Assembly: GCA_024137785.1 (NCBI GenBank)
Contig: JAHRHZ010000266.1
Location: 198,738 to 262,737 of the forward strand
Origin: Ginglymostoma cirratum
Lineage: Eukaryota
Direction of reading: 5' to 3'
DNA: 64,000 nucleotides
In this document: positions 1 through 64,000 of the stretch, piece after piece
Numbering within the stretch: the first letter of the stretch is position 1
How the letters are laid out: each line of letters begins with the position of its first letter
Notes under the pieces: generated by a model
What the model was told of the DNA's origin: nothing
Database searches by the model: none
Seen by the model: only the letters and a program-made list of their open reading frames with translations
Translations under genes and position numbers: made by a program

Positions 1-100
1 GTTTTCCTGCTCCTATGATGCTGCTTGGCCTGCTGTGTTCATCCAGCCCCACGCATTATTATCTCGGATTCTCCAGCATCTGCAGTACCTTTTATCTCTG
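1..100 (+). mobile_element. Penelope-like element pLTR 3' end, truncated by window edge
   Basis: Reverse complement of the terminus of the Penelope copy at 3582-3680 (ttcctgctcctatgatgctgc...cagcatctgcagtaccttttatctctg). Confidence 0.85.
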
Positions 101-243
101 CCATCCTTACCTGGTCTGGCCTACATGTGACTCCAGAACCACAGCAATGTGGTTGACTCTGAACTGCCTGCTGGGCAACTAGGGATGGACAATAAATGCT
201 GGCTAGCCAGTGACGTCCTCATCCTGTTCCCAAATTAAAAAAA
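101..243 (+). mobile_element. 3' half of shark tRNA-derived SINE
   Basis: ccatccttacctggtctggcctacatgtgactccag...gggcaactagggatggacaataaatgctgg matches the fuller copies at 52448-52787 and 18365-18805. Confidence 0.8.
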
Positions 244-247
244 ACAC

Positions 248-1335
248 AATACAGGCCCTTCAGCCCACGATGTTGTGCAAATCTATTACTCTACGAAGAC
301 CAATCGACCCTGTATACCCTACATTTTAGTATCCTCTATGTCCCTATCCAAGAGTTGCTTAAAAGTCTCTAAAGTATCTGACTCCGCTACCACTGCCAGC
401 AGTGCATTCCACACGCCCACCACTCTCTGTGTAAAGAACCTACCTCTAATATCTCCCTATACCTTCCTCCAATCAACTTCAAATTATACCTCCTTGTAAT
501 AGTCATCTCCGCCCTGGGAAAAAGTCTCTGACTATCCACTCTATCTTCGCCTCTCATCATCTTGTACAACTCTATCAAGTCATCTCTCATCCTTTTTCGC
601 TACAATGAAAAGAGTCCTAACTCCCTCAACCTTTCCTCATCAGACCTGCCCTCCACTCCAGGCAGCATCCTGGTAAATCTCCTCTTCACACTCTCTAAAG
701 CTTTCACATCTTTCCTATAATGAGGTGACCAGAACTGAATGCAACATTCCAAGTGTGGTCTAATCAGAGTTTTATAGAGCTGCAGCATAACCTCACGGCT
801 CTTAAACTCAATTCCCCTGCCAATGAAAGCCAACACACCATACACCTTCTTTACAACCCTATCAACTTGGGTAGCAACTTTGAGGAATCTGTGGACATGC
901 ACCGCAAGATCCCTCTGTTCCTCCACACTGCCGAGAATCCCGCCATTAACTCTGTATTCTGCATTCAAATTCCACCTTCCAAAATGAATCAATTCACACT
1001 TTCCTGGATTGAATTCCATCTGCCGCTTCTTTGCCCAGCTCTTCATCCTGTCAATGTCCCGTTGCAAACTACAACAGCCCTCCACACTGTCCACAACTCC
1101 ACCAACCTTTGTCTCATCGGCAAACTTACTAACCCACCCTTCCACTTCCTCATCCAAGTTATTTATAAAGATCACAAAGAGCAGAGGTCCCAGAACAGAT
1201 CCTTGCAGAGCACCACTGGTCACCGAGCTCCAGGCTGAATCTTTTCCATCTACCGCCATGCTCTGTGTTCTACTGGACAACCAATTCTGTATCCAGACAG
1301 CCAGATCTTCCTCAATCCCATGCCTCCTTACTTTC
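248..1335 (-). mobile_element. CR1 LINE 3' fragment (RT C-terminus and tail)
   Basis: ORF 600-1280 has QGSVLGPLLF, SKFADETK, RPHLECCIQFWSP; same subfamily as 24675-25978 and 38670-39865. Confidence 0.93.
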
Positions 1336-1816
1336 TAAATGACCTTACTTTCTGAATATAACATTTGAGAGCTCAGTTCAACAGTCTGCAAACATCAGGG
1401 AAGAAGCTGTTCTTGAATCTGTTCACACCTGTATTCAAACTTTTACACCTTCTGCCCAATGGAAGAGGGTAGAGGAGAGTATTACCAAAGTGGGAGGGGT
1501 CCTTGGTTACGGGAGAGATAATAGGAACTGCAGATGCTGGAGATGTTGGTTGCTTCCGTAGGCAGTGGGAATTATAGATAGAGTCATTGGATGGAAGGCT
1601 GGTTTGTGTGATGGTCTGGGCTGTTCTCACAACTCTCTTGGATCTTGGGAAGAGCAGTTGCCATACCACACTTTCTCAGATGCTTTTTTTGGTGTGTCTA
1701 TAAAAATTGGTCAGAGTATTTGTGGAAATGCCAAATTTCATTAGCCTTCTGAGGAAGTAGAGACATTATTGTCCTTTCTTGAACAGTCGCGTCGATAAGA
1801 GTGCACCAGGGCAGAT
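1289..1816. repeat. Left arm of ~0.5 kb inverted duplication (partner 5343-5820)
   Basis: Reverse-complement match including the CR1/Rex1 junction. Confidence 0.9.
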
Positions 1817-2515
1817 CGTTGATGATTATCACTCCCATGGGCTTGACATTCGGCACCATCTCCACCTCAGCACTATTGACACAGACAGGGGCGTGCCCAC
1901 CACTCCACTTCCTAACATCAATGAACAGCCAATTTGTTTTGCTGATGTTAATGGAGAAATTGTTGTCTCTACACCATGCTGCTAAGCACTAAATCTCTTT
2001 CCTATATTCTGTCTCGTCATTGTTTTGAGATCTGACCTACAATGTTGATGTCATCAGCAAACTTGTTAATAGAGTTAGGGCAGAATTTGGTCACACAGTC
2101 GTGAGTTTATAAGGTGTACAGTAGAGGCCTGTCCAAGCAGCCTTGCAGGACACTGGTGTTGAGGATTATTGTGGAGGAAATTTGTCGACGAGTTTTACTG
2201 ATTGCAGTCTATGGGTCAGGAAGTCAAGGATCCAGCTGCAGAATGGGGAGCCAAGACCTAGGTCTCAGAGTTTGGAGATGAGTTTGTTTGAATTATGGTG
2301 TTGAAGGTGTAGCTGCCAGGCAGTAGTCATTGAGGCACGCTGCATGATTTTTATTTGGCACTTGGATGATGGCGGTCTTCTTGAAGGAGGTGGGGACTTC
2401 AATTCGTAGTAACGAAAGGTTAAAAATATCAACGAATATTCCTGCTAGCTGTTCTGCACAGGATCTGAATGCATGGCTGGGACTCCAATGGGGCTTTCCA
2501 TAGGTTCACTCTCAA
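1373..2515 (-). mobile_element. Rex1/Babar-like LINE remnant
   Basis: Translations such as RVVRTAQTITQTSLPS and NRFKNSFFP; homologous to 20020-22143. Confidence 0.75.
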
Positions 2516-2559
2516 TGTTTAATGTCTGCCTAACATCAGTGACATTTCCTTGAAAACCT

Positions 2560-3570
2560 TAAATGTTGTGAGATAAAGGTTTAATTGTGATAGTCAACTC
2601 TGTCGTTCAACTTTGTTTGAAGAAGACAGTCTCAAGGCCCAGATATAAGCCAGTCTATCTTTCCATTTCTACTCGTCCTTTCCAATTACCCTAGAACCTC
2701 TCTCGAGGCCACTGCCTCAGTGACTGCCTCCCATTTATCATGAATAATGTCCAAAATCTTCATATCTCACTTGCAGGTCCCTTTGTTGTAGAGCTATTGA
2801 CATCAAGAAGGTGGTGCCCTAGACATTAGAATGAATCCCGACAGTGTGGAAACAGGCCCTTCGGCCCAACAAATCCACACCGAACCTCAGAGCATCCCAC
2901 CCAGACTCATCCCCCTATAACCCACTTAATCTACACCTCCCTGAACACTACAGGTAATTTAGCATGGCCAATCCACCTAACCTGCACATTTTTGGACTGT
3001 GGGAGGAAACCCATGCAGACACAGGGAGAACATGCAAACTCCACACAGACAGTTACCCGAGGGTGGAATCGAACCCGGGTCTCTGGCGCAGTGAGGCAGC
3101 AGTGCGAACCACTGTGCCACCGTGCTGCCCCTAGTGGTCAGTTTGCCACTCAGAGGTCTTGAGTTTATACTCTCCACCATCAGGTGAACATGGCTGAACC
3201 AGTGTACGAAAATCATTGACTTAGCAATGACTGTATGCTGCTGAAATTAGCACTCTCCAAAACCTCTGAGTTTGTGATCTTGTCCTTCCAAGAGATGCTG
3301 AGGATACATCTGACATAGTGAAGGGGGAAACAGTTCAGAGTTTTGTCCTACCAAGCTACTGTAGTCCCATTCTTCCCACTATAGAAGAGTACTTTGAGGC
3401 ATGGTAAATTGTAGTTTGGTTTTCTCAGACAGGTTGTTGTTGTAACATATCCTCAACATCTATACAAGATCTGTAACTATTGTGCTGCTCACAATGACTT
3501 CAGCAGCAAGTGATACATTCCTGTTGCTTGTGAAACCTCGAACTGTGAAGCCAGAAAGATCCTGTGGTGT
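2560..3570 (-). mobile_element. Degraded RTE-clade LINE, interrupted by an HE1 SINE and a Penelope copy; continues at about 5216-5330
   Basis: Minus-strand translation around 3250-3310 gives ILSISWKDKITNSEVLE, an RTE ORF C-terminal motif. Confidence 0.6.
2832..3131 (-). mobile_element. HE1-type (V-SINE) elasmobranch SINE
   Basis: tRNA-like head gggcagcacggtggcacagtggttcgcactgctgcctcac, V-domain gtctgtgtggagtttgcatgttctccc, CR1-derived tail. Confidence 0.88.
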
Positions 3571-3678
3571 TAAAATTGTATCAGAGATAAAAGGTACTGC
3601 AGATGCTGGAGAATCCAAGATAACAAGCATGGGGCTGGATGAACACAGCAGGTCAAGCAGCATCATAGGAGCAGGAAA

Positions 3679-3716
3679 ACTTGACGTTTCGGGCCCAGAC
3701 CCTTCATCAGAAATGG
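3679..3716 (-). ncRNA. Minimal hammerhead ribozyme motif in Penelope pLTR
   Basis: CUGAUGA-A-GGGU(CUGG)GCCC-GAAAC-GUC-AAG; also at 10636-10663; degenerate at 47403-47430. Confidence 0.7.
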
Positions 3717-3965
3717 GGGAGGGGAAGAGGGTTCTGAAATAAATAGGGAGAGAGGGGGAGGCGGATAGAGGATGGATAGAGGAGAGCATAGGTGGAGAGG
3801 AGACAGACAAGTCGAAGAGGCGGGGATGGAGCCAGTAAAGGTGAGTGTAGGTAGGGGGGTGGGGAGGAGATAGGTCAGTCCAGGGAGGATGGACAGGTCA
3901 AGGGGGCGGGATGATGTTAGTAGATAGGAGATGGGGGTGTGGCTTGAGGTGAGAGGAAAAACAGG

Positions 3966-5192
3966 TTAGGGAGGTGGAAATGAGCTGGGCTGGTTTTGGG
4001 ATGCGGTTGGGGTAGGGGAGATTTTGAAGCTTGTGAAATCCACATTGATACCATTGGGCTGCAGGGTTCCCAGGCTGAATATGATTTGCTGTTCCTGCAC
4101 CCTTCCGGTGGCATCACTGTGGCATTGCAGGAGGCCCAGGATGGACATGTCATCTGAGGAATGGGAGTGGGAGTTGAAATGGTTCGCGACTGGGAGGTGC
4201 AGTTGTTTGTTGCGAACTGAGCGCAGGTGTTCTGCAAAGCGGTCCCCAAGCCTCCGCTTGGTTTCCCCGATGTAGAGGAAGCCACAACGGATACAGCGGA
4301 TGCAGTATACCACATTGGCAGATGTGCAGGTGAACATCTGCCTGATGTGGAAAGTCTTCTTGGGGCCTGGAATTGGGGTGAGGGAGGAGGTGTGGGGGCA
4401 GGTGTAGCACTTCCTGAGGTTACAAGGAAAAGTGCCGGGTGTGGTGGGGCTGGAGGGGAGTGTGGAGCGGACAAGGGAGTCACGGAGGGAGTGGTCCCTC
4501 CGGAAGGCAGATAAGGGTGGGGAGGGAAAAATGTCTTTGGTGGTGGGGTCTGATTGCAGATGGCGGAAGTGTCGGAGGATGATGCGTTGGATCCGGAGGT
4601 TGGTGGGGTGGTATGTGAGGACGAGGGGGATTCTTTTTTGGTTATTATTGCGGGGACGGGGCGTGAGGGATGTGTTCCGGGAAATGCGGGAGACACGGTC
4701 GAGGGCGTTCTCGACCACTGTAGGGGGGAAGTTGCGGTCCTTGAAGAATGAGGACATTTGAGATGTACGGGAGTGGAATGTCTCATCCTGGGAGCAGATG
4801 CGGCGGAGGCGAAGGAGTTGGGAATAGGGGATGGCATTTTTGCAGGAGGGTGGGTGGGAGGAGGTGTATTCCAGGTAGCTGTGGGAGTCAGTGGGCTTGA
4901 AATGGACATTGGTTTCTAGGTGGTTGCCCGAGATGGAGACAGAGAGGTCCAGGAAGGAGAGAGAAGTGTTGGAGATGGTCCAGGTGAACTTCAGGTTGGG
5001 GTGGAAGGTGTTGGTGAAGTGGATGAACTGTTCGAGCTCCTCGTGGGAGCACGAGGCGGCGCCAATGCAGTCATCAATGTAACGGAGGAAGAGGTGGGGT
5101 TTAGGGCCAGTGTAGGTACGGAAGAGGGATTGTTCCACGTAACCTACAAAGAGGCAGGCATGGCTTGGGCCCATGCGGGTACCCATGGCCAC
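3966..5192 (-). CDS. Penelope-like RT (C-terminal half) plus GIY-YIG endonuclease, 408 aa open frame
   Basis: AMGTRMGP, RYIDD, FLDL, HP...K.AIPYSQ, Cys-rich linker, NVVYCIRC..CGFLYIGET, NHFN, L.P.GIN motifs. Confidence 0.92.
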   Translation of the reverse strand: MAMGTRMGPSHACLFVGYVEQSLFRTYTGPKPHLFLRYIDDCIGAASCSHEELEQFIHFTNTFHPNLKFTWTISNTSLSFLDLSVSISGNHLETNVHFKPTDSHSYLEYTSSHPPSCKNAIPYSQLLRLRRICSQDETFHSRTSQMSSFFKDRNFPPTVVENALDRVSRISRNTSLTPRPRNNNQKRIPLVLTYHPTNLRIQRIILRHFRHLQSDPTTKDIFPSPPLSAFRRDHSLRDSLVRSTLPSSPTTPGTFPCNLRKCYTCPHTSSLTPIPGPKKTFHIRQMFTCTSANVVYCIRCIRCGFLYIGETKRRLGDRFAEHLRSVRNKQLHLPVANHFNSHSHSSDDMSILGLLQCHSDATGRVQEQQIIFSLGTLQPNGINVDFTSFKISPTPTASQNQPSSFPPP

Positions 5193-5342
5193 CCCCTTTG
5201 TTGGAAGTGGGACGTAGATCCTGTGGTGTCACATTTCCAATGCTGGTAGATGGCAGTTAAGCAATGTCATGGGACATGACCTTTATTTCCCTGATGTTGG
5301 TGGTCTAACTCAAACTCTTGACAGGCGTGAGAGTGTCTGTTT

Positions 5343-5820
5343 ATTTGCCCTGCTGCATTCTTGTCGATGCGACTGTTCAAGAAAGGACAATAATGTCTCT
5401 ACTTCCTCAGAAGGCTAAGGAAATTTGGCATTTCCACAAATACTCTGACCAATTTTTACAGTCACACCAAAGAAAGCATCCAAGAAAGTGTGGTACGGCA
5501 ACTGCTCTTCCCAAGACCCAACAGAGTTGTGAGAACAGCCCAGGCCATCACACAAACCAGCCTTCCATCCAATGACACTGCCTACGGAAGCAACCAACAT
5601 AACCAAGGACCCCTCCCACTTTGGTAATACGCTCCTCCACCCTCTTCCGTTGGGCAGAAGGTGTAAAAGTTTGAATACAGGTGTGAACAGATTCAAGAAC
5701 AGCTTCTTCCCTGATGTTTGCAGACTGTTGAACGGAGCTCTCAAATGTTATATTCAGAAAGTAAGGTCATTCAGAAAGTAAGAAGGCATGGGATTGAGGG
5801 AGATCTGGCTGTCTGGATAC
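5343..5820. repeat. Right arm of inverted duplication of 1289-1816
   Basis: Same peptide ITKDPSHFGNTLLHPLPLGRRCKSLNTGVNRFKNSFFPDVCRLLN in the opposite orientation, plus the shared CR1 junction. Confidence 0.9.
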
Positions 5821-6470
5821 GATGATGTCCACATCCTGTGAAAGGTACTCGTGGTATCAGTTAAAATTGGAGCTAGACATTTAAGGCGTGAAATTAAACA
5901 ACACATATAGGGTGGCAGAGGGTTGGAGCTATTTTTCCATCAATGGCAACTGAGACTATATCAATGGATTAAAACTGAGATTAATGCAGCTTTGTTAAAA
6001 AATGGTGTTAAGGGATTTGGGTGAAGGGCAGTTTATGTAGTTAGGTAGATCTGTGATGATTTCATTGAATGACAGAACTGCCAAGAAGGGCTGAATGGCC
6101 CTTTTTGTTCTCATGTCCCCATATTATCATCAGACAAGGGAATTACCAGGTCTATCTTCTCCTCACCCAGGACTCTCATTGGCGGGGACCTTGAAGCTCG
6201 GATCCATAGTGATGTTTTCTCTGTTCCCTATACCAGAACACTGAGTTTGAGCACAGCCAATGAGTGACTGTGTGAGGTTTCAGAGACGGTGACTGAATGG
6301 TCGATAAATCCCAGCCTCATCTCTCTCTCTCTCTCCTTCTCACTGCCTCCTGCCTCAGACCAATTGAAAGAGCCCAGGACAAGCATCTGAGCCGAGATCT
6401 CCCAGACCAGGTGAAGCCTGCTCCCATTGAGCGATGAGGACAGTGACACCATCCGGACATTGCACCTTAC

Positions 6471-6854
6471 CTTCCACTTCCAGTTTTGTTCCTTTCCCAG
6501 TTCCAAAACTGTTAATGTTGAGCTCTACACGACACCGATAGGAACCCTTGTCCTCCAGGCCCAGTCCATCCATTATTATTGAAGCATCTTTGTTGCTGAG
6601 GTTCCCCACGAATCTGAATCGATTTCCACCGTCCCGCAGTATCACATTCTCACACAGCTCACCCTGGGAATGGCCTGGGCCAGGATATGTACACTTAAAG
6701 ATAACACCTGTGAAATATTTAATCCATATCATGGAGCCGGTGAGTGTGAGATTAGTGTCTGGGTGGGTGAAGCTGCAGGGTAAAACAGCGGAGCCTCCTT
6801 CCTCAGTCCTCACACTGTCCGCGATTGTCATTGACCACCCATTTCCAGAATCCG
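6471..6854 (-). CDS. Gene B: Ig V-set (VJ-type) domain exon, Siglec-15-like / NKp30-like receptor
   Basis: Acceptor (ct)n...cccctcacag, donor GAAG|gtaagg, 384 nt, phase 1-1, open; DSGNGWSMTIADSVRTEEGGSAVLPCSFTHP...IW...IFKC...ELC...DASII...D.GSYRCRVELNINSFGTGKGTKLEVE. Confidence 0.9.
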
Positions 6855-7179
6855 CTGTGAGGGGAGAGAAGCAAACAGAGAGAGAGAGAGAGAGAGGATA
6901 TGAACACAGCATGGGAACAGAGGACAATGATTTCAAAAAAAATAAACTGCAAAACAATGGCTGAAACCTTTTGAGGAGCACGATGCACTTTGGCATTGCT
7001 GCTGTCTGGCTGGGACTTCCGACCCCAGCCTTTTCACCCTACAGAGTGCATCTTATATTGAAGCCTTTCTCCAGATCGCTGGACTAACCACACCATCTGT
7101 TTATAGCTCTGGCCAGGAGCTCAACTTACATTCACCAACACAGCTAAAAAACATTGAGACATTTCAATGGCTTCTGAGC

Positions 7180-9140
7180 GTGTTTACCAATGAATGCACA
7201 GGTGAATGTATAGTTGGTGAAATGGGTAGGATTAGCGTTAAGTGGGCAAGGGGGTAATTTAGGTGGTGTAAGTAGGTTGAGCAGTACTCGGTAGGGAGGC
7301 AGGTGGTACCATTACCCAACAGCAACGAGGGTGAGATTGTAACTTTGAAATTTGAGGGGATCAACAAGGTTGGAGAAACAAGGGAGCAAACACAGGGATG
7401 GAAAATATATTCATGAGTGAAATGCAACAATCTCATGGTGAGAAGGGGGGCTGGAGTTGCATGGTGAGCTCCAGTCAGGTCAGGTAGTCAGATGGTGTCA
7501 GCAGTCTACACATAGTGAGCAAGGTTTAATAAATGATGTCAGAATAAAAGATCCCCGAGAGAAGAGTAACCAGAACATCAAAGAAGTTAGCATTCAGTTT
7601 GAGAGTCAGAAACTCTGCTAAATTCAAATAAAGGTAATTAGATGGGATTGAGGGTGGAGTTGGTTGGAGTGGATGCAGAAAGGAATTTAGCAGAAAATAT
7701 GGTTGAAGAATAATAGCAGATGTTTAAAAATGTTCGTGATTCACAGCAAAGATCTATCCAGTGAGAAAGAAGGATTCTAGAAAGCAGAATAAGCCAACTA
7801 TTGTTAGCCAGGGAAGTTAGTAACAGTAACAAATTGAAAGGAAAAACACACAGTGTGGCAAAAATTATTTGTAAATCAGAGGATTAGTAAAGTGTTAAAA
7901 GTTAAAAGAAATCCAAAAAATATGAAGATAGAGAAAATAAACAATGAGGGCAAAATCACAAGTAACATAAATGCAAACGGTAAAAGCTTCTTTACATATC
8001 TCAAAGAATACATATAAAAAGAATAGAAAGACAAAGAGAACTTCGGTTCCTTAGATGACTATGCTGGGAAAATAGCGCTAGAGAACCAGTAAATGGAACA
8101 AGAGTGGGACATTAATCTTCATAGTAGAGTACATCAATGGTATTCCAAAAATACTAAATGTTCAAGAGGCTAAAGGGCAGGAAGAAATAAACACAATAAC
8201 TATCACTAGAGAAAGATGTATTTGGGAAACTAATGCATCTCAAGACCTGTAACTCCTGGACCTTTTTATTTTATTCATTCACAGGATGACGGCATTGCTG
8301 ACTAGGCCAGCACCTATTGCTCATCCCTAATTGCCCAAGGGCAAGGGCAGTTAAGAGGCAACCACATTGCTGTGGGTCTGGAGTCACAGGTAGGCCAGAC
8401 CAGGTAAGGATTATAGTTTTCCTCCTTAAACAAGATTGGTGAACCAGGTGGGGTTTTTCTTCTGAAAATTAACAATGAATTGCTGGTCATCATTCGACTT
8501 TTAATTCCAGATTTGTTCATCGAATTCAAATTCCATTATCTGCCATGGGCACCCAGAACATTCCCTGAGTCTTTGGATTAACAGTCCAGTGATAATATCA
8601 CTAGGCCGGTGCCACCTGATGGATTGCATCCCAATATTTTAAATAAAGTAACTGCAGAGATAGGTATTCATAGTTATCTTCCAAGAAGCCTAAGATTTGC
8701 AAAATGTCCCAAAGGATTTGGCTACTGCCAAAGGAAAACATTTAATCAAAAAGCAAGGGAGACAAACAATGAGGTTACGATAGAACATCTGTATTGGGGA
8801 ATATGTTGGAATAATATAAAGCATGTAATAGCGTCATATCATCAAGCAGAGTCAATATGGCTTCAAGAAGGGAAATTATACCTGATACATTTATTACAGT
8901 TTTTGAGGAAGTAACAAACAGTATAGATAATGGGGAAGCAGTAGCTGTAATATATTTGGATTTCTAAAGGACATTCATTACCAAGGTACTAGATAAGCCT
9001 GCTGAATAACATAAGAGCGCATAATGTTGGGTTTAGTATATTAGCATGGATAGAGGATTGGCTAACTAATAGAAGAAAGAGAATTGGATAAAGGCAGTGT
9101 TTTTAGAATGGTACTTTTTGAGAATGAACTACAAATAGTG
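7180..9140 (+). mobile_element. Old CR1 ORF2 remnant with an internal tRNA-SINE (about 8262-8608, minus)
   Basis: Degenerate PDGLHP.IL..V, GF.KGK, IYLDF.K, WIEDWLTNR motifs. Confidence 0.65.
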
Positions 9141-9917
9141 GAGTGCCACTGGAAACATATAAATATTGGAACAGAAGTTGGTCATTCAGCCCCTCGAGCC
9201 TGCACCACCACCCAGTGAGATCATGGCTGATCTGTGCCCTAACTTCATATATCTGCTTTTGGCCCATATCCCTGAATACATTTACTCACCAAAAATTTAT
9301 CTCACTCAGATTTAAAATTAACAACTGATCTAGTGCCTGCTTCTATTTGTGGAAAAGAGTTACAAACATCTACTACCCTTTCTGTTTAGAAGTGCTTCCA
9401 AACATGTCTCCTGAATGCTCTGGCTGAAACTTTCAGATATGCCCCCATTTCTAGAATTCCAAACCAGTGGAAATAGTTTATCTTTATCTTCCCTGTCTTT
9501 TCTTTTTACTGTCTTGAAGACTTTGATTAAATCACCTGCTCAATTCTAGAGAAAACAGAAAAAATTGTATAATTTTTCCTCACAACGTAACCCCTGAGCC
9601 CGGGTATCACTCTTATAAACCTACATTGTCGGTGCTGGGATTATAGAATTGTTTGTATGTTTAATGATTTAGTTGGTGAAAGTGAATGTTAAGTTTACAG
9701 ATGACCCAAAAATCGGTTGGAAGGCAAATACTGAGGATGACAGAAGAAGGTAATGATGCTTATTTGAAGAGCTGGTGTACACATGGTAGACTAAATAGCC
9801 TTCTTCTATACTGAATGGCATCTGTGATTCTGTGACATCTGAGGGGCTCCTGACACTTATGGTCATACATCCAGTCTCTGTATAGTCACAGACTTGAAGA
9901 TCTGAGCTAATATTTAA

Positions 9918-10016
9918 AAGCTTTTCAGAAGAAGGGTCCAGACCCGAAACGCCAGCTTTCCTGCTCCTCTGATGCAGCTTGGCCTGCTGTGTTCATCCAG
10001 CTCTACACCTTGTTAT
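9918..10016 (+). mobile_element. Mini Penelope pLTR insertion
   Basis: gaagggtccagacccgaaacgccagc...ttgttatc between ctaatatttaa repeats at 9907-9917 and 10017-10027. Confidence 0.8.
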
Positions 10017-10535
10017 CTAATATTTAAGAGGTTGTGTTTTATTTGTGCCACAACATTAGGGGTGCACTTCTTGTGGATATTCAGAGGTATGTCAGCTACA
10101 GAAAGGTAGCAAGGCCTTTTAACATAGCTGGTGTCTTATAACTCATTTACCATTTGCAAATAGATGAGCAGCCACAATGAAATTTCAAGATGCAATCTGA
10201 AACACAATATGTTTACCTGTTCCCCTGAATCTTCTGTCTGTTTGTCTTTTTATTAAAATTCTCATGAGAGATACAGCAGAACTTTGCTTTCTTAATTGTG
10301 CAGCTACAGATGGTATCAGACTAATTGAGGTGCATCAGAATGAAACAGTTATTCCATTGTGCATTATTTACTGTTTTCTACAGGTGAATATATTCTTCAA
10401 TTGCTGAACTCTGCCAGGAAGTCTCTTTTTCACTCTTGTACCACAACATTGGCTTTTATTCACCACAATTGTTCAGCATTTTGGAAAAATAAAATTTTTT
10501 TTAAAAGTCATTACCCAATGTGGGACCTAAGGTAA

Positions 10536-11197
10536 AGAGATAAAAGGTACTGCAGATGCTGGAGAATCTGAGATAACAAGCATGGGGCTGGATGAACACA
10601 GCAGGTCAAGCAGCATCATAGGAGCAGGAAAACTTGACGTTTCGGGCCTAAACCCTTCATCAGAAATGGGGGAGGGGAAGAGGGTTCTGAAATAAATAGG
10701 GAGAGAGGGGGAGGNNNNNNNNNNNNNNNNNNNNNNNNNNNNNNNNNNNNNNNNNNNNNNNNNNNNNNNNNNNNNNNNNNNNNNNNNNNNNNNNNNNNNN
10801 NNNNNNNNNNNNNNNNNNNNNNNNNNNNNNNNNNNNNNNNNNNNNNNNNNNNNNNNNNNNNNNNNNNNNNNNNNNNNNNNNNNNNNNNNNNNNNNNNNNN
10901 NNNNNNNNNNNNNNNNNNNNNNNNNNNNNNNNNNNNNNNNNNNNNNNNNNNNNNNNNNNNNNNNNNNNNNNNNNNNNNNNNNNNNNNNNNNNNNNNNNNN
11001 NNNNNNNNNNNNNNNNNNNNNNNNNNNNNNNNNNNNNNNNNNNNNNNNNNNNNNNNNNNNNNNNNNNNNNNNNNNNNNNNNNNNNNNNNNNNNNNNNNNN
11101 NNNNNNNNNNNNNNTGATGCTGCTTGACCTGCTGTGTTCATCCAGCCCCATGCTTGTTATCTCAGATTCTCCAGCAGCTGCAGTACCTTTTATCTCT
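10536..11197. mobile_element. Inverted pair of Penelope pLTR ends flanking a 400-N gap (10715-11114)
   Basis: Left part near-identical to 3583-3760; right part is its reverse complement. Confidence 0.8.
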
Positions 11198-11619
11198 TAT
11201 CCATGCTTTATCTCACTTCTATATTTGTGCTTTCTCCCCAAATCACTTGGTATCTTTAAAACACCAAAAAATATATTTCTTTCTTAATTATGTTCAGTGA
11301 CTTGGCCTACACATTCTCCTGCGGTAGAGAATTCCACAGATTCACTATCTTTCGAGTGAAGAAATGCTTCTTCAGCTCAGTCCTAATTGGTCTACGCCAT
11401 ATCCTGAGACTGTGTCCCCTTGTTTAAAATTATTTTGGCGGGGATCGGAGAATCAGGAATTCGAGAGAAACAAGGTACATAGAATATTTGAGAGACCAGA
11501 TTGCACAAGACTATGAAGTAAATGGGATCAGAGAAAGAGTGTAAATAATAAATTCAAAGACAAGGTTACTGTCTCTGTAATTGAGGGCATGGAGAGTGGT
11601 AAACCAGATTGGCGAGTAA

Positions 11620-11899
11620 CCATAGAATCCCTACAGTGTGGAAACAGGCCCTTTGGCCCAACAAGTCCACACCGAACCTCAGAGCATCCCACCCAGACCC
11701 ACCCCTCCCTGAACACTACAGGCAATTTAGCATGGCCAATCCACCTAACCTGCACATCTTTGGACTGTGGGAGGAAACCCACGCAGACACAGGGAGAATG
11801 TGCAAACTCCACACAGACAGATGCCTGAGGCTGGAATTGAACCTGAGTCCCTGGTGCTGTGAGGCAGCAGTGCTAACCACTGAGCCACCATGCTGCCCC
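11620..11899 (-). mobile_element. HE1-type SINE inserted in an old CR1 (CR1 remnant about 11530-13165, +)
   Basis: Same head and V-domain as 2832-3131; flank translates FRKDR...GGVAVLIKE (CR1 endonuclease). Confidence 0.85.
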
Positions 11900-13209
11900 A
11901 ATGCAGATTTCAATTGGAAATATGATGTCGTGGTGATAACGAAACCTAGTTCAAAGATGGGGCAGGACAAAGAACTAAACAATCTTAAATAGAATATGTT
12001 CAGGAAAGATAGAGTTAGTGAAGGTACGAAAACAGGAGGTGTGGCAGTATTGATCAAGGAAAACGTTGCAGCGCTGGAGAGAGATGATGTCTCAGGGGGG
12101 CCAAGGGATAGAATCTATTTAGCTCGGGCCAATGAACAAAATGGTGCAATTACATTGTTCAGCGAAATTTATCAGCAACAAACTCATGGGAAATTTGCAG
12201 AGGGACACATGCAAGAGTGTAAGGATTCTAGAATGGTGGGGGAACTAATTATTCAAATATAAACTGGGATGTATACAGGAGAGAAAAGGGCAGGAATTCC
12301 TTCAGTGCATTCAGGAGAATTTTCTATGTTGGTTATGTGTTTAATTCAATAAGAAAGTAGGTGTTGCTGGACTGGTTCTTGAGATTGAGCTAGATCGACT
12401 GGATCAGGAAACAGTAGGAAACATTTAGAAGATAGTAATCATTATTTAGTAAGGTTTAGGTTAACTATGGAAAGGTCCAAGGAGTAAGTAATTCTGATTA
12501 AGAGTGACCAAATGGGGGAGGCCAAATCAATGCGGTGAAAATGAATCTGGCCCACACACAGTGGACTTAAGAATTGGTGAACCAAACTGTGACTAAACAA
12601 TAGGATAGCTTCAAAGAGGAGCTTAAGTACCAGTCAAGGTATTTTCTCTTTAGGGGAAAAGGTACGGCAAATAAATCCAGAGCTCTTTGGATAAGGAAGG
12701 GGGCAAAGAGTAAAATGAAGCAGAAAAAAAAGTGTTGGGAATGTGCTCATTACAAGCTGCAAGTGTCTAATACAACCAGGTTCAAGATAGAAGTCTGAGA
12801 GGAATTTTCACAGATGGAAAATAATTGAGGGGTCTAGACAGAGTAGATAGTAGGAAATGTTCCGATTGTTGAAAGGATCAAGAGCCAGAGAATGCTGATT
12901 TAAGGTGGCTGCCAAAAGAAATGAGAAAGAAAAAAATGATACAATGAGGAGCTAGCATTTTGAATGCGCTGTTTGACAGTATGCTGCAAGCCAATATAAT
13001 CACAGCTTTCAACAAGAAATTGAATCATCACCTGAATGGGAAAGATTTACAGTGTGTGGGGATAAAGAAGGAAAGTGGGACTAATGGAATTGCTCATGTA
13101 TATAGCCAGCGCAAAATGATGGGCTGAATGGCCTCTATCTGCACTGTAACCACACTATGGTACTGTCATGTACTGTGTCCATACAATAATGACAACAGAT
13201 ACTCAGAGC

Positions 13210-13837
13210 AAAGAACAAAGAAAATTACAGGACAGGAACAGGCCCTTCGGCCCTCCAAGCCTGCACCGACATTTTAGTCACAACTAAAACCCCCTACCCT
13301 TCCGGGGACCGAATCCCTCTATTCCCATCCTATTCATGTATTTGTCAAGATGCCCTTTAAAAGTCACTATAGTATCTGCTTCCACTACCTCACCCGGCAG
13401 CAAATTCCAGGCACCCACCAAATTCTGTGTAAAAAACTTACCTCATACATTACCTTTAATCCTTGCCCCTTGCAACTTAAACATATGCCCCCTAGTAACT
13501 GACTCTTCCACCCTGGGAAAAAGCTTCTGGCTATCCACTCTGTCCATGCCCTTTAGAAGCTTATAGACCCCTATCAGGTCACCCCTCAACCTCCATGGTT
13601 TCAGTGAGAACAACCCAAGTTTCTCCAAACTGTCCTCATAGCTAATGCCCTCCATACCAGGCAACACCCTGTTAAATCTTTTCTGTACCTTCTACAAAGC
13701 CACTGAATCCTTCTGGTAGTTTTGCAACCAGAATTGAACACAATATTCCAAATGTGGCCTAACTAAGGTTCTATAAAGCTGCGACATTACCTGTCAATTT
13801 TTAAACTCAATGCCCCAGCCGATGAAGGCAAGCAAAC
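13210..13837 (-). mobile_element. CR1 LINE 3' fragment
   Basis: MLPGMEGISYEDSLEKLGLFSL...RLRGDLI. Confidence 0.85.
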
Positions 13838-13849
13838 ATTCAGAGACTG

Positions 13850-14460
13850 CTTCAGTAACTGAGGAGTTGCTAATGTGAATTTCGTCACCGGTCATGGACA
13901 GGACAGTGTGGCTAGAAATGAGGCAGGTAGAGCAATCCAGAAGACAGCACTTCACGAATCTCAGCTCTTCTCCTTGCCCAACAGTTTCAAGATTTTGCTC
14001 CCGGTATAAACGAGAGCAGGGACTTTGGGAAGGATGAGCAAACTGACGAAAGTACAGGGAACTATTCATGTGGAGGGGATAAAGAAGAAATGTAGTCGTA
14101 TTCAGGGATAGTATAGTTAGGGGAATACGCAATGTTCTCTGTAGTCAGGATCAAAAGTCTTGAAGGCTGTGCTGCCTACCTACTTCCAGAGTTAAGGATA
14201 TCTCATCTGGACTACACAGAAAAACACAGAAAGCTGGAATGGGAGGGGGAAGTACAGCTGTCATGGTCCATGGAGATACTAATGATACAGCTGGAATGAG
14301 ATTGGTGCAGGAGAATTGGGTCTGAATTCACGGGATATTGTCTCCAGTACTGGGGAACCAGAGAGATTTTCCGTTGGGATGAGTTGCAAATGTATCATGC
14401 CTGAACCAGAGTCCTGGCAAATCTCATCACTAGGGCTGTAGAATGGGCTTTAAAGCAAAT
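13850..14460 (+). mobile_element. CR1 ORF1 (SGNH esterase-like) remnant
   Basis: Degenerate RNVVVFRDSIVRGI, LCCLP..RVKDI, VMVHGDTND motifs; similar remnants near 31800-32480 and 41000-41540. Confidence 0.55.
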
Positions 14461-16099
14461 CTGTCTGTGCAGGGTGGGTGGATGTGAAGAGTTCAGGTGC
14501 ATGGAAAATTGTGTTTTACCAATCTCGGAATATCCAAAATTGGCAGTTAAAAACTGATTGCAGTACTGATCTGTATGTGCTAGTAGAGGAACCTGTAAAC
14601 TGAGATCCATATGGATTAACCTGGGTTCAAACACCAGTGGGCTCTCAGGAGCACAATTGAAGAATCACTCACTAGTCACCCCTGCATTGCAGGTGAGAGG
14701 AATGTATTATTCTGAGTGCAGGAAGCAGCTAGCAAGCAAGCCTGTCAAAAGGGAAAAAAAAAACACCTTTCTCTTTGAGTGTTGTTAGCTAACTACTGTC
14801 AAAGGGAAACAGAAGATAAAAGATTTCAACCATGTGTAAAAGACTAGATGTCCAAAATCAATGAATATACTTTCAATATTTCACCATCTACTTTTCATTA
14901 AGACCCACACAGACTTGAATCATTTATTTTACTTTCGGAATCACTTCTAATTCCTAAACTATTTTTAACTATGTTGTGTTATTAATTCTTTGTTGTGTTT
15001 AATACTTAGAAAATTCACTCTTTTTTCAATCAAGAAAGCTTTGTTTAACTGACCTCTTTGAAAGTATAAAATAATTTGATCTGGAGGGAGAAGGTATCCA
15101 AAAGAGAGGGATTTTTTTCTATTAACCTTATTGCAACCGATTGAGGGGGTAGTGACTAACAAATGAACACCAGTTCATTCCTCCACACCCGCAACAGTAA
15201 GGATTTGGGGTATCTGTCCAGAACTGGAATAACTAGGGGTAAAAGACTTGAGGCTCAGATCACGAATCCACAGATTAATTCAAAGAATTAGAGTGGGTAA
15301 ATTGCCATGTTAAAAATGCTTTCTTGAGTTTGCATTACCACGGTATAGATTTGTATGCATTCAATGCCAGAACATTCCTTGCTGAATTAGGAAATGTTAC
15401 GCATGAGGAATCAAATGTTGCACCTCAAACAGTTAAAAGATGTAGAGAGGTATTTGGGATTCAAAATTTGCCAGAAAGCCAGGAAACTCAAAACTTTAAA
15501 AGGGGTGGCCAACGCTTTACAGGAATTCAGGATGATAAAATAGTTAGAGGAATTAAAACTGGAGCAGTGGAAACTAGAATTTCAAGAAAAAGGAAAAGAA
15601 TTTTGGAAATGGGAGAGAGGAAAGGGAAAAGGAGGAAAGGGCAAAGAGAAAAGAGAGTGAATTTGAGGCACAACGGAGATTGAACAAACCAGCTTGAGCT
15701 GCTGTGTGCCATGAAGATGGGTTTGAATGGGAGACTCTTTAGAATGTTGTTCTGGGCTTGAAGGGCTGAATGGCCTGCTTTCACACTGTAGGGATTCTAT
15801 AATGAAGTAATCATCTCTCTCAAATGGTCGAATTCACTATCCCTGAATGTGGTGGATGCTCGGACATTGAGTAAGTTTAAGGACGAGATAGCCACATGTT
15901 TAATTAGTATGTGCTGGAGGGTTATGGAGCGCTGGCAGCAAAGTGGAATTGAGGCTGATATGAGATTAGTCATGATTGTATCAAATGGTGAAGCAGGCTT
16001 AATGGGCTGAATTCTCTACTCCTTCTCCAGGTCCTTACGTTCTTTGCATTCGGTGACAAAGGTGTTTATTTCTAAAAACAGCCTGAGAGACAAAGATAG

Positions 16100-16294
16100 C
16101 AAGGTGTGGAGCTGGATGAATACAGAAGGCCAAGCAGCATCATAGGAGCAGGAAAGCTTGCGATAGGGTTAGGGTTAGGGCTAACCCTAACCCTATCGCA
16201 TTCCTGCTCCTATGATGCTGCTTGGCCTGTTGTGTTCATCCAGCTCCACATCTTCTTACCTCAAATTCTCCAGCATCTGCAGTTCCTACTATCT
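16100..16294. mobile_element. Penelope pLTR fold-back insertion with a telomeric-repeat hairpin core
   Basis: Inverted pLTR arms; core 16159-16200 tgcgatagggttagggttag-gg-ctaaccctaaccctatcgca; 17-bp TSD with 2 mismatches at 16083-16099 and 16295-16311. Confidence 0.85.
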
Positions 16295-17756
16295 CTGAGA
16301 GAAATAGATAGTTTTGGAGTCTAATGGAAATTTGTTTGCATCGGGAGAATTTTACATGTGAATAAAGTAAACAGTTGTGTGCTGGATTTCAGTTTAGAAG
16401 GTCAGAGACTGATTTTTCTCTTTTGACCAGGTGAAACATCCATAGATTGGAAGAATATTTAAGATTTCAGTTTGGCAATTTTGCAGAACGATTTAATGAA
16501 GCTGGATGTATAAACACTCACTCCTGAGAAAGGAAGGAAATTAAAACTGTTAAGAAATAGGCTACCTTAGATCAAGGAGTTTAGTTTAAAGATTCCAGAC
16601 CAGATGTATTTGGTTGAAACCCGAAACGGGTTACAAAAAAGCCTAGAAAGTCTAAGTTGGGTTGTATAAAGGATCAAGGAAGAGGCAATCAGATTCACAT
16701 AACTAGGAATTAAAAATACAGCGAAGTCAAACACAATGTGTGACAGAAAAGAGAATTCTCTGCAGTGTTTGAGTACTGAATGGGGTGATTTTGAGATTAA
16801 TTGGGTTGTTTTTTATCATGGGATTTGGAATCTTCAAAAATGTTCTATATGTAGACAGTTTCATTTATTCTATTTTGTATTCATTTTACGTGATAAACAC
16901 CTTGTTTTATTTTATGAAACCAAATCTGTGCTTATGTTTCAATGAGAAGCCACCTCAATGCAGCCAAGAAAAAACAAAATATGATCTGCCAAGGCATATT
17001 TTAGTCTGGGATCTGATTTGTAACTTAAAAGCATCAGCTGAGATATAACACTTGGTAGCAGACCAACAAGGTGACACATTTTTAACAACACTAGCTCACA
17101 CTGAAGCTGAGGCAGAAACAGTCCCTGAATATCACTACATTATAAATGAGGTGTTGATGAGAAAAGGAGACCAGCTGCCCCTAACGGACCTTCAAACAAG
17201 GACTGGACAGTAATCCAACAGGCGGTCATGCTTACAAGGTGGACTATGGGAAATATTTCAGCTCGTATACGAGAGTCTGATGGCTGGGCATATCGGTATA
17301 TGCAAAGCCCTAGCCCACATTAACCAGCATTTGTACTGGCCACAGCTCCACAAGGATGTCGTGAGGTTTTTGCACCCGTGTGGGATCCGTGGAATGTTGC
17401 ACCTGTAGAGTGTCAGGGAAACTTCAAACAAGAAGAGAAACATAGCAAGACGACTTAATGAAGAAGGCGACTATTTTCCTTCTCTTAGCAGAAAGCCACC
17501 TCTTGAGTATTGCAGTACCAAGAACACACATAAAAGTAGGTCAATAATCAATTGTAACTTTGATCAGTTTGTAATAGTGAAGGAAGATCTGGGGCTCATG
17601 TGTACTAGCCTGGATTCAGGCTACTGTCATGTAAAGATCACAATCAAAGGACCATCCACTAATCACTCCTGCATTTCAGGTGAAAGGGATCTATCACACT
17701 CTGTGCTGAAATTCATCTAACCGAAAAGTGGGTCCAAAGGAATAAGAAGAAAAGTT

Positions 17757-18195
17757 TGATTTATAGGGAGATGCTGAAGAGGCTAGGGCTTGTTTCCCTG
17801 GAGCATCAGACACTGAGGGGTGACCTTATAGAGTTTCATAAAATCATTAGGGACTTGGGTACAGTGAATATCCAAGGTCTTTTTTCTCGATTGGGAGTGT
17901 CCAAAAATAGAGGATATAGGTTTACAGTGAGAGGGGAAAGATTTATAAAGTACCTGATGGGCAACTTTTCTATGCAGAGGGTGATGCATGTATGGAACAA
18001 GCTGCCAGAGAAAGTGGTGGAGACTGGTATGATTGCAACAATTAAAAGGAATCTGGATGGGTACAGGAAGGGTTTAGAAGGATAGGGGCCAAATGTTGGC
18101 AAATGAGACACTGTCAGATAGGGATGTCTGGTCGGCACAGACAAACTGAACCAAAGGGTTTGTTTCTTGCTGTATGACTCTCTGAATCTATGACT
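17757..18195 (+). mobile_element. CR1 3' tail fragment
   Basis: LKRLGLVSLE...LRGDLIE...WNKLPEKVV; tail ctgtatgactctctgaatctatgactct. Confidence 0.8.
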
Positions 18196-18364
18196 CTCTC
18201 ACTCTGAGTGCTGTCAGTTAACTCCCATCGACAGGAAACAGGGCAAAAAAGATTTCAACTTACTGAAAAAGCCAAGAATGCTGAAATTAACTGTTCATTT
18301 ACCAGCATTCAATGAATGAACCAGGGAGACTGATCTGTATATCTTTGGACTGTTTGGAGAGCAA

Positions 18365-18805
18365 ATGGTGGCCAAGTGGTATTATTGCTAGAATATTAAT
18401 CTAGAAACTCGCGTTGAAATCTTGTCACAGTAGAATTCGAATTCAATTTAAAAAATCTGGAATTAAAAAAACCTACTGATGAGCATGAAATCTTTGATAA
18501 CAAGGTGTGGGGCTGGATGAACACAGCAGGCCAAGCAGCATCATAGGAGCAGGAAAACTTGACGTTTCGGGCCGAGACCCGAAATCTTTGCTGGGTATCA
18601 GAAAAACCCACCTGGCTCATTAATATCCTTCAGGGAAGGAAATCTGCCATTCTTACCTGGTCTGGCCAACATGTGACTCTGGATTCACAGCAATGTGGAT
18701 GACTTTGAACTGCTCTTTGAAATAGCTCAGTTGAAGGGCAACTGGGTCCAGGCAATAAATGCTGACTGATCAGTGATGACAATGTCCCATGAGTAAATAA
18801 AAACA
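18365..18805 (+). mobile_element. tRNA-derived SINE interrupted by a single-arm Penelope pLTR (18497-18580)
   Basis: SINE body as at 52448-52787; insert flanked by gaaatctttg repeats at 18487-18496 and 18581-18590. Confidence 0.8.
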
Positions 18806-19259
18806 AATCTTGTTTTGGTCTCATTTCTTATTCTTAATCTGTATGTTGTGTTATTAATTCTTTTCACATTTAATAACTACTAAATTCATTCTTTTATTAA
18901 TTTAAGAAAGCCCTTGTTAAATAGCTCCTTTGAAGATACATCTCGATAAGATGCAGTGCAGTAATCTATCAAGGATTCTCCAAAAGCACATTAAAGGAAA
19001 AGCCTCATTTTTGCATCTAGAAGGACGAAAGAAGCAGATATTTGGGAATAGCACCATCTGCAAGTTCTCCTTCGAGACACACACCACCTTGACCTGGAAC
19101 CATGTCATCATTCCTTCACTGTCACTGGGAAAATCCTGAAACTCTCTTCCTAACAACACTGCACCTGTCCCCCTAGGAATACACAGGTTCAAAAGCGGAT
19201 CACTACCACCTACTCCAGGGCAATTAGGGATTCTAATAAATGCTGGTCCAACCAGCGTC

Positions 19260-19495
19260 CCATGGCTAATCCGCCTAGCCTATCCGTCCCTAGACATTAT
19301 GGGGAAATTTAGCATGGCCAGTCCACCGAATCTGCACACCTTTGGACTGTGGGAGGAAGCCAGAGCACCCAGCAGAGACCCACACAGGCACAGGAAGAAT
19401 GTACAAACTCCACACAGACAGTCAACCAAGGGTGGAATCAAACCCCAGTGCCCTGGGGCTGTGAGTTAGCAGCGTTAACCACTAAGCCACTGCCC
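19260..19495 (-). mobile_element. HE1-type SINE (diverged); another copy at about 23036-23332
   Basis: V-domain and tRNA head recognisable. Confidence 0.75.
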
Positions 19496-20019
19496 AATTA
19501 AAATCTGAATGAATGAATCTTTCCAGTTGCGCAAAGACTCAGTCTTTTTATGCTTTTTTAAAATGAAGGTGGAAATGGGGACAAACTGTTTTACAGTTAG
19601 TGTTTTAAAGAATTGCTGCATATTTTGAAAACCAAGTGACCTGACACTTATGGTAAGCATTGTGTAAATAGCTGTCTGAACAAACCGGAATTGAAGTGGT
19701 TGCAGATGAAACGATAGTGAGGGGGTGTACAGATGCAGTTTCTGTTCATAACAAGAAGTTCGTTTGTCTATAGACTACTGGCCAGTTGCTAATGTCAAAT
19801 GCCTTTTGCCTGTCAACAACTATGTGTTTGAATCTCAGGTAACTGGACAACCTGGGACTGGGAACAGATACAGAGAAAATTGTTTTGAACTCCACCAGCT
19901 CAGGAGCTGTTTTCTCTGTTCTCTGCAGTCAAAACCCACTTTTAACCTGATGAAAACTGATTTATCTTCCCTTCAGAAATGTTTGTAAGCTGTGACTTCT
20001 AACTGATAAGTCAGAGACC

Positions 20020-22143
20020 TTTTATAAGTGAACCTGCCACCTTGGGTCTCTTACAAAGCAGTGAAAACATCTGAAGAAAGACAACAGAAGACGACTATAC
20101 AATGTTGGTCCAAGGTTGTGGAACACTGTCTCTGGGACTGCTTGGAATTGATGGACTGGACCGTCTTCAAGTACTCAGCAACAAACCCCCAAGATGAGTA
20201 TGACACCACAGACTTTGTTAGCAAATGTGTGGACGATTGCATACCAATTAGGTCAATCTGAGTGCTCCCTAACCATAAACTTTGGATGAACGAGGAAATC
20301 CACTTATTACGGAAGACCAAACGATCAGTATTCAAGTCGGATGACCCAGATCAATACAGGAAAGCCAAATATGACCTCCACAAAGCCATCAGGGATGCCA
20401 AGAGGCAGTACCGAACCAAGCTGGAGGCCCGAACCAAGCAGATTCCCGCCACCTGTGGCAAGGCCGAAATAACGTCACAGGATACAAAATGAAGCAGAGC
20501 AAGATAACGGACAAAGACACATCCCTCCCTGACACACTCAATGCTTTCTATGATCAGTTTGAGCAGAATGCCAGCAGCGTGGTGATGCTTGACCCGATAG
20601 CCCCAGGCACATCTGTTCCGTCCATCATTGCTGCTGATGTCAGATCAGTTTTCCTTCGAGTCAGCCCAAGGAGAGCGACGGGCCCGGATGAGCACTCAGA
20701 TCCCATACAGACCAACTGGAGGAGGTATTCACCGACACCTTCAACCTCTCCCACCTACAAGCCAAAATCCCCACCTGCTTCAAGGAGACCACTGCCATCC
20801 CCGTACCCAAGAAAACACATGCAGTGTGCCTTAATGACTACTGCCCAGTAGTTTTGTCCTCAATTATCAAGAGGTGCTTCGAGAGGTTGCTCATGGCCCA
20901 CATCAACTCCAGTCTGCCTCGATCCCTAGAGTTTGCCTAACGATGGAACTGGTCAAAAGCGGATGACATATTACTAGGCCTGCAGTCATTCCTGGAACAT
21001 TTGGACAATAAAGACACCTACATCAGACTCCCGCCAATTGGCTACAGCTCCACCTTCAACACCATTAGACCCTCCAGGCTGATTTCAAAATTCCATGACC
21101 TTGGTCTTGGCTCAGCCCTCTGCAAGTGGAGCCTCAGCTTTCTGACCCGCAGACCACAGTCAGTGAAATTTTCCTCCACAATAACACTCAAACTGGAGCA
21201 CCACAAGGATGCGCCCACAGTCCCTACCGTACTCCTCGTACATCCATCACTGTGTTGCTGAATTCTAAACAAACGCCGTCTACAAGTTCACAGATGACAC
21301 CACCGTAGTGGGACGGATATTTAACAGCGATGAGTCAAAACACAGAAAGGAGATAGAAGCTTGGTGATGTGGTGCAATGAAAACAACCTCTCTCGCAACC
21401 TTGGAAAAACTAAAGAACTGATCATTGACTTTAGAAAGAAAGGAGGAGAACATATCCCCATCTACATCAATGAAACTGAGGTTGAGAGGGTGGAGAGCGA
21501 CAAGTTGCTCAGAGTGACGATAACTGAGAACCTCGACTGGACTGCCCACATAGATGCAACAGTCAAGAAGGCACAACAATGCATCTTCTTCCTCAGGCGG
21601 CTCAGAAAATTTTGCATGTCCATAAGGACCCTCACTAACTTCTACAGAGACACCGTTGAAAGCATACTGTCTGAATGCATAATGGCCTAGTACGACATCT
21701 GCTTTGCCCAGGACCATAAGAAACTACGGAAGGTGATGTGTGCAGCCCAGACCATTATGGAAGCCAACCTTCCATCCATGGACTCCATGTACAGAGCTCG
21801 CTGCCACAGAAAGGGGGCCAACATCATTAATTGACCTATTGCACCCTGGTCATGTCCTCCTACAACCTCTTCCAACAGGCTGAGGTTATGAAGCCTGAAC
21901 ACACGCACAAGGAACAGCTTCTTCCTAGCTGTTAGCAGACTGATGAATGGATTCTCTAGCCTCAAGTAATATTGATCTTGCTGACAGTGATCTTGCCTGA
22001 TGCACGCCCAGTGCAATGTAACCTGTATATCTCTGTCGAAATCTTTTTGATCTGTCCATGTTGCTGACTATGATCTGCCCGTACAGCTCATAAACAAAGC
22101 TCTTCCTTGTGCTTTGGTATGCGTGACAATCAATCAATCAATC
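20020..22143 (+). mobile_element. Rex1/Babar-like LINE, frameshifted
   Basis: DCLE.MDWTVF, ALNDYCPV, YSSTFNTI.P..LISK, KFTDDTTVVG, WCNENNL..N..KTKELIIDFRK; (caat)n 3' tail. Confidence 0.85.
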
Positions 22144-23903
22144 ATAAGACAGCTCCTTCTTTATCAATTTTGTCCCCTGGTTCAAGATTCCCCAAAGATG
22201 GTGGGATTTTCCAATGAGGAAAGGTTGATTTGACTAGGCCTGTATTCATCACAGGTTCGAAGAATGAGGGGGGATCTCTTTGAAACATTAACGAGCTGGA
22301 CATATGAGATACCGGGAAGATAGTTCCCCTGTTTGGGGAATCACAGTCTCAGGATATGGGGTTGGCCATTTCGGATTGAGAAGAGGAAACAATTTTTCAT
22401 TCAGAGGGTGGTCAACCTGCGAGATTCGCTACCAGAGAAGTCTAAGGAGGCTGAGTATGTTCAATCAAGGAAATTGATACAGTTTTAGTTCTTCAAGCTG
22501 TCCAGGTATTTGGAGAGAAAGTGGGGATATTGCGTTGAGATAGAGGATCAATCATAAACATACTGAATGGCGGAGAAGGCCAAATAGCCTACTCCTGCTT
22601 CTATTTTCTACAGATTTATATCCAAGGAAACATCTTACCTACACCTTCCTGTCTACCCTTTTAAGTAATTTATAAGTTTCAGTGGGAGTACTCTGTGCAG
22701 GTCTGATCACCGCACAATAGGACGGATGTGATTGCAGTGGAAGCAGTGCACAGATTTACCAGAATGTTGCCTGGGATGGAGCAGTTTAGCTATAAAGAGA
22801 GGCTGGATAAACTCAGGTTGTTTTCTTTAGAGCAGAGTAGGCTGTTGGGGGCACCTGATAGATTACGACGGGCATGGACAATGTGGATAGAATGCAACTG
22901 TTCTTCTTAGTTGAAGGTTCAAATACAAGGGAGCATAATTTTAAGGTGAAAAGCAGGAGGTTCAGAGGGGAATGTAAGGAAAACATTTTCACCCAGAGGC
23001 TGGTAGTAATCTGGAATGCGTTATCTGGGAAGATACCATAGAATGCCTACAATGCAGAAGCAGGCCATTCAACCCATACCAACCCTCCAAAGAGCACCCC
23101 ATCCAAAACTAAACCCACCTGCCTACCTACCCTATCCTTGCATTCCCATGGCTAATCCACCTAATCTACACAACTTTGGACTGTGGGAGGAAACTCGAGA
23201 ACCCAGAGGAAACTGATGCAAACACAGAGAGAATGTGCAAACTCAATACAGACATTTACCAAAGGGTGGAATCAAACCCAGGTCCGTGGCACTGTGAAGC
23301 AGCGCTGCTAACCACTGGGCCACATGCCACCCCATTGTTGAGGCTGAAAATGTTTAAAAATCACTAGCACGAGCATTTGAAATCCCATAACATTCAAAGC
23401 TATGGGCCCAAGTGCTAGGAAGTGGGACTTGTGTAGATTTGGAGTGGTTTTTGTTGGTGCAGACTTGATGGGCCAACTTTGAACTGTGTGATTCTATGGT
23501 TCTTTGAGATCAGGTCTCATTCTTTGAAACTGTACAGAATACAGACCCAGTTTGACCAGTCTATCTTCATAGGCCTGCCAACCCGTGAATAAATCTGCGA
23601 AACCTGTGTTGCAATCCCACTTTGGAAAAATATCCTTTCTGAGATAACAAAATTAAAACTGGGCACAGCATTTGAAGAACAGGATTATTGAGTTTCTATA
23701 CTGCAGAAGCACAACTTCATTACTCCTGTGCTTAAATCATTTTGCAACAAAAGCTAACACTCCGTTAATCTTTTTTCATAGCTTCCTGCATCTGCATGTT
23801 AGCCTTCAGTGATTTGTATTTGTTTCACAAGCAAACTGCTTCTGCTCAATTTTGAAACAGCAGTAAAGGACAATGCACATACTGCTAAACAGCCCCAGGG
23901 TAT

Positions 23904-23916
23904 GGAAACTGAAACT
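23904..23916. promoter_or_regulatory. ISRE/IRF motif in intron 1 of gene B
   Basis: ggaaactgaaact (reverse AGTTTCAGTTTCC) about 90 bp downstream of the leader exon donor. Confidence 0.5.
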
Positions 23917-24002
23917 AAATCAGCAGACAAAATCATCAAGAAGGAGGCAATTGCATGATTAATAAAAATGAATTTGAACAGTAAATATTACAAAGTACTT
24001 AC

Positions 24003-24060
24003 TGTGACCCTGTACTGAGACTGACACGAATGCAGAGAGCCAAACATAGAGAGAATTCAT
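24003..24060 (-). CDS. Gene B: predicted signal-peptide (leader) exon MNSLYVWLSAFVSVSVQGH
   Basis: gcaATG start, hydrophobic core ending VQG, donor A|gtaagt in phase 1, in frame with the V exon (ACG GAT TCT...); lies in one of the few non-repeat islands. Confidence 0.72.
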
Positions 24061-24106
24061 TGCTAAATCATCAGACCTTTATCCTTCTTGCCCACAGCTT
24101 CTTGCC

Positions 24107-24142
24107 TTTTTAAACCAGAACAGAGAAGTTACTTCACTTCCG
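24107..24142 (-). promoter_or_regulatory. Putative proximal promoter: ETS site CGGAAGTG and TATA-like TTTAAAAA
   Basis: cacttccg at 24135-24142 and tttttaaa at 24107-24114, 50-80 nt upstream of the leader ATG. Confidence 0.4.
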
Positions 24143-24559
24143 ATGTACCTGTTACGAAATTTTAAAATTTAGTATACAACAAGAACAATAATTGGGAAGT
24201 ATGAGAGACATAACTGCTTAAAAACTAACGTACAAACCACAGTATGTTGTCAAAGTAGATTCTTTCTTCTATTGATTCACGTGATATGAGTATTTCTGGC
24301 TGGGCCAGCATTTCCTTCTCTTTCCCAGTTGCCCATGTAATAGAGAGCATGCTGAATAACCTTCCTAAGCTGCTGTAGTCTCCGTGGTGCAGGGACACCC
24401 TGATTTGATTTGATTTATGATAGTCATTTGTACCTAAATGCAGTGAAAAGCTTTCTCTTGTGAGTAGTACAGGCAGATCATCGCAAACAAGGACATACAG
24501 ATCACAGGGTGCTTAGACAGAGCAGTGAAGGAGCTCCAGAATTTTGATCCAGTGACTTT

Positions 24560-26790
24560 TTTTATTTCAAAAATATACTTTATTCATAGAACTATCTTTA
24601 TGTATATAGAGATACATATATGTATATGTATATAGACATAGAGATAGAGATGTAGAGATATGTATATAGAGATAGGATTTATAATCATCTAGAAAGGAAT
24701 AATTTGATTAGGGATAGTCAACACGGTTTTGTGAAGGGTAGGTCGTGCCTCACAAACCTTATTGAATACTTTGAGAAAGTGGCTAAACTGTTGGATGAGG
24801 GTAAAGCAATTGATGTGGTGTATATGGATTCAGTAAAGCATTTGAAAAGGTTCCCCACGGTAGGCTATTGCAAAAAATACAGAGGCGTGGGATTGAGGGT
24901 GATTTAGTGGTTTGGATCAGAAATTGGCTAGCTGGAAAAAGACAGAGGGTGGTGGTTGGTGGGAAATGTTCATCCTGGAGTTCAGTTACTAGTGGTGTAC
25001 CGCAAGGATCTGTTTTGGGGCCACTGCTGTTTGTCATCTTTATAAATGACCAGGATGAGGGCATAGAAGGATGGGTTAGTAAATTTGCGGATGGCACTAA
25101 AGTCAGTGGAGTTGTGGATAGTGTGGAAGGATGTTGCAGGTTACAGAGGGACATAGATAAGCTGCAGAGCTGGGCTGAGAGGTGGCAAATGGAGTTTAAT
25201 GCAGAAAAGTGTGAGGTGATTCACTTTGGAAGGAGTAACAGGAATACAGAGTACAGAGTGAATGGTAAGATTCTTGGTAGTGTGGATGAGCAGAGAGATC
25301 TTGGTGTCTGTGTGCACAGATCCCTGAAAGTTGCCACTCAGGTTGATAGGGTTGTTAGGAAGGCGTACGGTGTGTTAGGTTTTATTGATAGAGGGATTGA
25401 GTTTCGGAGCCGTGAGGTCATGTTGCAGCTGTACAAAACTCTGGTGCAGCCTCACTTGGAGTATTGCGTACAGTTCTGGTCGCCGCAATATAGGAAGGAT
25501 GTGGAAGCATTGGAAAGGGTGCAGAGGAGATTTACCAGGATGTTGCCTGGTATGGAGGGTAGGTCTTACGAGGAAAGGCTGAGGGACTTGAGGCTGTTTT
25601 CGTTAGAGAGAAGAAGGTTAAGAGGTGACTTAATAGAGACATACAAGATGATCAGAGGATTAGATAGCGTGGACATTGAGAGCCTTTTTCCTCGGATGGT
25701 GATGGCTAGCACAAGGGAACATAGCTTTAAATTGAGGGGTGATAGATATAGGACAGATGTCAGAGGTAGGTTCTTTATTCAGAGAGTAGTAAAGGCGTGG
25801 AATGCCTTGCCTGCAATAGTAGTAGACTTGCCAACTTTAAGGGCACTTAAATGGTCATTGGATAAACATATGGATGATAAGGGAATAGTGTAGGTTAGAT
25901 GGGCTTCAGATTGGTTTCACAGGTCGGCGCAACATCGAGGGCCGAAGGGCCTGTACTGTGCTGTAATGTTCTATGTTCTATATATACAGAGACACAAATG
26001 CAGTTTGGTTTTGTATAGTAGCATATGGAGAAACAAACATTGGAGTTGACTCTGTCCTGCAAACATATCAAAGGCATTTCTTACTCGTACAAGGTTATAT
26101 CTGCATATATTTGAAGCATTGGAAGGGTCCAATAACTGAAGGGACCCCCATTTAACTTCAGCAGAAAGACCTTACATAGTGGTCTTTCCCCACTGTGCTT
26201 TGTTGGCAGATGCCCCAAGCTTTAGTCAGTCCCTCAGCATGTAGTCCTGAACCTTAGAATGTGCCAGTCTGCAACAATCCAAAAGACCAACACGTTTCAG
26301 GCAAACCAAAGAGTGTCTTTCACTGACTTGATGGTCCTCCAGGTGTTTGTCTCGGTGTGCGTCCCAGGGAACAGACCGTAGAGCACAAACTTTTGCATCG
26401 TCGAACTGCTTGGGATGAACTTCAACAACAGCCACTGCGTCTCTCTCCAGACTTCCTTTGCAAAAGCACACTCCAGCAGGAGGTGTGTGACAGCCTCTAC
26501 CTCCCCGCAGTCACTTCAAGGTGGTGCAGAGAGTCTGGGCATACATGAAGGATCTCATAGGTAATACCCTTCTCACCACCAGCCAAACAATTCCTTGGTG
26601 CTTGTAGGAAAGTTCTGGTGATGAGGCATCCTGCCTCATGACTTTGACAGTCTGCTCAGGGAAAAACCCAACAGGATCCACCCTATCCTTTTCCCACAAG
26701 ATCTCAAGATTGCTAACATGCTGGTCACTTAGTGATGGACTTGTGGTAAAAGTTTCTCTTTGCAAATTTCTCCATGCAGTTCAACAACTT
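24560..26790 (-). mobile_element. Tx1/L1-clade LINE 3' fragment, split by a CR1 insertion
   Basis: ASSPELS.KHQ.I.WLVVRR.LP.RSF, zinc-knuckle region, CCRLAHSKVQDY.LRD; AATAAA and A-rich 3' end at about 24560-24590. Confidence 0.75.
24675..25978 (+). mobile_element. Young CR1 LINE, 5'-truncated (ORF 24868-25893, 341 aa RT C-terminus)
   Basis: SQHGF.KGRSCLTNL, GVPQGSVLGP, KFADG; tail gttctatgttcta. Confidence 0.95.
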
Positions 26791-27035
26791 GGTGCGTTCC
26801 GTGAAGGATTTTGATGCAGTAACACTGAAGGAACAGCGATATATTTCCAAGTCAGGATGGCGAGTGGCTTCGAGGGGAACATGCAGGTAGTTCTCCTTCC
26901 AGATGGTAGTGGTTATGGGTTTGGAAGGTGCTGTCAAAAGAATCTTTTTCAATTCATCAGTGCATCTTGTAGATAGTACACAGTGCTGCATCTGTGCTCC
27001 AATGATAAAGTAAGCTTATGTTAAAAGTAATGCAT

Positions 27036-27515
27036 ATTTTTTATTCATTCAATGGATGTGGGCATCGCTGGATGGCCACCATTTATTGCCCATCCCTAGA
27101 TACCCTTGAGAAGGTGGTGGTGAGCTGACTTCTTGAACTGCTGCAGTCCACCTGCTGTGGGTTGACCCACAATGCCATTAGGGAGGAGACTTTGTAGCAA
27201 TTGATACAACCAAGTGGCTGGCTAGCCTATTTCGAGGGGCAGTTCAGAATCAACCATATGCAGTGAGTCTTGAATCAAAAGTAGACCAGACCAGGTGAGG
27301 ATGGCATATTTCCTTCCCTGAAGGACATTCGTGAGCCAAATGAGTTTTCCTAACAATTAATGATGGTTTCAAGGTCATCAGTAGATTCTTAATTCCAGAC
27401 ATTTTTTATTGAATTCAAACTCTACCATCTGCCATGGGAGGATTTGAATCTGAGTCCCCAGCTGAGTTTCTGGATTAATAGTCTAGCAATAAAACCAGTA
27501 GGGCATTACTTCCCC
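27036..27515 (-). mobile_element. tRNA-derived SINE (long variant)
   Basis: Reverse complement of the 52448-52787 family. Confidence 0.75.
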
Positions 27516-27544
27516 CTTAGGTGCCAATCAAGTGGAATGCTTTG

Positions 27545-27747
27545 ATAACGAGGTGTAGAGCTGGATGAACACAGCAGGTCAAGCAGCATCAGAGGAGCAG
27601 GAAGGCTGACGTTTCGGGCCTAGACCCTTCCTCCCGAAATGTCAGCCTTCCTGCTCCTCTGATGCTGCTTGACCTGCTGTGTTCATCCAGCTCTACACCT
27701 TGTTATCTCAGATTCTCCAGCATCTGCAGTTCTTACTATCTCTGAAA
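27545..27747. mobile_element. Penelope pLTR fold-back (hairpin) insertion
   Basis: About 73-bp near-perfect inverted arms plus a 3' tail; perfect 16-bp TSD caagtggaatgctttg at 27529-27544 and 27748-27763. Confidence 0.9.
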
Positions 27748-28424
27748 CAAGTGGAATGCTTTGTCCTCTTTGGTTTTGAACATTTTGAGCATCATTGAAT
27801 ATTACATTACACTTATGACTTGTTCCTTGTAGATGATGGGCAACCTTTGAGTCAGTTAAGTGACTCGCTCCAGACTTCCCAGCCTCTGCACTGCATTTGT
27901 CCCAATAGTTTTTATGCTGAATAGTCTATTTCTGGCTAATGCTAAATGCACTGATAGCAATACCATTTAACATCAAGGGAGATGGTTTGATTCTCCCTTC
28001 TTAAAGGTCGTTATTGACTGGTAGTGAATGTTGTCCAGGTGGCACTGCGTCTGTACGTAAACCCCTTCAGTCTCTGAGGATTCATGAATGGCACTAAACA
28101 CTGTGCAATCATCAGCAAACATTACCACTCTGGCTTTATCCTGGAGGGAATGTCATTGATGAAGCTGCTGAAAATGGTTGGGCCAAGGTCACTACCGTGA
28201 GGAACTCCTGTGGACATGAGTGATTGAACTTCGACAATCAGAACCATCTTTCTTTGTGCTGGGTCTCAGTCAAATTAGTGGAGTATTTTCCTTGATTCCA
28301 ATTAACTCTGTTTGTTTTTCTAGACCTCCGTGATGCTGCATCAGCTTCTGCTTTCATTCTCAGAAATTTCATCAGACTCTGTAACTCTTGAGGCAACAGT
28401 TTCTATTTCACTGTGAGCATCAAA

Positions 28425-30435
28425 AGAACATAAGAACACAAGAACTAGGAGCAGGAGTAGGCCATCTGGCCCCTCGAGCCTGCCCCGCCACTGAATAAGA
28501 TCATGGCTGATCTTTTTGTGACTCAGCTCCACTTACTCGCCCACTCACATAACCCTTAATTCCTTTACTGTTCAAAAATTTATCAAGCCTTGCCTTAAAA
28601 ACATTCAGCGAGGTAGCTTCAACCGCTTCACTGGGCAGGAAGTTCCACAGATTCACAACCTTTTGGGTGAAGAAGTTCCTCCTGACCTCAGTCCTATATC
28701 TGCTTCCCTTTATTTTGAGGCAATGCCCTCTAGTCCTAGTTTCACTTGCTAGCGGAAACAACCTCCCTGCCTCCACCTTATCTATTCCCTTCATAATCTT
28801 ATATGTTTCTATAAGATCTCCCCTCACTCTTCTGAATTCCAATGAGTATAATCCCAGCCTACTCAGTCTCTCTTCATAATCCAACCCTCTCAACGGTGGA
28901 ATCAACCCAGTGAATCTCCTCTGCACCCCCTCCAGTGCTAGTATATCTCTTCTCAAGTAAGGAGACCAAAACTGCACACAGTACTCCAGCAGTGGCCTCA
29001 CCAGGACTCTATACAGCTGCAGCACAGCCTCCCTGTTTTTAAACTCCATCCCTCTAGCAATGGCAGACAAAATTCCATTTGCCTTTTTAATTACCTGCTG
29101 CACCTGCAATCCCACCTTCAGTGATTCATGCACAAGGACACCCAAGTCCCTCTGCACAGCAGCGTGCTGCAATTTTTTACCATTTAAAACATAATCCATT
29201 TTACTGTTATTCCTACCAAAATGGATGACCTCACACTTATCAACATTGTACTCCATCTGCCAGACCTTTGCCCACTCACTTAGACTATCTATATCCCTCT
29301 GCAGACTTTCAGTATCTTCTGCACACTTTGCTCTACCACTCACCTTAGCGTCATCTGCAAATTTTGACACACCACACTTAGTCCCCAACTCCAAATCATC
29401 TATGTAAATTGTAAACAATTGCAGTCCCAACACTGATCCCTGAGGCACACCGCTTGCCATTGACCGCCAACCAGAAAAACATCCATTTACCACTACTCTT
29501 TGCTTTCTACTGGTCAACCAATCCTCTATCCATGGCAATATATTACCTGTAATACCGTGCAACTTTATCTTATGTAGCAGCCTTTGGTGTGGCACCTTGT
29601 CAAATGCCTTCTGGAAATTCAGATACACCACATCCACAGGTTGCCCATTGTCCACCATGCAAGTAGTGTCCTCAAAGAATTCCACCAAATTAGTTAAACA
29701 TGACCTACCTCTCATGAACCCATGCTGGGTGTTTCTAATGGGACAATTTATATCCAGATGTCTTGCTATTTCTTCCTTAATGATAGATTCAAGCATTTTC
29801 CCCACTACCGAAGTTAAGCTAACTGGCCTGTCGTTACCTGCTTTTTGTCTACTTCCTTTTTTAAACAGTGGCATCACATTGGCTGTTTTCCAATCTGCGG
29901 GAACCACCCCAGAGTCCAGTGAATTTTGGTAAATAATTACTACTGCATTTGCTATTTCCCCCATCACCTCGTTTAGTACCCTGGGATGCATTTCATCAGG
30001 GCCAGGAGACTTGTCCACCTTCCGCCCCATTAGTTTGCCCAGCACTGCCTCCTTAGTGGTAATGATAGTTTCTAGGTCCTCGCCTGCTATAACCTTCTTG
30101 CCATTAGTTTTCGGCATGTTATTTGTGTCTTCCACTGTGAAGACCAACACGAAATAACTGTTTAATGTCTCGGCTATTTCCTCATTCTCAGTTATTAAAT
30201 TGGCCTTCTCATCCTCTAAAGGACCAATGTTTACCTTCGCCACTCTTTTACAATTTACATATTTATAGAAACTTTTGCTGCCTGTTTTTATATTCTGAGC
30301 TAGTTTACTCTCATAATCTATTTTACTAATCTAATTACTATCTTACTAATCTATCTCATAACTTTTTTGTGGCTTTCTGCTGGCTTTTAAAGATTTCCCA
30401 GTCTACTAGTTTCCCACTACCCTTTGCTCTTTTGT
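28425..30435 (-). mobile_element. CR1 LINE, 5'-truncated, with 580-aa open ORF2 fragment (28501-30243) covering the whole RT domain
   Basis: KSPGPD..HPRVL, WK.ANV.PLFKKG, QHGF..GRSC.TNL, FQKAFDKVPH, GVPQGSVLG, KFADD. Confidence 0.95.
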
Positions 30436-32689
30436 ATGGCTATCGCTCCTGTGGCATGTAAAAGGAATGGGTACGATATCGAATAAAGTATCTTCTTCAT
30501 GCTCCCATCAAGTATTCCAGGATTCTCACTACAAGGCCCAGTGAGATCTCTTTCTATATAGAACACAGAACTGTGCAAGACAGGAACGGGCCCTTCACCC
30601 ACGATGTTGTGTCAAACGTAGCACCAAATTAAACTAATCCCTTCTGCCTGCCCGTGGTCCATATCACTCCATTCCATGCATATTTATGTGCTTATTTAAA
30701 AGTCACTAATGGAACTCATCCTATTAGCTACCTACCCTTTCCCCAACATACCCCTCTCGCTCGATTCTAACCCATCAACCAGGCACTGTTCCCAATACAA
30801 CTCACCACTTCCAGATATTAACTGAAATTATCCAGCATCCCTGCACTGGTACTGTTGTTAAAGTGCTGTTGTGCACATGGCAAACACGGTCAGAGCCACG
30901 ATATTGATGGCAGGACCGGAGATGCGTTGCTGCTGCACCGTGTGGAAACTGAGAGACACCAATGTGATCGAGGGTGAACACATTTGCAGTAAGTGCTTAT
31001 AGCATGAGAAACTTTACAATAGAACAAAACAGAATAGAATAGACAAGCTTTTATTGTCACTTGTACTACAGTACAGAAGTATACGAGCGCAGTAAAAAGG
31101 TTTTTACAACGGCTGTCTTTTAATGGTATCATCTAAGGTGCAAGTACCTCGGTACAAATCCTAAAAAGTGTAAAAAAGTGTTCTTATAGGATTAAAGGAA
31201 AACATAATCATTAAATACAGAGATAGTTGCAACATAGTGAAAAGACTTTTAAGTTACAGTCTGATAACAGCAGCTCAGCACGTGGTGCCAGGCCCAATTG
31301 CAGCAAGTGTCCCGCATCGCTCCAGCCTCCAGACCGCCCCTGACCGGCACTCAACTGCGACAAGGTATGTTGCACTGTATCGGGATTCGTACCTCGGCCC
31401 CTTCATTGCTCCGGGTCGTGGCTCCACCGTCGTTATGGGATGCGGCCTCTCTGTCACTCCGGGGACTCGCCCCAGCCCACGCTCAACTCAGCCTGTGCTC
31501 ACTCTGCTGCCCCTGCAGGACAAGGCCCCCGCACTCAGCTCCCGCCCATCACCGGTCTCGACTTGACTCCTTTCTTCAGGTAGAGATAGTGAAAGGTTGG
31601 GTGGAGGGGCTGGGGGAAAAGATACTGCAAAGAGGAGAGAGAAAAAGAAGGGAAAAGGAAACGAAACTGACTTCAGATCTGAGTTGAAGAACTGGTGTCT
31701 GGGCTGCAGACAATACACAGCATCAGTAAAAGGGAAGGGTATCTGGACACTTTGTTCCAGAAGGAGATCACGCCCCTTGGACTCAGTCATTCAAATTTGA
31801 TCTGTGATCAGGGGCAGGTAGGTAAGAGCAGATGTGGCAGCAGGTGTGAGGATCTAGTGGGTTGCAATTGAGAAGCCTCAGCACCTTCAATTATCCAACA
31901 ATAATGAGGTTCTTGCAAACTGTACAAACAAGAGTGTGTGAATTGACTTGGTCCAATGAGCCATTCAAGTTATGGTTGGAAAAAGAAATATAGCAGTAGT
32001 AGGAGACTGTAAATTAGAGGGATAGATGTTGTTCTCGACAAATGTAGGGGCAAGTACCAAAGGCTATGAAGCTTGCCCAGTACCAGGGTTAAGTTCATCC
32101 CCTTCGGGCGAGAGAAGTACTTGGAAAGGGAGGGGAGAGATCAAGCTGTCATCATCCACATTGGTAGCAGTAATATTGATCAGACTAGAAAAGAGGTTCC
32201 ACTGAAAGAATTTTGTCAGTTGGGAGTTAAATTAAAAAGCAGAACCTCAATGGTGATAAAAATCTAGATTTCTACCTGAGCCACAAACAAACTGACATAG
32301 CATAAATAGTGTCAAGGAAATGACTGCATTGCACTGTGGGTGGAATGGGTTCCAGTTCCGGAGGTACTGTTGGCGGTTTTGTTGGCGGGATCGGTGGGGG
32401 GTATAGTGTGGGGGTGGTGTTTACCTTGAACAGTGCTAGAATTATGTCCTGGAAAATCCAAGAGAGGGCTTTAAGCTAATTGGAAGCTTAAAATCTCTTC
32501 GACTCTAAAGGACAACGTTCAAAGGGGAAATGCAGACTTTCAAAGCAACAGGATATTGGAACATTATAGGGTAGCTGTTTGGTGTAAGGAATGTGTTGTT
32601 TTACTTTTGAATCTTTAAAAACTGTGGACTTTAATTTAACATTGGATAATGATACCTAGAATGGTACAGGAAGGGACAGAGTTGGACAC

Positions 32690-35600
32690 AGATAGAAGAA
32701 CAACAGTAAAAGGTTTTAAAGGAGGAAAAATGGTGAAAAGAAATAATAAGTTGAATGAGTGAAGAATTTGGAACAATTTGGACATTCAAGCAACTCCTGG
32801 ATAGGCACATGGATGATTGTAAAATGTAGGGTATGCAGGGTAGTTTGATCTTAGACTGGGATAATAGGTTGGCACAACATGGTGGGCCAAAGGGCTGTAC
32901 TGTGCTGTACTGTTCTCTGTTCTATGTTCTATGTTTTAAAATAAATGAATTCATGCATAAATAAAGATTAATGGGTATGACTTCTTTTATTTGTTAATGG
33001 GATGTGGGCAACATTGGCTTTGCCAGCATTTATTTGCCCATTCCTAATTGTGCAGAGGGTAGTTCAGTGTTAACCACATCGATCTGCGTCTGGAGTCACA
33101 TGTAGGCCAGACTAGGTAAAGGACAGCAGAATTCCTTCCGAAAAACCATAAACCAGATGAGTTTTAACAGTGGTTACATGGTTGCTATGAGACAAGTTTT
33201 GAATTCCAGATTTAATCTGATTACTATCAGTATTGAATTCAAATGTCACCATCTGCCATGTTGGGATTCAAACTCCAGAACAGTGGCCTGGGGATCTACA
33301 TTTCCTTGTCCACTGACATAACTATTATGGCACTGGCTTCACATAGCCATGACAGAGACATGGAGATCAAAACTGGGAACTGAATACTCAAGAGTATCTG
33401 ACTATTCAAAAGGACAGGCAGGAAGAAAAGGCAGGCGAGGTAGCATTGTTAGTGTGAGGTGACGCAGCATCCATATGTGTGGAGGTTATAAAAACGGGTA
33501 AGAAGACACTGGTGGTAGTAATCTCTCAGCCGTCTAACAATAGCTATACAGAGAGACAGGAAATAAATCAGGAGATAATGAGACCATGTGACAAAAGGCT
33601 GCACATTAATCATGGTGACCTTAATCTGCAGAAGTAGCCATGAGGAACAATTCATGAAGTGCAATTGGAAAAGTTTCCCGGAATAATATGTTGTGGATCA
33701 AACCAAGCATCAGGCTTTTTTGGATCTGGTTTTTAAAAAAAGATAACCAACATATTAACAAAGACGAAGAAGATAAACGTTGAGGGTAACATTGCAAGTG
33801 TATCAAGACAGGCAGCAAAAGCTTCTTTAAATATCTCAAAAGTAAGAGCGAGGTCAAAGTGAACATAGGCCCCTTAAAGACTGAGAATGGGGTAACAATA
33901 ATGGGAACAGGAGATGGTTGGGGAGCTGAATAAATACTTTGCGTCAGTCTTTACAGTAGAAGATGCTACAAGCATTCCTAAACTATTAAATGCTCAAGGG
34001 GAAAAAGGAGGAGAGGAAATTAAACAATAACTATCAGTAGAGAAAAGTTGCTAGGTAAACTAATGAGAATCGAGACTGATAAGTTTTTCGACCTGAGGGG
34101 ATGCATCCTAGGTTATTAGAGGAAGTAGCGACATAGATAGTGGCAGTAATCTTCCAAGTAACTTAGATTCGGCAAAAGTCCTAGAGATTCAGAAAAATGC
34201 CAAATGAGGAAGGGTCACCTGACCCGAAACATTAAGTCTGATTTCTCCTCACAGATGCTTCCAGACCTGTTGAGCTTTTCCAGCAATTTCTGTTTTTATT
34301 TCATATATTAATGAGTTGGATGAGGAAAGTTGTATAGCCAACTTTGAATGAAACAAAAATAGGTATGAAGGCAAGTTGTGAGAATGACATAAAGAGTCAA
34401 TGGGAATCAAGGGGCAAACTCTCCACTGGCTGGATTCATACATGGCACATAGGAAAATGGTTGTGGTTATTGGAAGTCATTCATCTCACCTCCAAGACAT
34501 GTCTGTAGGAGATCCTCAGGGTAGTATTCTCTGCCCAAGCATCTTCAGCTGCTTCATCAATGACCTTCCCTCCATCGTAAGGTCAGAAGTGGGGGGTTCT
34601 CTGATGATTGCACAATGTTCAGCATTATTCAGAACTCCTCAGATAATGAAGCAGTCCATATCTGAATGTAGAAAGGCCTGGACAATATCCAGGCTTGAGC
34701 TGACAAATGGCGAGTAACATTCTTGCCACATAATTGCCAGACAATGACGATCTCCAATATCCTAATGACCACCTCTTGCCACTAAATGCAGTTACCATCA
34801 CTGAATCCCCACTATCAATATCCAGGGAGTCACCCTTGACCAGAAACTAAATTGGACTCTCTTATAAACAATGGCTACTAATGGTGGACCAATCAAATTA
34901 TACCTGGAACACAGAGCCTTACACTTGCCTTTAAACAAATAGTTCTAAGGAAGGGTCACCTGACCCAAAACATTAACTCTGATTTTTCTTCAAAGATGTT
35001 GCCAGACTTGCTGAGCTTTTCCAGCAACTTTTGTTTTTGTTTCGGATTTACAGCATCCGCAGTTCTTTTGGATTTCATTTAGTAGTTGACTAATTTGCTG
35101 GAGTTCTTTGAAGATCTAACAAGCAATATAGATAACGGGGATGCTGTGGATGTGGTACTTCTGGACTTGCAGACGGCATTTGATAAGATGACACAAAGTT
35201 CAACAGACCAGGTAAGACCACAGGGCGTTTGGGGAAATTGGTTACTTTGGATTGGCTAACCAATCAGAAAGCAGAGAATCAAAATAAGTAAGCCTTTTTT
35301 CCAGTCCCAATCTGAGTTATGGAATGCCAAGGATTTGGTCCACACTCCCCAGCTATTTATTACCTATATCAATGACTCAGATGCAGGGAAAGAAAGTAAT
35401 ACTGCCGATTTTTCAGATAAAATAGGTAGGACAGTTAGTTACAATGAAGAGTTTAGAGATTTACAAAAGGCTAGGTTAGGTGAATGGGCCAAAATTTGGC
35501 AGATGTAGTTTAATGTGGATAACTGTGAGGTGATCCATTTTGGTCAGAGGAACAGAAAGGTCAATCGTTATCTAAATAGATAGAAAGTTCAACATGCTTC

Positions 35601-36035
35601 AGTGCAGAGGGATCAGAGTATCCTGGGGCGTAAATCACAGAAAACCAGTTTGCAGTTACTACAGGTAATAGGGAAAGCAAATGGGATTTTAGGAATTACT
35701 GCTAAAGGAATAGAGTATAAATGTAGCAAAGTGTTGCTACAACTGCACAGAACATTAATGAGATGGCAGCTGGAGTGTTGCGTATAATTTTGGTACCTAG
35801 AATGAGAGGTCATACTTTTCAGACGAGGGGTAGCAGATTTAAAACAGAGATGAGGAGAAATTATTTCCCTCAAAGAGCCATGAATCTGTGGAATTCACTA
35901 CTCCAGAATGTGGTGTATGCTGCAACATGAGTAAATGTAAGGAGAAGATAGACAGATTTTTAATGAACGATGTGCTAAAGGGTTATGGAGAGCAGGCAAG
36001 AAAGTGGAGTTGAGGCCAAGATGAGATCAGCCATG
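32690..36035 (+). mobile_element. Patchwork of old CR1 ORF2 remnants with SINE (about 32985-33340, minus), CR1-like LINE (34400-34880) and Penelope pLTR pieces (34205-34300, 34944-35075)
   Basis: Degenerate RT motifs; pLTR pieces carry gaagggtcacctgacccgaaac. Confidence 0.6.
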
Positions 36036-36722
36036 GGGTTTGCTCTGGTCCGTTGCAATGTTTACGATACCACTGTCTCCCGCTCAATGACACACACAAA
36101 CAGAGTTAAGGCTGATAGGGCCACTGCATCCTCAATTGTTGTCTGGTGTTATATTTGCAGCATGAATGGCCAATCCAGCAGCTTGATGAGTGCCAGTGAT
36201 GGACAATTTACAGTCCTGGCCCCCACTAATAGGTTCATTCATCATTTTGTATAGCTGCTGCTGACATTCCAAGGGGTTTCTCACTCTGGTCAGGAAGTAT
36301 TGCTGACAAGTGCTTAGCATGAGTCATTTACCCTCTAGTCCAAGCCTTAGATCACCAAAGCGCAACAGGATAGGGCTAAACCATTCAGCCCATTGAGTCG
36401 TTTAACAAAAAAGTATTCTTTGATTGGTGGGTGCTGCAAGCCATGCCCTGAAAGGGTAGATGTGGGTGAGATATTTTCCCTGCCCAGGGATATGGAGATA
36501 GAGGGACAAGCAAGGTTTTTTTTCAAAATTTATTCCTGAGAATTTAATGTCACTGGCAGGGCCAGCATGTACTGCCTATCCCTAATTGTCCTTGAGCAGG
36601 TAGTGAGTAGCTACCTTCTTAAATCACTGGCTTGTAGGTAGACCCACTGTTGAAGAGGATTTTGATGCAGCAAGATTGAAAGGAATGGTAAATATATTTC
36701 CAAACCGGGATGTTGAGTAGCT

Positions 36723-36848
36723 GATAAAGGGTCTAGGCCCAAAACGTCAAGCTCTCTTGCTCCTACGATGCTGCTTGGCCTGCTGTGTTCATCCAGCTCT
36801 ACACCTTGTTATCTCGGATTCTCCAGCACCTGCAGTTCCTATTATCTC
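36723..36848 (+). mobile_element. Mini Penelope pLTR insertion starting at the hammerhead core
   Basis: TSD tgttgagtagct at 36711-36722 and 36849-36860. Confidence 0.85.
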
Positions 36849-37550
36849 TGTTGAGTAGCTTGGTTGGACTGCAGGGGTGGCAGCGCCCAGAGCAAAGATT
36901 TCTGGCTTCGGTAAGCCCAGAGCATGGACTGAGCGGGTTATGGGCTGCAGCACCGATGGGGACGCTTAGACGCAGCAGGTTGCTGCAGCAGAGGCAGTGC
37001 TCAGAGCAGGAACTCCTGTCTGTGGTATGCCTGAAGCATCGATTCTTGGCAGGTTTGTCATTGCTGGTCCCAGAGAGCGGTGACTCCCTCGCAGAAGCCT
37101 GAGAGTTGTGTTTGAAGACCCATCGTACAGAAGGTGAACTCTATTTGTTTATTTGCATTTTGTTCTTCTTGGAACTGAAAATAACACTGGATAGTGGCAA
37201 CAAAACACTTTCCACTGTATCTTTCCATTTACTCATAACAATAAATCAATAAATAACTTGCAAATGGTAGTGTTCCCATCCATTTGGTATTGGTCACAAA
37301 TTTGGAAAGGGATATCAAAGGAGAGTTACTGAGTTGTTGCTTCATCATTCAGCAGAATTTTCAGAACTTCTCAATGACATGAAATGTTAATTCCCTTCCT
37401 CCATTTACAAATTCTACCTTATATCTTAATTATTTCCAGAATTTTGCTTTTGGGTACTCTAAACTGCAGAGAGAGGGTCGTATATGCTCGAGCTTTTGCT
37501 GAAGGTGGCCAAACAGGTTGGGAATGTTCCAACAGTGGTCATTCACTTAC

Positions 37551-37640
37551 CAAAGCAGGAAGCTGGAGCCAGTCTGACTTCCAAACCATTTATTTCCATT
37601 TCATAGTTCCATACAAAGTTCAGTCTACTCTTTCTCCTTA
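37551..37640 (-). other. Candidate 90-nt exon, probably 3' UTR of gene A or an alternative coding exon
   Basis: Strong acceptor ttttttttcccctttcctag and donor TTG|gtaagt; open only in phase 1 (VRRKSRLNFVWNYEMEINGLEVRLAPASCF). Confidence 0.4.
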
Positions 37641-38669
37641 CTAGGAAAGGGGAAAAAAAACAGCCTTGAAAATATATACTCCAATGAGCATCAACTGTGT
37701 TCTATTTCCTCTGGAGCACAGTGTGGTTTATTTTTCAAAGAACCACCAATTACAATGCTGTCAGAACTCTTCAAAAATTATGTTAAAAATTTGTGAAACA
37801 ATTTAATAGACCCCAGCAGGGCACTAGAGGTGGGTGTTGAGTAGCAAGGTGGATAAGTTGAATGTATATCAACTGTATTTAAATATATGCAGCAGGACAG
37901 AATGAAGTGGTGCACCTCAAGTACATATAAAGAAATATTTGCTGGAAGTAAATATAGTTGCATTCGGACGTGTATGCTCAAAATGGTTCACTCTGCAAAC
38001 AAGTAAAAAAAACTCAGCAAAGGTTGGCTTTAGTTTTATCCTTGTCCAGTTGGCTCCCTGGAGTATTGTTTACATGAAATTAATGATGTCCCCGATTGGC
38101 CAGCATTGGTGTGGTTTAGATGTGTGAAAGCATAGTTTCAATAAGCAGTAACAGACTGGTTTGGACCAATTGGGATTTGATTCAGTGCTAGAACTAATGG
38201 GGTTGGATTGATTAAGTGCTGGCAAAGATTGGTTCATTGATGTGTTGCAAGCTCCAGTGGCACAGCTTCTTCAGGTTCTCAAGAACGTCTCAGGTATGGA
38301 AGGTGCCTGTGAACCATTTTCAGCTCACATTATCTGCAAACACATTTAATGAAAAGTAACTGAGATCTAAACAATTAATGAGTATTAGAACATGTTAACC
38401 ATTCAACCCCTCAATCCTGCTGTACTGTTTTGTTGTATCCTGTTGGATTTGTGCCTCAACTCCATTTACCAACCATCTCCAAAAAAAAAAAACTCAATAA
38501 CTGTTATCCAATTCAAAACCTGAAGAAGGGTAATACCCAAAATGTTGACTGCTCCTTTCCTCCAGTTGCTGGCTGGCTTGCTGTGTTCTTCCAGCACCCT
38601 CTTTGTCTACCTCAAAACCTACTGATATGACCTGGAACTTTCCACCGCCCTCCATGAAAATTGCAAAAC

Positions 38670-39865
38670 GTGGAACAGTACAGGTCCTTCGGCCCATGAC
38701 GTTGTGCCGACCTATTATCCTACTAAGATCAATCTACCCTGCATACCCTACATTTTACTATCCTCCATGTGCCTGTCCAAGAGTCACTGAAAAGTCCCTC
38801 ATGTATCTGACTCCACTATCACCACCAGCAGTGCATTCCACACACCCACCACTCTCTGTGTGAAGAGGCTACCTCTGACATCACCCCTAAACCTTCCTCC
38901 AATCACCTGAAAATTACACCCCATCTTAATAGTCATTTCCACCCTGGGAATAAGTCTGTAGCTATCCACTTTATCAGTGCCTCTCATCATCTTGTAAACC
39001 TCTATCAAGTCACATCTCATCCTTCTTTAGTCCAATTAAAAAAAAAATGCCCTAGCTCCCTCAACCTTACATCATAAGACCTGCCCTCCAGTCCAGGCAG
39101 CATCCTGGTAAATCTCTTCTGCAACCTCTCCAAAGCTTCCACATCTTTCCTATTAATGAGATGACCAGAACTGAACATAGTATTCCAAGTGTGGTCTAAC
39201 CAGGGTTTTATAGAGCTGCAGCATAACCTCACAGCTCTTAATCTCAATTCCCCTGCCAATGAAAGCCAACACCATATGCCTTATTTACAACCCTATCAAC
39301 TTAGGTAGGAACTTTGAGGGATCTATGGACGTGAACTGCAAGATCCCTCTGTTTCTCCATACTGCTGAGAATCCTGCCTTTAATCCTGTATTCTGCACTC
39401 AAATGCAACCTTCCAAGTTGAATCACTTCACATTTTTCTGGGTAGAGTTCCATCTGCCACTTCTTTGCCCAGCTCTGCATCCTGTCAATGTCCCGTTGCA
39501 ACCTACAACAGCCCTCCACACTATCCACAACTCCACCAACCTTCATGTCATCGGCAAACTTACTAACCCACCCTTCCACTTCCTCATCCAAGTCTATTTA
39601 TAAAGATCACAAAGAGCAGAGGCCCCAGAACAGATCCCTGTGGAACACCACTGGGTCACTGAGCTCCAGGCTGGATACTCTCCATCTACTACCACCCTCT
39701 GTCTTCTATTGGACAGACAGTTTTGTATCCAGACAGCAAAATTTCCCTGAATCCCATGCCTCCTTATTTTCTCAATGAGCCTACCATGTTGAACCTTATC
39801 AAATGCCTTGCTAAAGTCCATATATACCACATCTACTGTTCTACCTTCAATGTGTTTCATCACAT
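38670..39865 (-). mobile_element. CR1 LINE 3' fragment, frameshifted
   Basis: VYMDFSKAFDKV, SKFADD; same subfamily as 248-1335. Confidence 0.9.
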
Positions 39866-41639
39866 TGTATGTGAGAATTAGAGGTGTTTAAGGTGTGTGG
39901 CAAAAGTAACAAAAAAGTGCTGTGAGGAAAATCGATATGTAGCGCGTGTTTAGAATCTGGAACACACTGCACGTGTGGTTATGGAAAATTCAATCCTGAA
40001 ACAGAAATGGATAACTATTTGAAAAGAGATTTTCAGGTCAGAGAAATGGATCTGCTCTTTCAAGGCTGAGAATGAAAGGTTTTGGGTTCTCCTGCTGTGC
40101 TGCATCAAGTGCATGATGCCATAATCTTAAAATTGGAAGCAGACTGTTTAGAATGGAAATCAAGAAGCACAATCCTTTCAACAAAGGTAACGATTTCTCC
40201 ATATCTATTCTGCCCAGATCGGTCATGATTTGGAAACACCTTAAATCAAGTCTGCTCTTAGTTGTTTCTTGTACAAGGAAGATGGTTCTGGTTTTCCCAA
40301 TGTATCTACATAACTCAAGTTTCTCATCTCTGGAATCATTCTTGTGAATCTTTTCCCACACCCTTTCTAGTGCCTTCTGTTCCTTCAAGTATATTTCTTG
40401 AAACATACGAACTAGGGCAGTAGGAGGCCATTGGGCCCTCCAATCCTCCCTTACCATTTAATAAGATCAGGACTGTTCTGTTATTCCACATTCCCACTGA
40501 TACACAGAAACCCTTCACCCTTCTGCTTATCAAGAATCTACCTACCTCTGCCCTAAAAATAATAACGACTTTGCTTCCACTGCCTTTTGAGGCAGAGAGT
40601 TCAAAACATCTCAATCCCTCTGGGAGAGTACGGTTCTCATCTCAAAGTTAAATCACAGAAGCATTACAATGCAGAAGATCATCAGTCTATTTAGGTCTCC
40701 TGTGTTTTCAGTGAGCACCAATGTGATCAGAACAAACATCTGAATGAAGTGTTTGCAGCTCAAGGAACCTTGGATCCGAGTCAAGGAGCCAGAATCTGAC
40801 TTGTAGATATAGCACCATTTCAGGACAGGGGAAGTTAGGAACAAAAACAGAAATTGCTGGCAAAGCTCAGGAAGTCTGGCAGCATCTGTGAAGAGAAATT
40901 AGTGTTAATGTTTCGGGTCAAGTGACCCCTACCTCGGAACTGGGAATGGAGGGAAAATTACCTGGACACTTTGATCCAGAAAACTGTCACATCCCTCAGA
41001 TTAGATCATTCAAATTTGGACTGTGATCAGGGACAGGAGAGTGTGACTGCTGGTGAGGCAGGGCTGAGGACCAAGGGAGTTAAAATTGAGGACTCTTAGC
41101 CCATGAAATCATCCGACAGTTATGAGGTTCTTACAAGAAGTGCAGATAAGAGCAGGACTGCGAGGAGGATGAACAAAATGACCATGGCATCTTGATAAGG
41201 GGAGCATACAAGTTGGAGAAGAAAATAGGAGTGTACTTGTGGTAGGTGACACTAAAATTCGGATACAGATAAATGTTTTCTGCTGCCATGAGCAGGAGTC
41301 CAGAAGGCTGTCTAGTGTTATGTACAACATTGGTAGGAACAGAAAGGAGATTTTACTGAAAGACTTGGTACACTTAGGACCTAAATTGAAAGGCAGAACC
41401 TCCAATGCAATAATCTCTGGATCACTACCTGCGCTGTGGACAAACTAGTATCGTATTTTTAAAAAGTGGAAGAGTTAAATATGTGGCTCAAAGATTGGTG
41501 TAGGTAGAATGGATTTTGGTTCATCAGGCACTGACAAGCTAACTAGCAGTGTGCCACAGGGACCGGTGCCGGGGCCACCACGGACACACAAATGTGAAAA
41601 TGCCATGTTTGTGGGTGACAAGAATAGGTGAGAAGTCAA

Positions 41640-42900
41640 GTGGTGGGGATGACCCAAAGAGTCTGCAGAGTGCTATAAAAATTCATTCTTGGCATCAAGA
41701 TTGAAACTTGGGAACAACAACAACAACTTTCGGGATAGCAACCTTGTACGCATATCTTTATAGTGCAATAATGCGTGTTCTTAGATCTAAACAGACATGC
41801 AGAGTGCTGTCTTTTGTCAAAACACAAGTAATAGAGCTGCACCAAACTACGTGATGCTCAACTTTACAAATAATGTTTTGTATCAATGAACCCACATGCT
41901 TGGGCACGGTACACTCACAACCTCTGATCACCAGATCCTGGAACATGCCTCGCTGAAGTGAAAGACTTTAAACGAGAAGCACAAGAAAGAAAAAGCAAAA
42001 GCAAATGGAAGTGAATGTGCTCCAGAGCTCAAGTGCAGCACTGCTATTCTGCTACCATCTTTTGCATGTTATAACACATACTATGCATTATAGTTTTAGG
42101 GTGTATCATTGGATGCAGGTAACAGTTTCAATATTTCTGATGGCATCCACGTGGTGTATCAAATTGACCACATGTACTGCCTGACTGGGGTCTGTAAACT
42201 GTAATGCTGTTGTTACCTCTTGGATTTTGACAATACGCTTACTTGCCACGGACAGGGTTTGGAAACATCTTTGGCATTGCTGTTTGGTTGGCTCTTCCTC
42301 ACACGGTCTTGTGGAGAATTGTGTTGCACTCTGGGTTTCTTTGTGCACTTGGATTTTTTTGCATGTTTTAGCCCAATGTCCTCTTGTAGAGCATAGCTTG
42401 TACACGTATGCGTACAAAAATGCTGGACGTGCTTTAGGTGGAAGAGATACTCTCCATCTTGTACAAGGTTAGGTGATATTGATGATCTGGTACAACAATT
42501 TCAGCCAAACAGTCAAGCACCTATAGATGCCGCTGACCATTCTGACTGCTTTTGCAAAACAAAGGCAATGCCAGTTCCATGAGCCTTTCATGGAAGGTTG
42601 ATTCTGTGCCTTTGCATCAAAATCTGCCAATTAATTTGTTTTCACTTGGCTGCTGACAATAGGACACGAGCTCAAATCTACAAATCCAGAAGTTGACTTA
42701 GATCTTAAAAACTGATCTTCTAATATTAGAAAATATTGTCATCAGGATCTTTGTGGTAATCTTTAGAAACACCGAGGGTTTCATTTTTCATGATCTTTCA
42801 TTTCCCAAACTGATAAGAAGTTTGACTGCCTGTCTTATGTTTTCAGACATTCATTGATTTATGAAGTGAAGATTCATTCTTCCTTTGAATAACTTAAATT
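41640..42900 (-). mobile_element. Decayed Gypsy gag/RT remnant
   Basis: Zinc-knuckle-like CSTRGHWAKTC; RT start IICKVE...W.S.I..V..KD.TL.VCLDLR. Confidence 0.6.
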
Positions 42901-43557
42901 CTAACAGTGTCACTCGACTGCCAATCCATGTTCAGATGTTTCTATCCTTATTGTACTGCTCTTTAGAAATTACAAACACAAGTATAATGCTTTTTTTTGT
43001 GGCTGTCATTGGCACTGCTTCAAAAGGTTGAAGTCTTATTTATTTCGTTTTTTTAAAAGAAAAGGCTGAGCTGAGCTTGAATGTATTGGCAACTTGGATG
43101 GCGCTTTGCAGCTCAAACCATTTTCTGCTTTTACAGTATTTTTGGAGAAAACAAAGAATCTATGAACAGGTAATCCTTAACAATACTAAGAATACCATGC
43201 CATCTTGTTATCTAGGTGTCTGAAAGGTACAGTGCCCTTTGAGGTCATGTAATAAGAAGCCATCCAACACATCATCTTCAGGTAAGCAGGATGCACAATG
43301 AATACTTGCCTATAACAGATGTAGGCACAGACATACAGATCGACAGAACACATTAGATACATTTAAAGTGTTTAGACTCATTTGCATTTATAAATGTATT
43401 AACACAAAGTTAAATAGAGATACGTATAAAGTTATTTTCATAGAATAATTATGTCAGGTTTAGAAGCTGGTGGATCCCATGATGCTCCTTGACTTTGATC
43501 TGGGGAGCAGTGCAGCCTCAGTTAAACAGATTCAGTACTTACTGTAAACACTCAATC

Positions 43558-43592
43558 CTAATGTGTGCTCACAACAGCTGCATAGATTACAT
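43558..43592 (-). CDS. Gene A: last coding exon with ITIM, DVIYAAVVSTH*
   Basis: Acceptor tctttaattgcag, phase 1, VIYAAV fits the ITIM consensus, TAG stop; donor gtaagt 15 nt after the stop. Confidence 0.68.
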
Positions 43593-44815
43593 CTGCAATT
43601 AAAGATACTGAAATTAGAGCTGATTATAATTATAATGCAGTTTGAGGGTAATGTTTAGTCCAATATCAGCCCCATCAGGGTGAAGATAGTTTAAAAAAAA
43701 GTGGGGGGTGGGGGAGGTGGGGAGTGCATTATGTTGATATTGTACAGGACATTGGTAAGGCTTGTTCTGGAATACAATGTTCAGTTCTGGTCACTATGCT
43801 ATAGGTAGGATATTATTAAGCTGGACAGAGTTTAGAAGAGATTAATAGAATGTTGCCAGGAATGGAGGGTTTACATTATAAGGAGAGGCTGGGACCTTTT
43901 TCACTGGAGTGTGTAAGGTTGAGGGGGGAACCTTATGGAGATTTATTAAATCATGAGGTGTATAGGTAGTGTGAATGGCAGGTATTTTTTCCTGGGCTGG
44001 CAGATTTCAAGACTAGGGAAGATATTTTTAAGAGGAGAGGAGAAAAAGAGTTTAAAAAGATATGAGGCAATTTTTTGTTTAAAAAGACACAGGGAGTAGT
44101 TAGTGTGTGAAATGAACTTCCAGAGGAAGTTGTGGATGTGGGTATAGTTACAACAATGTAAAAGACATATGAATAAGAACATGAATAAAAAATATGTTTG
44201 AAGGGATATGCGCCAACCACAGGCAGGTAAGACAAGTTTAGTTTGGGATTGTGTTCGGCATAGACCGAAGGGTTTGTTTCCATGCTGTATGACTATGACT
44301 CAAAGACAAATGTGTTCATGGTGGAAGTGGCACCAGAAAGAGAAAATTAGTGCTTAATATCAAACACAGGAAGTTACAATATTTTGCTTACTTTAAAGAG
44401 AGTAGTCTGTAGACAAAGACAGATATTGTTAAAAGTGCATGATGGAACACACAGAAGAGAAGTAGAGAAGAAAATAGATGACAGAGGTGCATCTTTATAC
44501 CCATATGTAATTATTCAGACAGATAAAAAGGAGTGAATGCAGTTGACTTGCACAGAATGTACAAGAGCAACGTAGGACAGATAGAGGAGGGGATCCATGG
44601 CAGACACCCATCTGGGATGAGGACGTTTTGAATGAATAGATGAATTATGAAACTTTCACAATATAGCCAAATAGAATTGGGGATCCAATGACGGAAAAAT
44701 GAATCACCTAGTCCAAACTAGCACCACTTCACAGAGGAGAATGCTCTTCAGGGGGAGAGCAAAGGGGAGTTGGAGAAAAAGTTAGTTATAGGACTTTAAG
44801 TACAAACAAACTCAC

Positions 44816-44872
44816 CTGCTTCAGAATCAGCAACTATGAAGTTCCTGCTGCTTTGAACTGATGGAGAATGTT
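44816..44872 (-). CDS. Gene A: 57-nt cytoplasmic exon (E)HSPSVQSSRNFIVADSEA
   Basis: Acceptor ttgtctttaataatag, donor CAG|gtgagt, open only in phase 1. Confidence 0.62.
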
Positions 44873-44946
44873 CTATTATTAAAGACAATAAATTTTAAAC
44901 AGTAAATATCACAAAATGTGTTGAGCATCAGCTTAAAGATAGTTAC

Positions 44947-44988
44947 CCTTTCTGCTGCAGTTGGTGATGGTGCAGGTAACAGGCTGTG
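44947..44988 (-). CDS. Gene A: 42-nt cytoplasmic exon (A)QPVTCTITNCSRK
   Basis: Acceptor tgtttgtgttgcag, donor AGG|gtaact, 74-nt intron to the next exon, phase 1-1. Confidence 0.5.
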
Positions 44989-45849
44989 CTGCAACACAAA
45001 CAGCATTCACTCTGAAACTGCCCCATTATAACAGCTTTCTTACCTCGAGAAGCAATACATTTTACAGTACCAGAGCATCTTGTATTTATAGCACGCATTT
45101 GCCACATCCTAATGGTTGCATGAGGAGCAGGGAACCATTTTACATCGAGTCACATAAGGTACTATTAGAATTAGTATGTTAAATTAGTGTGGTTAAGCAA
45201 TTAATCAGGAAGAATGAATTAATTAACTATATAAAGGGGGAAACAGATGGCATTAATGGAAAGAGCTGTAAGATCAAATTGTTAATAAACTCTATCCTCA
45301 AAGAAAGGTGTCTTGGTTTCCGATTCATTGATTAGCTAGGATCCAAGTTGGCACAATGATCAGGTAGTGTATAGCATTGAGAAGATGCACCGTAGCAATT
45401 TGCCCAGCACCTATGACCTTTACCGGCTAGTACAACAACAGAGGGATGGGAAAATCACAGCTCCAAGTTCCTCTTGAAGTCACACCCCATCCTGATTTTG
45501 ATCAGGTGTCTGTTATTAACTGACACATTTTTCCCCACAAAACTCCACTCAATTTGGCATGGTTTGATTAAATCTTACTTAAGCTTCTCTGTTCTAAGAA
45601 GATTAGCTCCCAAACTCCTGAAGACTCAACCCTAGAATTATTTGACTAAATTTTCTTTCTACTAAAACCTTGACACCTCATTTTAGGGAAGGTGTTAAGA
45701 ATTAGCCAAGTTTCTCCAGCTGCGTTCTAAAAGATGTTTTATAAAGTACGATATCCTTGCTTTTGTAATTGATCTCAAATAATCCTCCGAGCTTCAAATT
45801 CTTCTGAATGTCCCAGAGTCCTACTCTTATAACCATTCTAAAATTGCAC

Positions 45850-46120
45850 CAAACACAGAGAAAGCTGGAGAAACTCAGCAGCTCTGGTAGCATCTGTAAA
45901 GAAAGAGAATTAATGTTTTAAGTCTGGTATGATTCTTCTTTGTTCTGACAACCTGTAATACCGGATTTGAAACATTATTTAGAACATAGGGTCATACGGG
46001 ATTCAAAATGTTAACTCTTTTTTTTTTTTTTTCCTTTTTCTACAGATGCTGCCAGACCTGTTGAGCTTCTCCAGCAATATCTATATTTGTTTCAGATTTC
46101 CAGCATTCTCAGCATTTTGC
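45850..46120. mobile_element. Degenerate fold-back of a second Penelope pLTR family; single arms at about 40840-40940 and 51385-51515
   Basis: gctggagaaactcagcag...agcatctgt inverted against acagatgctgccagacctgttgagcttctccagc. Confidence 0.6.
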
Positions 46121-46755
46121 CTTTATATAAAGTTGTACAACTTTGATTATATCATCTCATTTCATTCAAATCAATATCAAAATACATCACTTGTCTGGCC
46201 ATTTTCACCAGCATATATCCTCCAGAGCCTATTGGCACTTTCCACACTTTTTGATGGACAATGTATAAACCCAAACAACTGACCTTCATAATGCCCTAAA
46301 AAATTCAATTAAGTTCATCAGACATGACTGTCCTCTAACAAATCCATACTGAGGGAATGGTACTGGTTGGGACTCACATTATGTAGCAGCTGGTCAGGGG
46401 AAAATTCATCGTCATTTAAAACTGAACCGGGAGCTCTCATTTGGGATTAATCTCTGACAGTGGGGCAGGAACGAATCCTAGATGTTGAACAGTTTCTCAG
46501 TGCAGCATCAAACACTCCTTACTCAGGTTACCAGACCTTCAATGAAAACAGCTCTTAAAGATATGGGGGAGTAGGAGTGATCTCAAACTATATATTTTCT
46601 CAATATAAGAGCAGACACTGACTCACAGTTTTCTGCAGCACTGATTGTGAATTTCTTGCCACCTTTAACGAAGACAAAGGGTTCTGTTGGTTCCATGATA
46701 AAATCTGAGTAAAAATTAGACAACAGCTCAAAATCGTTAAGGTGAAGCCATTTAC

Positions 46756-46803
46756 CTGTTCTGTTGCTGTCAATCTTGGCATAGAAGCTGAAACCATCCT
46801 GAT
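46756..46803 (-). CDS. Gene A: 48-nt cytoplasmic exon with ITIM-like motif, DQDGFSFYAKIDSNRT
   Basis: Acceptor cattcctgtttgtgttacag, donor CAG|gtaaat, phase 1-1; SFYAKI fits SxYxxI. Confidence 0.65.
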
Positions 46804-47345
46804 CTGTAACACAAACAGGAATGATAAGGGGACATTCATCAGCAGGTTTGTCCTTAGATATCAGCAATGGCTCAGTAGACACCACCTCTGAGTTAGAAGA
46901 TTGTGGATTAAATCCCATCTCCAGAGGCTACAACATAAAATCTAGGCTGACACTTCAGAATTGTGTTGCTGGGATGAAATCTGTATGATTTAGACATATA
47001 TAGATTATTCTAATTGTTAGATTTTGGAGTTAAAAATAGTGACATTTGAATGGATTTTGTTTTGGTGGGTTTAAAAAAACCTGTTCAGATACTGTTTGTG
47101 GAGCAGTGTCAGAGTGCAGAAAACTCTGGGGTGTCAATGGAAAATCATTTATCCCCAGGTGGTTTAGAACAGGAGAATTAAATATTGATGGTCACTACGT
47201 TGTTTTCAGTTTAAAATAGTCAAAGATTAATGTTTTGGTTGCAAACCTCAAAGATTGAATATTATTAAGGCAGTCTAAAAGAGATCTGACTTGGAACAGA
47301 CCAAGTATAGTATTTTTCTTTCAGAGCAGCTAAGGAAATAGATTA

Positions 47346-47448
47346 GGTGTGGAGCTGGATGAACACAGCAGGCCAAGCAGCATCATAGGAGCAGGAAAGC
47401 TTGACGTTTTGGGCCTAGACCCTTCATCAGAAAATTTTCTGATGAAGG
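47346..47448. mobile_element. Penelope pLTR fold-back running into a 400-N gap (47449-47848)
   Basis: Perfect palindrome centre ccttcatcagaaaa|ttttctgatgaagg immediately before the gap. Confidence 0.8.
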
Positions 47449-47848
47449 NNNNNNNNNNNNNNNNNNNNNNNNNNNNNNNNNNNNNNNNNNNNNNNNNNNN
47501 NNNNNNNNNNNNNNNNNNNNNNNNNNNNNNNNNNNNNNNNNNNNNNNNNNNNNNNNNNNNNNNNNNNNNNNNNNNNNNNNNNNNNNNNNNNNNNNNNNNN
47601 NNNNNNNNNNNNNNNNNNNNNNNNNNNNNNNNNNNNNNNNNNNNNNNNNNNNNNNNNNNNNNNNNNNNNNNNNNNNNNNNNNNNNNNNNNNNNNNNNNNN
47701 NNNNNNNNNNNNNNNNNNNNNNNNNNNNNNNNNNNNNNNNNNNNNNNNNNNNNNNNNNNNNNNNNNNNNNNNNNNNNNNNNNNNNNNNNNNNNNNNNNNN
47801 NNNNNNNNNNNNNNNNNNNNNNNNNNNNNNNNNNNNNNNNNNNNNNNN

Positions 47849-48315
47849 GAATGGTAGGCCTAACATACGATGAACGGCTGAGGATCCTGGGATTGTATTA
47901 ATTAGAGTTTAGAAAGTTGAGGGGAGATCTAATAGAAACTTACAAGATAATGCAGGGCTTAGAAAGGGTGGAAGCTGGGAAGTTGTTTCCGTTAGGTGGG
48001 GATACTAGGACCCATGGGCACAGCCTTAGAATTAGAGGGGGTCAATTTAGAATGGAAATGAGGAGACATTTCTTCAGCCAGAGAGTGGCGGGTCTGTGGA
48101 ATTCATTGCCACGGAGCGCAGTGGAGGCCGGGACGTTGAATGTCTTCAAGGCAGAGATTGATAAATTCTTGATCTCGCAAGGAATCAAGGGCTACGGGGA
48201 GAGTGCGGGTAGGTGGAGTTGAAATGCCCATCAGCCATGATTAAATGGCGGAGTGGACTCGATGGGCCAAATGGCCTTACTTCCACTCCTATGTCTTATG
48301 GTCTTATAGTCTTAT
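47849..48315 (+). mobile_element. CR1 3' end
   Basis: RGDLIETYKIM...RRHFFSQRV..LWNSLP; tail gtcttatggtcttat. Confidence 0.9.
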
Positions 48316-51300
48316 CTCTGTTTACAGATAATTAGAAGATGAGAAAGTCTTTGTGCTTATTCATTAAGACAACTTCACAGTTCAGAGAAAAGAAACTAGG
48401 AATAAACAGTTAAGTCAAACATAATATTTGATAGAAAATCACTATAATGCGTTGGTGTTGTAAAGTAGGTTTGTACTGCTGTATGGGCAAATACTTGACA
48501 ATGGCAAATGCAATATAATGTGGATAAATGTGAGGTTTTCCATTTTGGTTGCAAAAACAGGGAGACAGATTATTATCTGAATTGTGGAAATTTAGGAAAA
48601 GGTGAGGTACTTAAGTTTCCATAATAAGAATAACATTCATTACCTGGTGCATTCAACTGAGGGGCTTGATCACTCTCATGAGTGCTGGGTGAGCCCACCT
48701 CCTTCCTGAAAAATATACGAGGAATTGAAATGTAGTATTTCTTGCGTTACTGGTAAGTAATACAGAGTATGTAATGCAGATTTCATACTTGAAAGTTTTA
48801 CCTGAAAATTTCATACAGGTTTATTCAACAGCTCAGAATAAAACTTGCGGTGACAAATAACTGTATACACATCTGGACACTAGCTTCTGCTGACTGCACA
48901 TGGCAGTTGGTCAAGTAATTTCATCCTACCACTGACTCATTAGCACTCGTAAAGCAGCGCAGCACTTAAACGAATAGTACTGGACTGCTGCAGGTCAAGA
49001 TGGCAGCTCGCCAACACCTTTTCAGGGCAATTAGGGATGGGCAAAAAATGCTAGTCAGTCAGCAATGTCTGTGTCCCATGAGAGAATAGAAGCAAAAGCA
49101 AAACATTTTTTATTCCAAGTTGTAATTATGTACATTAAAAGTGAAAATAAATTCAGGTAGCTGAAAAACTATTTACACAGAAACAAAAATTGAAAAATTT
49201 AAGAGCTTGATTATCTAAGAGTCTGTATACTCTATTGATGGTTTGGTAATCCCAGCACATCTTGTGCAGGTGTTACCTTCCTGAATTTGTAGTTGTGATA
49301 GAAGCTTTGTTGTTAATATGTTGTTTGTCATCCTGATGGAAGATGCAGGAGCAGAGGTAGACCATTTGGCCAAATGAGTCTATTCCACCATTCAATGAAA
49401 TCATGGCTGATCTGATTATTTTCCACTTCCTTCCTGCTTTATCCCCATTATCCTTAATTGCCTTACTGATTAAAAGTCTGTCCATCTCAGCCTTGAATTT
49501 ACTTAATGACACAGCCTTGATAACCCTCTGCAGTAAATAATTCCACAGATTCATTAATCTCTGACAGAAGAAATTTCTCCTCATCTCAGTCTTGAATATG
49601 CAACCCCCTATTTTGAGATTATGCCTTCTGGTCGTAGACTCATTGAAAGCTCATTTTTTGTATTTTGTACAACTGAAGTACTGTACAGTTCCCTGAGTTG
49701 GATTCTGTTTCTCCTTAATGGTTTTATCAGGTGTTGTAGATTGTGAGGATTTAGGGTCACAGGCTACATTTAATACCTCTGCAGGTAAACATGTTTCCTG
49801 TGTAGGATGTGTGACTTCAGCCTTCTTCCAACATGTAAATTAAGCAGTTCAGTACATGCACGTAGGTCATGTAACATTTTCATTCTCCCTTGTTCAAGAA
49901 TTTTTCCAATATTTTTGAGAACTCAGAGGCATGTGCAGGCTTGGCAAGACTATACTAACTTGCATTGCAAATATGGGTTCAGCATCATTAGCAGAGATCG
50001 TGTCCAGAAGGATAGCCATTTTGGTTCCAGGTGTGTAGCAGCCATCAATGTCATATCCCTGTGCTCTTACAAGAAGTTGTTGTGTAAATGGTGCTCTTGT
50101 CCGTGGTTTGTGCCAAAAATTTCCAATGTTTATGATTGATTTCTAAAATGAGCAGATTACTATATAAGTATATAGAAACATAGAAGATAGGAGCAGGAGG
50201 AGGCCATTCAGCCCTTCGAGCTACTCTGCCATTCTTCATGATCATGGCTGATCGTCCAACTCAATAGCCTAATCCTACTTTCTCCCCATAACCTTTGATC
50301 CCATTTGCCCCAAGTGCTATATCTAGTCACCTCTTGAATACATTCACTGTTTTGGCATCAACTACTTCCTGTGGTAATGAATTCCACAGGCTCACCACTC
50401 ATCGGGTAAAGAAATGTCTCCTCATTTCGGTCCAAAATCATCTACCCCGAATCCTCATACCGTGACCCCTGGTTCTGGACTACATATATCATCTTTTGAT
50501 ACCGAATATTAGAACATGTGTTTCACACTCGATGATGGAATCATTGGATTTAGATCACAATAGGTTTTTGGATCCAAATACAATTGCCTTGCCTTCTTGC
50601 ATGATACACATTTCTAGCCCGTGGAGATGCTTTGACTTCCAGAATTGTCTTCTTCCATGGGGTACAGTACTGTAGGATATACATTTCTGCTGACAATGCT
50701 TATTCAAGTGTGCTGATGGTACTCCTGCCACCTATATGGTATGTTTGTCCTTAAAATCCTCCTAACCAGAATGCTTTCTCAGGATAATTTGGTATGTATG
50801 ATGCTAGAAAATTAACATATTGGAGACATCTCTGAGCGTTCTTTATCTTAGGAGTACTCAGGTGTGTACATATTTGACCTTGCCAAAGTGAGAGTGGACC
50901 CCATAACCTGAACAGATGGTGCCAAGGAAGGTTGAGCTGACATTCACCTGCCACTTTTTGTTGCTGAAGGAAAATCCTTCACATTGAGCTGCTGCCATTA
51001 AGGAGAATTAGAATAAGACTTTATTGTCACATGTACTCAAGTACAGAAAACAGCAGTACAGTGAAAAGTGTACAAGTTGCCATTCTCCATCGCCATCTTG
51101 GTTATACATTTGATTACAAAACCAGAATTAAGGAAAAGCAGAAATGAAAGAAACAAAGCCAAAAGGAATGAAAAAGGTCCAGAGATTGGAGTCTTAATTA
51201 AGTGTAATTAAGATTTAATTAGATTTTGGTAATGCTGTTCTTTCATTTTTACTATCAAAGCAATGTCATTGATAATCCGCATACATCGAGAATATTTTCA

Positions 51301-52447
51301 ATAAGTCCATCAATGTGGTGCTAGAACAGAACCTGACTGACAAACTGAAAGGCAGTTTCTGGATGATCTTCTAAGTGGTACAGTAAAACAAAGAACTGCA
51401 GATGCTGGAAATCTTAATCAAAAACAGAAATTACTGGAGATACTCGGTAAGTCTGACAGCGCCTGTGTAGAGAAAGCAGAGTTAACGTTTTGGGTTCAGT
51501 GACTCTGTTTCAGTTTTTGTTGTGATCTTCAAAATGGTGTTCTGAGAGTAATGATTTCTTGACATCTGTTAGCAAATGGACTGATCAATATTTGCATTTG
51601 ACATCTGACTTGAGAAGAATTTAGCACCTGGGAATTTTAGTTCCAATCTTCAAACGTTGGAATTTTGTGTGGCATCTCTTTAGAGAAAGTTTTCAATGTC
51701 CTCTGCTGAAACATACCCTGATTGTGTAATCTTTCTCCAGCACATCTGCAATAGAAGTGCACCAGCCTCTGTGCTGACAAACACAATGATAGTGTCATTG
51801 TGCTGTATGTTGTCAGCTTACTCTTAACCTCCTCATGCATGTGAATGCTGCATGTTCTGGGACAGTTGACTAATGTAATTATATCTTCTCTGAGATGCAA
51901 AACAGCATCACCTTCAAAGATTGCCATGGCATAAAATCTATCTGGGTACAATTGTTGCAAGTTGCAGACGGACTCAATGAAAAGATTCTCAGTCTCTTCT
52001 GCTGCAGTTGTTCTTCTCATTGATTGAATAGTTCCAGATATTTTATATTATCTTTGTGAGCTCATGGGAGGTCATAACCTTGGGATCCCTGCACAGCAGA
52101 ACACCTGCTACTGCTGGAATGCTCATATCCTCCAGATTGAATACTTGTGGATTCCATGCAGAATTACCATGGCTGCATTTCATCGTCAATGTAGCAGTGC
52201 AATGGATAGGTTTCCTCTTATATGTAGTTACGGGTTGTATCACCTGCTTAACCATTGCCTTCTCAAGGGCGGTTAGAAATGGGTAATAAATTCTGTCCCA
52301 GACAGTGAAACCCACATCCAATGAATGAATAAAAGGAACTAATTCGTCCAGTCATCCAACAATCCATCTGCATATCCTTCAAGGTTCTGGTAGGTACAAT
52401 GTTAGCTGGCAAATAGCTTCTAACTTAATGGGGGCGGGGTGGTGGTG

Positions 52448-52787
52448 ATGGCATCGTGGTATTATTGCTGGACAGTTAATCCAGAGACCAGATAATGTTC
52501 TGGGGACCTGGGTTCAAATCTCACCACGACAGATGGTGGAATTGACTTCAATAAATATATGGAGTCTGGAATGATATCCATAAATCCATTGTTGATTGTT
52601 GGAAAGACCCATCTAGTTCACTAATGTCCTTGAGGGAAGGAAACTGCCATCCTTACCTGGTCAAGCCTCCATGTGACTCCAGGCCCACAGCAATATGGTT
52701 GACTGTTAACTGCCCTCTGGGCAATTAGGGATGAGCAATAAATGCTGCCTAGCCAGCAACACCCCCACCCTGTGAATGAATAAAAAC
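52448..52787 (+). mobile_element. Near full-length tRNA-derived SINE
   Basis: A box tggcatcgtgg, B box ggttcaaatc, tail gggcaattagggatgagcaataaatgc...gaatgaataaaaa. Confidence 0.8.
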
Positions 52788-54007
52788 AATAGCTCATAGG
52801 ACACAGCTCCAACGTATACTTTAACCTTGAGTCTGTTTCCTAATTTTTTGCGGGGGGGGAAGCGACTATGATGTTAATACCCTCTAAATGTTTGACTTCC
52901 TTCACATAATGAGTCATATTAATGATGTGAAAGTCCAGTTTCCCTTCTTCTTGAAGGTTTTTGAACCCTGAATATTCACCCTGGTCAGTCTTACTGCTAA
53001 CTTCAAATATGCGTTTACATTTATGCACGTATCTGGTGTACTCCCCTTTATTGCTGCCAGCATGCTGTGAGCCCAGATGCCATTCGCCATTGTTGATTGA
53101 TAGATTCACAGAGCACAGAAAAGGCCCTTTGACTTGACAAGTCTGCACCAATATAACTACCACTAAAGGCGCACTAATCCCAATTTCCCGCTCTGGGCCA
53201 TATCCGTGAACATTATGATATTTGAAGTGCTCATCCAAATATTTTTTAAAGCAGTTGTAAGGTTTCCGGTCTCTACTACCTTTCCAGGCAGTGCATTCCA
53301 GATTCCCACCATCCACTGAATGAAAAAGATTTTTTTCCCAAATCTCCTCTGAATCTCCTGCCACTTATGCCAAACTACGCTCTCTCATGATTGACCCCTC
53401 AACCAGGGGGAACAGATGCTCTCTATTCATCTGTCCATATCCTTCATAATCTTATACACCTCAATCATGTCTCCCCTCAGTCTTCTCTGCTCTAAGGAAA
53501 ACAACCCAAGCCTATCTTGTCTCCCCTTATAGCTCAGTTCCTCCAGTGTACACCCTCCTGTGCTATCACATCCTTCCTAGTGTCAGGCAATCAGAATTGC
53601 ACACAACACTTCAGTTGTGGCTTGATCAACACTCCGTACAATTTCAACATTAATTCCTTGTTATTATACTCTATGCTTCAGCTGATGAAAGCAAGTATCC
53701 CATATGCCTTCTTAACTATCCTATTCACATGCTCTGTTGACTTCGGGGATCTGTGAGTAATTACCCCAAGATACCCAGTGTCCTGTCATTCATTAAATAT
53801 CCCTCATTTGTTTCTTCTTCCAAAGTGCATCACCTCACACTTAACAGGGTTGAATACCACCTGCCACTCGTCTGTCCATCTGACCGACCCATCTATATTT
53901 TCCTGTAACCTGCAACTATCTTCTTCGCTATTAACCACTCTGCCAATCTTGGTGTCATCTGCAAACTTGCTTGACATTCCCCCTACATTTTCATCTATAT
54001 AATTTAT

Positions 54008-54612
54008 AAGGTTTTAGAGTAGATTTGTAGCTCGGGTTGTGGATGTTGTGGTTTGTTGGCTTTCCGAGCTGTTTCGTTGTTCTGCAGACATTTCATTACC
54101 CTGCTGGGTAACATCATCAGCGCAGCCTCCGATGAAGTGCTGTTCTGTTTTCCCACCTGGTATTTATAATTCTGGAGTCCGTTAAGCTGGATTACCTCAC
54201 TTCCGGTTTTCCTTCACAATGGAGTGTACATAGGGTCAAGTTCTAAGTGTTTGTTGATGGCTTTCTTCATGGAGTACCAGGCTTCTAGGAATTCCCATGC
54301 TTGTCTCTGCTTTGGTTGTCCCAGGATCTTGGTGTTGTCCCAAGCAAAGCAGAGACAAGCATGGGAATTCCTAGAAGCATGGTACTCCACGAAGAGAGCC
54401 ATCAACAAACACATAGAACTCGACCCCATATACACTCCACTACTAAGGAAAACCGGAAGTGAGATAATCCAGCTCAACAGACTCCAAAGTTTAAATACCA
54501 GGCGGGAAAACAGAACAGCGCTTCATCGGAGGCTGCACTGATGATGTTACCCAGCAGGGTAATGAAACGTCTGCGGAACAACGAGCCAGCTCGGCGAGCC
54601 AACCAACCACAA
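54008..54612. mobile_element. Fold-back Penelope (Poseidon-like) fragment: inverted GIY-YIG C-terminus plus pLTR
   Basis: About 270-bp inverted arms; peptide WDNTKILGQ.KQRQAWEFLEAWYS...INKHIELDPIY; TSD tatataatttat at 53996-54007 and 54613-54624. Confidence 0.88.
54533..54576 (+). ncRNA. Hammerhead ribozyme motif (mirror copy at 54082-54125, minus)
   Basis: CUGCA-CUGAUGA-U-GUUACCC(AGCA)GGGUAAU-GAAAC-GUC-UGCGG: stems I and II pair, GUC cleavage triplet. Confidence 0.8.
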
Positions 54613-57600
54613 TATATAATTTATGTATATAACAAACAATAAAGGTCCCAGTACTGATCCATATGTTACATTGCTGGACATCGGGCTCCAGTCACTCAAA
54701 CAATCTTCTACCACTACCCTTTGTGTCCTTTTACTAAGTTAGTTTCTGATCCATCTCACCAAGTTTGCCCCAATTCCATGTGCTTTAACCTTCTCAATCA
54801 GTCTCTCAAGTGGGGCCTTGTCAAAAGCTTTGCTAAAATCCATATAAACTTCATCAACTGAACGTACCTCATCCACACACTTGATCACATTTTCAAAAAA
54901 TTCGAACAAATTCGTTAGGCATGACCTTCTTTTGACAAAGCCATGAAACCTATCCCTCATTAACCTATGCCTTTCCAGTGGGTACTAATTCGCTACTTCA
55001 CAATTTTTTCCAATAGTTTCCCTACCTCATGAGACTCACCAGCCTTTAAATTCCTGGTTCATCTCTAGCATCCTCCTTAAAGAGTTGAACTACATTAGCC
55101 ATCCTCCAGTCCTCTGGCACTTTCCCTGTAGCCACAGAGAAATTAAAACTTTGTGTCAGAGCCCCTGCAATTTCCAGCTTTGCCTCCCACAGCAGCCTGG
55201 GATGCAATCCATCCGGGACAGCGGACTGGTCTGTTTTTAAGTCTGACAGAACCTCTAATACCTCCCATTTCCTATGTCAAACTGTGCAAGTTCCTCACAG
55301 TCCCTCTACCTGAATCCCATACCTACGTTTTCCTTTTCCAGAATGAAGATCGGAGAGAAGTATTCATTCAACACCCTTCCAATATTCTGCAGCTTCACAC
55401 ATAGGTTGGCCCCTTGGTCCCTATTCTTTCCCTGGTTAACCTCTTTCCTTTCATGTATTTATAAAATATCTTAGGATTCTCCTTAATCCTGTTCGCAAGT
55501 CCTTTAGCATGTCCCCTTTTTGCTCTTCTAATTGCTTTCTTTCGGCGATGAAGTGGCCTGCGAACCCAGATGGCAGTCGACTGTGAGGGACTCAGCCCAG
55601 AATGGGGTAGAGTGTGCCCTCGTGGATAGTGTGGGCCCAGTGCAATGGAGAATGAGTTCTCATTGGGGAAAGCCAACATGGAGCAACTGCAGGCCCTTGG
55701 CTATAGAAGGACTGTCATGCTGAATTTTTGACTCATTTCTTTATCTTTCTATTTTGTACTTAAAATTTTGTACCTAGGTATCCTTGTACCTGAGCTGGAG
55801 CCAGGAGTAGCAACTTTTCTCACTTTTCACTATATTCCTATACTTGAGTACACATGACTATGAACCTAATTTTAATTCTAATTCTATCATTGTCAGATTG
55901 GATCTTTGGAACCAAGTTTCTAGTGTAGACAAGACCAGTATCTTTTTGCACCACATGATTCACTAAGAACTTGCAATGCAGGACCATCTTGTACTGAGTA
56001 CAATAGACCATACTTCTCACACAGCTTGCTTGTTTCCTGCATCTTGGCTACTGCACCAATAAATAGTAACGGAACTTAATACTTGCAGATAGTGCAGTTC
56101 AGCTACAATGGATTTATTTCAGCCACCTGACAGCAATGTGTCAAACTTGTGACATTATCTGTCTTTTTCAAAATGTTTGGTGAGCTTTGAAGCTATACCA
56201 TCTCCATTACCCACATTGACAGCTCAGCCTCTGAATCACAGTCTTTTCCCTTGTCCCAGTATTTCCTAACAAACTAATCTGTTGATCCTGTAGCTATTAT
56301 TTGGAGGACGTTGACTCTAAATGGTAAATTCTCAAGTTTACTGTTACAGAAAGATGATATTTTGGCATTCCCATTGTTTAGTAGGATTTCTCTGGTCCTC
56401 TTGAGAAAGCACTGAATTGATCCTGTGAAACCCCTCATTTCCAACTGACTATCTTTATTTCCATGCTTGCATATATGAACATGTCTTTCAAGAGTGGGCC
56501 CTGCAGACCCTTGAGCCTGATCGGCCATTCTCTGCTGATCTGACTACAACCTCCTAAACACATTCCCACCTACCACTGATAACCTTTCAACCCCTGCATA
56601 ACTTATGTGACAATGGATTCATGGTCATCATTAGATTCTTAATTCCAGATATTTATTGAATTCAAATTCCACCATCTGCCATGGCGGGATTCGAACCCAG
56701 TTCCCCAGAACATTATCTAAGTCTCTGATTAACAGTCCAGCAATAATACCACTAAGCTATTGCCTCCCCAAGTTTAATAGTCATCTTTCTGATGTTCCAT
56801 GTTTTGCAAATGCTGCTCTTGTCCAGGAAATTAGAGTAGCATTATTTCTATAAAGTTACTCTGTTTGAAGATGCACCAGTGCAGCTGTTGTATTTAATTT
56901 GTTTTTGAATTATTCCCTGTTCTATTTCCAACCAAAGCTTGATTTTTCTTATTACAACTCAAGTACTCACTTCTTATGTAATTTTTTTTTCTGGAGTCTT
57001 GGTATAAATGTAACTTCTGCTTTGCTTCAAGTTTGCTCTGAGATCCTTTTCAGAAGTTTCCAATTAGTTCTGTTTTTTTAAAGGGAGTTCCTCATGGTGC
57101 TGATCACCATATTCTATTTCTTGTGTTGTAAGTGACACACACATAGTGTGGATTCAGTTCACTTAAATGAACCTGTATGAGATTTTCTAACAACACAGAC
57201 TATAACTTGCAGTTACAGACAACTACACATCCAAACTCTAGCTTGCTTCTGCTGAACTGTACGTGGTACTTGGTCATCCTTGTCCTTGATTCAGTAGCAT
57301 ATTCACACTTAAAACAAACAGCTCTTTCAGCAATAACGCAAAATAACATGAGAAATAGTCAGAGGAACCTAACGGCATAATCCCATGTCATAGTAAGGAG
57401 CATTCAATTTACACATCAGCTCAGATTATACAGATAACAGAATTGAAAGGGTCATAAACATAGATAATCCATTGAACCACATAGTGATCAATGATGCTTG
57501 ATTTTGACTGAATCAGAAATGTCACCCTTGAATAAATCATCACCAGAAACAGTCTTCCCTTGGCACCAGAATGTGGCTGGCAGCTATGAAACCCAAGGTG

Positions 57601-58117
57601 TAGTCAGCAGCTGTAACACAGGGAGGGCTGAAGAAACTGTCAGGAATCACAGGGACTGATGATCCTAGTTACAGGACAGGTAGGGAGGGGATTGGAGATG
57701 AGAGGAAAATTTCTGCAGGGGCTTCTCATCTGCTGTAACTTTGGTGGAAGTTACAGGACTTTGAAATCTCAGAACGTGGAGAATGATCAGGAAATCACAT
57801 CCCCACCCAATGGAACTTCAGCTAAGGGAGAAAATAGGATTCACAAATACGAAATATGAAATGCTTCTATTTTATATTCAGCACTCACTGCAATTAATAA
57901 CATTTCAATGTTTCCCTTCATAAAGAATTCATTGCAACTCAGAGTGTCCAAGCGAACAAAAATGAGCATCAACTTCCTTGTTACATGAGGGTGAATTGCA
58001 GGTTAATTTGGGGAAGGGAGATCACAAGTCAGCTTGGAGCTGGAGGTTAGCAAATAGCCAAAAACTGGCAAATTTTGCACAGAAATGATTATCCTGTCAT
58101 TTATCCCACAGTCAAAC

Positions 58118-58270
58118 CATGTTAGCAGCTCATAAGTGCAGGTTGCACTCTGGGGGCAAGAGATGTTTGATTCAGCCCTGGACTGCAGCATTTTCATCAC
58201 CACGCATGTATCAATTGCCAATTTTCCTACCTTTTTGAAGATCTGGTGTACTCAATTAGCTGCGAACATG
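58118..58270 (-). other. Gene A: two candidate juxtamembrane exons, 58270-58231 (40 nt) and 58149-58118 (32 nt, in-frame TAA)
   Basis: First has acceptor tttttatctgtttag and donor AAG|gtagga; second has acceptor ctcttgcccccag and weak donor gtttga; together 72 nt restore phase 1. Confidence 0.35.
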
Positions 58271-59089
58271 CTAAACAGATAAAAATGATTAGTAAATATT
58301 TAGTTAATTTGCTGACAAATGTGCTAAACTGCCATCACAATGATGGTATCAACCAACACCTTTTATTAATATAAACATACCTACATCCAAATATCACCAA
58401 GGTTTTATATGATACCTAAGCTCTTTTAATCAAGAGGGATCTAAATAGGTAAATCTAAAATCAATTATTGACCATGTTAGATAACCAAAAGCAGGAATCC
58501 AATCCAACACCGAGCAAACTGTAACAAAATACACTACCAGAGGCATTGTTTTGTCAGTTCCACTTGTATTTATTCTTCTCCATTTCCCCATGTCTCCCAC
58601 CCATGCACCCTCAAGCAATGCATTCCAGAACCTCAGGAAGTAAAGATAAAAAAGAGTACATCAAAGACCTGTACGATCGTGATAGCAGATCAACAAAACT
58701 AGAACCAAAGAAGACACAGGTATTTCAGGTGATTTCGGATCTGAGCTTCCGGACTGTGAATATTTAGAGCTGTAAAATAGCAGACAATAAGAAAACCATA
58801 AGGATCTGAAGGAATCTATACAGAAAGGATAAACAGACCCTGAGAGAAGACAAGCAAATTAAATTGCATAAAGGGAAGGAGTTTAGGGTAGGTCATAGGT
58901 GGCGACACAAAGGCATACTGTCAGATGGACTTGCCCTGGGAGTCCTCAAGATTGATTCTGAACAATACAAAGTCTCAAGACTTCAGGTCAAACATTGGAA
59001 AGAAACCTTCTCATTATTACCACATAACATCTTCCATCAGCTGACGATCAGTGAGTGCCAGGGGCACAGAATATTTTCAGGTTGAGGAA

Positions 59090-61410
59090 CTTCAGTGTCT
59101 ATCAGGCAGATTGGTTCTGCAGCACCACTACTGATTGAGACAATCAAGTCCTAAAGGACATAGCTGTTAGACTGGGTATGATACAGGTGGTGAAGGAACC
59201 AATTAGAGGGAAAAACTTTCTTGAACTCATTCTCACTAAATTGCCTGCCACAGATGTATGTGTCCATGACAGCCTTAAAAGGAATAACCACCATACAGTG
59301 ACTATACAAAATCCCACGTTCACATTCAGGATAATCTACATCATGCACTTCAAACAAATCTATCAACTCAAGACTGGGCATTCATGAGGCACTGTGGGCT
59401 GTCAACAGCTGCAGAATCATACACCACAACAATCTGCAAACTCATAGCCATTACCATCAATCCAGGGGATTAACCCTGGTATAATGAGGAGTGCAGAAGG
59501 ATATACCAGAAGCAGCACCAGGTATATTTAATAGTAAGGTGTCAACCTCATGAAGCTAAAACACAAGACTGCATGCATGCCAAACAGCATAAGCACCAAG
59601 CAATAGATGGAGCTGAGGGATCCACAACCAACAGATCAGATCTAAATTCTTCGCTACTGTCACATTCAGTAGAGGATTATGATGGAAAATTAAACAACTC
59701 ATTGGAGGAGGAGGCTCACAAATATCCCCATCCTCAACGATGGAAACGGCCAACATATCAATGCAAAAGATAAGGCGAAGCATTTGCAGCAATATACAGC
59801 CAGAGGTGTCAAGTGGATGATCCATCTTGGCCTCCTGCAGAGATCCCAGCCTGGACAGAGGGTCAAGCATGAAGAGGAACTGAAGGAAATCCTTCTTAGT
59901 CAGGAGATGGTATTGGGGAAATTGATGAGATTAAAACCCAAAATGTCCCTACGGCCTGATGCTCTGCATCCCAGACTAATTAAAGAGGTGGCCCGAGAAA
60001 TAGCTGATGCATTGGTGATATTTTCCAGCATTAGGTAGAGTCTGGAAGAGCCATTTACTCCAACTCTCTGTTTCCTGTCTGCCAACCAGTTCTCTATCAT
60101 ATCAATACATTACCTCCAATACCATGAGCTTTAATTTTCCTTATTAATTTCTTGTGTGGAACCTTGTAAAAATTCTTTTGAAAGCCCAGATACACACATC
60201 TATTGATTCACCCTTGTCCACTCTACTGGTCACATCTTCAAAAAATTCTGGAAGCTTTGTCAAGCGTGATTTCCCTTTGGTGAATCCAAGCTGACTAGGA
60301 CTGATTCTGTCACTGCTTTCCAAATGCTCAGTTATTACATCCTGAATAACTGACTCCAGCATTTTCCACATCATCGGTGTCAGGCTAACCAGCCGATTAT
60401 TCCCCATTTTCTCTCCATCCTTTTTTAAAGATTGGACTTACATTAGCCACTCTCCAGTCCATTGGAACTCTTCCAGAGTCTACCTAATGCTGGAAAATAT
60501 CACCAATGCATCTTCTATTTCTCAGGCCACCTCTTTTACTAGTCTGGGATGCAGAGCATCAGGTCCTAGGGACTTTTTGGGTTTTAATCCCATCAATTTC
60601 CCCAATACCATCTCCTGACTAAGAAGGATTTCCTTCAGTTCCTCTTCACGCTTGACCCTCTGTCCCCAGGCATTTCCTGAAGATTACTTGTGTCCTTCTT
60701 AGTGAAGACAGATCCAAAGTATTTGGGTGCAGGACATCTTTGTAAGAGTTCCTCAGGGGAGAGCCCTAGGCCGAACCATCTTCAGCTGCTTCATCTTTCC
60801 CTCCATCATAAGGTCGGAAGTGGAGATGCTCACTGATGATTACAAATGTTCAGAGCCATTTATGACTTCTCATATATTGAAGTAGTTGATATTCAAATGC
60901 AGAAAGATCTATACAGTTTTGGGCTGAAAGATGGCAAGTAATATTCACGCAATACAAATGCCAGGCAATGACTATCTCCAACTGCCTCTTGACATTCAAT
61001 GACATTACCATCAGTGAATCACCCACTATCAACATCCTGGAGGTTACCACTGAACCAGAAACTCAACTGGACCAGCCACAAAAGCACAGTGGCTGCAAGA
61101 GCAGGTCAGAAACTAGGAATTCAGTAGCGAGTAATTCGCCTTCTAACTCCCCAAAACTTGTCAACCATCTGCAAGGCACAAATCAGGAGTGTGATGGAAT
61201 ACTCTCCATTTGCCTGGATAGGTGCAGTTTCAACTCTCAAGAAGCTTGACACCATCCAGGTCAAAGTGGCTTGCTTGATTGGCACCACATCCACGAACAT
61301 CCATTTTCTACATCACCAATGCTCAGTAGCACCATCTCAAGGGCAATTAGGGATGGGCAATGAATGCTGACCCAGCCAGAGATGCCTAAGTTCCATGAGT
61401 GAATGAATGA
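59090..61410 (+). mobile_element. Old CR1-group LINE containing an inverted-duplicated CR1 fragment (59853-60725)
   Basis: QVVKEP.RGKN.L.LILT, KAQIRSVMEYSP.AW; 3' tail shared with the tRNA-SINE family. Confidence 0.7.
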
Positions 61411-62111
61411 AAATGTTTTTAAAACCACCTCAGTTCTGATGCTGGACATATGATAAACCTAAAGTTGACAACTTGTAATTGTATAGCATGTATAATATAG
61501 GGACTTCACAGGAGCATATTCAGAAAAAATATGAGACCAAACTAAGAAGTAGATGTTAAGACAGGTAACTAAAAACTAGATGAAAGAGTTTAGAGTCTCA
61601 AGACCAGAAAACATGGTTAACAGTGGTGGGGCAAAGAGAACCAGTGTACGAGAGGCCCAAGTTGGACAATGTCATTTTGGTTGGTTCAAGGGCACAAAAA
61701 TGCTGCAGAGAAATCTGAAAACAAGAGAACTGATCTTTTCATGTTTGCTTGCAGCTTCCTTTCTGTTCCATTGAGGTTCCATACAGTGTGAATGTGTGGG
61801 AAGGGGATTCGTCCATTAGTGATTTACGGAGTTGACTTGAATGGACCTCTTTTGAAACACTGGAAGTTTTAAAGCTTTCTAACATCATGAAAACTCATGA
61901 GTGAGCCAGGTAACAGAGAGTGGCTGATATTTATTAAAAAGGCTACCATTCCCCCATTCACCAAACCCACCAAAGACAAAGTTAATGCCTTCAGAAAATG
62001 AGTGGAAGAGGAGAAAATTAGTGAGGAAAGATTGATCCAGGGTCATCGTTTGCTGTTAATTCAACACAGAGTCATATTGCTTTATTAAATATCACTCACT
62101 ACAGAACTGAC

Positions 62112-62213
62112 CTCCTTTCTTCCTGAAGGTAATGAAGATGATGATGATGATGAGCAGGAAGCTGAGCAGTGGGATGACCAGCTGATATATGGTGGTGGGC
62201 TCAGTCCTCCTCA
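62112..62213 (-). CDS. Gene A: transmembrane exon (x)RRTEPTTIYQLVIPLLSFLLIIIIIFITFRKKG; acceptor reads AA instead of AG
   Basis: 19-aa uncharged hydrophobic stretch followed by RKK, donor GAG|gtcagt in phase 1, polypyrimidine tract tgttctttccattttacaa. Confidence 0.68.
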
Positions 62214-62297
62214 TTGTAAAATGGAAAGAACAATGTTGGTTTCTAATGTCTCAACCCCAGATGTGTTTATCGTTCAGTCATTCTCCAGATTGTCCAA

Positions 62298-62840
62298 GAT
62301 GGTAGTGCTCCTGTCTCTGTCAGAAACCTGTAGGTTCAAGCCCTACTCATAACCTAAGCATGTAACCAAGCCTGATGATATGCAGTGTTACAGTGTCAGA
62401 AATGTGGTGTTTTGGATTTGTTGTTAACCCTAGCCAGAGTCTACTTGATCAAGAGGATGCCAAAGACCTTCCACATTTTCCCAGGGAGAGTAGGAAATTC
62501 TGCTGGTGGCCTGCCAGGATTTTAAATAACTTACTCGAGCATGTGGTCACGCAGAAATCTTCCAAGTATCAATTGCTCATTATTCCCTTGAACTTGCTAT
62601 ATGTGTAAGTGACCACATAGCACATGCCATGCATTGGAATAAATAGGCACCTGTAACAAAAATGGTTCAGAGGACTATTGGTTCTGTGCAGGTTTCATCC
62701 ATCAACCAATTGAAACTAGCTGGTGTGGGTTTCCCCACATAATAAAAGCTCTTACACATCCAGAGTTTTTATTTGACTACAAAGCACTTTGGGATGTCTT
62801 GAGGATGTGAAGGATGTTCTATCTTTGAAAACTCTCTCTT
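62298..62840 (+). mobile_element. Degenerate DeuSINE (SacSINE1-like); head fragment also at about 46863-46975
   Basis: tRNA-like head and tail aaagcactttgggatgtcttgaggatgtgaagg. Confidence 0.5.
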
Positions 62841-64000
62841 TGGTATATGCAACTGAATATGTGTATGGAGAGGATCATCAATGATCTCTTGTGGAAATAG
62901 TTGCAAATATTGGCAGGGCAGAAATCATGGCCCAGATGCTGTACCTGAATCATGGCCCTGTTCCTGTTCCTGCCCCTGCTCCTGCCCCAAGTTCACATGC
63001 CACTCTCCACCCTAAGCATAGGGGCACCCCAATAGCCCCAGGCCTCAGTTCTTAATCCCTGATGTAACTCCCACCGTCACAAAGCCCTGGTTCTCAGAGT
63101 ACCATTATGTCCCACTTTCCTGCAGTGGAACTTGGGACAGGACTACAGACAATTAGATTGAATGCATAAAAAGGCTGTTTAGCCCTTATCAGTGTCTATG
63201 TTCCAAGAAGGTTATTCCCATTCTAATTCATCCGGTCCTATGTATGCCCTTCTATTCTATGCACCTTCTGTACTTACCTTGCTTTCCCTTCAACATACCT
63301 GTACTATTAAACTATTCATTGTGTTAGGAAGGTCCACATTTCATCCAGTCATCAGGTAATAATATTTTATTTCACATGATTGGTCAGTAATGCTCCAATA
63401 TATATGGCCTTCGTTATTTTCTCTACAAATGTTGAAGCATTTTGACCACATCTTCCTATCAAAACTAGCAACTTTGTCTGTAAAGTCTCTACTGTGCATC
63501 TTTTCCAGCCTTGTTAACTGGCTGTGAAGAGATGTTTCAAGTCCAGAGAAGCCAGTTCACAAAGCCCGCCCTGAAGTATTGTACCTACAGCTCTGTCCTC
63601 TCTACAGCTCACCTTCTTCTCTTGCTTTGAGGAGATGGATGTTCTCTGAGATACTAGTTCCATGTAACTGTCATGTGGAATTATATAATCTTGCAGCAGA
63701 AAAGGTGCCCATTCTTAATTGGAGCAGTCCCGTTCATCCCGCTCCCTCTTCCCTTCCCACAGACCTGTAATTTTCTCCCCTTCAAATACTTACCCAATTA
63801 TCTCCTGAAAGTTCCCATTGAATCTCTCTCCACTGCACTTTCAGGTAGTGCATTATAGATCAGAACAACTCCTGAAAGATGCAGCTGCTTAATTCTGTGA
63901 CACAAAACATAAGTTTAGATGGATATTTTAAATTAACCCACTGGGTATTTCCTGAATCTGGTGCTGACTTAGCTGGGAAAACAGAAGGAGCAGCATTTAG

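What the first reader, a model, noticed from the sequence alone, without database searches (positions are those of the whole stretch)
6471..24060. Gene B: shark receptor with a Siglec-15/NKp30 mosaic VJ-type Ig domain
Seen: leader MNSLYVWLSAFVSVSVQGH can splice in phase 1 across a 17-kb repeat-filled intron to an intact V exon. From recalled family motifs: WSM...LPCSFTHP, the extra cysteine pair (IFKC...ELC) and the F-strand arginine in YRCRVE match the Siglec-15 V domain, where that arginine binds sialic acid. The G strand GTGKGTKLEVE is J-like and resembles NKp30 (CRVE...GTGNGTRLVVE). V and J-like parts are in one exon, with no recombination signals seen. Inference: a member of a poorly characterised cartilaginous-fish family bridging sialic-acid lectins and antigen-receptor-like NK receptors.
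Basis: partly seen in the sequence, partly recalled or inferred. Interest (0 to 1): 0.78.

Follow-up and report, generated by a model that had tools for sequence, protein, structure and literature searches.

The report
Shark Siglec-15-like receptor gene start
These are the first two exons of a shark gene from a large, little-studied family of Siglec-15-like immune receptors, and it is not a hybrid between a Siglec and the NK receptor NKp30.

Summary
On the minus strand, a 58-base leader exon (24060-24003) and an intact 384-base V exon (6854-6471) have canonical phase-1 splice sites. They lie 17.1 kb apart, and the assembly gap sits inside that intron.

The whole V domain is Siglec-15-type. Its best solved relative is human Siglec-15 (49.5 bits; NKp30 28.9). 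A profile of shark and ray relatives gives Siglec-15 80.5 bits and NKp30 33.5. It keeps the Siglec-15-specific second disulfide, the sialic-acid arginine and the WSM tryptophan.

The "J-like" G strand is not an NKp30 graft. G-T-x-L is already the rule in bony-vertebrate Siglec-15. Only the glycine after the aromatic residue is extra, and that glycine recurs patchily among shark paralogues.

The gene belongs to an elasmobranch expansion: 44 predicted proteins in one word search, carrying inconsistent automatic names. Members are V-V receptors with either ITIM tails or a Siglec-15-type transmembrane lysine. I found no paper on the family. The scan had already reported it on DNA 88 kb away.

The leader is the only family-type leader in the window and matches a whale-shark relative at 18 of 20 residues. 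One probable RNA contig is spliced exactly at 6471 into a second Ig exon that lies outside the window. The leader-V junction was not seen in RNA.

The parts
24003..24060 (-). Leader (signal peptide) exon, coding part: ATG at 24060, 19 codons plus the first base of a split codon; donor GT at 24002-24001
   Evidence: Sequence read. A profile of 13 family leaders, scanned over 2,782 six-frame pieces of the window, hits only here (22.1 bits, E 1.5e-5; next best 10.0 bits). Whale-shark P0249's leader is 18 of 20 identical (E 1.4e-6).
6855..24002 (-). Proposed intron 1: 17,148 letters as assembled, holding the assembly gap and retroelement debris
   Evidence: Splice sites. At least 23% of readable letters are repeated elsewhere in the window. 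No further family exon was found in it by tblastn. The junction itself was not seen in RNA.
10715..11114 (.). Assembly gap (400 N) inside the intron
   Evidence: No coding frame crosses it. Continuity not tested, letters not looked up.
6471..6854 (-). V1 exon: Siglec-15-type V-set domain, phase 1 at both ends; acceptor AG at 6856-6855, donor GT at 6470-6469
   Evidence: One X1 contig ends its match exactly at 6471 and runs on for 17 letters that read like the start of the second Ig domain of relatives. One poly-A RNA read ends its match at about 6854 (worked out from bin depths).

Best explanation
Gene B is the 5' part (signal-peptide exon plus first V exon) of a transcribed member of an elasmobranch-specific multigene family that descends from Siglec-15.

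Shown: the V domain is Siglec-15-type over its whole length, G strand included. The leader is of the family's own type. The V exon's 3' splice site is used, and it joins to a further Ig exon that lies beyond the window's start.

Inferred, about 0.6: from its nearest relatives (zebra-shark and whale-shark genes), the full protein is leader-V-V-transmembrane with an ITIM-bearing inhibitory tail.

Inferred, about 0.5: the first V domain binds sialic acid as human Siglec-15 does. That means a salt bridge from the F-strand arginine (R108 here, R143 in man), stacking on the WSM tryptophan (W6, W44 in man) and on the G-strand aromatic residue (F116, Y154 in man), with the C'-C'' region held by the second disulfide (C54-C67, C95-C104 in man).

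The J-like look of the G strand is the ancestral Siglec-15 G-T-x-L-x-V core plus a lineage-variable glycine. It is not a graft from NKp30.
For: Domain identity:
- Pfam V-set.
- PDB phmmer: Siglec-15 7zoz, E 3.6e-12, 49.5 bits, over residues 4-111. Next are TIM-3 at 35.6, an Ig light chain at 30.1 and NKp30 at 28.9.
- Profile of 11 shark and ray rows: Siglec-15 E 1.4e-21, 80.5 bits, aligned through the G strand. Next are pIgR at 42 and NKp30 at 33.5.
- Residue mapping from the and alignments onto the numbering of PMC10264397 (passages): C26=C64, C107=C142, C54=C95, C67=C104, R108=R143, W6=W44, F116=Y154.

Family:
- 203 HMMER hits at E<=1e-3.
- All 29 named proteins I looked up among them are Siglec-15, Siglec-12, uncharacterized or similarly labelled Ig proteins. 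None is labelled NCR3.
- 44 shark and ray proteins in the word search.
- Careful tree of 69 rows: the elasmobranch clade of 58 rows has support 100/99. The window sits in an 8-row clade (99/96) with Stegostoma and Rhincodon genes.
- Of those 7 neighbours, 4 have ITIM-like tails, 1 has the same lysine-free TM, 2 are TM-less isoforms, and none has a TM lysine.

Leader. Relatives' gene models join ...GHT to D-x-x-NGWSM, the same junction residue as the window's split codon ACG.

Transcription:
- X1 contigs lie only on 6434-6783, plus a repeat at 7512-7565, within the 1,601 bases laid.
- One contig is cut exactly at 6471. Its 17 further letters are absent from the window (0 matches at <=2 mismatches). 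They translate in frame to A-A-Q-G-E-V, against A-A-Q-G-Q-V in whale-shark P0249.
Against: - The leader-to-V junction was not observed. The only RNA read at the acceptor is a single read whose clipped letters the tool did not print.
- X1 and X3 are only guessed to be RNA. One X1 contig (6434-6500) crosses the donor unspliced. One X3 contig matches intron letters 7425-7600 exactly, so genomic DNA or pre-mRNA is present in those runs.
- Expression is very low in the one certain poly-A run: 2 reads laid from about a quarter of 8 Gb, one of them on a repeat. The other certain RNA run gave none.
- The second Ig, TM and tail exons are outside the window. Architecture and signalling type are therefore borrowed from relatives.
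- A whale-shark activating-type gene (P0250, TM lysine) shares the window's C-C' stretch WIKYFTGVIFKCTYPGP exactly, so an activating form is not excluded.
- The arginine is replaced in 13 of 50 distinct elasmobranch rows. The G-G' loop is four residues shorter than in man. PMC7226832 (passage) reports that cloned zebrafish Siglec-15 did not bind the tested glycans strongly. Sialic-acid binding is therefore unproven.
Confidence: 0.75

Rival explanations
1. One reading: a mosaic V domain whose body is Siglec-15-like and whose G strand comes from, or bridges to, NKp30-type VJ receptors. This would place the family between sialic-acid lectins and antigen-receptor-like NK receptors.
For: NKp30 chains do match the exon over residues 12-127 (E 8.5e-6, 28.9 bits). 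The last 45 residues match rearranged Ig light-chain V-J best (E 6e-6 to 0.04), so the G strand really is J-like. V and J-like parts share one exon with no RSS.
Against: Siglec-15 aligns through the G strand with the family profile (positions 24-152). NKp30 is 20 bits weaker for the exon and 47 bits weaker for the profile, and is in 0 of the best 60 rows for the F-G part. G121 is present in 10 of 11, and T122 in 6 of 11, non-elasmobranch Siglec-15 rows. Gar Siglec-15 reads Y-G-D-I-N-G-T-K-L-Q-V. Shark paralogues with F-Q or F-E at the same length interleave with F-G forms on the tree. No NKp30 sequence could be placed in a tree: none was available from a tool, and the shark NCR3 paper is not held.
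Confidence: 0.06
2. It is simply the shark one-to-one orthologue of SIGLEC15.
For: [quoted passage not shown] Activating members of the family share the P-L-G-x-K transmembrane motif with bird, frog and teleost Siglec-15.
Against: It is a multigene family, with many paralogues per species among the 44 proteins (for example at least 10 Hemiscyllium entries). A second family gene's TM and tail exons lie in the same window, and earlier notes place further family genes next door. The second domain of relatives is V-set, not the short C2-like domain of bird Siglec-15. The nearest relatives carry ITIM tails and no TM lysine. The elasmobranch clade sits on a long stem apart from bony-vertebrate Siglec-15.
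Confidence: 0.03
3. The leader at 24060 does not serve this V exon. The true upstream exon (another leader, or earlier V exons of a longer multi-V gene) lies in the assembly gap or in a misjoined scaffold, and 24060 is a relic or belongs to another transcript.
For: The junction is unobserved. A 400-N gap of unknown true size lies in the intron. Some family members repeat V1-type domains internally (P0002 with 4 domains, lungfish P0001 with 7), so a V1-type exon need not be the first one.
Against: It is the only family-type leader in 64 kb, on the right strand, upstream, and in phase. It is of the short MNSLY-WLSAF subtype. That subtype occurs with the window's nearest V1 relatives in whale shark (P0249) and zebra shark (P0243, P0244) and with close bamboo-shark paralogues (P0230, P0232). 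The junction residue Thr matches those models.
Confidence: 0.12
4. A decaying or silent gene fragment: an orphan V exon in a birth-and-death cluster.
For: Very few reads in the certain RNA runs. The locus is riddled with retroelements. The rest of the gene is unseen.
Against: The frame is open and all three splice sites are canonical. All conserved family residues are kept. There is exon-limited contig cover and a contig spliced at the donor.
Confidence: 0.06

Closest known systems
Siglec-15 (human structure 7ZOZ; bird, frog, turtle, gar, teleost and lungfish orthologues)
   Same: V-set domain with W-S-M, L-P-C-x-F-T-H-P, the canonical disulfide, the extra C95-C104-type disulfide, the F-strand arginine in C-R-V-E, an aromatic residue on the G strand, and a G-T-x-L core. 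Activating members of the shark family also share its P-L-G-x-K transmembrane motif.
   Different: Multigene tandem family rather than a single conserved gene. The second domain is V-set, not C2-like. The nearest relatives signal through ITIM-like tails and have no TM lysine. The G-G' loop is four residues shorter. The clade is separate and sits on a long stem.
Predicted shark genes in NCBI: Rhincodon LOC109912568 (P0249), Stegostoma LOC125449501 (P0243, P0244), Hemiscyllium 'Siglec-15 isoform X1' XP_060690388 (P0003)
   Same: 80-82% identity over the V exon. Same short leader subtype in P0249, P0243 and P0244, same junction residue, same F-G-T/S-x-K/R-G-T G strand, and the same start of the second domain.
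   Different: No model from the window's own species turned up. Orthology is blurred: the window's C-C' stretch is identical to the activating-type whale-shark gene P0250, while its leader and G strand match P0249.
NKp30 / NCR3
   Same: Non-rearranging V domain with a glycine-rich J-like G strand in a single exon. Weak whole-domain similarity (28.9 bits).
   Different: Much weaker than Siglec-15. No WSM/FTHP signature match was reported, and the profile's best stretch against NKp30 covers only positions 34-68. MHC linkage and B7-H6 binding are recalled features and were not testable here.
CD33-related Siglecs and other paired Ig receptor families (works-like comparison)
   Same: Fast-evolving tandem clusters of V-headed receptors in inhibitory (ITIM) and activating (charged TM) versions, with frequent loss of the sialic-acid arginine: 13 of 50 distinct rows here.
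   Different: Weaker sequence relation (CD33 25.9 bits, Siglec-8 25.7). The domain make-up is V-V rather than V-C2n.

Membership tests
Siglec-15 family (broad sense: V domain homologous to Siglec-15) | V-set domain whose closest solved or named relatives are Siglec-15 | tested here: met
   7zoz is top for both the exon (49.5 bits) and the family profile (80.5 bits). Named HMMER hits are Siglec-15 from birds, frog, turtle, gar, teleosts and lungfish.
Siglec-15 family (broad sense: V domain homologous to Siglec-15) | Essential F-strand arginine (human R143) | tested here: met
   R108 aligns with R143 (alignment; numbering from PMC10264397). It is kept in 37 of 50 distinct elasmobranch rows and 10 of 11 other rows.
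Siglec-15 family (broad sense: V domain homologous to Siglec-15) | Second intradomain disulfide C95-C104, called unique to Siglec-15 | tested here: met
   C54 and C67 align with C95 and C104. They are present in 49 and 48 of 50 distinct elasmobranch rows.
Canonical SIGLEC15 orthologue | V-set followed by one C2-set domain | tested here: inconclusive
   The next exon is outside the window; only its first 17 bases are known from a contig. In the nearest relatives the second domain is V-set, while bird Siglec-15 has a short Ig_3/I-set-type domain.
Canonical SIGLEC15 orthologue | Transmembrane lysine for DAP12/DAP10, no ITIM | not testable with these tools
   The TM exon is not in the window. Of 7 nearest tree neighbours, 0 have a TM lysine and 4 have ITIM-like tails.
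Canonical SIGLEC15 orthologue | Single-copy gene in conserved synteny | tested here: not met
   There are many paralogues per species. A second family gene's TM and tail exons lie at 62214-62095 and 46804-46628 in the same window. Synteny with SIGLEC15 neighbours was not examinable.
NKp30 / NCR3 | V domain closest to NKp30 | tested here: not met
   28.9 bits against 49.5 for the exon, and 33.5 against 80.5 for the profile. NKp30 is in 0 of the best 60 rows for the F-G part.
NKp30 / NCR3 | MHC linkage, charged TM pairing with CD3-zeta/FcR-gamma, B7-H6 binding (features recalled, not from a call) | not testable with these tools
   No linkage data and no TM exon in the window. The shark NCR3 paper is not held.
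VJ-type non-rearranging V domains (descriptive class) | J-like G strand (F-G-x-G...T-x-L-x-V) encoded with V in one exon, no RSS | tested here: inconclusive
   One exon and no RSS. Ig light-chain V-J are the best matches of the last 45 residues. In those alignments, however, the J phenylalanine falls on T118, two residues after F116, so the register differs from a true F-G-x-G-T motif.

The most novel reading that the evidence does not exclude
The elasmobranch Siglec-15-like genes, of which gene B is one, may be the cartilaginous-fish counterpart of the mammalian CD33-related Siglecs. On this reading they are a rapidly diversifying tandem array of paired inhibitory (ITIM) and activating (Siglec-15-type lysine TM) sialic-acid receptors built from V-V ectodomains. 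Inhibitory and activating partners would exchange V-domain segments: the window's V1 shares its C-C' stretch with an activating whale-shark gene, and its leader and G strand with a whale-shark paralogue (P0249) that lies in the ITIM-tailed clade. The sialic-acid arginine is repeatedly lost. It would follow that Siglec-15, a single conserved gene in bony vertebrates, was the seed of a whole paired-receptor system in sharks and rays, and perhaps independently in lungfish.
Probability: 0.35. Interest if true: 0.6.

Novelty: new member of a known kind. Interest (0 to 1): 0.38.

Why it matters
For this gene alone, the result is a correction. What looked like a chimeric link between lectins and NK or antigen-type receptors is a regular Siglec-15-type V domain, and its J-like tail is mostly an ancestral Siglec-15 trait.

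The wider point is the family. Sharks and rays have turned the otherwise single, conserved Siglec-15 into dozens of V-V receptors with inhibitory or activating signalling. Public databases carry these under at least seven unrelated automatic labels. I found no paper on them in four searches.

If they bind sialic acids, they would show that paired, fast-evolving Siglec systems arose more than once in vertebrates. As a whole, the family would rate as a new variant of a known kind. The piece in this window adds one more member, and the scan had already reported the family on neighbouring DNA.

Tried and rejected
- **Downstream exons.** I looked for gene B's second Ig, TM and tail exons in the window with 16 and then 5 family proteins, and with the RNA loose end. 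None was found. The 6.4 kb downstream of the V exon is reverse-transcriptase and GIY-YIG (Penelope-type) debris.
- **Other leaders.** A leader profile gave a single hit.
- **Paralogous V exons in the window.** None.
- **Structure.** No fold evidence is offered.
- **Tree with NKp30.** The comparison therefore rests on PDB scores.
- **The shark NCR3 paper** (PMC8273117) is not held. What I say about it is recalled, or taken from passages of PMC12227049.
- **Window's own species.** The word search with the bare exon sees only proteins of 70-222 residues and gave 6. The second word search, with P0004 region 1-151, gave 44. Neither lists a protein of the window's own genome.
- **Y46 = human Y87.** This equivalence rests only on the pairwise alignment next to a gap. 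The multiple alignment does not support it, so I dropped it.
- **Rows left out of trees.** One search used the window plus 80 of the 171 proteins then held: best domain at least 38 bits and at least 95 query positions, with 16 redundant cluster members skipped. One search used 64 proteins that I had labelled by species out of 253 held, up to two domains each; P0015 dropped out for lack of a full domain.
- **Supplements.** Supplements of the papers were not opened. Supplementary Fig. 3 of PMC10264397 and Supplementary file 9 of PMC8455134 might bear on the structural and gene-family claims.

Full report
**What is there.** Read on the minus strand, the window has an ATG at 24060 followed by 19 codons of a hydrophobic leader and one further base. 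A consensus donor follows (A|GTAAGT; GT at 24002-24001). At 6856-6855, a long pyrimidine tract ends in CAG. The exon then runs from 6854 to 6471 and ends G|GTAAGG. It is 384 bases: two bases that complete the split codon (ACG, Thr), 127 open codons, and one base. Both exon borders are phase 1, as is usual for Ig-domain exons (established knowledge). No RSS heptamer or nonamer lies within 6271-7052. The window has two 400-N gaps. The one at 10715-11114 lies inside the proposed 17,148-letter intron, so no frame crosses it. At least 23% of the intron's readable letters recur elsewhere in the window (whose interval included one exon base). Of the seven long ORFs scanned across the window, four match reverse transcriptase or a GIY-YIG domain and three match no family.

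**What the domain is.** Pfam calls it V-set (E 8e-11). Against all PDB chains the best match is human Siglec-15 (7zoz, E 3.6e-12, 49.5 bits). Next come TIM-3 (35.6), an Ig lambda chain (30.1), NKp30 (28.9), CD33 (25.9) and Siglec-8 (25.7). A profile of 11 shark and ray relatives widens the margin: Siglec-15 80.5 bits (E 1.4e-21), aligned from the WSM motif through the G strand; then pIgR 42, JAML 41 and NKp30 33.5.

I mapped the alignments onto the residue numbers in the Siglec-15 structure paper (PMC10264397, passages read):
- The window's C26 and C107 are the canonical C64-C142 pair.
- C54 and C67 are the C95-C104 bridge, which that paper calls a unique feature of Siglec-15.
- R108 is R143, the arginine that salt-bridges sialic acid.
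- W6 is W44.
- F116 falls on Y154.

**The J-like strand.** The last 45 residues on their own match rearranged Ig light chains best (E 6e-6 to 0.04). NKp30 is in none of the best 60 rows, so the strand is J-like but not specifically NKp30-like. In those alignments the J phenylalanine falls on T118, not on F116, so the register is not that of a true F-G-x-G-T motif.

Across relatives the explanation is simple:
- Non-elasmobranch rows (bird, frog, turtle, gar, teleost and lungfish Siglec-15, plus two deep-branching chimaera and cow-shark relatives) read aromatic-E/Q-x-x-x-G-T-x-L. At the window's positions, G121 is present in 10 of 11 rows, T122 in 6 of 11 and L124 in 7 of 11. Gar even reads Y-G-D-I-N-G-T-K-L-Q-V.
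- Among 50 distinct elasmobranch rows, 26 read F/V/I-Q/E/K and 17 read F/I-G at the same length. The two kinds interleave on the tree, even within a species. Whale-shark P0249 (F-G-T-G-K-G-T) pairs with P0245 (F-E-T-Q-T-P-T) at 100/97.

The J look is therefore an ancestral Siglec-15 core plus one or two glycine substitutions that come and go. No second parent is needed.

**The family.**
- HMMER against 1.84 billion representatives found 203 proteins at E<=1e-3 and 12 at E<=1e-30.
- The names I looked up (30 proteins) are Siglec-15 of birds, frog, turtle, gar, teleosts and lungfish, and 'uncharacterized', 'Siglec-12', 'Siglec-15' or similar for sharks, rays, chimaera and lamprey. One lungfish model has seven such V domains.
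- A word search with a bamboo-shark member returned 44 shark and ray proteins from 96 candidates. They come from Chiloscyllium, Hemiscyllium, Heterodontus, Stegostoma, Rhincodon, Pristiophorus, Carcharodon, Heptranchias, Leucoraja and Narcine. Their labels are Siglec-15, -12, -10, JAML-like, pIgR-like, A33-like or uncharacterized.
- In a careful tree of 69 rows, the elasmobranch rows form one clade (58 rows, 100/99) on a long stem. Its sister is a chimaera and cow-shark pair, and both lie apart from the bony-vertebrate Siglec-15 rows (99/89).
- The window's exon sits in an 8-row clade (99/96) with zebra-shark and whale-shark genes. Its best identity is 82% (P0249), so the window's own species is not among the annotated ones found.

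**Architecture of relatives.**
- The second domain of relatives is V-set, while bird Siglec-15 has a short C2-like domain.
- Members come in two signalling types. One has a lysine-free TM with tails carrying S/V-x-Y-x-x-I/V motifs. The other has short-tailed TMs reading P-L-G-x-K, the same motif as in bird, frog and teleost Siglec-15, whose lysine binds DAP12/DAP10 (PMC7226832, passage).
- Of the window's 7 nearest neighbours, 4 have ITIM-like tails, 1 has the same TM with a truncated tail, 2 are TM-less isoforms, and none has a TM lysine. I therefore guess that gene B is inhibitory (about 0.6).
- The activating whale-shark gene P0250 shares the window's C-C' stretch exactly. This both weakens that guess and hints at segment exchange between paired genes.

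**The leader.**
- A profile of 13 family leaders, run over all 2,782 six-frame pieces of the window, hits only 24060-24004 (22.1 bits, E 1.5e-5). The runner-up has 10.0 bits.
- The window's leader is of a one-residue-shorter subtype (MNSLY-WLSAF). That subtype occurs with the window's nearest V1 relatives in whale shark (P0249) and zebra shark (P0243, P0244) and with close bamboo-shark paralogues (P0230, P0232). P0249's first 20 residues match at 18 of 20 (E 1.4e-6).
- Those models join ...G-H-T to D-x-x-N-G-W-S-M, the same Thr as the window's split codon.

This is good indirect support. It is not proof.

**Reads.** One search found 20 runs holding part of the exon, none on record as RNA. I laid four runs on 6000-7600.
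- X1 (guessed RNA) placed 14 contig pieces. Depth is confined to 6432-6809 plus a repeat at 7512-7565. One contig stops matching exactly at 6471 and continues for 17 letters that are not in the window. In frame these read A-A-Q-G-E-V, almost the start of P0249's second domain. The donor is therefore used, and a second Ig exon follows beyond the window.
- Against a clean RNA reading: one X1 contig (6434-6500) runs unspliced across the donor, and an X3 contig matches intron 7425-7600.
- The certain poly-A run X21 gave 2 reads from about 24% of the run. By bin arithmetic, one covers about 6779-6854 and then runs on unlike, which fits the acceptor. Its letters were not printed, and it is a single read.
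- X22 gave none.

**Earlier notes of the scan.**
- s1-879519 reports a four-V ITIM gene of the same family 88 kb before this window and calls the family unpublished and paired. My searches agree independently.
- s1-879737 and s1-879872 describe the neighbouring gene A. I saw its TM exon (62214-62095) and a tail exon (46804-46628) by tblastn.

**Literature.** Four full-text searches returned nothing that describes this family: Siglec-15 + shark; Siglec + cartilaginous fish + Siglec-15; Siglec + elasmobranch; Siglec + elephant shark + ITIM. I checked passages in PMC13738210, PMC9630641 and PMC8455134. Subscription papers are not searched, and the 2018 Siglec evolution review cited in PMC9630641 was not seen.

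**Verdict.** The Siglec-15 part of the reading is confirmed, and the NKp30 mosaic is not. Gene B is one more member, seen only in part, of an elasmobranch Siglec-15-derived paired-receptor family.

Noticed in passing
window 62095-62214 (-) and 46628-46806 (-): Exons of the upstream neighbour (gene A). One is a lysine-free TM exon 57% identical to the TM of Hemiscyllium P0003. The other is a tail exon matching the D-Q-D-G-S-S-F-Y...G-K-R-F-T-I-S-A-S-E-D region of zebra-shark and whale-shark inhibitory members. The window therefore holds parts of two tandem family genes on the same strand.
   Followed up: partly
   Followed up: no
window 3966-5192 (-), 600-1280 (-), 24868-25893 (+), 28501-30243 (-): Retroelement ORFs. 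One has a GIY-YIG domain (Penelope-type, E 2.5e-5). Three are reverse-transcriptase ORFs (best E 1.3e-27). They fill the space downstream of the V exon and between the two genes.
   Followed up: partly
window 6680-6730 (-) versus protein P0250: The window's C-C' stretch (W-I-K-Y-F-T-G-V-I-F-K-C-T-Y-P-G-P) is identical to an activating-type whale-shark gene (TM lysine). Its leader and G strand match a different whale-shark gene, P0249. This is possible segment exchange between paired receptors.
   Followed up: no
proteins P0001 and P0020 (Protopterus annectens): Lungfish also has multi-V models of Siglec-15 type: one 1,128-residue model with 7 V domains and one 'Siglec-15 isoform X2' with two. 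This may be an independent expansion, or merged tandem genes.
   Followed up: no
proteins P0243, P0249, P0245: Several annotated isoforms skip the TM exon. Skipping either shifts the tail frame (P0243, P0249) or joins the ectodomain directly to the ITIM tail (P0245). Soluble or TM-less splice forms may be a family habit.
   Followed up: no
window 6310-6347 and 6864-6904: (GA)n/(CT)n simple repeats flank the V exon on both sides. The reads tool skipped them.
   Followed up: no

What the first reader, a model, noticed from the sequence alone, without database searches (positions are those of the whole stretch)
16083..16311. Telomeric TTAGGG/CCCTAA hairpin replacing the ribozyme in a Penelope fold-back
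Seen: 16159-16200 is a perfect 20-bp inverted repeat with a 2-nt spacer, tgcgatagggttagggttag-gg-ctaaccctaaccctatcgca, between inverted pLTR arms and inside a 17-bp TSD. The left arm ends at ggaaagctt(g), within 1 nt of the predicted hammerhead cleavage site (GAAACGUC^AAGCUUUCC on the other strand). The G-rich repeats follow the 3' end of the would-be cDNA. Established: Penelope RTs are the closest relatives of telomerase RT, and endonuclease-less Penelopes join telomeric repeats. Inference: cDNA from a ribozyme-cleaved RNA was extended by telomerase, or by a template switch to telomeric or telomerase RNA, then snapped back before integration. That would be a route to interstitial telomeric sequences by an endonuclease-bearing vertebrate Penelope.
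Basis: partly seen in the sequence, partly recalled or inferred. Interest (0 to 1): 0.8.

Follow-up and report, generated by a model that had tools for sequence, protein, structure and literature searches.

The report
Telomere-repeat palindrome in Penelope fold-back
A short, inverted double insertion of a shark Penelope-type retrotransposon end carries at its exact centre a 42-base perfect palindrome of head-to-head telomere repeats; it is real and seen in three independent samples, but it is a single case that resembles known telomere-repeat patches left by break repair, so telomerase involvement is plausible but unproven.

Summary
16159-16200 is a perfect 20+2+20 palindrome holding the window's only in-register TTAGGG runs. 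It sits between inverted arms of a very abundant hammerhead-bearing Penelope-like (GIY-YIG) 3' end-piece, inside a 15/17 target duplication. Contigs from four runs (three samples, three studies) cover its centre.

The left arm does start at the predicted ribozyme cut, and G-strand repeats do follow both would-be cDNA 3' ends. However, the arms are not one snapped-back cDNA. The left arm ends at the family's short 3' terminus and the right arm at the 37-nt "tail" terminus. That fits two convergent target-primed cDNAs, as a purified Penelope protein makes in vitro.

Removing the core leaves a perfect 24-nt palindrome, so the patch interrupts a clean AAGCTT junction 2 nt off centre. An identical 5-nt linker, TGCGA, on both sides is not what direct telomerase priming predicts. 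It does not match the one shark telomerase RNA I could read.

The closest precedent is the rare head-to-head short telomeric insert at break-repair sites. The scan had met Penelope fold-backs in this genome before, but never a telomeric centre. Interest is modest.

The parts
16083..16099 (.). Left copy of the target-site duplication (CTGAGAGACAAAGATAG). Its last 5 nt (GATAG) overlap the terminus of the left arm.
   Evidence: 15/17 identity with 16295-16311; sequence read.
16095..16158 (-). Left arm: the Penelope-like 3' end-piece, sense on the minus strand. It runs from the predicted hammerhead cut (AAGCT at 16154-16158; the T at 16159 is shared with the core) to the family's short 3' terminus (here GCTATC). 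It has no tail. I read it as cDNA primed from the top-strand nick.
   Evidence: Alignment A1. The same short terminus is seen in copies at 18490-18585, 9920-10026 and the left arm at 27540-27645. Three private differences from the majority of copies.
16159..16200 (.). Core: TGCGATAGGGTTAGGGTTAGGGCTAACCCTAACCCTATCGCA, a perfect 20-nt inverted repeat around a GG spacer. On each side it consists of a 5-nt non-telomeric linker (TGCGA / TCGCA) plus telomeric repeats arranged head to head.
   Evidence: Covered by contigs in 4 runs from 3 samples. Rfam gives only weak hairpin-shaped hits far below the gathering scores.
16164..16180 (+). G-strand telomeric run of 17 nt in perfect register (TAGGGTTAGGGTTAGGG).
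16181..16195 (-). G-strand telomeric run of 15 nt on the minus strand, mirror of the above and 2 nt shorter.
16201..16297 (+). Right arm: the same end-piece, sense on the plus strand. It starts at TTCCTGC (5 nt after the predicted cut) and runs to the long terminus, including the 37-nt tail (...TATCTCTG). I read it as cDNA primed from the bottom-strand nick.
   Evidence: Alignment A1; blastn against natural copies. Five to six private differences from the majority of copies.
16295..16311 (.). Right copy of the target-site duplication (CTGAGAGAAATAGATAG). Its first 3 nt overlap the end of the element.
27529..27763 (.). Comparator: a second fold-back of the same family with a perfect 16-bp duplication (CAAGTGGAATGCTTTG at 27529 and 27748). 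The left arm ends at the short terminus and the right arm has the tail. The centre lies inside hammerhead helix II and has no telomeric filler.
3582..5192 (-). Comparator: a longer copy of the family. Its pLTR has an intact minimal hammerhead motif (CTGATGA...GAAACGTC), preceded by a 408-aa ORF that ends in a GIY-YIG endonuclease domain.
   Evidence: PF01541, E = 2.5e-5, residues 294-371.

Best explanation
An endonuclease-bearing Penelope-like element made a two-sided target-primed insertion.

Step 1 (well supported). One cDNA was primed on the bottom strand from the tail terminus of the RNA and became the right arm. A second cDNA was primed on the top strand from the internal terminus 37 nt upstream and became the left arm. 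Both ran towards an RNA 5' end at the hammerhead cut (AAGCUU...).

Step 2 (shown as a sequence fact, inferred as history). The 3' ends of such cDNAs end in the self-complementary AAGCTT, which gives a clean fold-back junction.

Step 3 (inferred). That junction was opened 2 nt off its centre, either while the intermediate was being resolved or at a later break of the palindrome. It was resealed with a 42-bp head-to-head telomeric patch. A 3' end received a 5-nt linker and then about 2.5 G-strand repeats copied from a C-rich template. The template was most probably telomerase RNA, because 15-17 nt in register needs more than one template pass. The mirror half arose either by fold-back copying of the new tail or by the same reaction on the opposite 3' end. 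The ends were then ligated.

The result is a short interstitial telomeric sequence of the rare head-to-head type, placed at a retrotransposon junction.
For: - Family identity: there are 11 copies in the window. A GIY-YIG ORF lies beside a pLTR carrying a hammerhead motif.
- Two alternative 3' termini lie 37 nt apart. The left arms of both fold-backs use the short one and the right arms use the long one. This matches the Penelope 'tail' and the finding that a purified Penelope protein, predicted to be a dimer, cleaves and extends both DNA strands from two RT start sites (PMC11167929).
- Target duplications of 15/17, 16/16 and 11/11 bp are present.
- 16145-16158 joined to 16201-16210 is a perfect 24-nt palindrome.
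- G-strand polarity leads away from both 3' ends, in perfect register for 17 and 15 nt.
- The core halves are identical and the arms have no mismatch within 28 nt of the junction, whereas there are 7 mismatches in the outer 33 nt. P is about 0.01 for the arms alone and 0.001 with the core (my calculation).
- Precedent: 3 of 41 telomerase-RNA-flanked telomeric inserts in vertebrates are head to head. In the Xenopus case the mirror symmetry also takes in 4 non-telomeric letters (PMC8537989).
- Contigs from 3 samples cover the centre.
Against: - The TGCGA linker is not expected if telomerase primes directly on ...AAGCT or ...GGAA.
- It does not match the template flank of the S. torazame telomerase RNA, although the species probably differs and 5 nt is too short to test.
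- Only one locus is known.
- In the anole element, hammerhead cleavage was dispensable in vitro and no RNA ends were found at the cut (PMC11167929). A run-off at a cleaved 5' end is therefore an inference from one arm.
- The absence of changes in the 40 paired core letters is not significant on its own (P about 0.1 at 5-6% divergence).
- The steps that join two G-rich tails, or a hairpin tail, to the other end are not shown by anything here.
Confidence: 0.5

Rival explanations
1. No telomerase was involved. The Penelope reverse transcriptase, or a repair polymerase, jumped from the end of the RNA to another C-rich telomeric template (telomeric C-strand DNA, a C-rich telomeric transcript or an interstitial repeat with a TCGCA border). 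It copied about 20 nt and then folded back. The patch is captured filler, formed at integration.
For: - Junctions of this family often carry short fillers and mini snap-backs: 9 nt at about 18580 and at least 14 nt at about 47433. Fillers such as AGCCTCT and AGAGG appear among genome-wide joints (table 5c).
- The non-telomeric TGCGA is naturally explained as part of a copied template.
- End-to-end template jumping is established for related target-primed reverse transcriptases (my own knowledge, not tested here).
Against: - C-rich telomeric templates other than telomerase RNA are scarce.
- A random filler would be telomeric only rarely.
- It does not explain why the patch interrupts an otherwise perfect 24-nt palindrome without loss of a letter.
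Confidence: 0.25
2. 5' transduction. The RNA came from a source copy truncated at the ribozyme cut and lying next to CCCTAA repeats. Both cDNAs copied the same 20-22-nt 5' leader and were joined blunt.
For: It would explain why linker and repeats are identical on both sides without a hairpin step. The two arms belong to the same subfamily.
Against: - It predicts further insertions with the same leader, but word depth in the central bin is 3-4 orders of magnitude below the arms and only a few-fold above the unique flanks. That is about what a single-copy palindrome laid twice gives.
- The right arm lacks the 5 letters AAGCT between leader and arm.
- The leader would have to start at almost the same letter in both cDNAs.
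Confidence: 0.1
3. Assembly or library artefact (adapter, chimeric or palindromic read), or a chance palindrome.
For: Inverted Penelope structures are known to disturb assemblies (PMC8557442). Two 400-N runs in this window sit at other inverted pairs.
Against: - Contigs from four runs of three samples and three studies cover 16181 with no other letters listed.
- The arms differ at 7 positions, and the flanks are different unique DNA bounded by a target duplication.
- A perfect 20-nt inverted repeat is expected about 1e-7 times in 64 kb.
Confidence: 0.03

Closest known systems
Penelope-like element insertions with an adjacent inverted 5'-truncated copy and an optional 30-40-bp tail (Evgen'ev and Arkhipova 2005; Craig et al. 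2021, PMC8557442; Frangieh et al. 2024, PMC11167929)
   Same: GIY-YIG family, minimal hammerhead in the pLTR, target duplication, inverted partner at the 5' side, two 3' termini 37 nt apart, and extreme 5' truncation to about 65-100 nt.
   Different: The centre of the fold-back holds a telomeric palindrome instead of ribozyme sequence or a plain junction. This was not reported in the papers I read, nor in this scan's earlier notes on this genome.
Short interstitial telomeric sequences inserted at double-strand-break repair sites, including telomerase-RNA-flanked ones with head-to-head repeats (Nergadze et al. 2007, PMC2246262; PMC8537989)
   Same: A few exact TTAGGG units inserted cleanly at one point, and a head-to-head arrangement as in 3 of 41 loci. 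In the Xenopus laevis locus the mirror symmetry also includes a few non-telomeric letters next to the repeats. G-strand polarity leads away from the two DNA ends.
   Different: The break here is the meeting point of two retrotransposon cDNAs, or the centre of the palindrome they formed. A telomerase-RNA origin of the 5-nt linker is not shown. No empty orthologous site is available.
Endonuclease-deficient, telomere-attached Penelope-like elements (Athena, Coprina, Terminons; Gladyshev and Arkhipova 2007; PMC6431247)
   Same: [quoted passage not shown]
   Different: Those elements lack the endonuclease and sit at chromosome ends. They carry reverse-complement repeats immediately downstream of the hammerhead at the element's 3' end. 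Here the family has GIY-YIG, the site is internal, and the repeats lie at the 5' side in both orientations.
L1 5' inversions by twin priming
   Same: Both target strands prime cDNA and the two products meet in the middle, joined by host repair with occasional filler.
   Different: In L1 the two parts are consecutive segments of one RNA. Here both arms cover the same segment, as expected if a dimeric Penelope complex copies two RNAs or the same RNA twice.

Membership tests
Penelope-like element, endonuclease-bearing (3' pLTR mini-insertion) | GIY-YIG endonuclease encoded by the element | tested here: met
   ORF 3966-5192(-) has PF01541 at residues 294-371, E = 2.5e-5 and 24.9 bits against a cut-off of 22.6. 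It lies directly upstream of family copy 3582-3900(-).
Penelope-like element, endonuclease-bearing (3' pLTR mini-insertion) | Telomerase-like reverse transcriptase in the same ORF | not tested
   The first 290 residues of the 408-aa ORF gave no Pfam family at E <= 0.01, and the copy is truncated upstream. Other RT ORFs in the window were not assigned to a clade.
Penelope-like element, endonuclease-bearing (3' pLTR mini-insertion) | Minimal hammerhead motif in the pLTR (CUGAUGA, helix II, GAAA, palindromic ACGU in place of helix III, cut after GUC) | tested here: met
   Read directly in the copies at 3649, 10602 and 27575. It matches the min-HHR described in PMC4209133. Rfam covariance models gave nothing, as expected for a motif without helix III. 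Cleavage activity was not tested.
Penelope-like element, endonuclease-bearing (3' pLTR mini-insertion) | Target-site duplication, inverted 5'-truncated partner, and optional 30-40-bp tail | tested here: met
   Duplications of 15/17, 16/16 and 11/11 bp. Inverted arms. Termini 37 nt apart.
Short interstitial telomeric sequence from break repair (head-to-head or telomerase-RNA-flanked type) | Tandem exact TTAGGG units at an internal site, head to head | tested here: met
   17 nt on the plus strand and 15 nt on the minus strand in register, the only such runs in 64 kb.
Short interstitial telomeric sequence from break repair (head-to-head or telomerase-RNA-flanked type) | Flank retrotranscribed from the species' telomerase RNA | tested here: inconclusive
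   The linker is only 5 nt. The S. torazame gene printed in the supplement of PMC8537989 has TAACCCTAAT followed by TTGGTG and preceded by TTTTTTAC, so there is no match. This species' own RNA was not available. Rfam Telomerase-vert scored 5 bits against a gathering score of 70.
Short interstitial telomeric sequence from break repair (head-to-head or telomerase-RNA-flanked type) | One-step insertion shown by an empty orthologous locus | not testable with these tools
Endonuclease-deficient telomere-attached Penelope-like elements | [quoted passage not shown] | tested here: not met
   The family encodes GIY-YIG. The repeats lie where the hammerhead would be, upstream of the post-cut sequence, in both orientations. 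The locus is flanked by unique DNA on both sides.
microRNA or other hairpin RNA gene | Match to a curated family at its gathering score | tested here: not met
   The best hit is mir-8536 at 22.4 bits against a gathering score of 100. The hits reflect hairpin shape only.

The most novel reading that the evidence does not exclude
In the shark germ line, the free cDNA 3' ends of Penelope integration intermediates (run-offs at hammerhead-processed RNA 5' ends) are recurrent substrates for telomerase. An endonuclease-bearing vertebrate Penelope would then seed short head-to-head interstitial telomeric sequences genome-wide. This would be a functional echo of the Penelope-telomerase kinship and of the way endonuclease-less Penelopes are capped at chromosome ends.
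Probability: 0.1. Interest if true: 0.7.

Novelty: new member of a known kind. Interest (0 to 1): 0.35.

Why it matters
If the patch was made by telomerase on retrotransposon cDNA ends, the locus links two known processes. One is Penelope two-strand target-primed insertion. The other is telomerase-mediated sealing of breaks, which creates short interstitial telomeric sequences. The family has on the order of 1e4-1e5 copies in this genome, so a census could test the link directly. As it stands, this is one well-documented example. It also gives sequence-level support in a shark for the two RT start sites, the tail and the both-strand priming so far shown in vitro for an anole Penelope.

Tried and rejected
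- Rfam at gathering thresholds on the whole window found nothing. At lax E-values on a hammerhead-bearing copy it also found nothing useful, because the minimal dimeric hammerhead is not captured by the models. I read the motif by eye instead.
- Rfam on the core gave only hairpin-shaped miRNA-like hits and a 5-bit Telomerase-vert hit. On one half of the core it gave nothing. I rejected an RNA-gene reading.
- A metagenome scan for telomeric repeats within 30 nt of the arm found 0 hits. A scan for the family itself also found 0. That collection therefore holds no such shark DNA, and the first null says nothing.
- The search of earlier findings by sequence returned nothing. The word 'telomeric' returned one unrelated note.
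- Whole-arm snap-back was rejected. The arms use different canonical 3' termini and are offset by 4 nt at the centre.
- I considered a partial origin of TGCGA from the antisense ribozyme (AAGCTTGACG in the family against AAGCTTGCGA here). It needs an indel and is not better than chance, so I dropped it.
- Copy number of the core could not be derived from word depth beyond 'orders of magnitude below the arms and a few-fold above the unique flanks', because depth is one figure per contig.
Full report
**1. The observation**

The sequence is as described. 16159-16200 reads TGCGATAGGGTTAGGGTTAGGGCTAACCCTAACCCTATCGCA. This is two perfectly complementary 20-nt halves around a GG spacer. It lies between inverted arms 16094-16157 and 16198-16261 (64 nt, 88% complementary). 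The whole unit is bounded by CTGAGAGACAAAGATAG at 16083 and CTGAGAGAAATAGATAG at 16295, which match at 15 of 17 positions.

The only in-register telomeric runs of 11 nt or more in the 64-kb window are the 17 nt at 16164-16180 (+) and the 15 nt at 16181-16195 (-). As single-stranded DNA the unit folds at -85.5 kcal/mol, z = -18.

**2. What the arms are**

The arm sequence occurs 11 times in the window, and further fragments were found by blastn. Longer copies continue upstream into CTGATGA, a GGG...CCC hairpin, and GAAACGTC followed by AAGCTT or AAGTTT. This is the minimal hammerhead of Penelope-like elements. A palindromic ACGU replaces helix III, and the motif is thought to act as a dimer (PMC4209133). 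The cut falls after GUC.

The copy at 3582-3900(-) is preceded by a 408-aa ORF ending in a GIY-YIG domain. The family is therefore an endonuclease-bearing Penelope-like element, and the arms are extreme 5' truncations of its 3' end. Read depth shows that the family is enormously abundant, with word depth of 1e5-1e6 on the arms.

Earlier notes of this scan on other pieces of this genome describe the same mini-insertions and fold-backs. None mentions telomeric repeats. These are unchecked AI notes, and I treated them only as leads.

**3. How the fold-back was built**

Alignment A1 shows that the family has two alternative 3' termini.

- The short terminus ends in ...CCTTGTTATC. It is used by the copies at 18490-18585 and 9920-10026 and by the left arms of both fold-backs.
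- The long terminus lies 37 nt further on and ends in ...TATCTCTG. It is used by the right arms of both fold-backs and by the copies at 36715, 3580, 10534, 1 and 11115.

This matches the optional 30-40-bp Penelope 'tail' (PMC8557442). In the anole element the tail is the stretch between two internal RT start sites. That purified protein, predicted to be a dimer, cleaves and extends both DNA strands (PMC11167929).

In both fold-backs of this window (16083-16311, and 27529-27763 with a perfect 16-bp duplication) the left arm uses the short terminus and the right arm uses the tail terminus. Each arm therefore has its own canonical priming end. The fold-back is best read as two convergent target-primed cDNAs, not as one cDNA that snapped back over its whole length.

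Each arm also differs from the majority of copies at private positions only: 3 in the left arm and 5-6 in the right.

**4. The centre**

Read in sense, the left arm begins AAGCTT, preceded by a C that also matches the family. The right arm begins 5 nt further in, at TTCCTGC.

If the 42 nt are taken out, 16145-16158 followed by 16201-16210 is a perfect 24-nt palindrome. Two cDNAs ending in the self-complementary AAGCTT would form exactly this by pairing. The core therefore interrupts a clean junction 2 nt to the 3' side of its centre, with no letter lost or gained.

Four further points follow from the sequence.

- Leading away from each antisense arm the order is the same: a 5-nt linker TGCGA, then G-strand repeats in perfect register. 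This is the polarity of 3'-end extension on a C-rich template.
- 15-17 nt in register is longer than the 10-nt templates marked in the telomerase RNA genes printed in the supplement of PMC8537989. The template was therefore either passed more than once (telomerase) or carried several repeats.
- The linker is identical on both sides. Either one half was copied from the other, or both were copied from the same template.
- The left run is 2 nt longer (…GGG), which accounts for the GG spacer.

**5. Age gradient**

The two arms show 7 mismatches over 61 comparable positions, and all of them lie 28 nt or more from the junction. The core halves show none. The chance that the innermost of 7 mismatches lies that far out is about 0.01 for the arms alone and about 0.001 with the core included (my calculation).

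At 5-6% divergence per arm, zero changes in the 40 paired core letters alone has P of about 0.1. The centre therefore looks younger than, or homogenised relative to, the outer arms. I cannot explain this fully. It leans towards a secondary event at the palindrome centre.

**6. Reads**

Only Logan contigs were available, and each run holds a small share of the stretch. I laid runs X1, X2, X4 and X9, which come from three samples and three studies.

- Position 16181 is covered in all four runs (depths 256, 282, 280 and 43).
- No other letters are listed. One X9 contig lacks one letter at 16181 (depth 11 of 43).
- The central bin has a depth of 54-299, against 1e5-1e6 on the arms and about 5-30 in unique flanks.

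For a single-copy palindrome, several short unitigs overlap the centre and the stem unitig is laid twice. A figure several-fold above the flanks is therefore expected.

I conclude that the core is real and present in independent samples. It is not a feature of the high-copy family and is at most low-copy. No listed piece spans the whole unit, so linkage of core and flanks rests on the assembly.

**7. Mechanism**

Vertebrate short interstitial telomeric sequences are held to be inserted at breaks with telomerase RNA as template. Among 41 such inserts that also carry telomerase-RNA fragments, three have head-to-head repeats. The authors explain these by a second telomerase acting on the other side of the break (PMC8537989). 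In the Xenopus laevis locus printed in their supplement, the mirror symmetry extends 4 letters into the telomerase-RNA flank. That anatomy closely parallels the one seen here.

If this shark's telomerase RNA read CCCTATCGCA at the 3' side of its template, the present core would be the same kind of product made on both 3' ends. The only shark gene I could read is S. torazame, which has TAACCCTAAT then TTGGTG. That does not fit, but the species probably differs, and the flank varies among the vertebrate genes printed in that supplement.

*Hairpin alternative.* One 3' end was extended (linker plus repeats), folded back at GG and was copied for 20 nt before ligation. This explains the identical linker without any requirement on telomerase RNA.

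*Template jump without telomerase.* This is a live rival. Junction fillers and mini snap-backs are common in this family.

*Transduced 5' leader from one source copy.* This is disfavoured by the low depth of the core and by the missing AAGCT on the right side.

**8. Timing**

The clean interruption of a perfect palindrome and the younger-looking centre favour a break in an already formed fold-back. Filler at integration is the commoner kind of event. I regard the two as about equally likely. An orthologous locus would settle it.

**9. Recurrence**

- The metagenome collection holds no copy of the family.

What little can be seen is negative. The second fold-back in the window has no telomeric filler. 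The best-supported genome-wide junction fillers and loose ends at the arm ends are non-telomeric (tables 5c and 7). The scan's other notes on this genome do not mention such a centre.

**10. Comparison and verdict**

The fold-back itself is an ordinary, already described by-product of Penelope integration. The telomeric palindrome belongs to the known class of short interstitial telomeric inserts at repair junctions, of the rare head-to-head type. What is new is its context: the meeting point of two Penelope cDNAs at the ribozyme cut.

It is not a member of the telomere-attached, endonuclease-less Penelopes. It shares with them only the polarity 'cDNA 3' end followed by G-strand repeats' (PMC6431247).

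The locus is a new member of a known kind and of modest interest unless a census shows recurrence.

Noticed in passing
window 10715-11114 and 47449-47848: Both N runs are exactly 400 letters. Each abuts a Penelope end-piece at the centre of an inverted arrangement: 10536-10714(-) faces 11115-11203(+), and 47345-47448(-) ends in a 14-nt mini snap-back right at the N run. This is consistent with inverted Penelope structures being hard to assemble. I left the N runs untouched.
   Followed up: no
window 27529-27763: A second fold-back of the same family with a perfect 16-bp target duplication. Its centre lies in hammerhead helix II, so its RNA templates were not cut at the ribozyme site.
   Followed up: yes
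window 18560-18585 and 47405-47448: Solo copies whose 5' ends carry short inverted snap-backs: about 9 nt within helix II, and at least 14 nt just upstream of the CTGATGA box.
   Followed up: partly
window 16181: One contig of run X9 lacks one letter at the spacer or start of the right half (depth 11 of 43). This may be a length polymorphism of the GGG run or an error.
   Followed up: no
window 36712-36860: A simple 5'-truncated copy starting in the CTGATGA box, with a perfect 11-bp duplication (GTTGAGTAGCT).
   Followed up: partly
The fold-back lies within that gene's span.
   Followed up: no
window 28501-30243 (-), 24868-25893 (+), 600-1280 (-): Three ORFs with RVT_1 reverse transcriptase domains (E = 1e-27, 2e-12 and 8e-10). 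I did not assign them to a clade.
   Followed up: no
window 16201-16261 versus 16095-16154: All 7 arm-to-arm mismatches lie 28 nt or more from the centre. This inner-perfect, outer-diverged gradient is not seen in the 27.6-kb fold-back and is not explained by family-level variability.
   Followed up: partly
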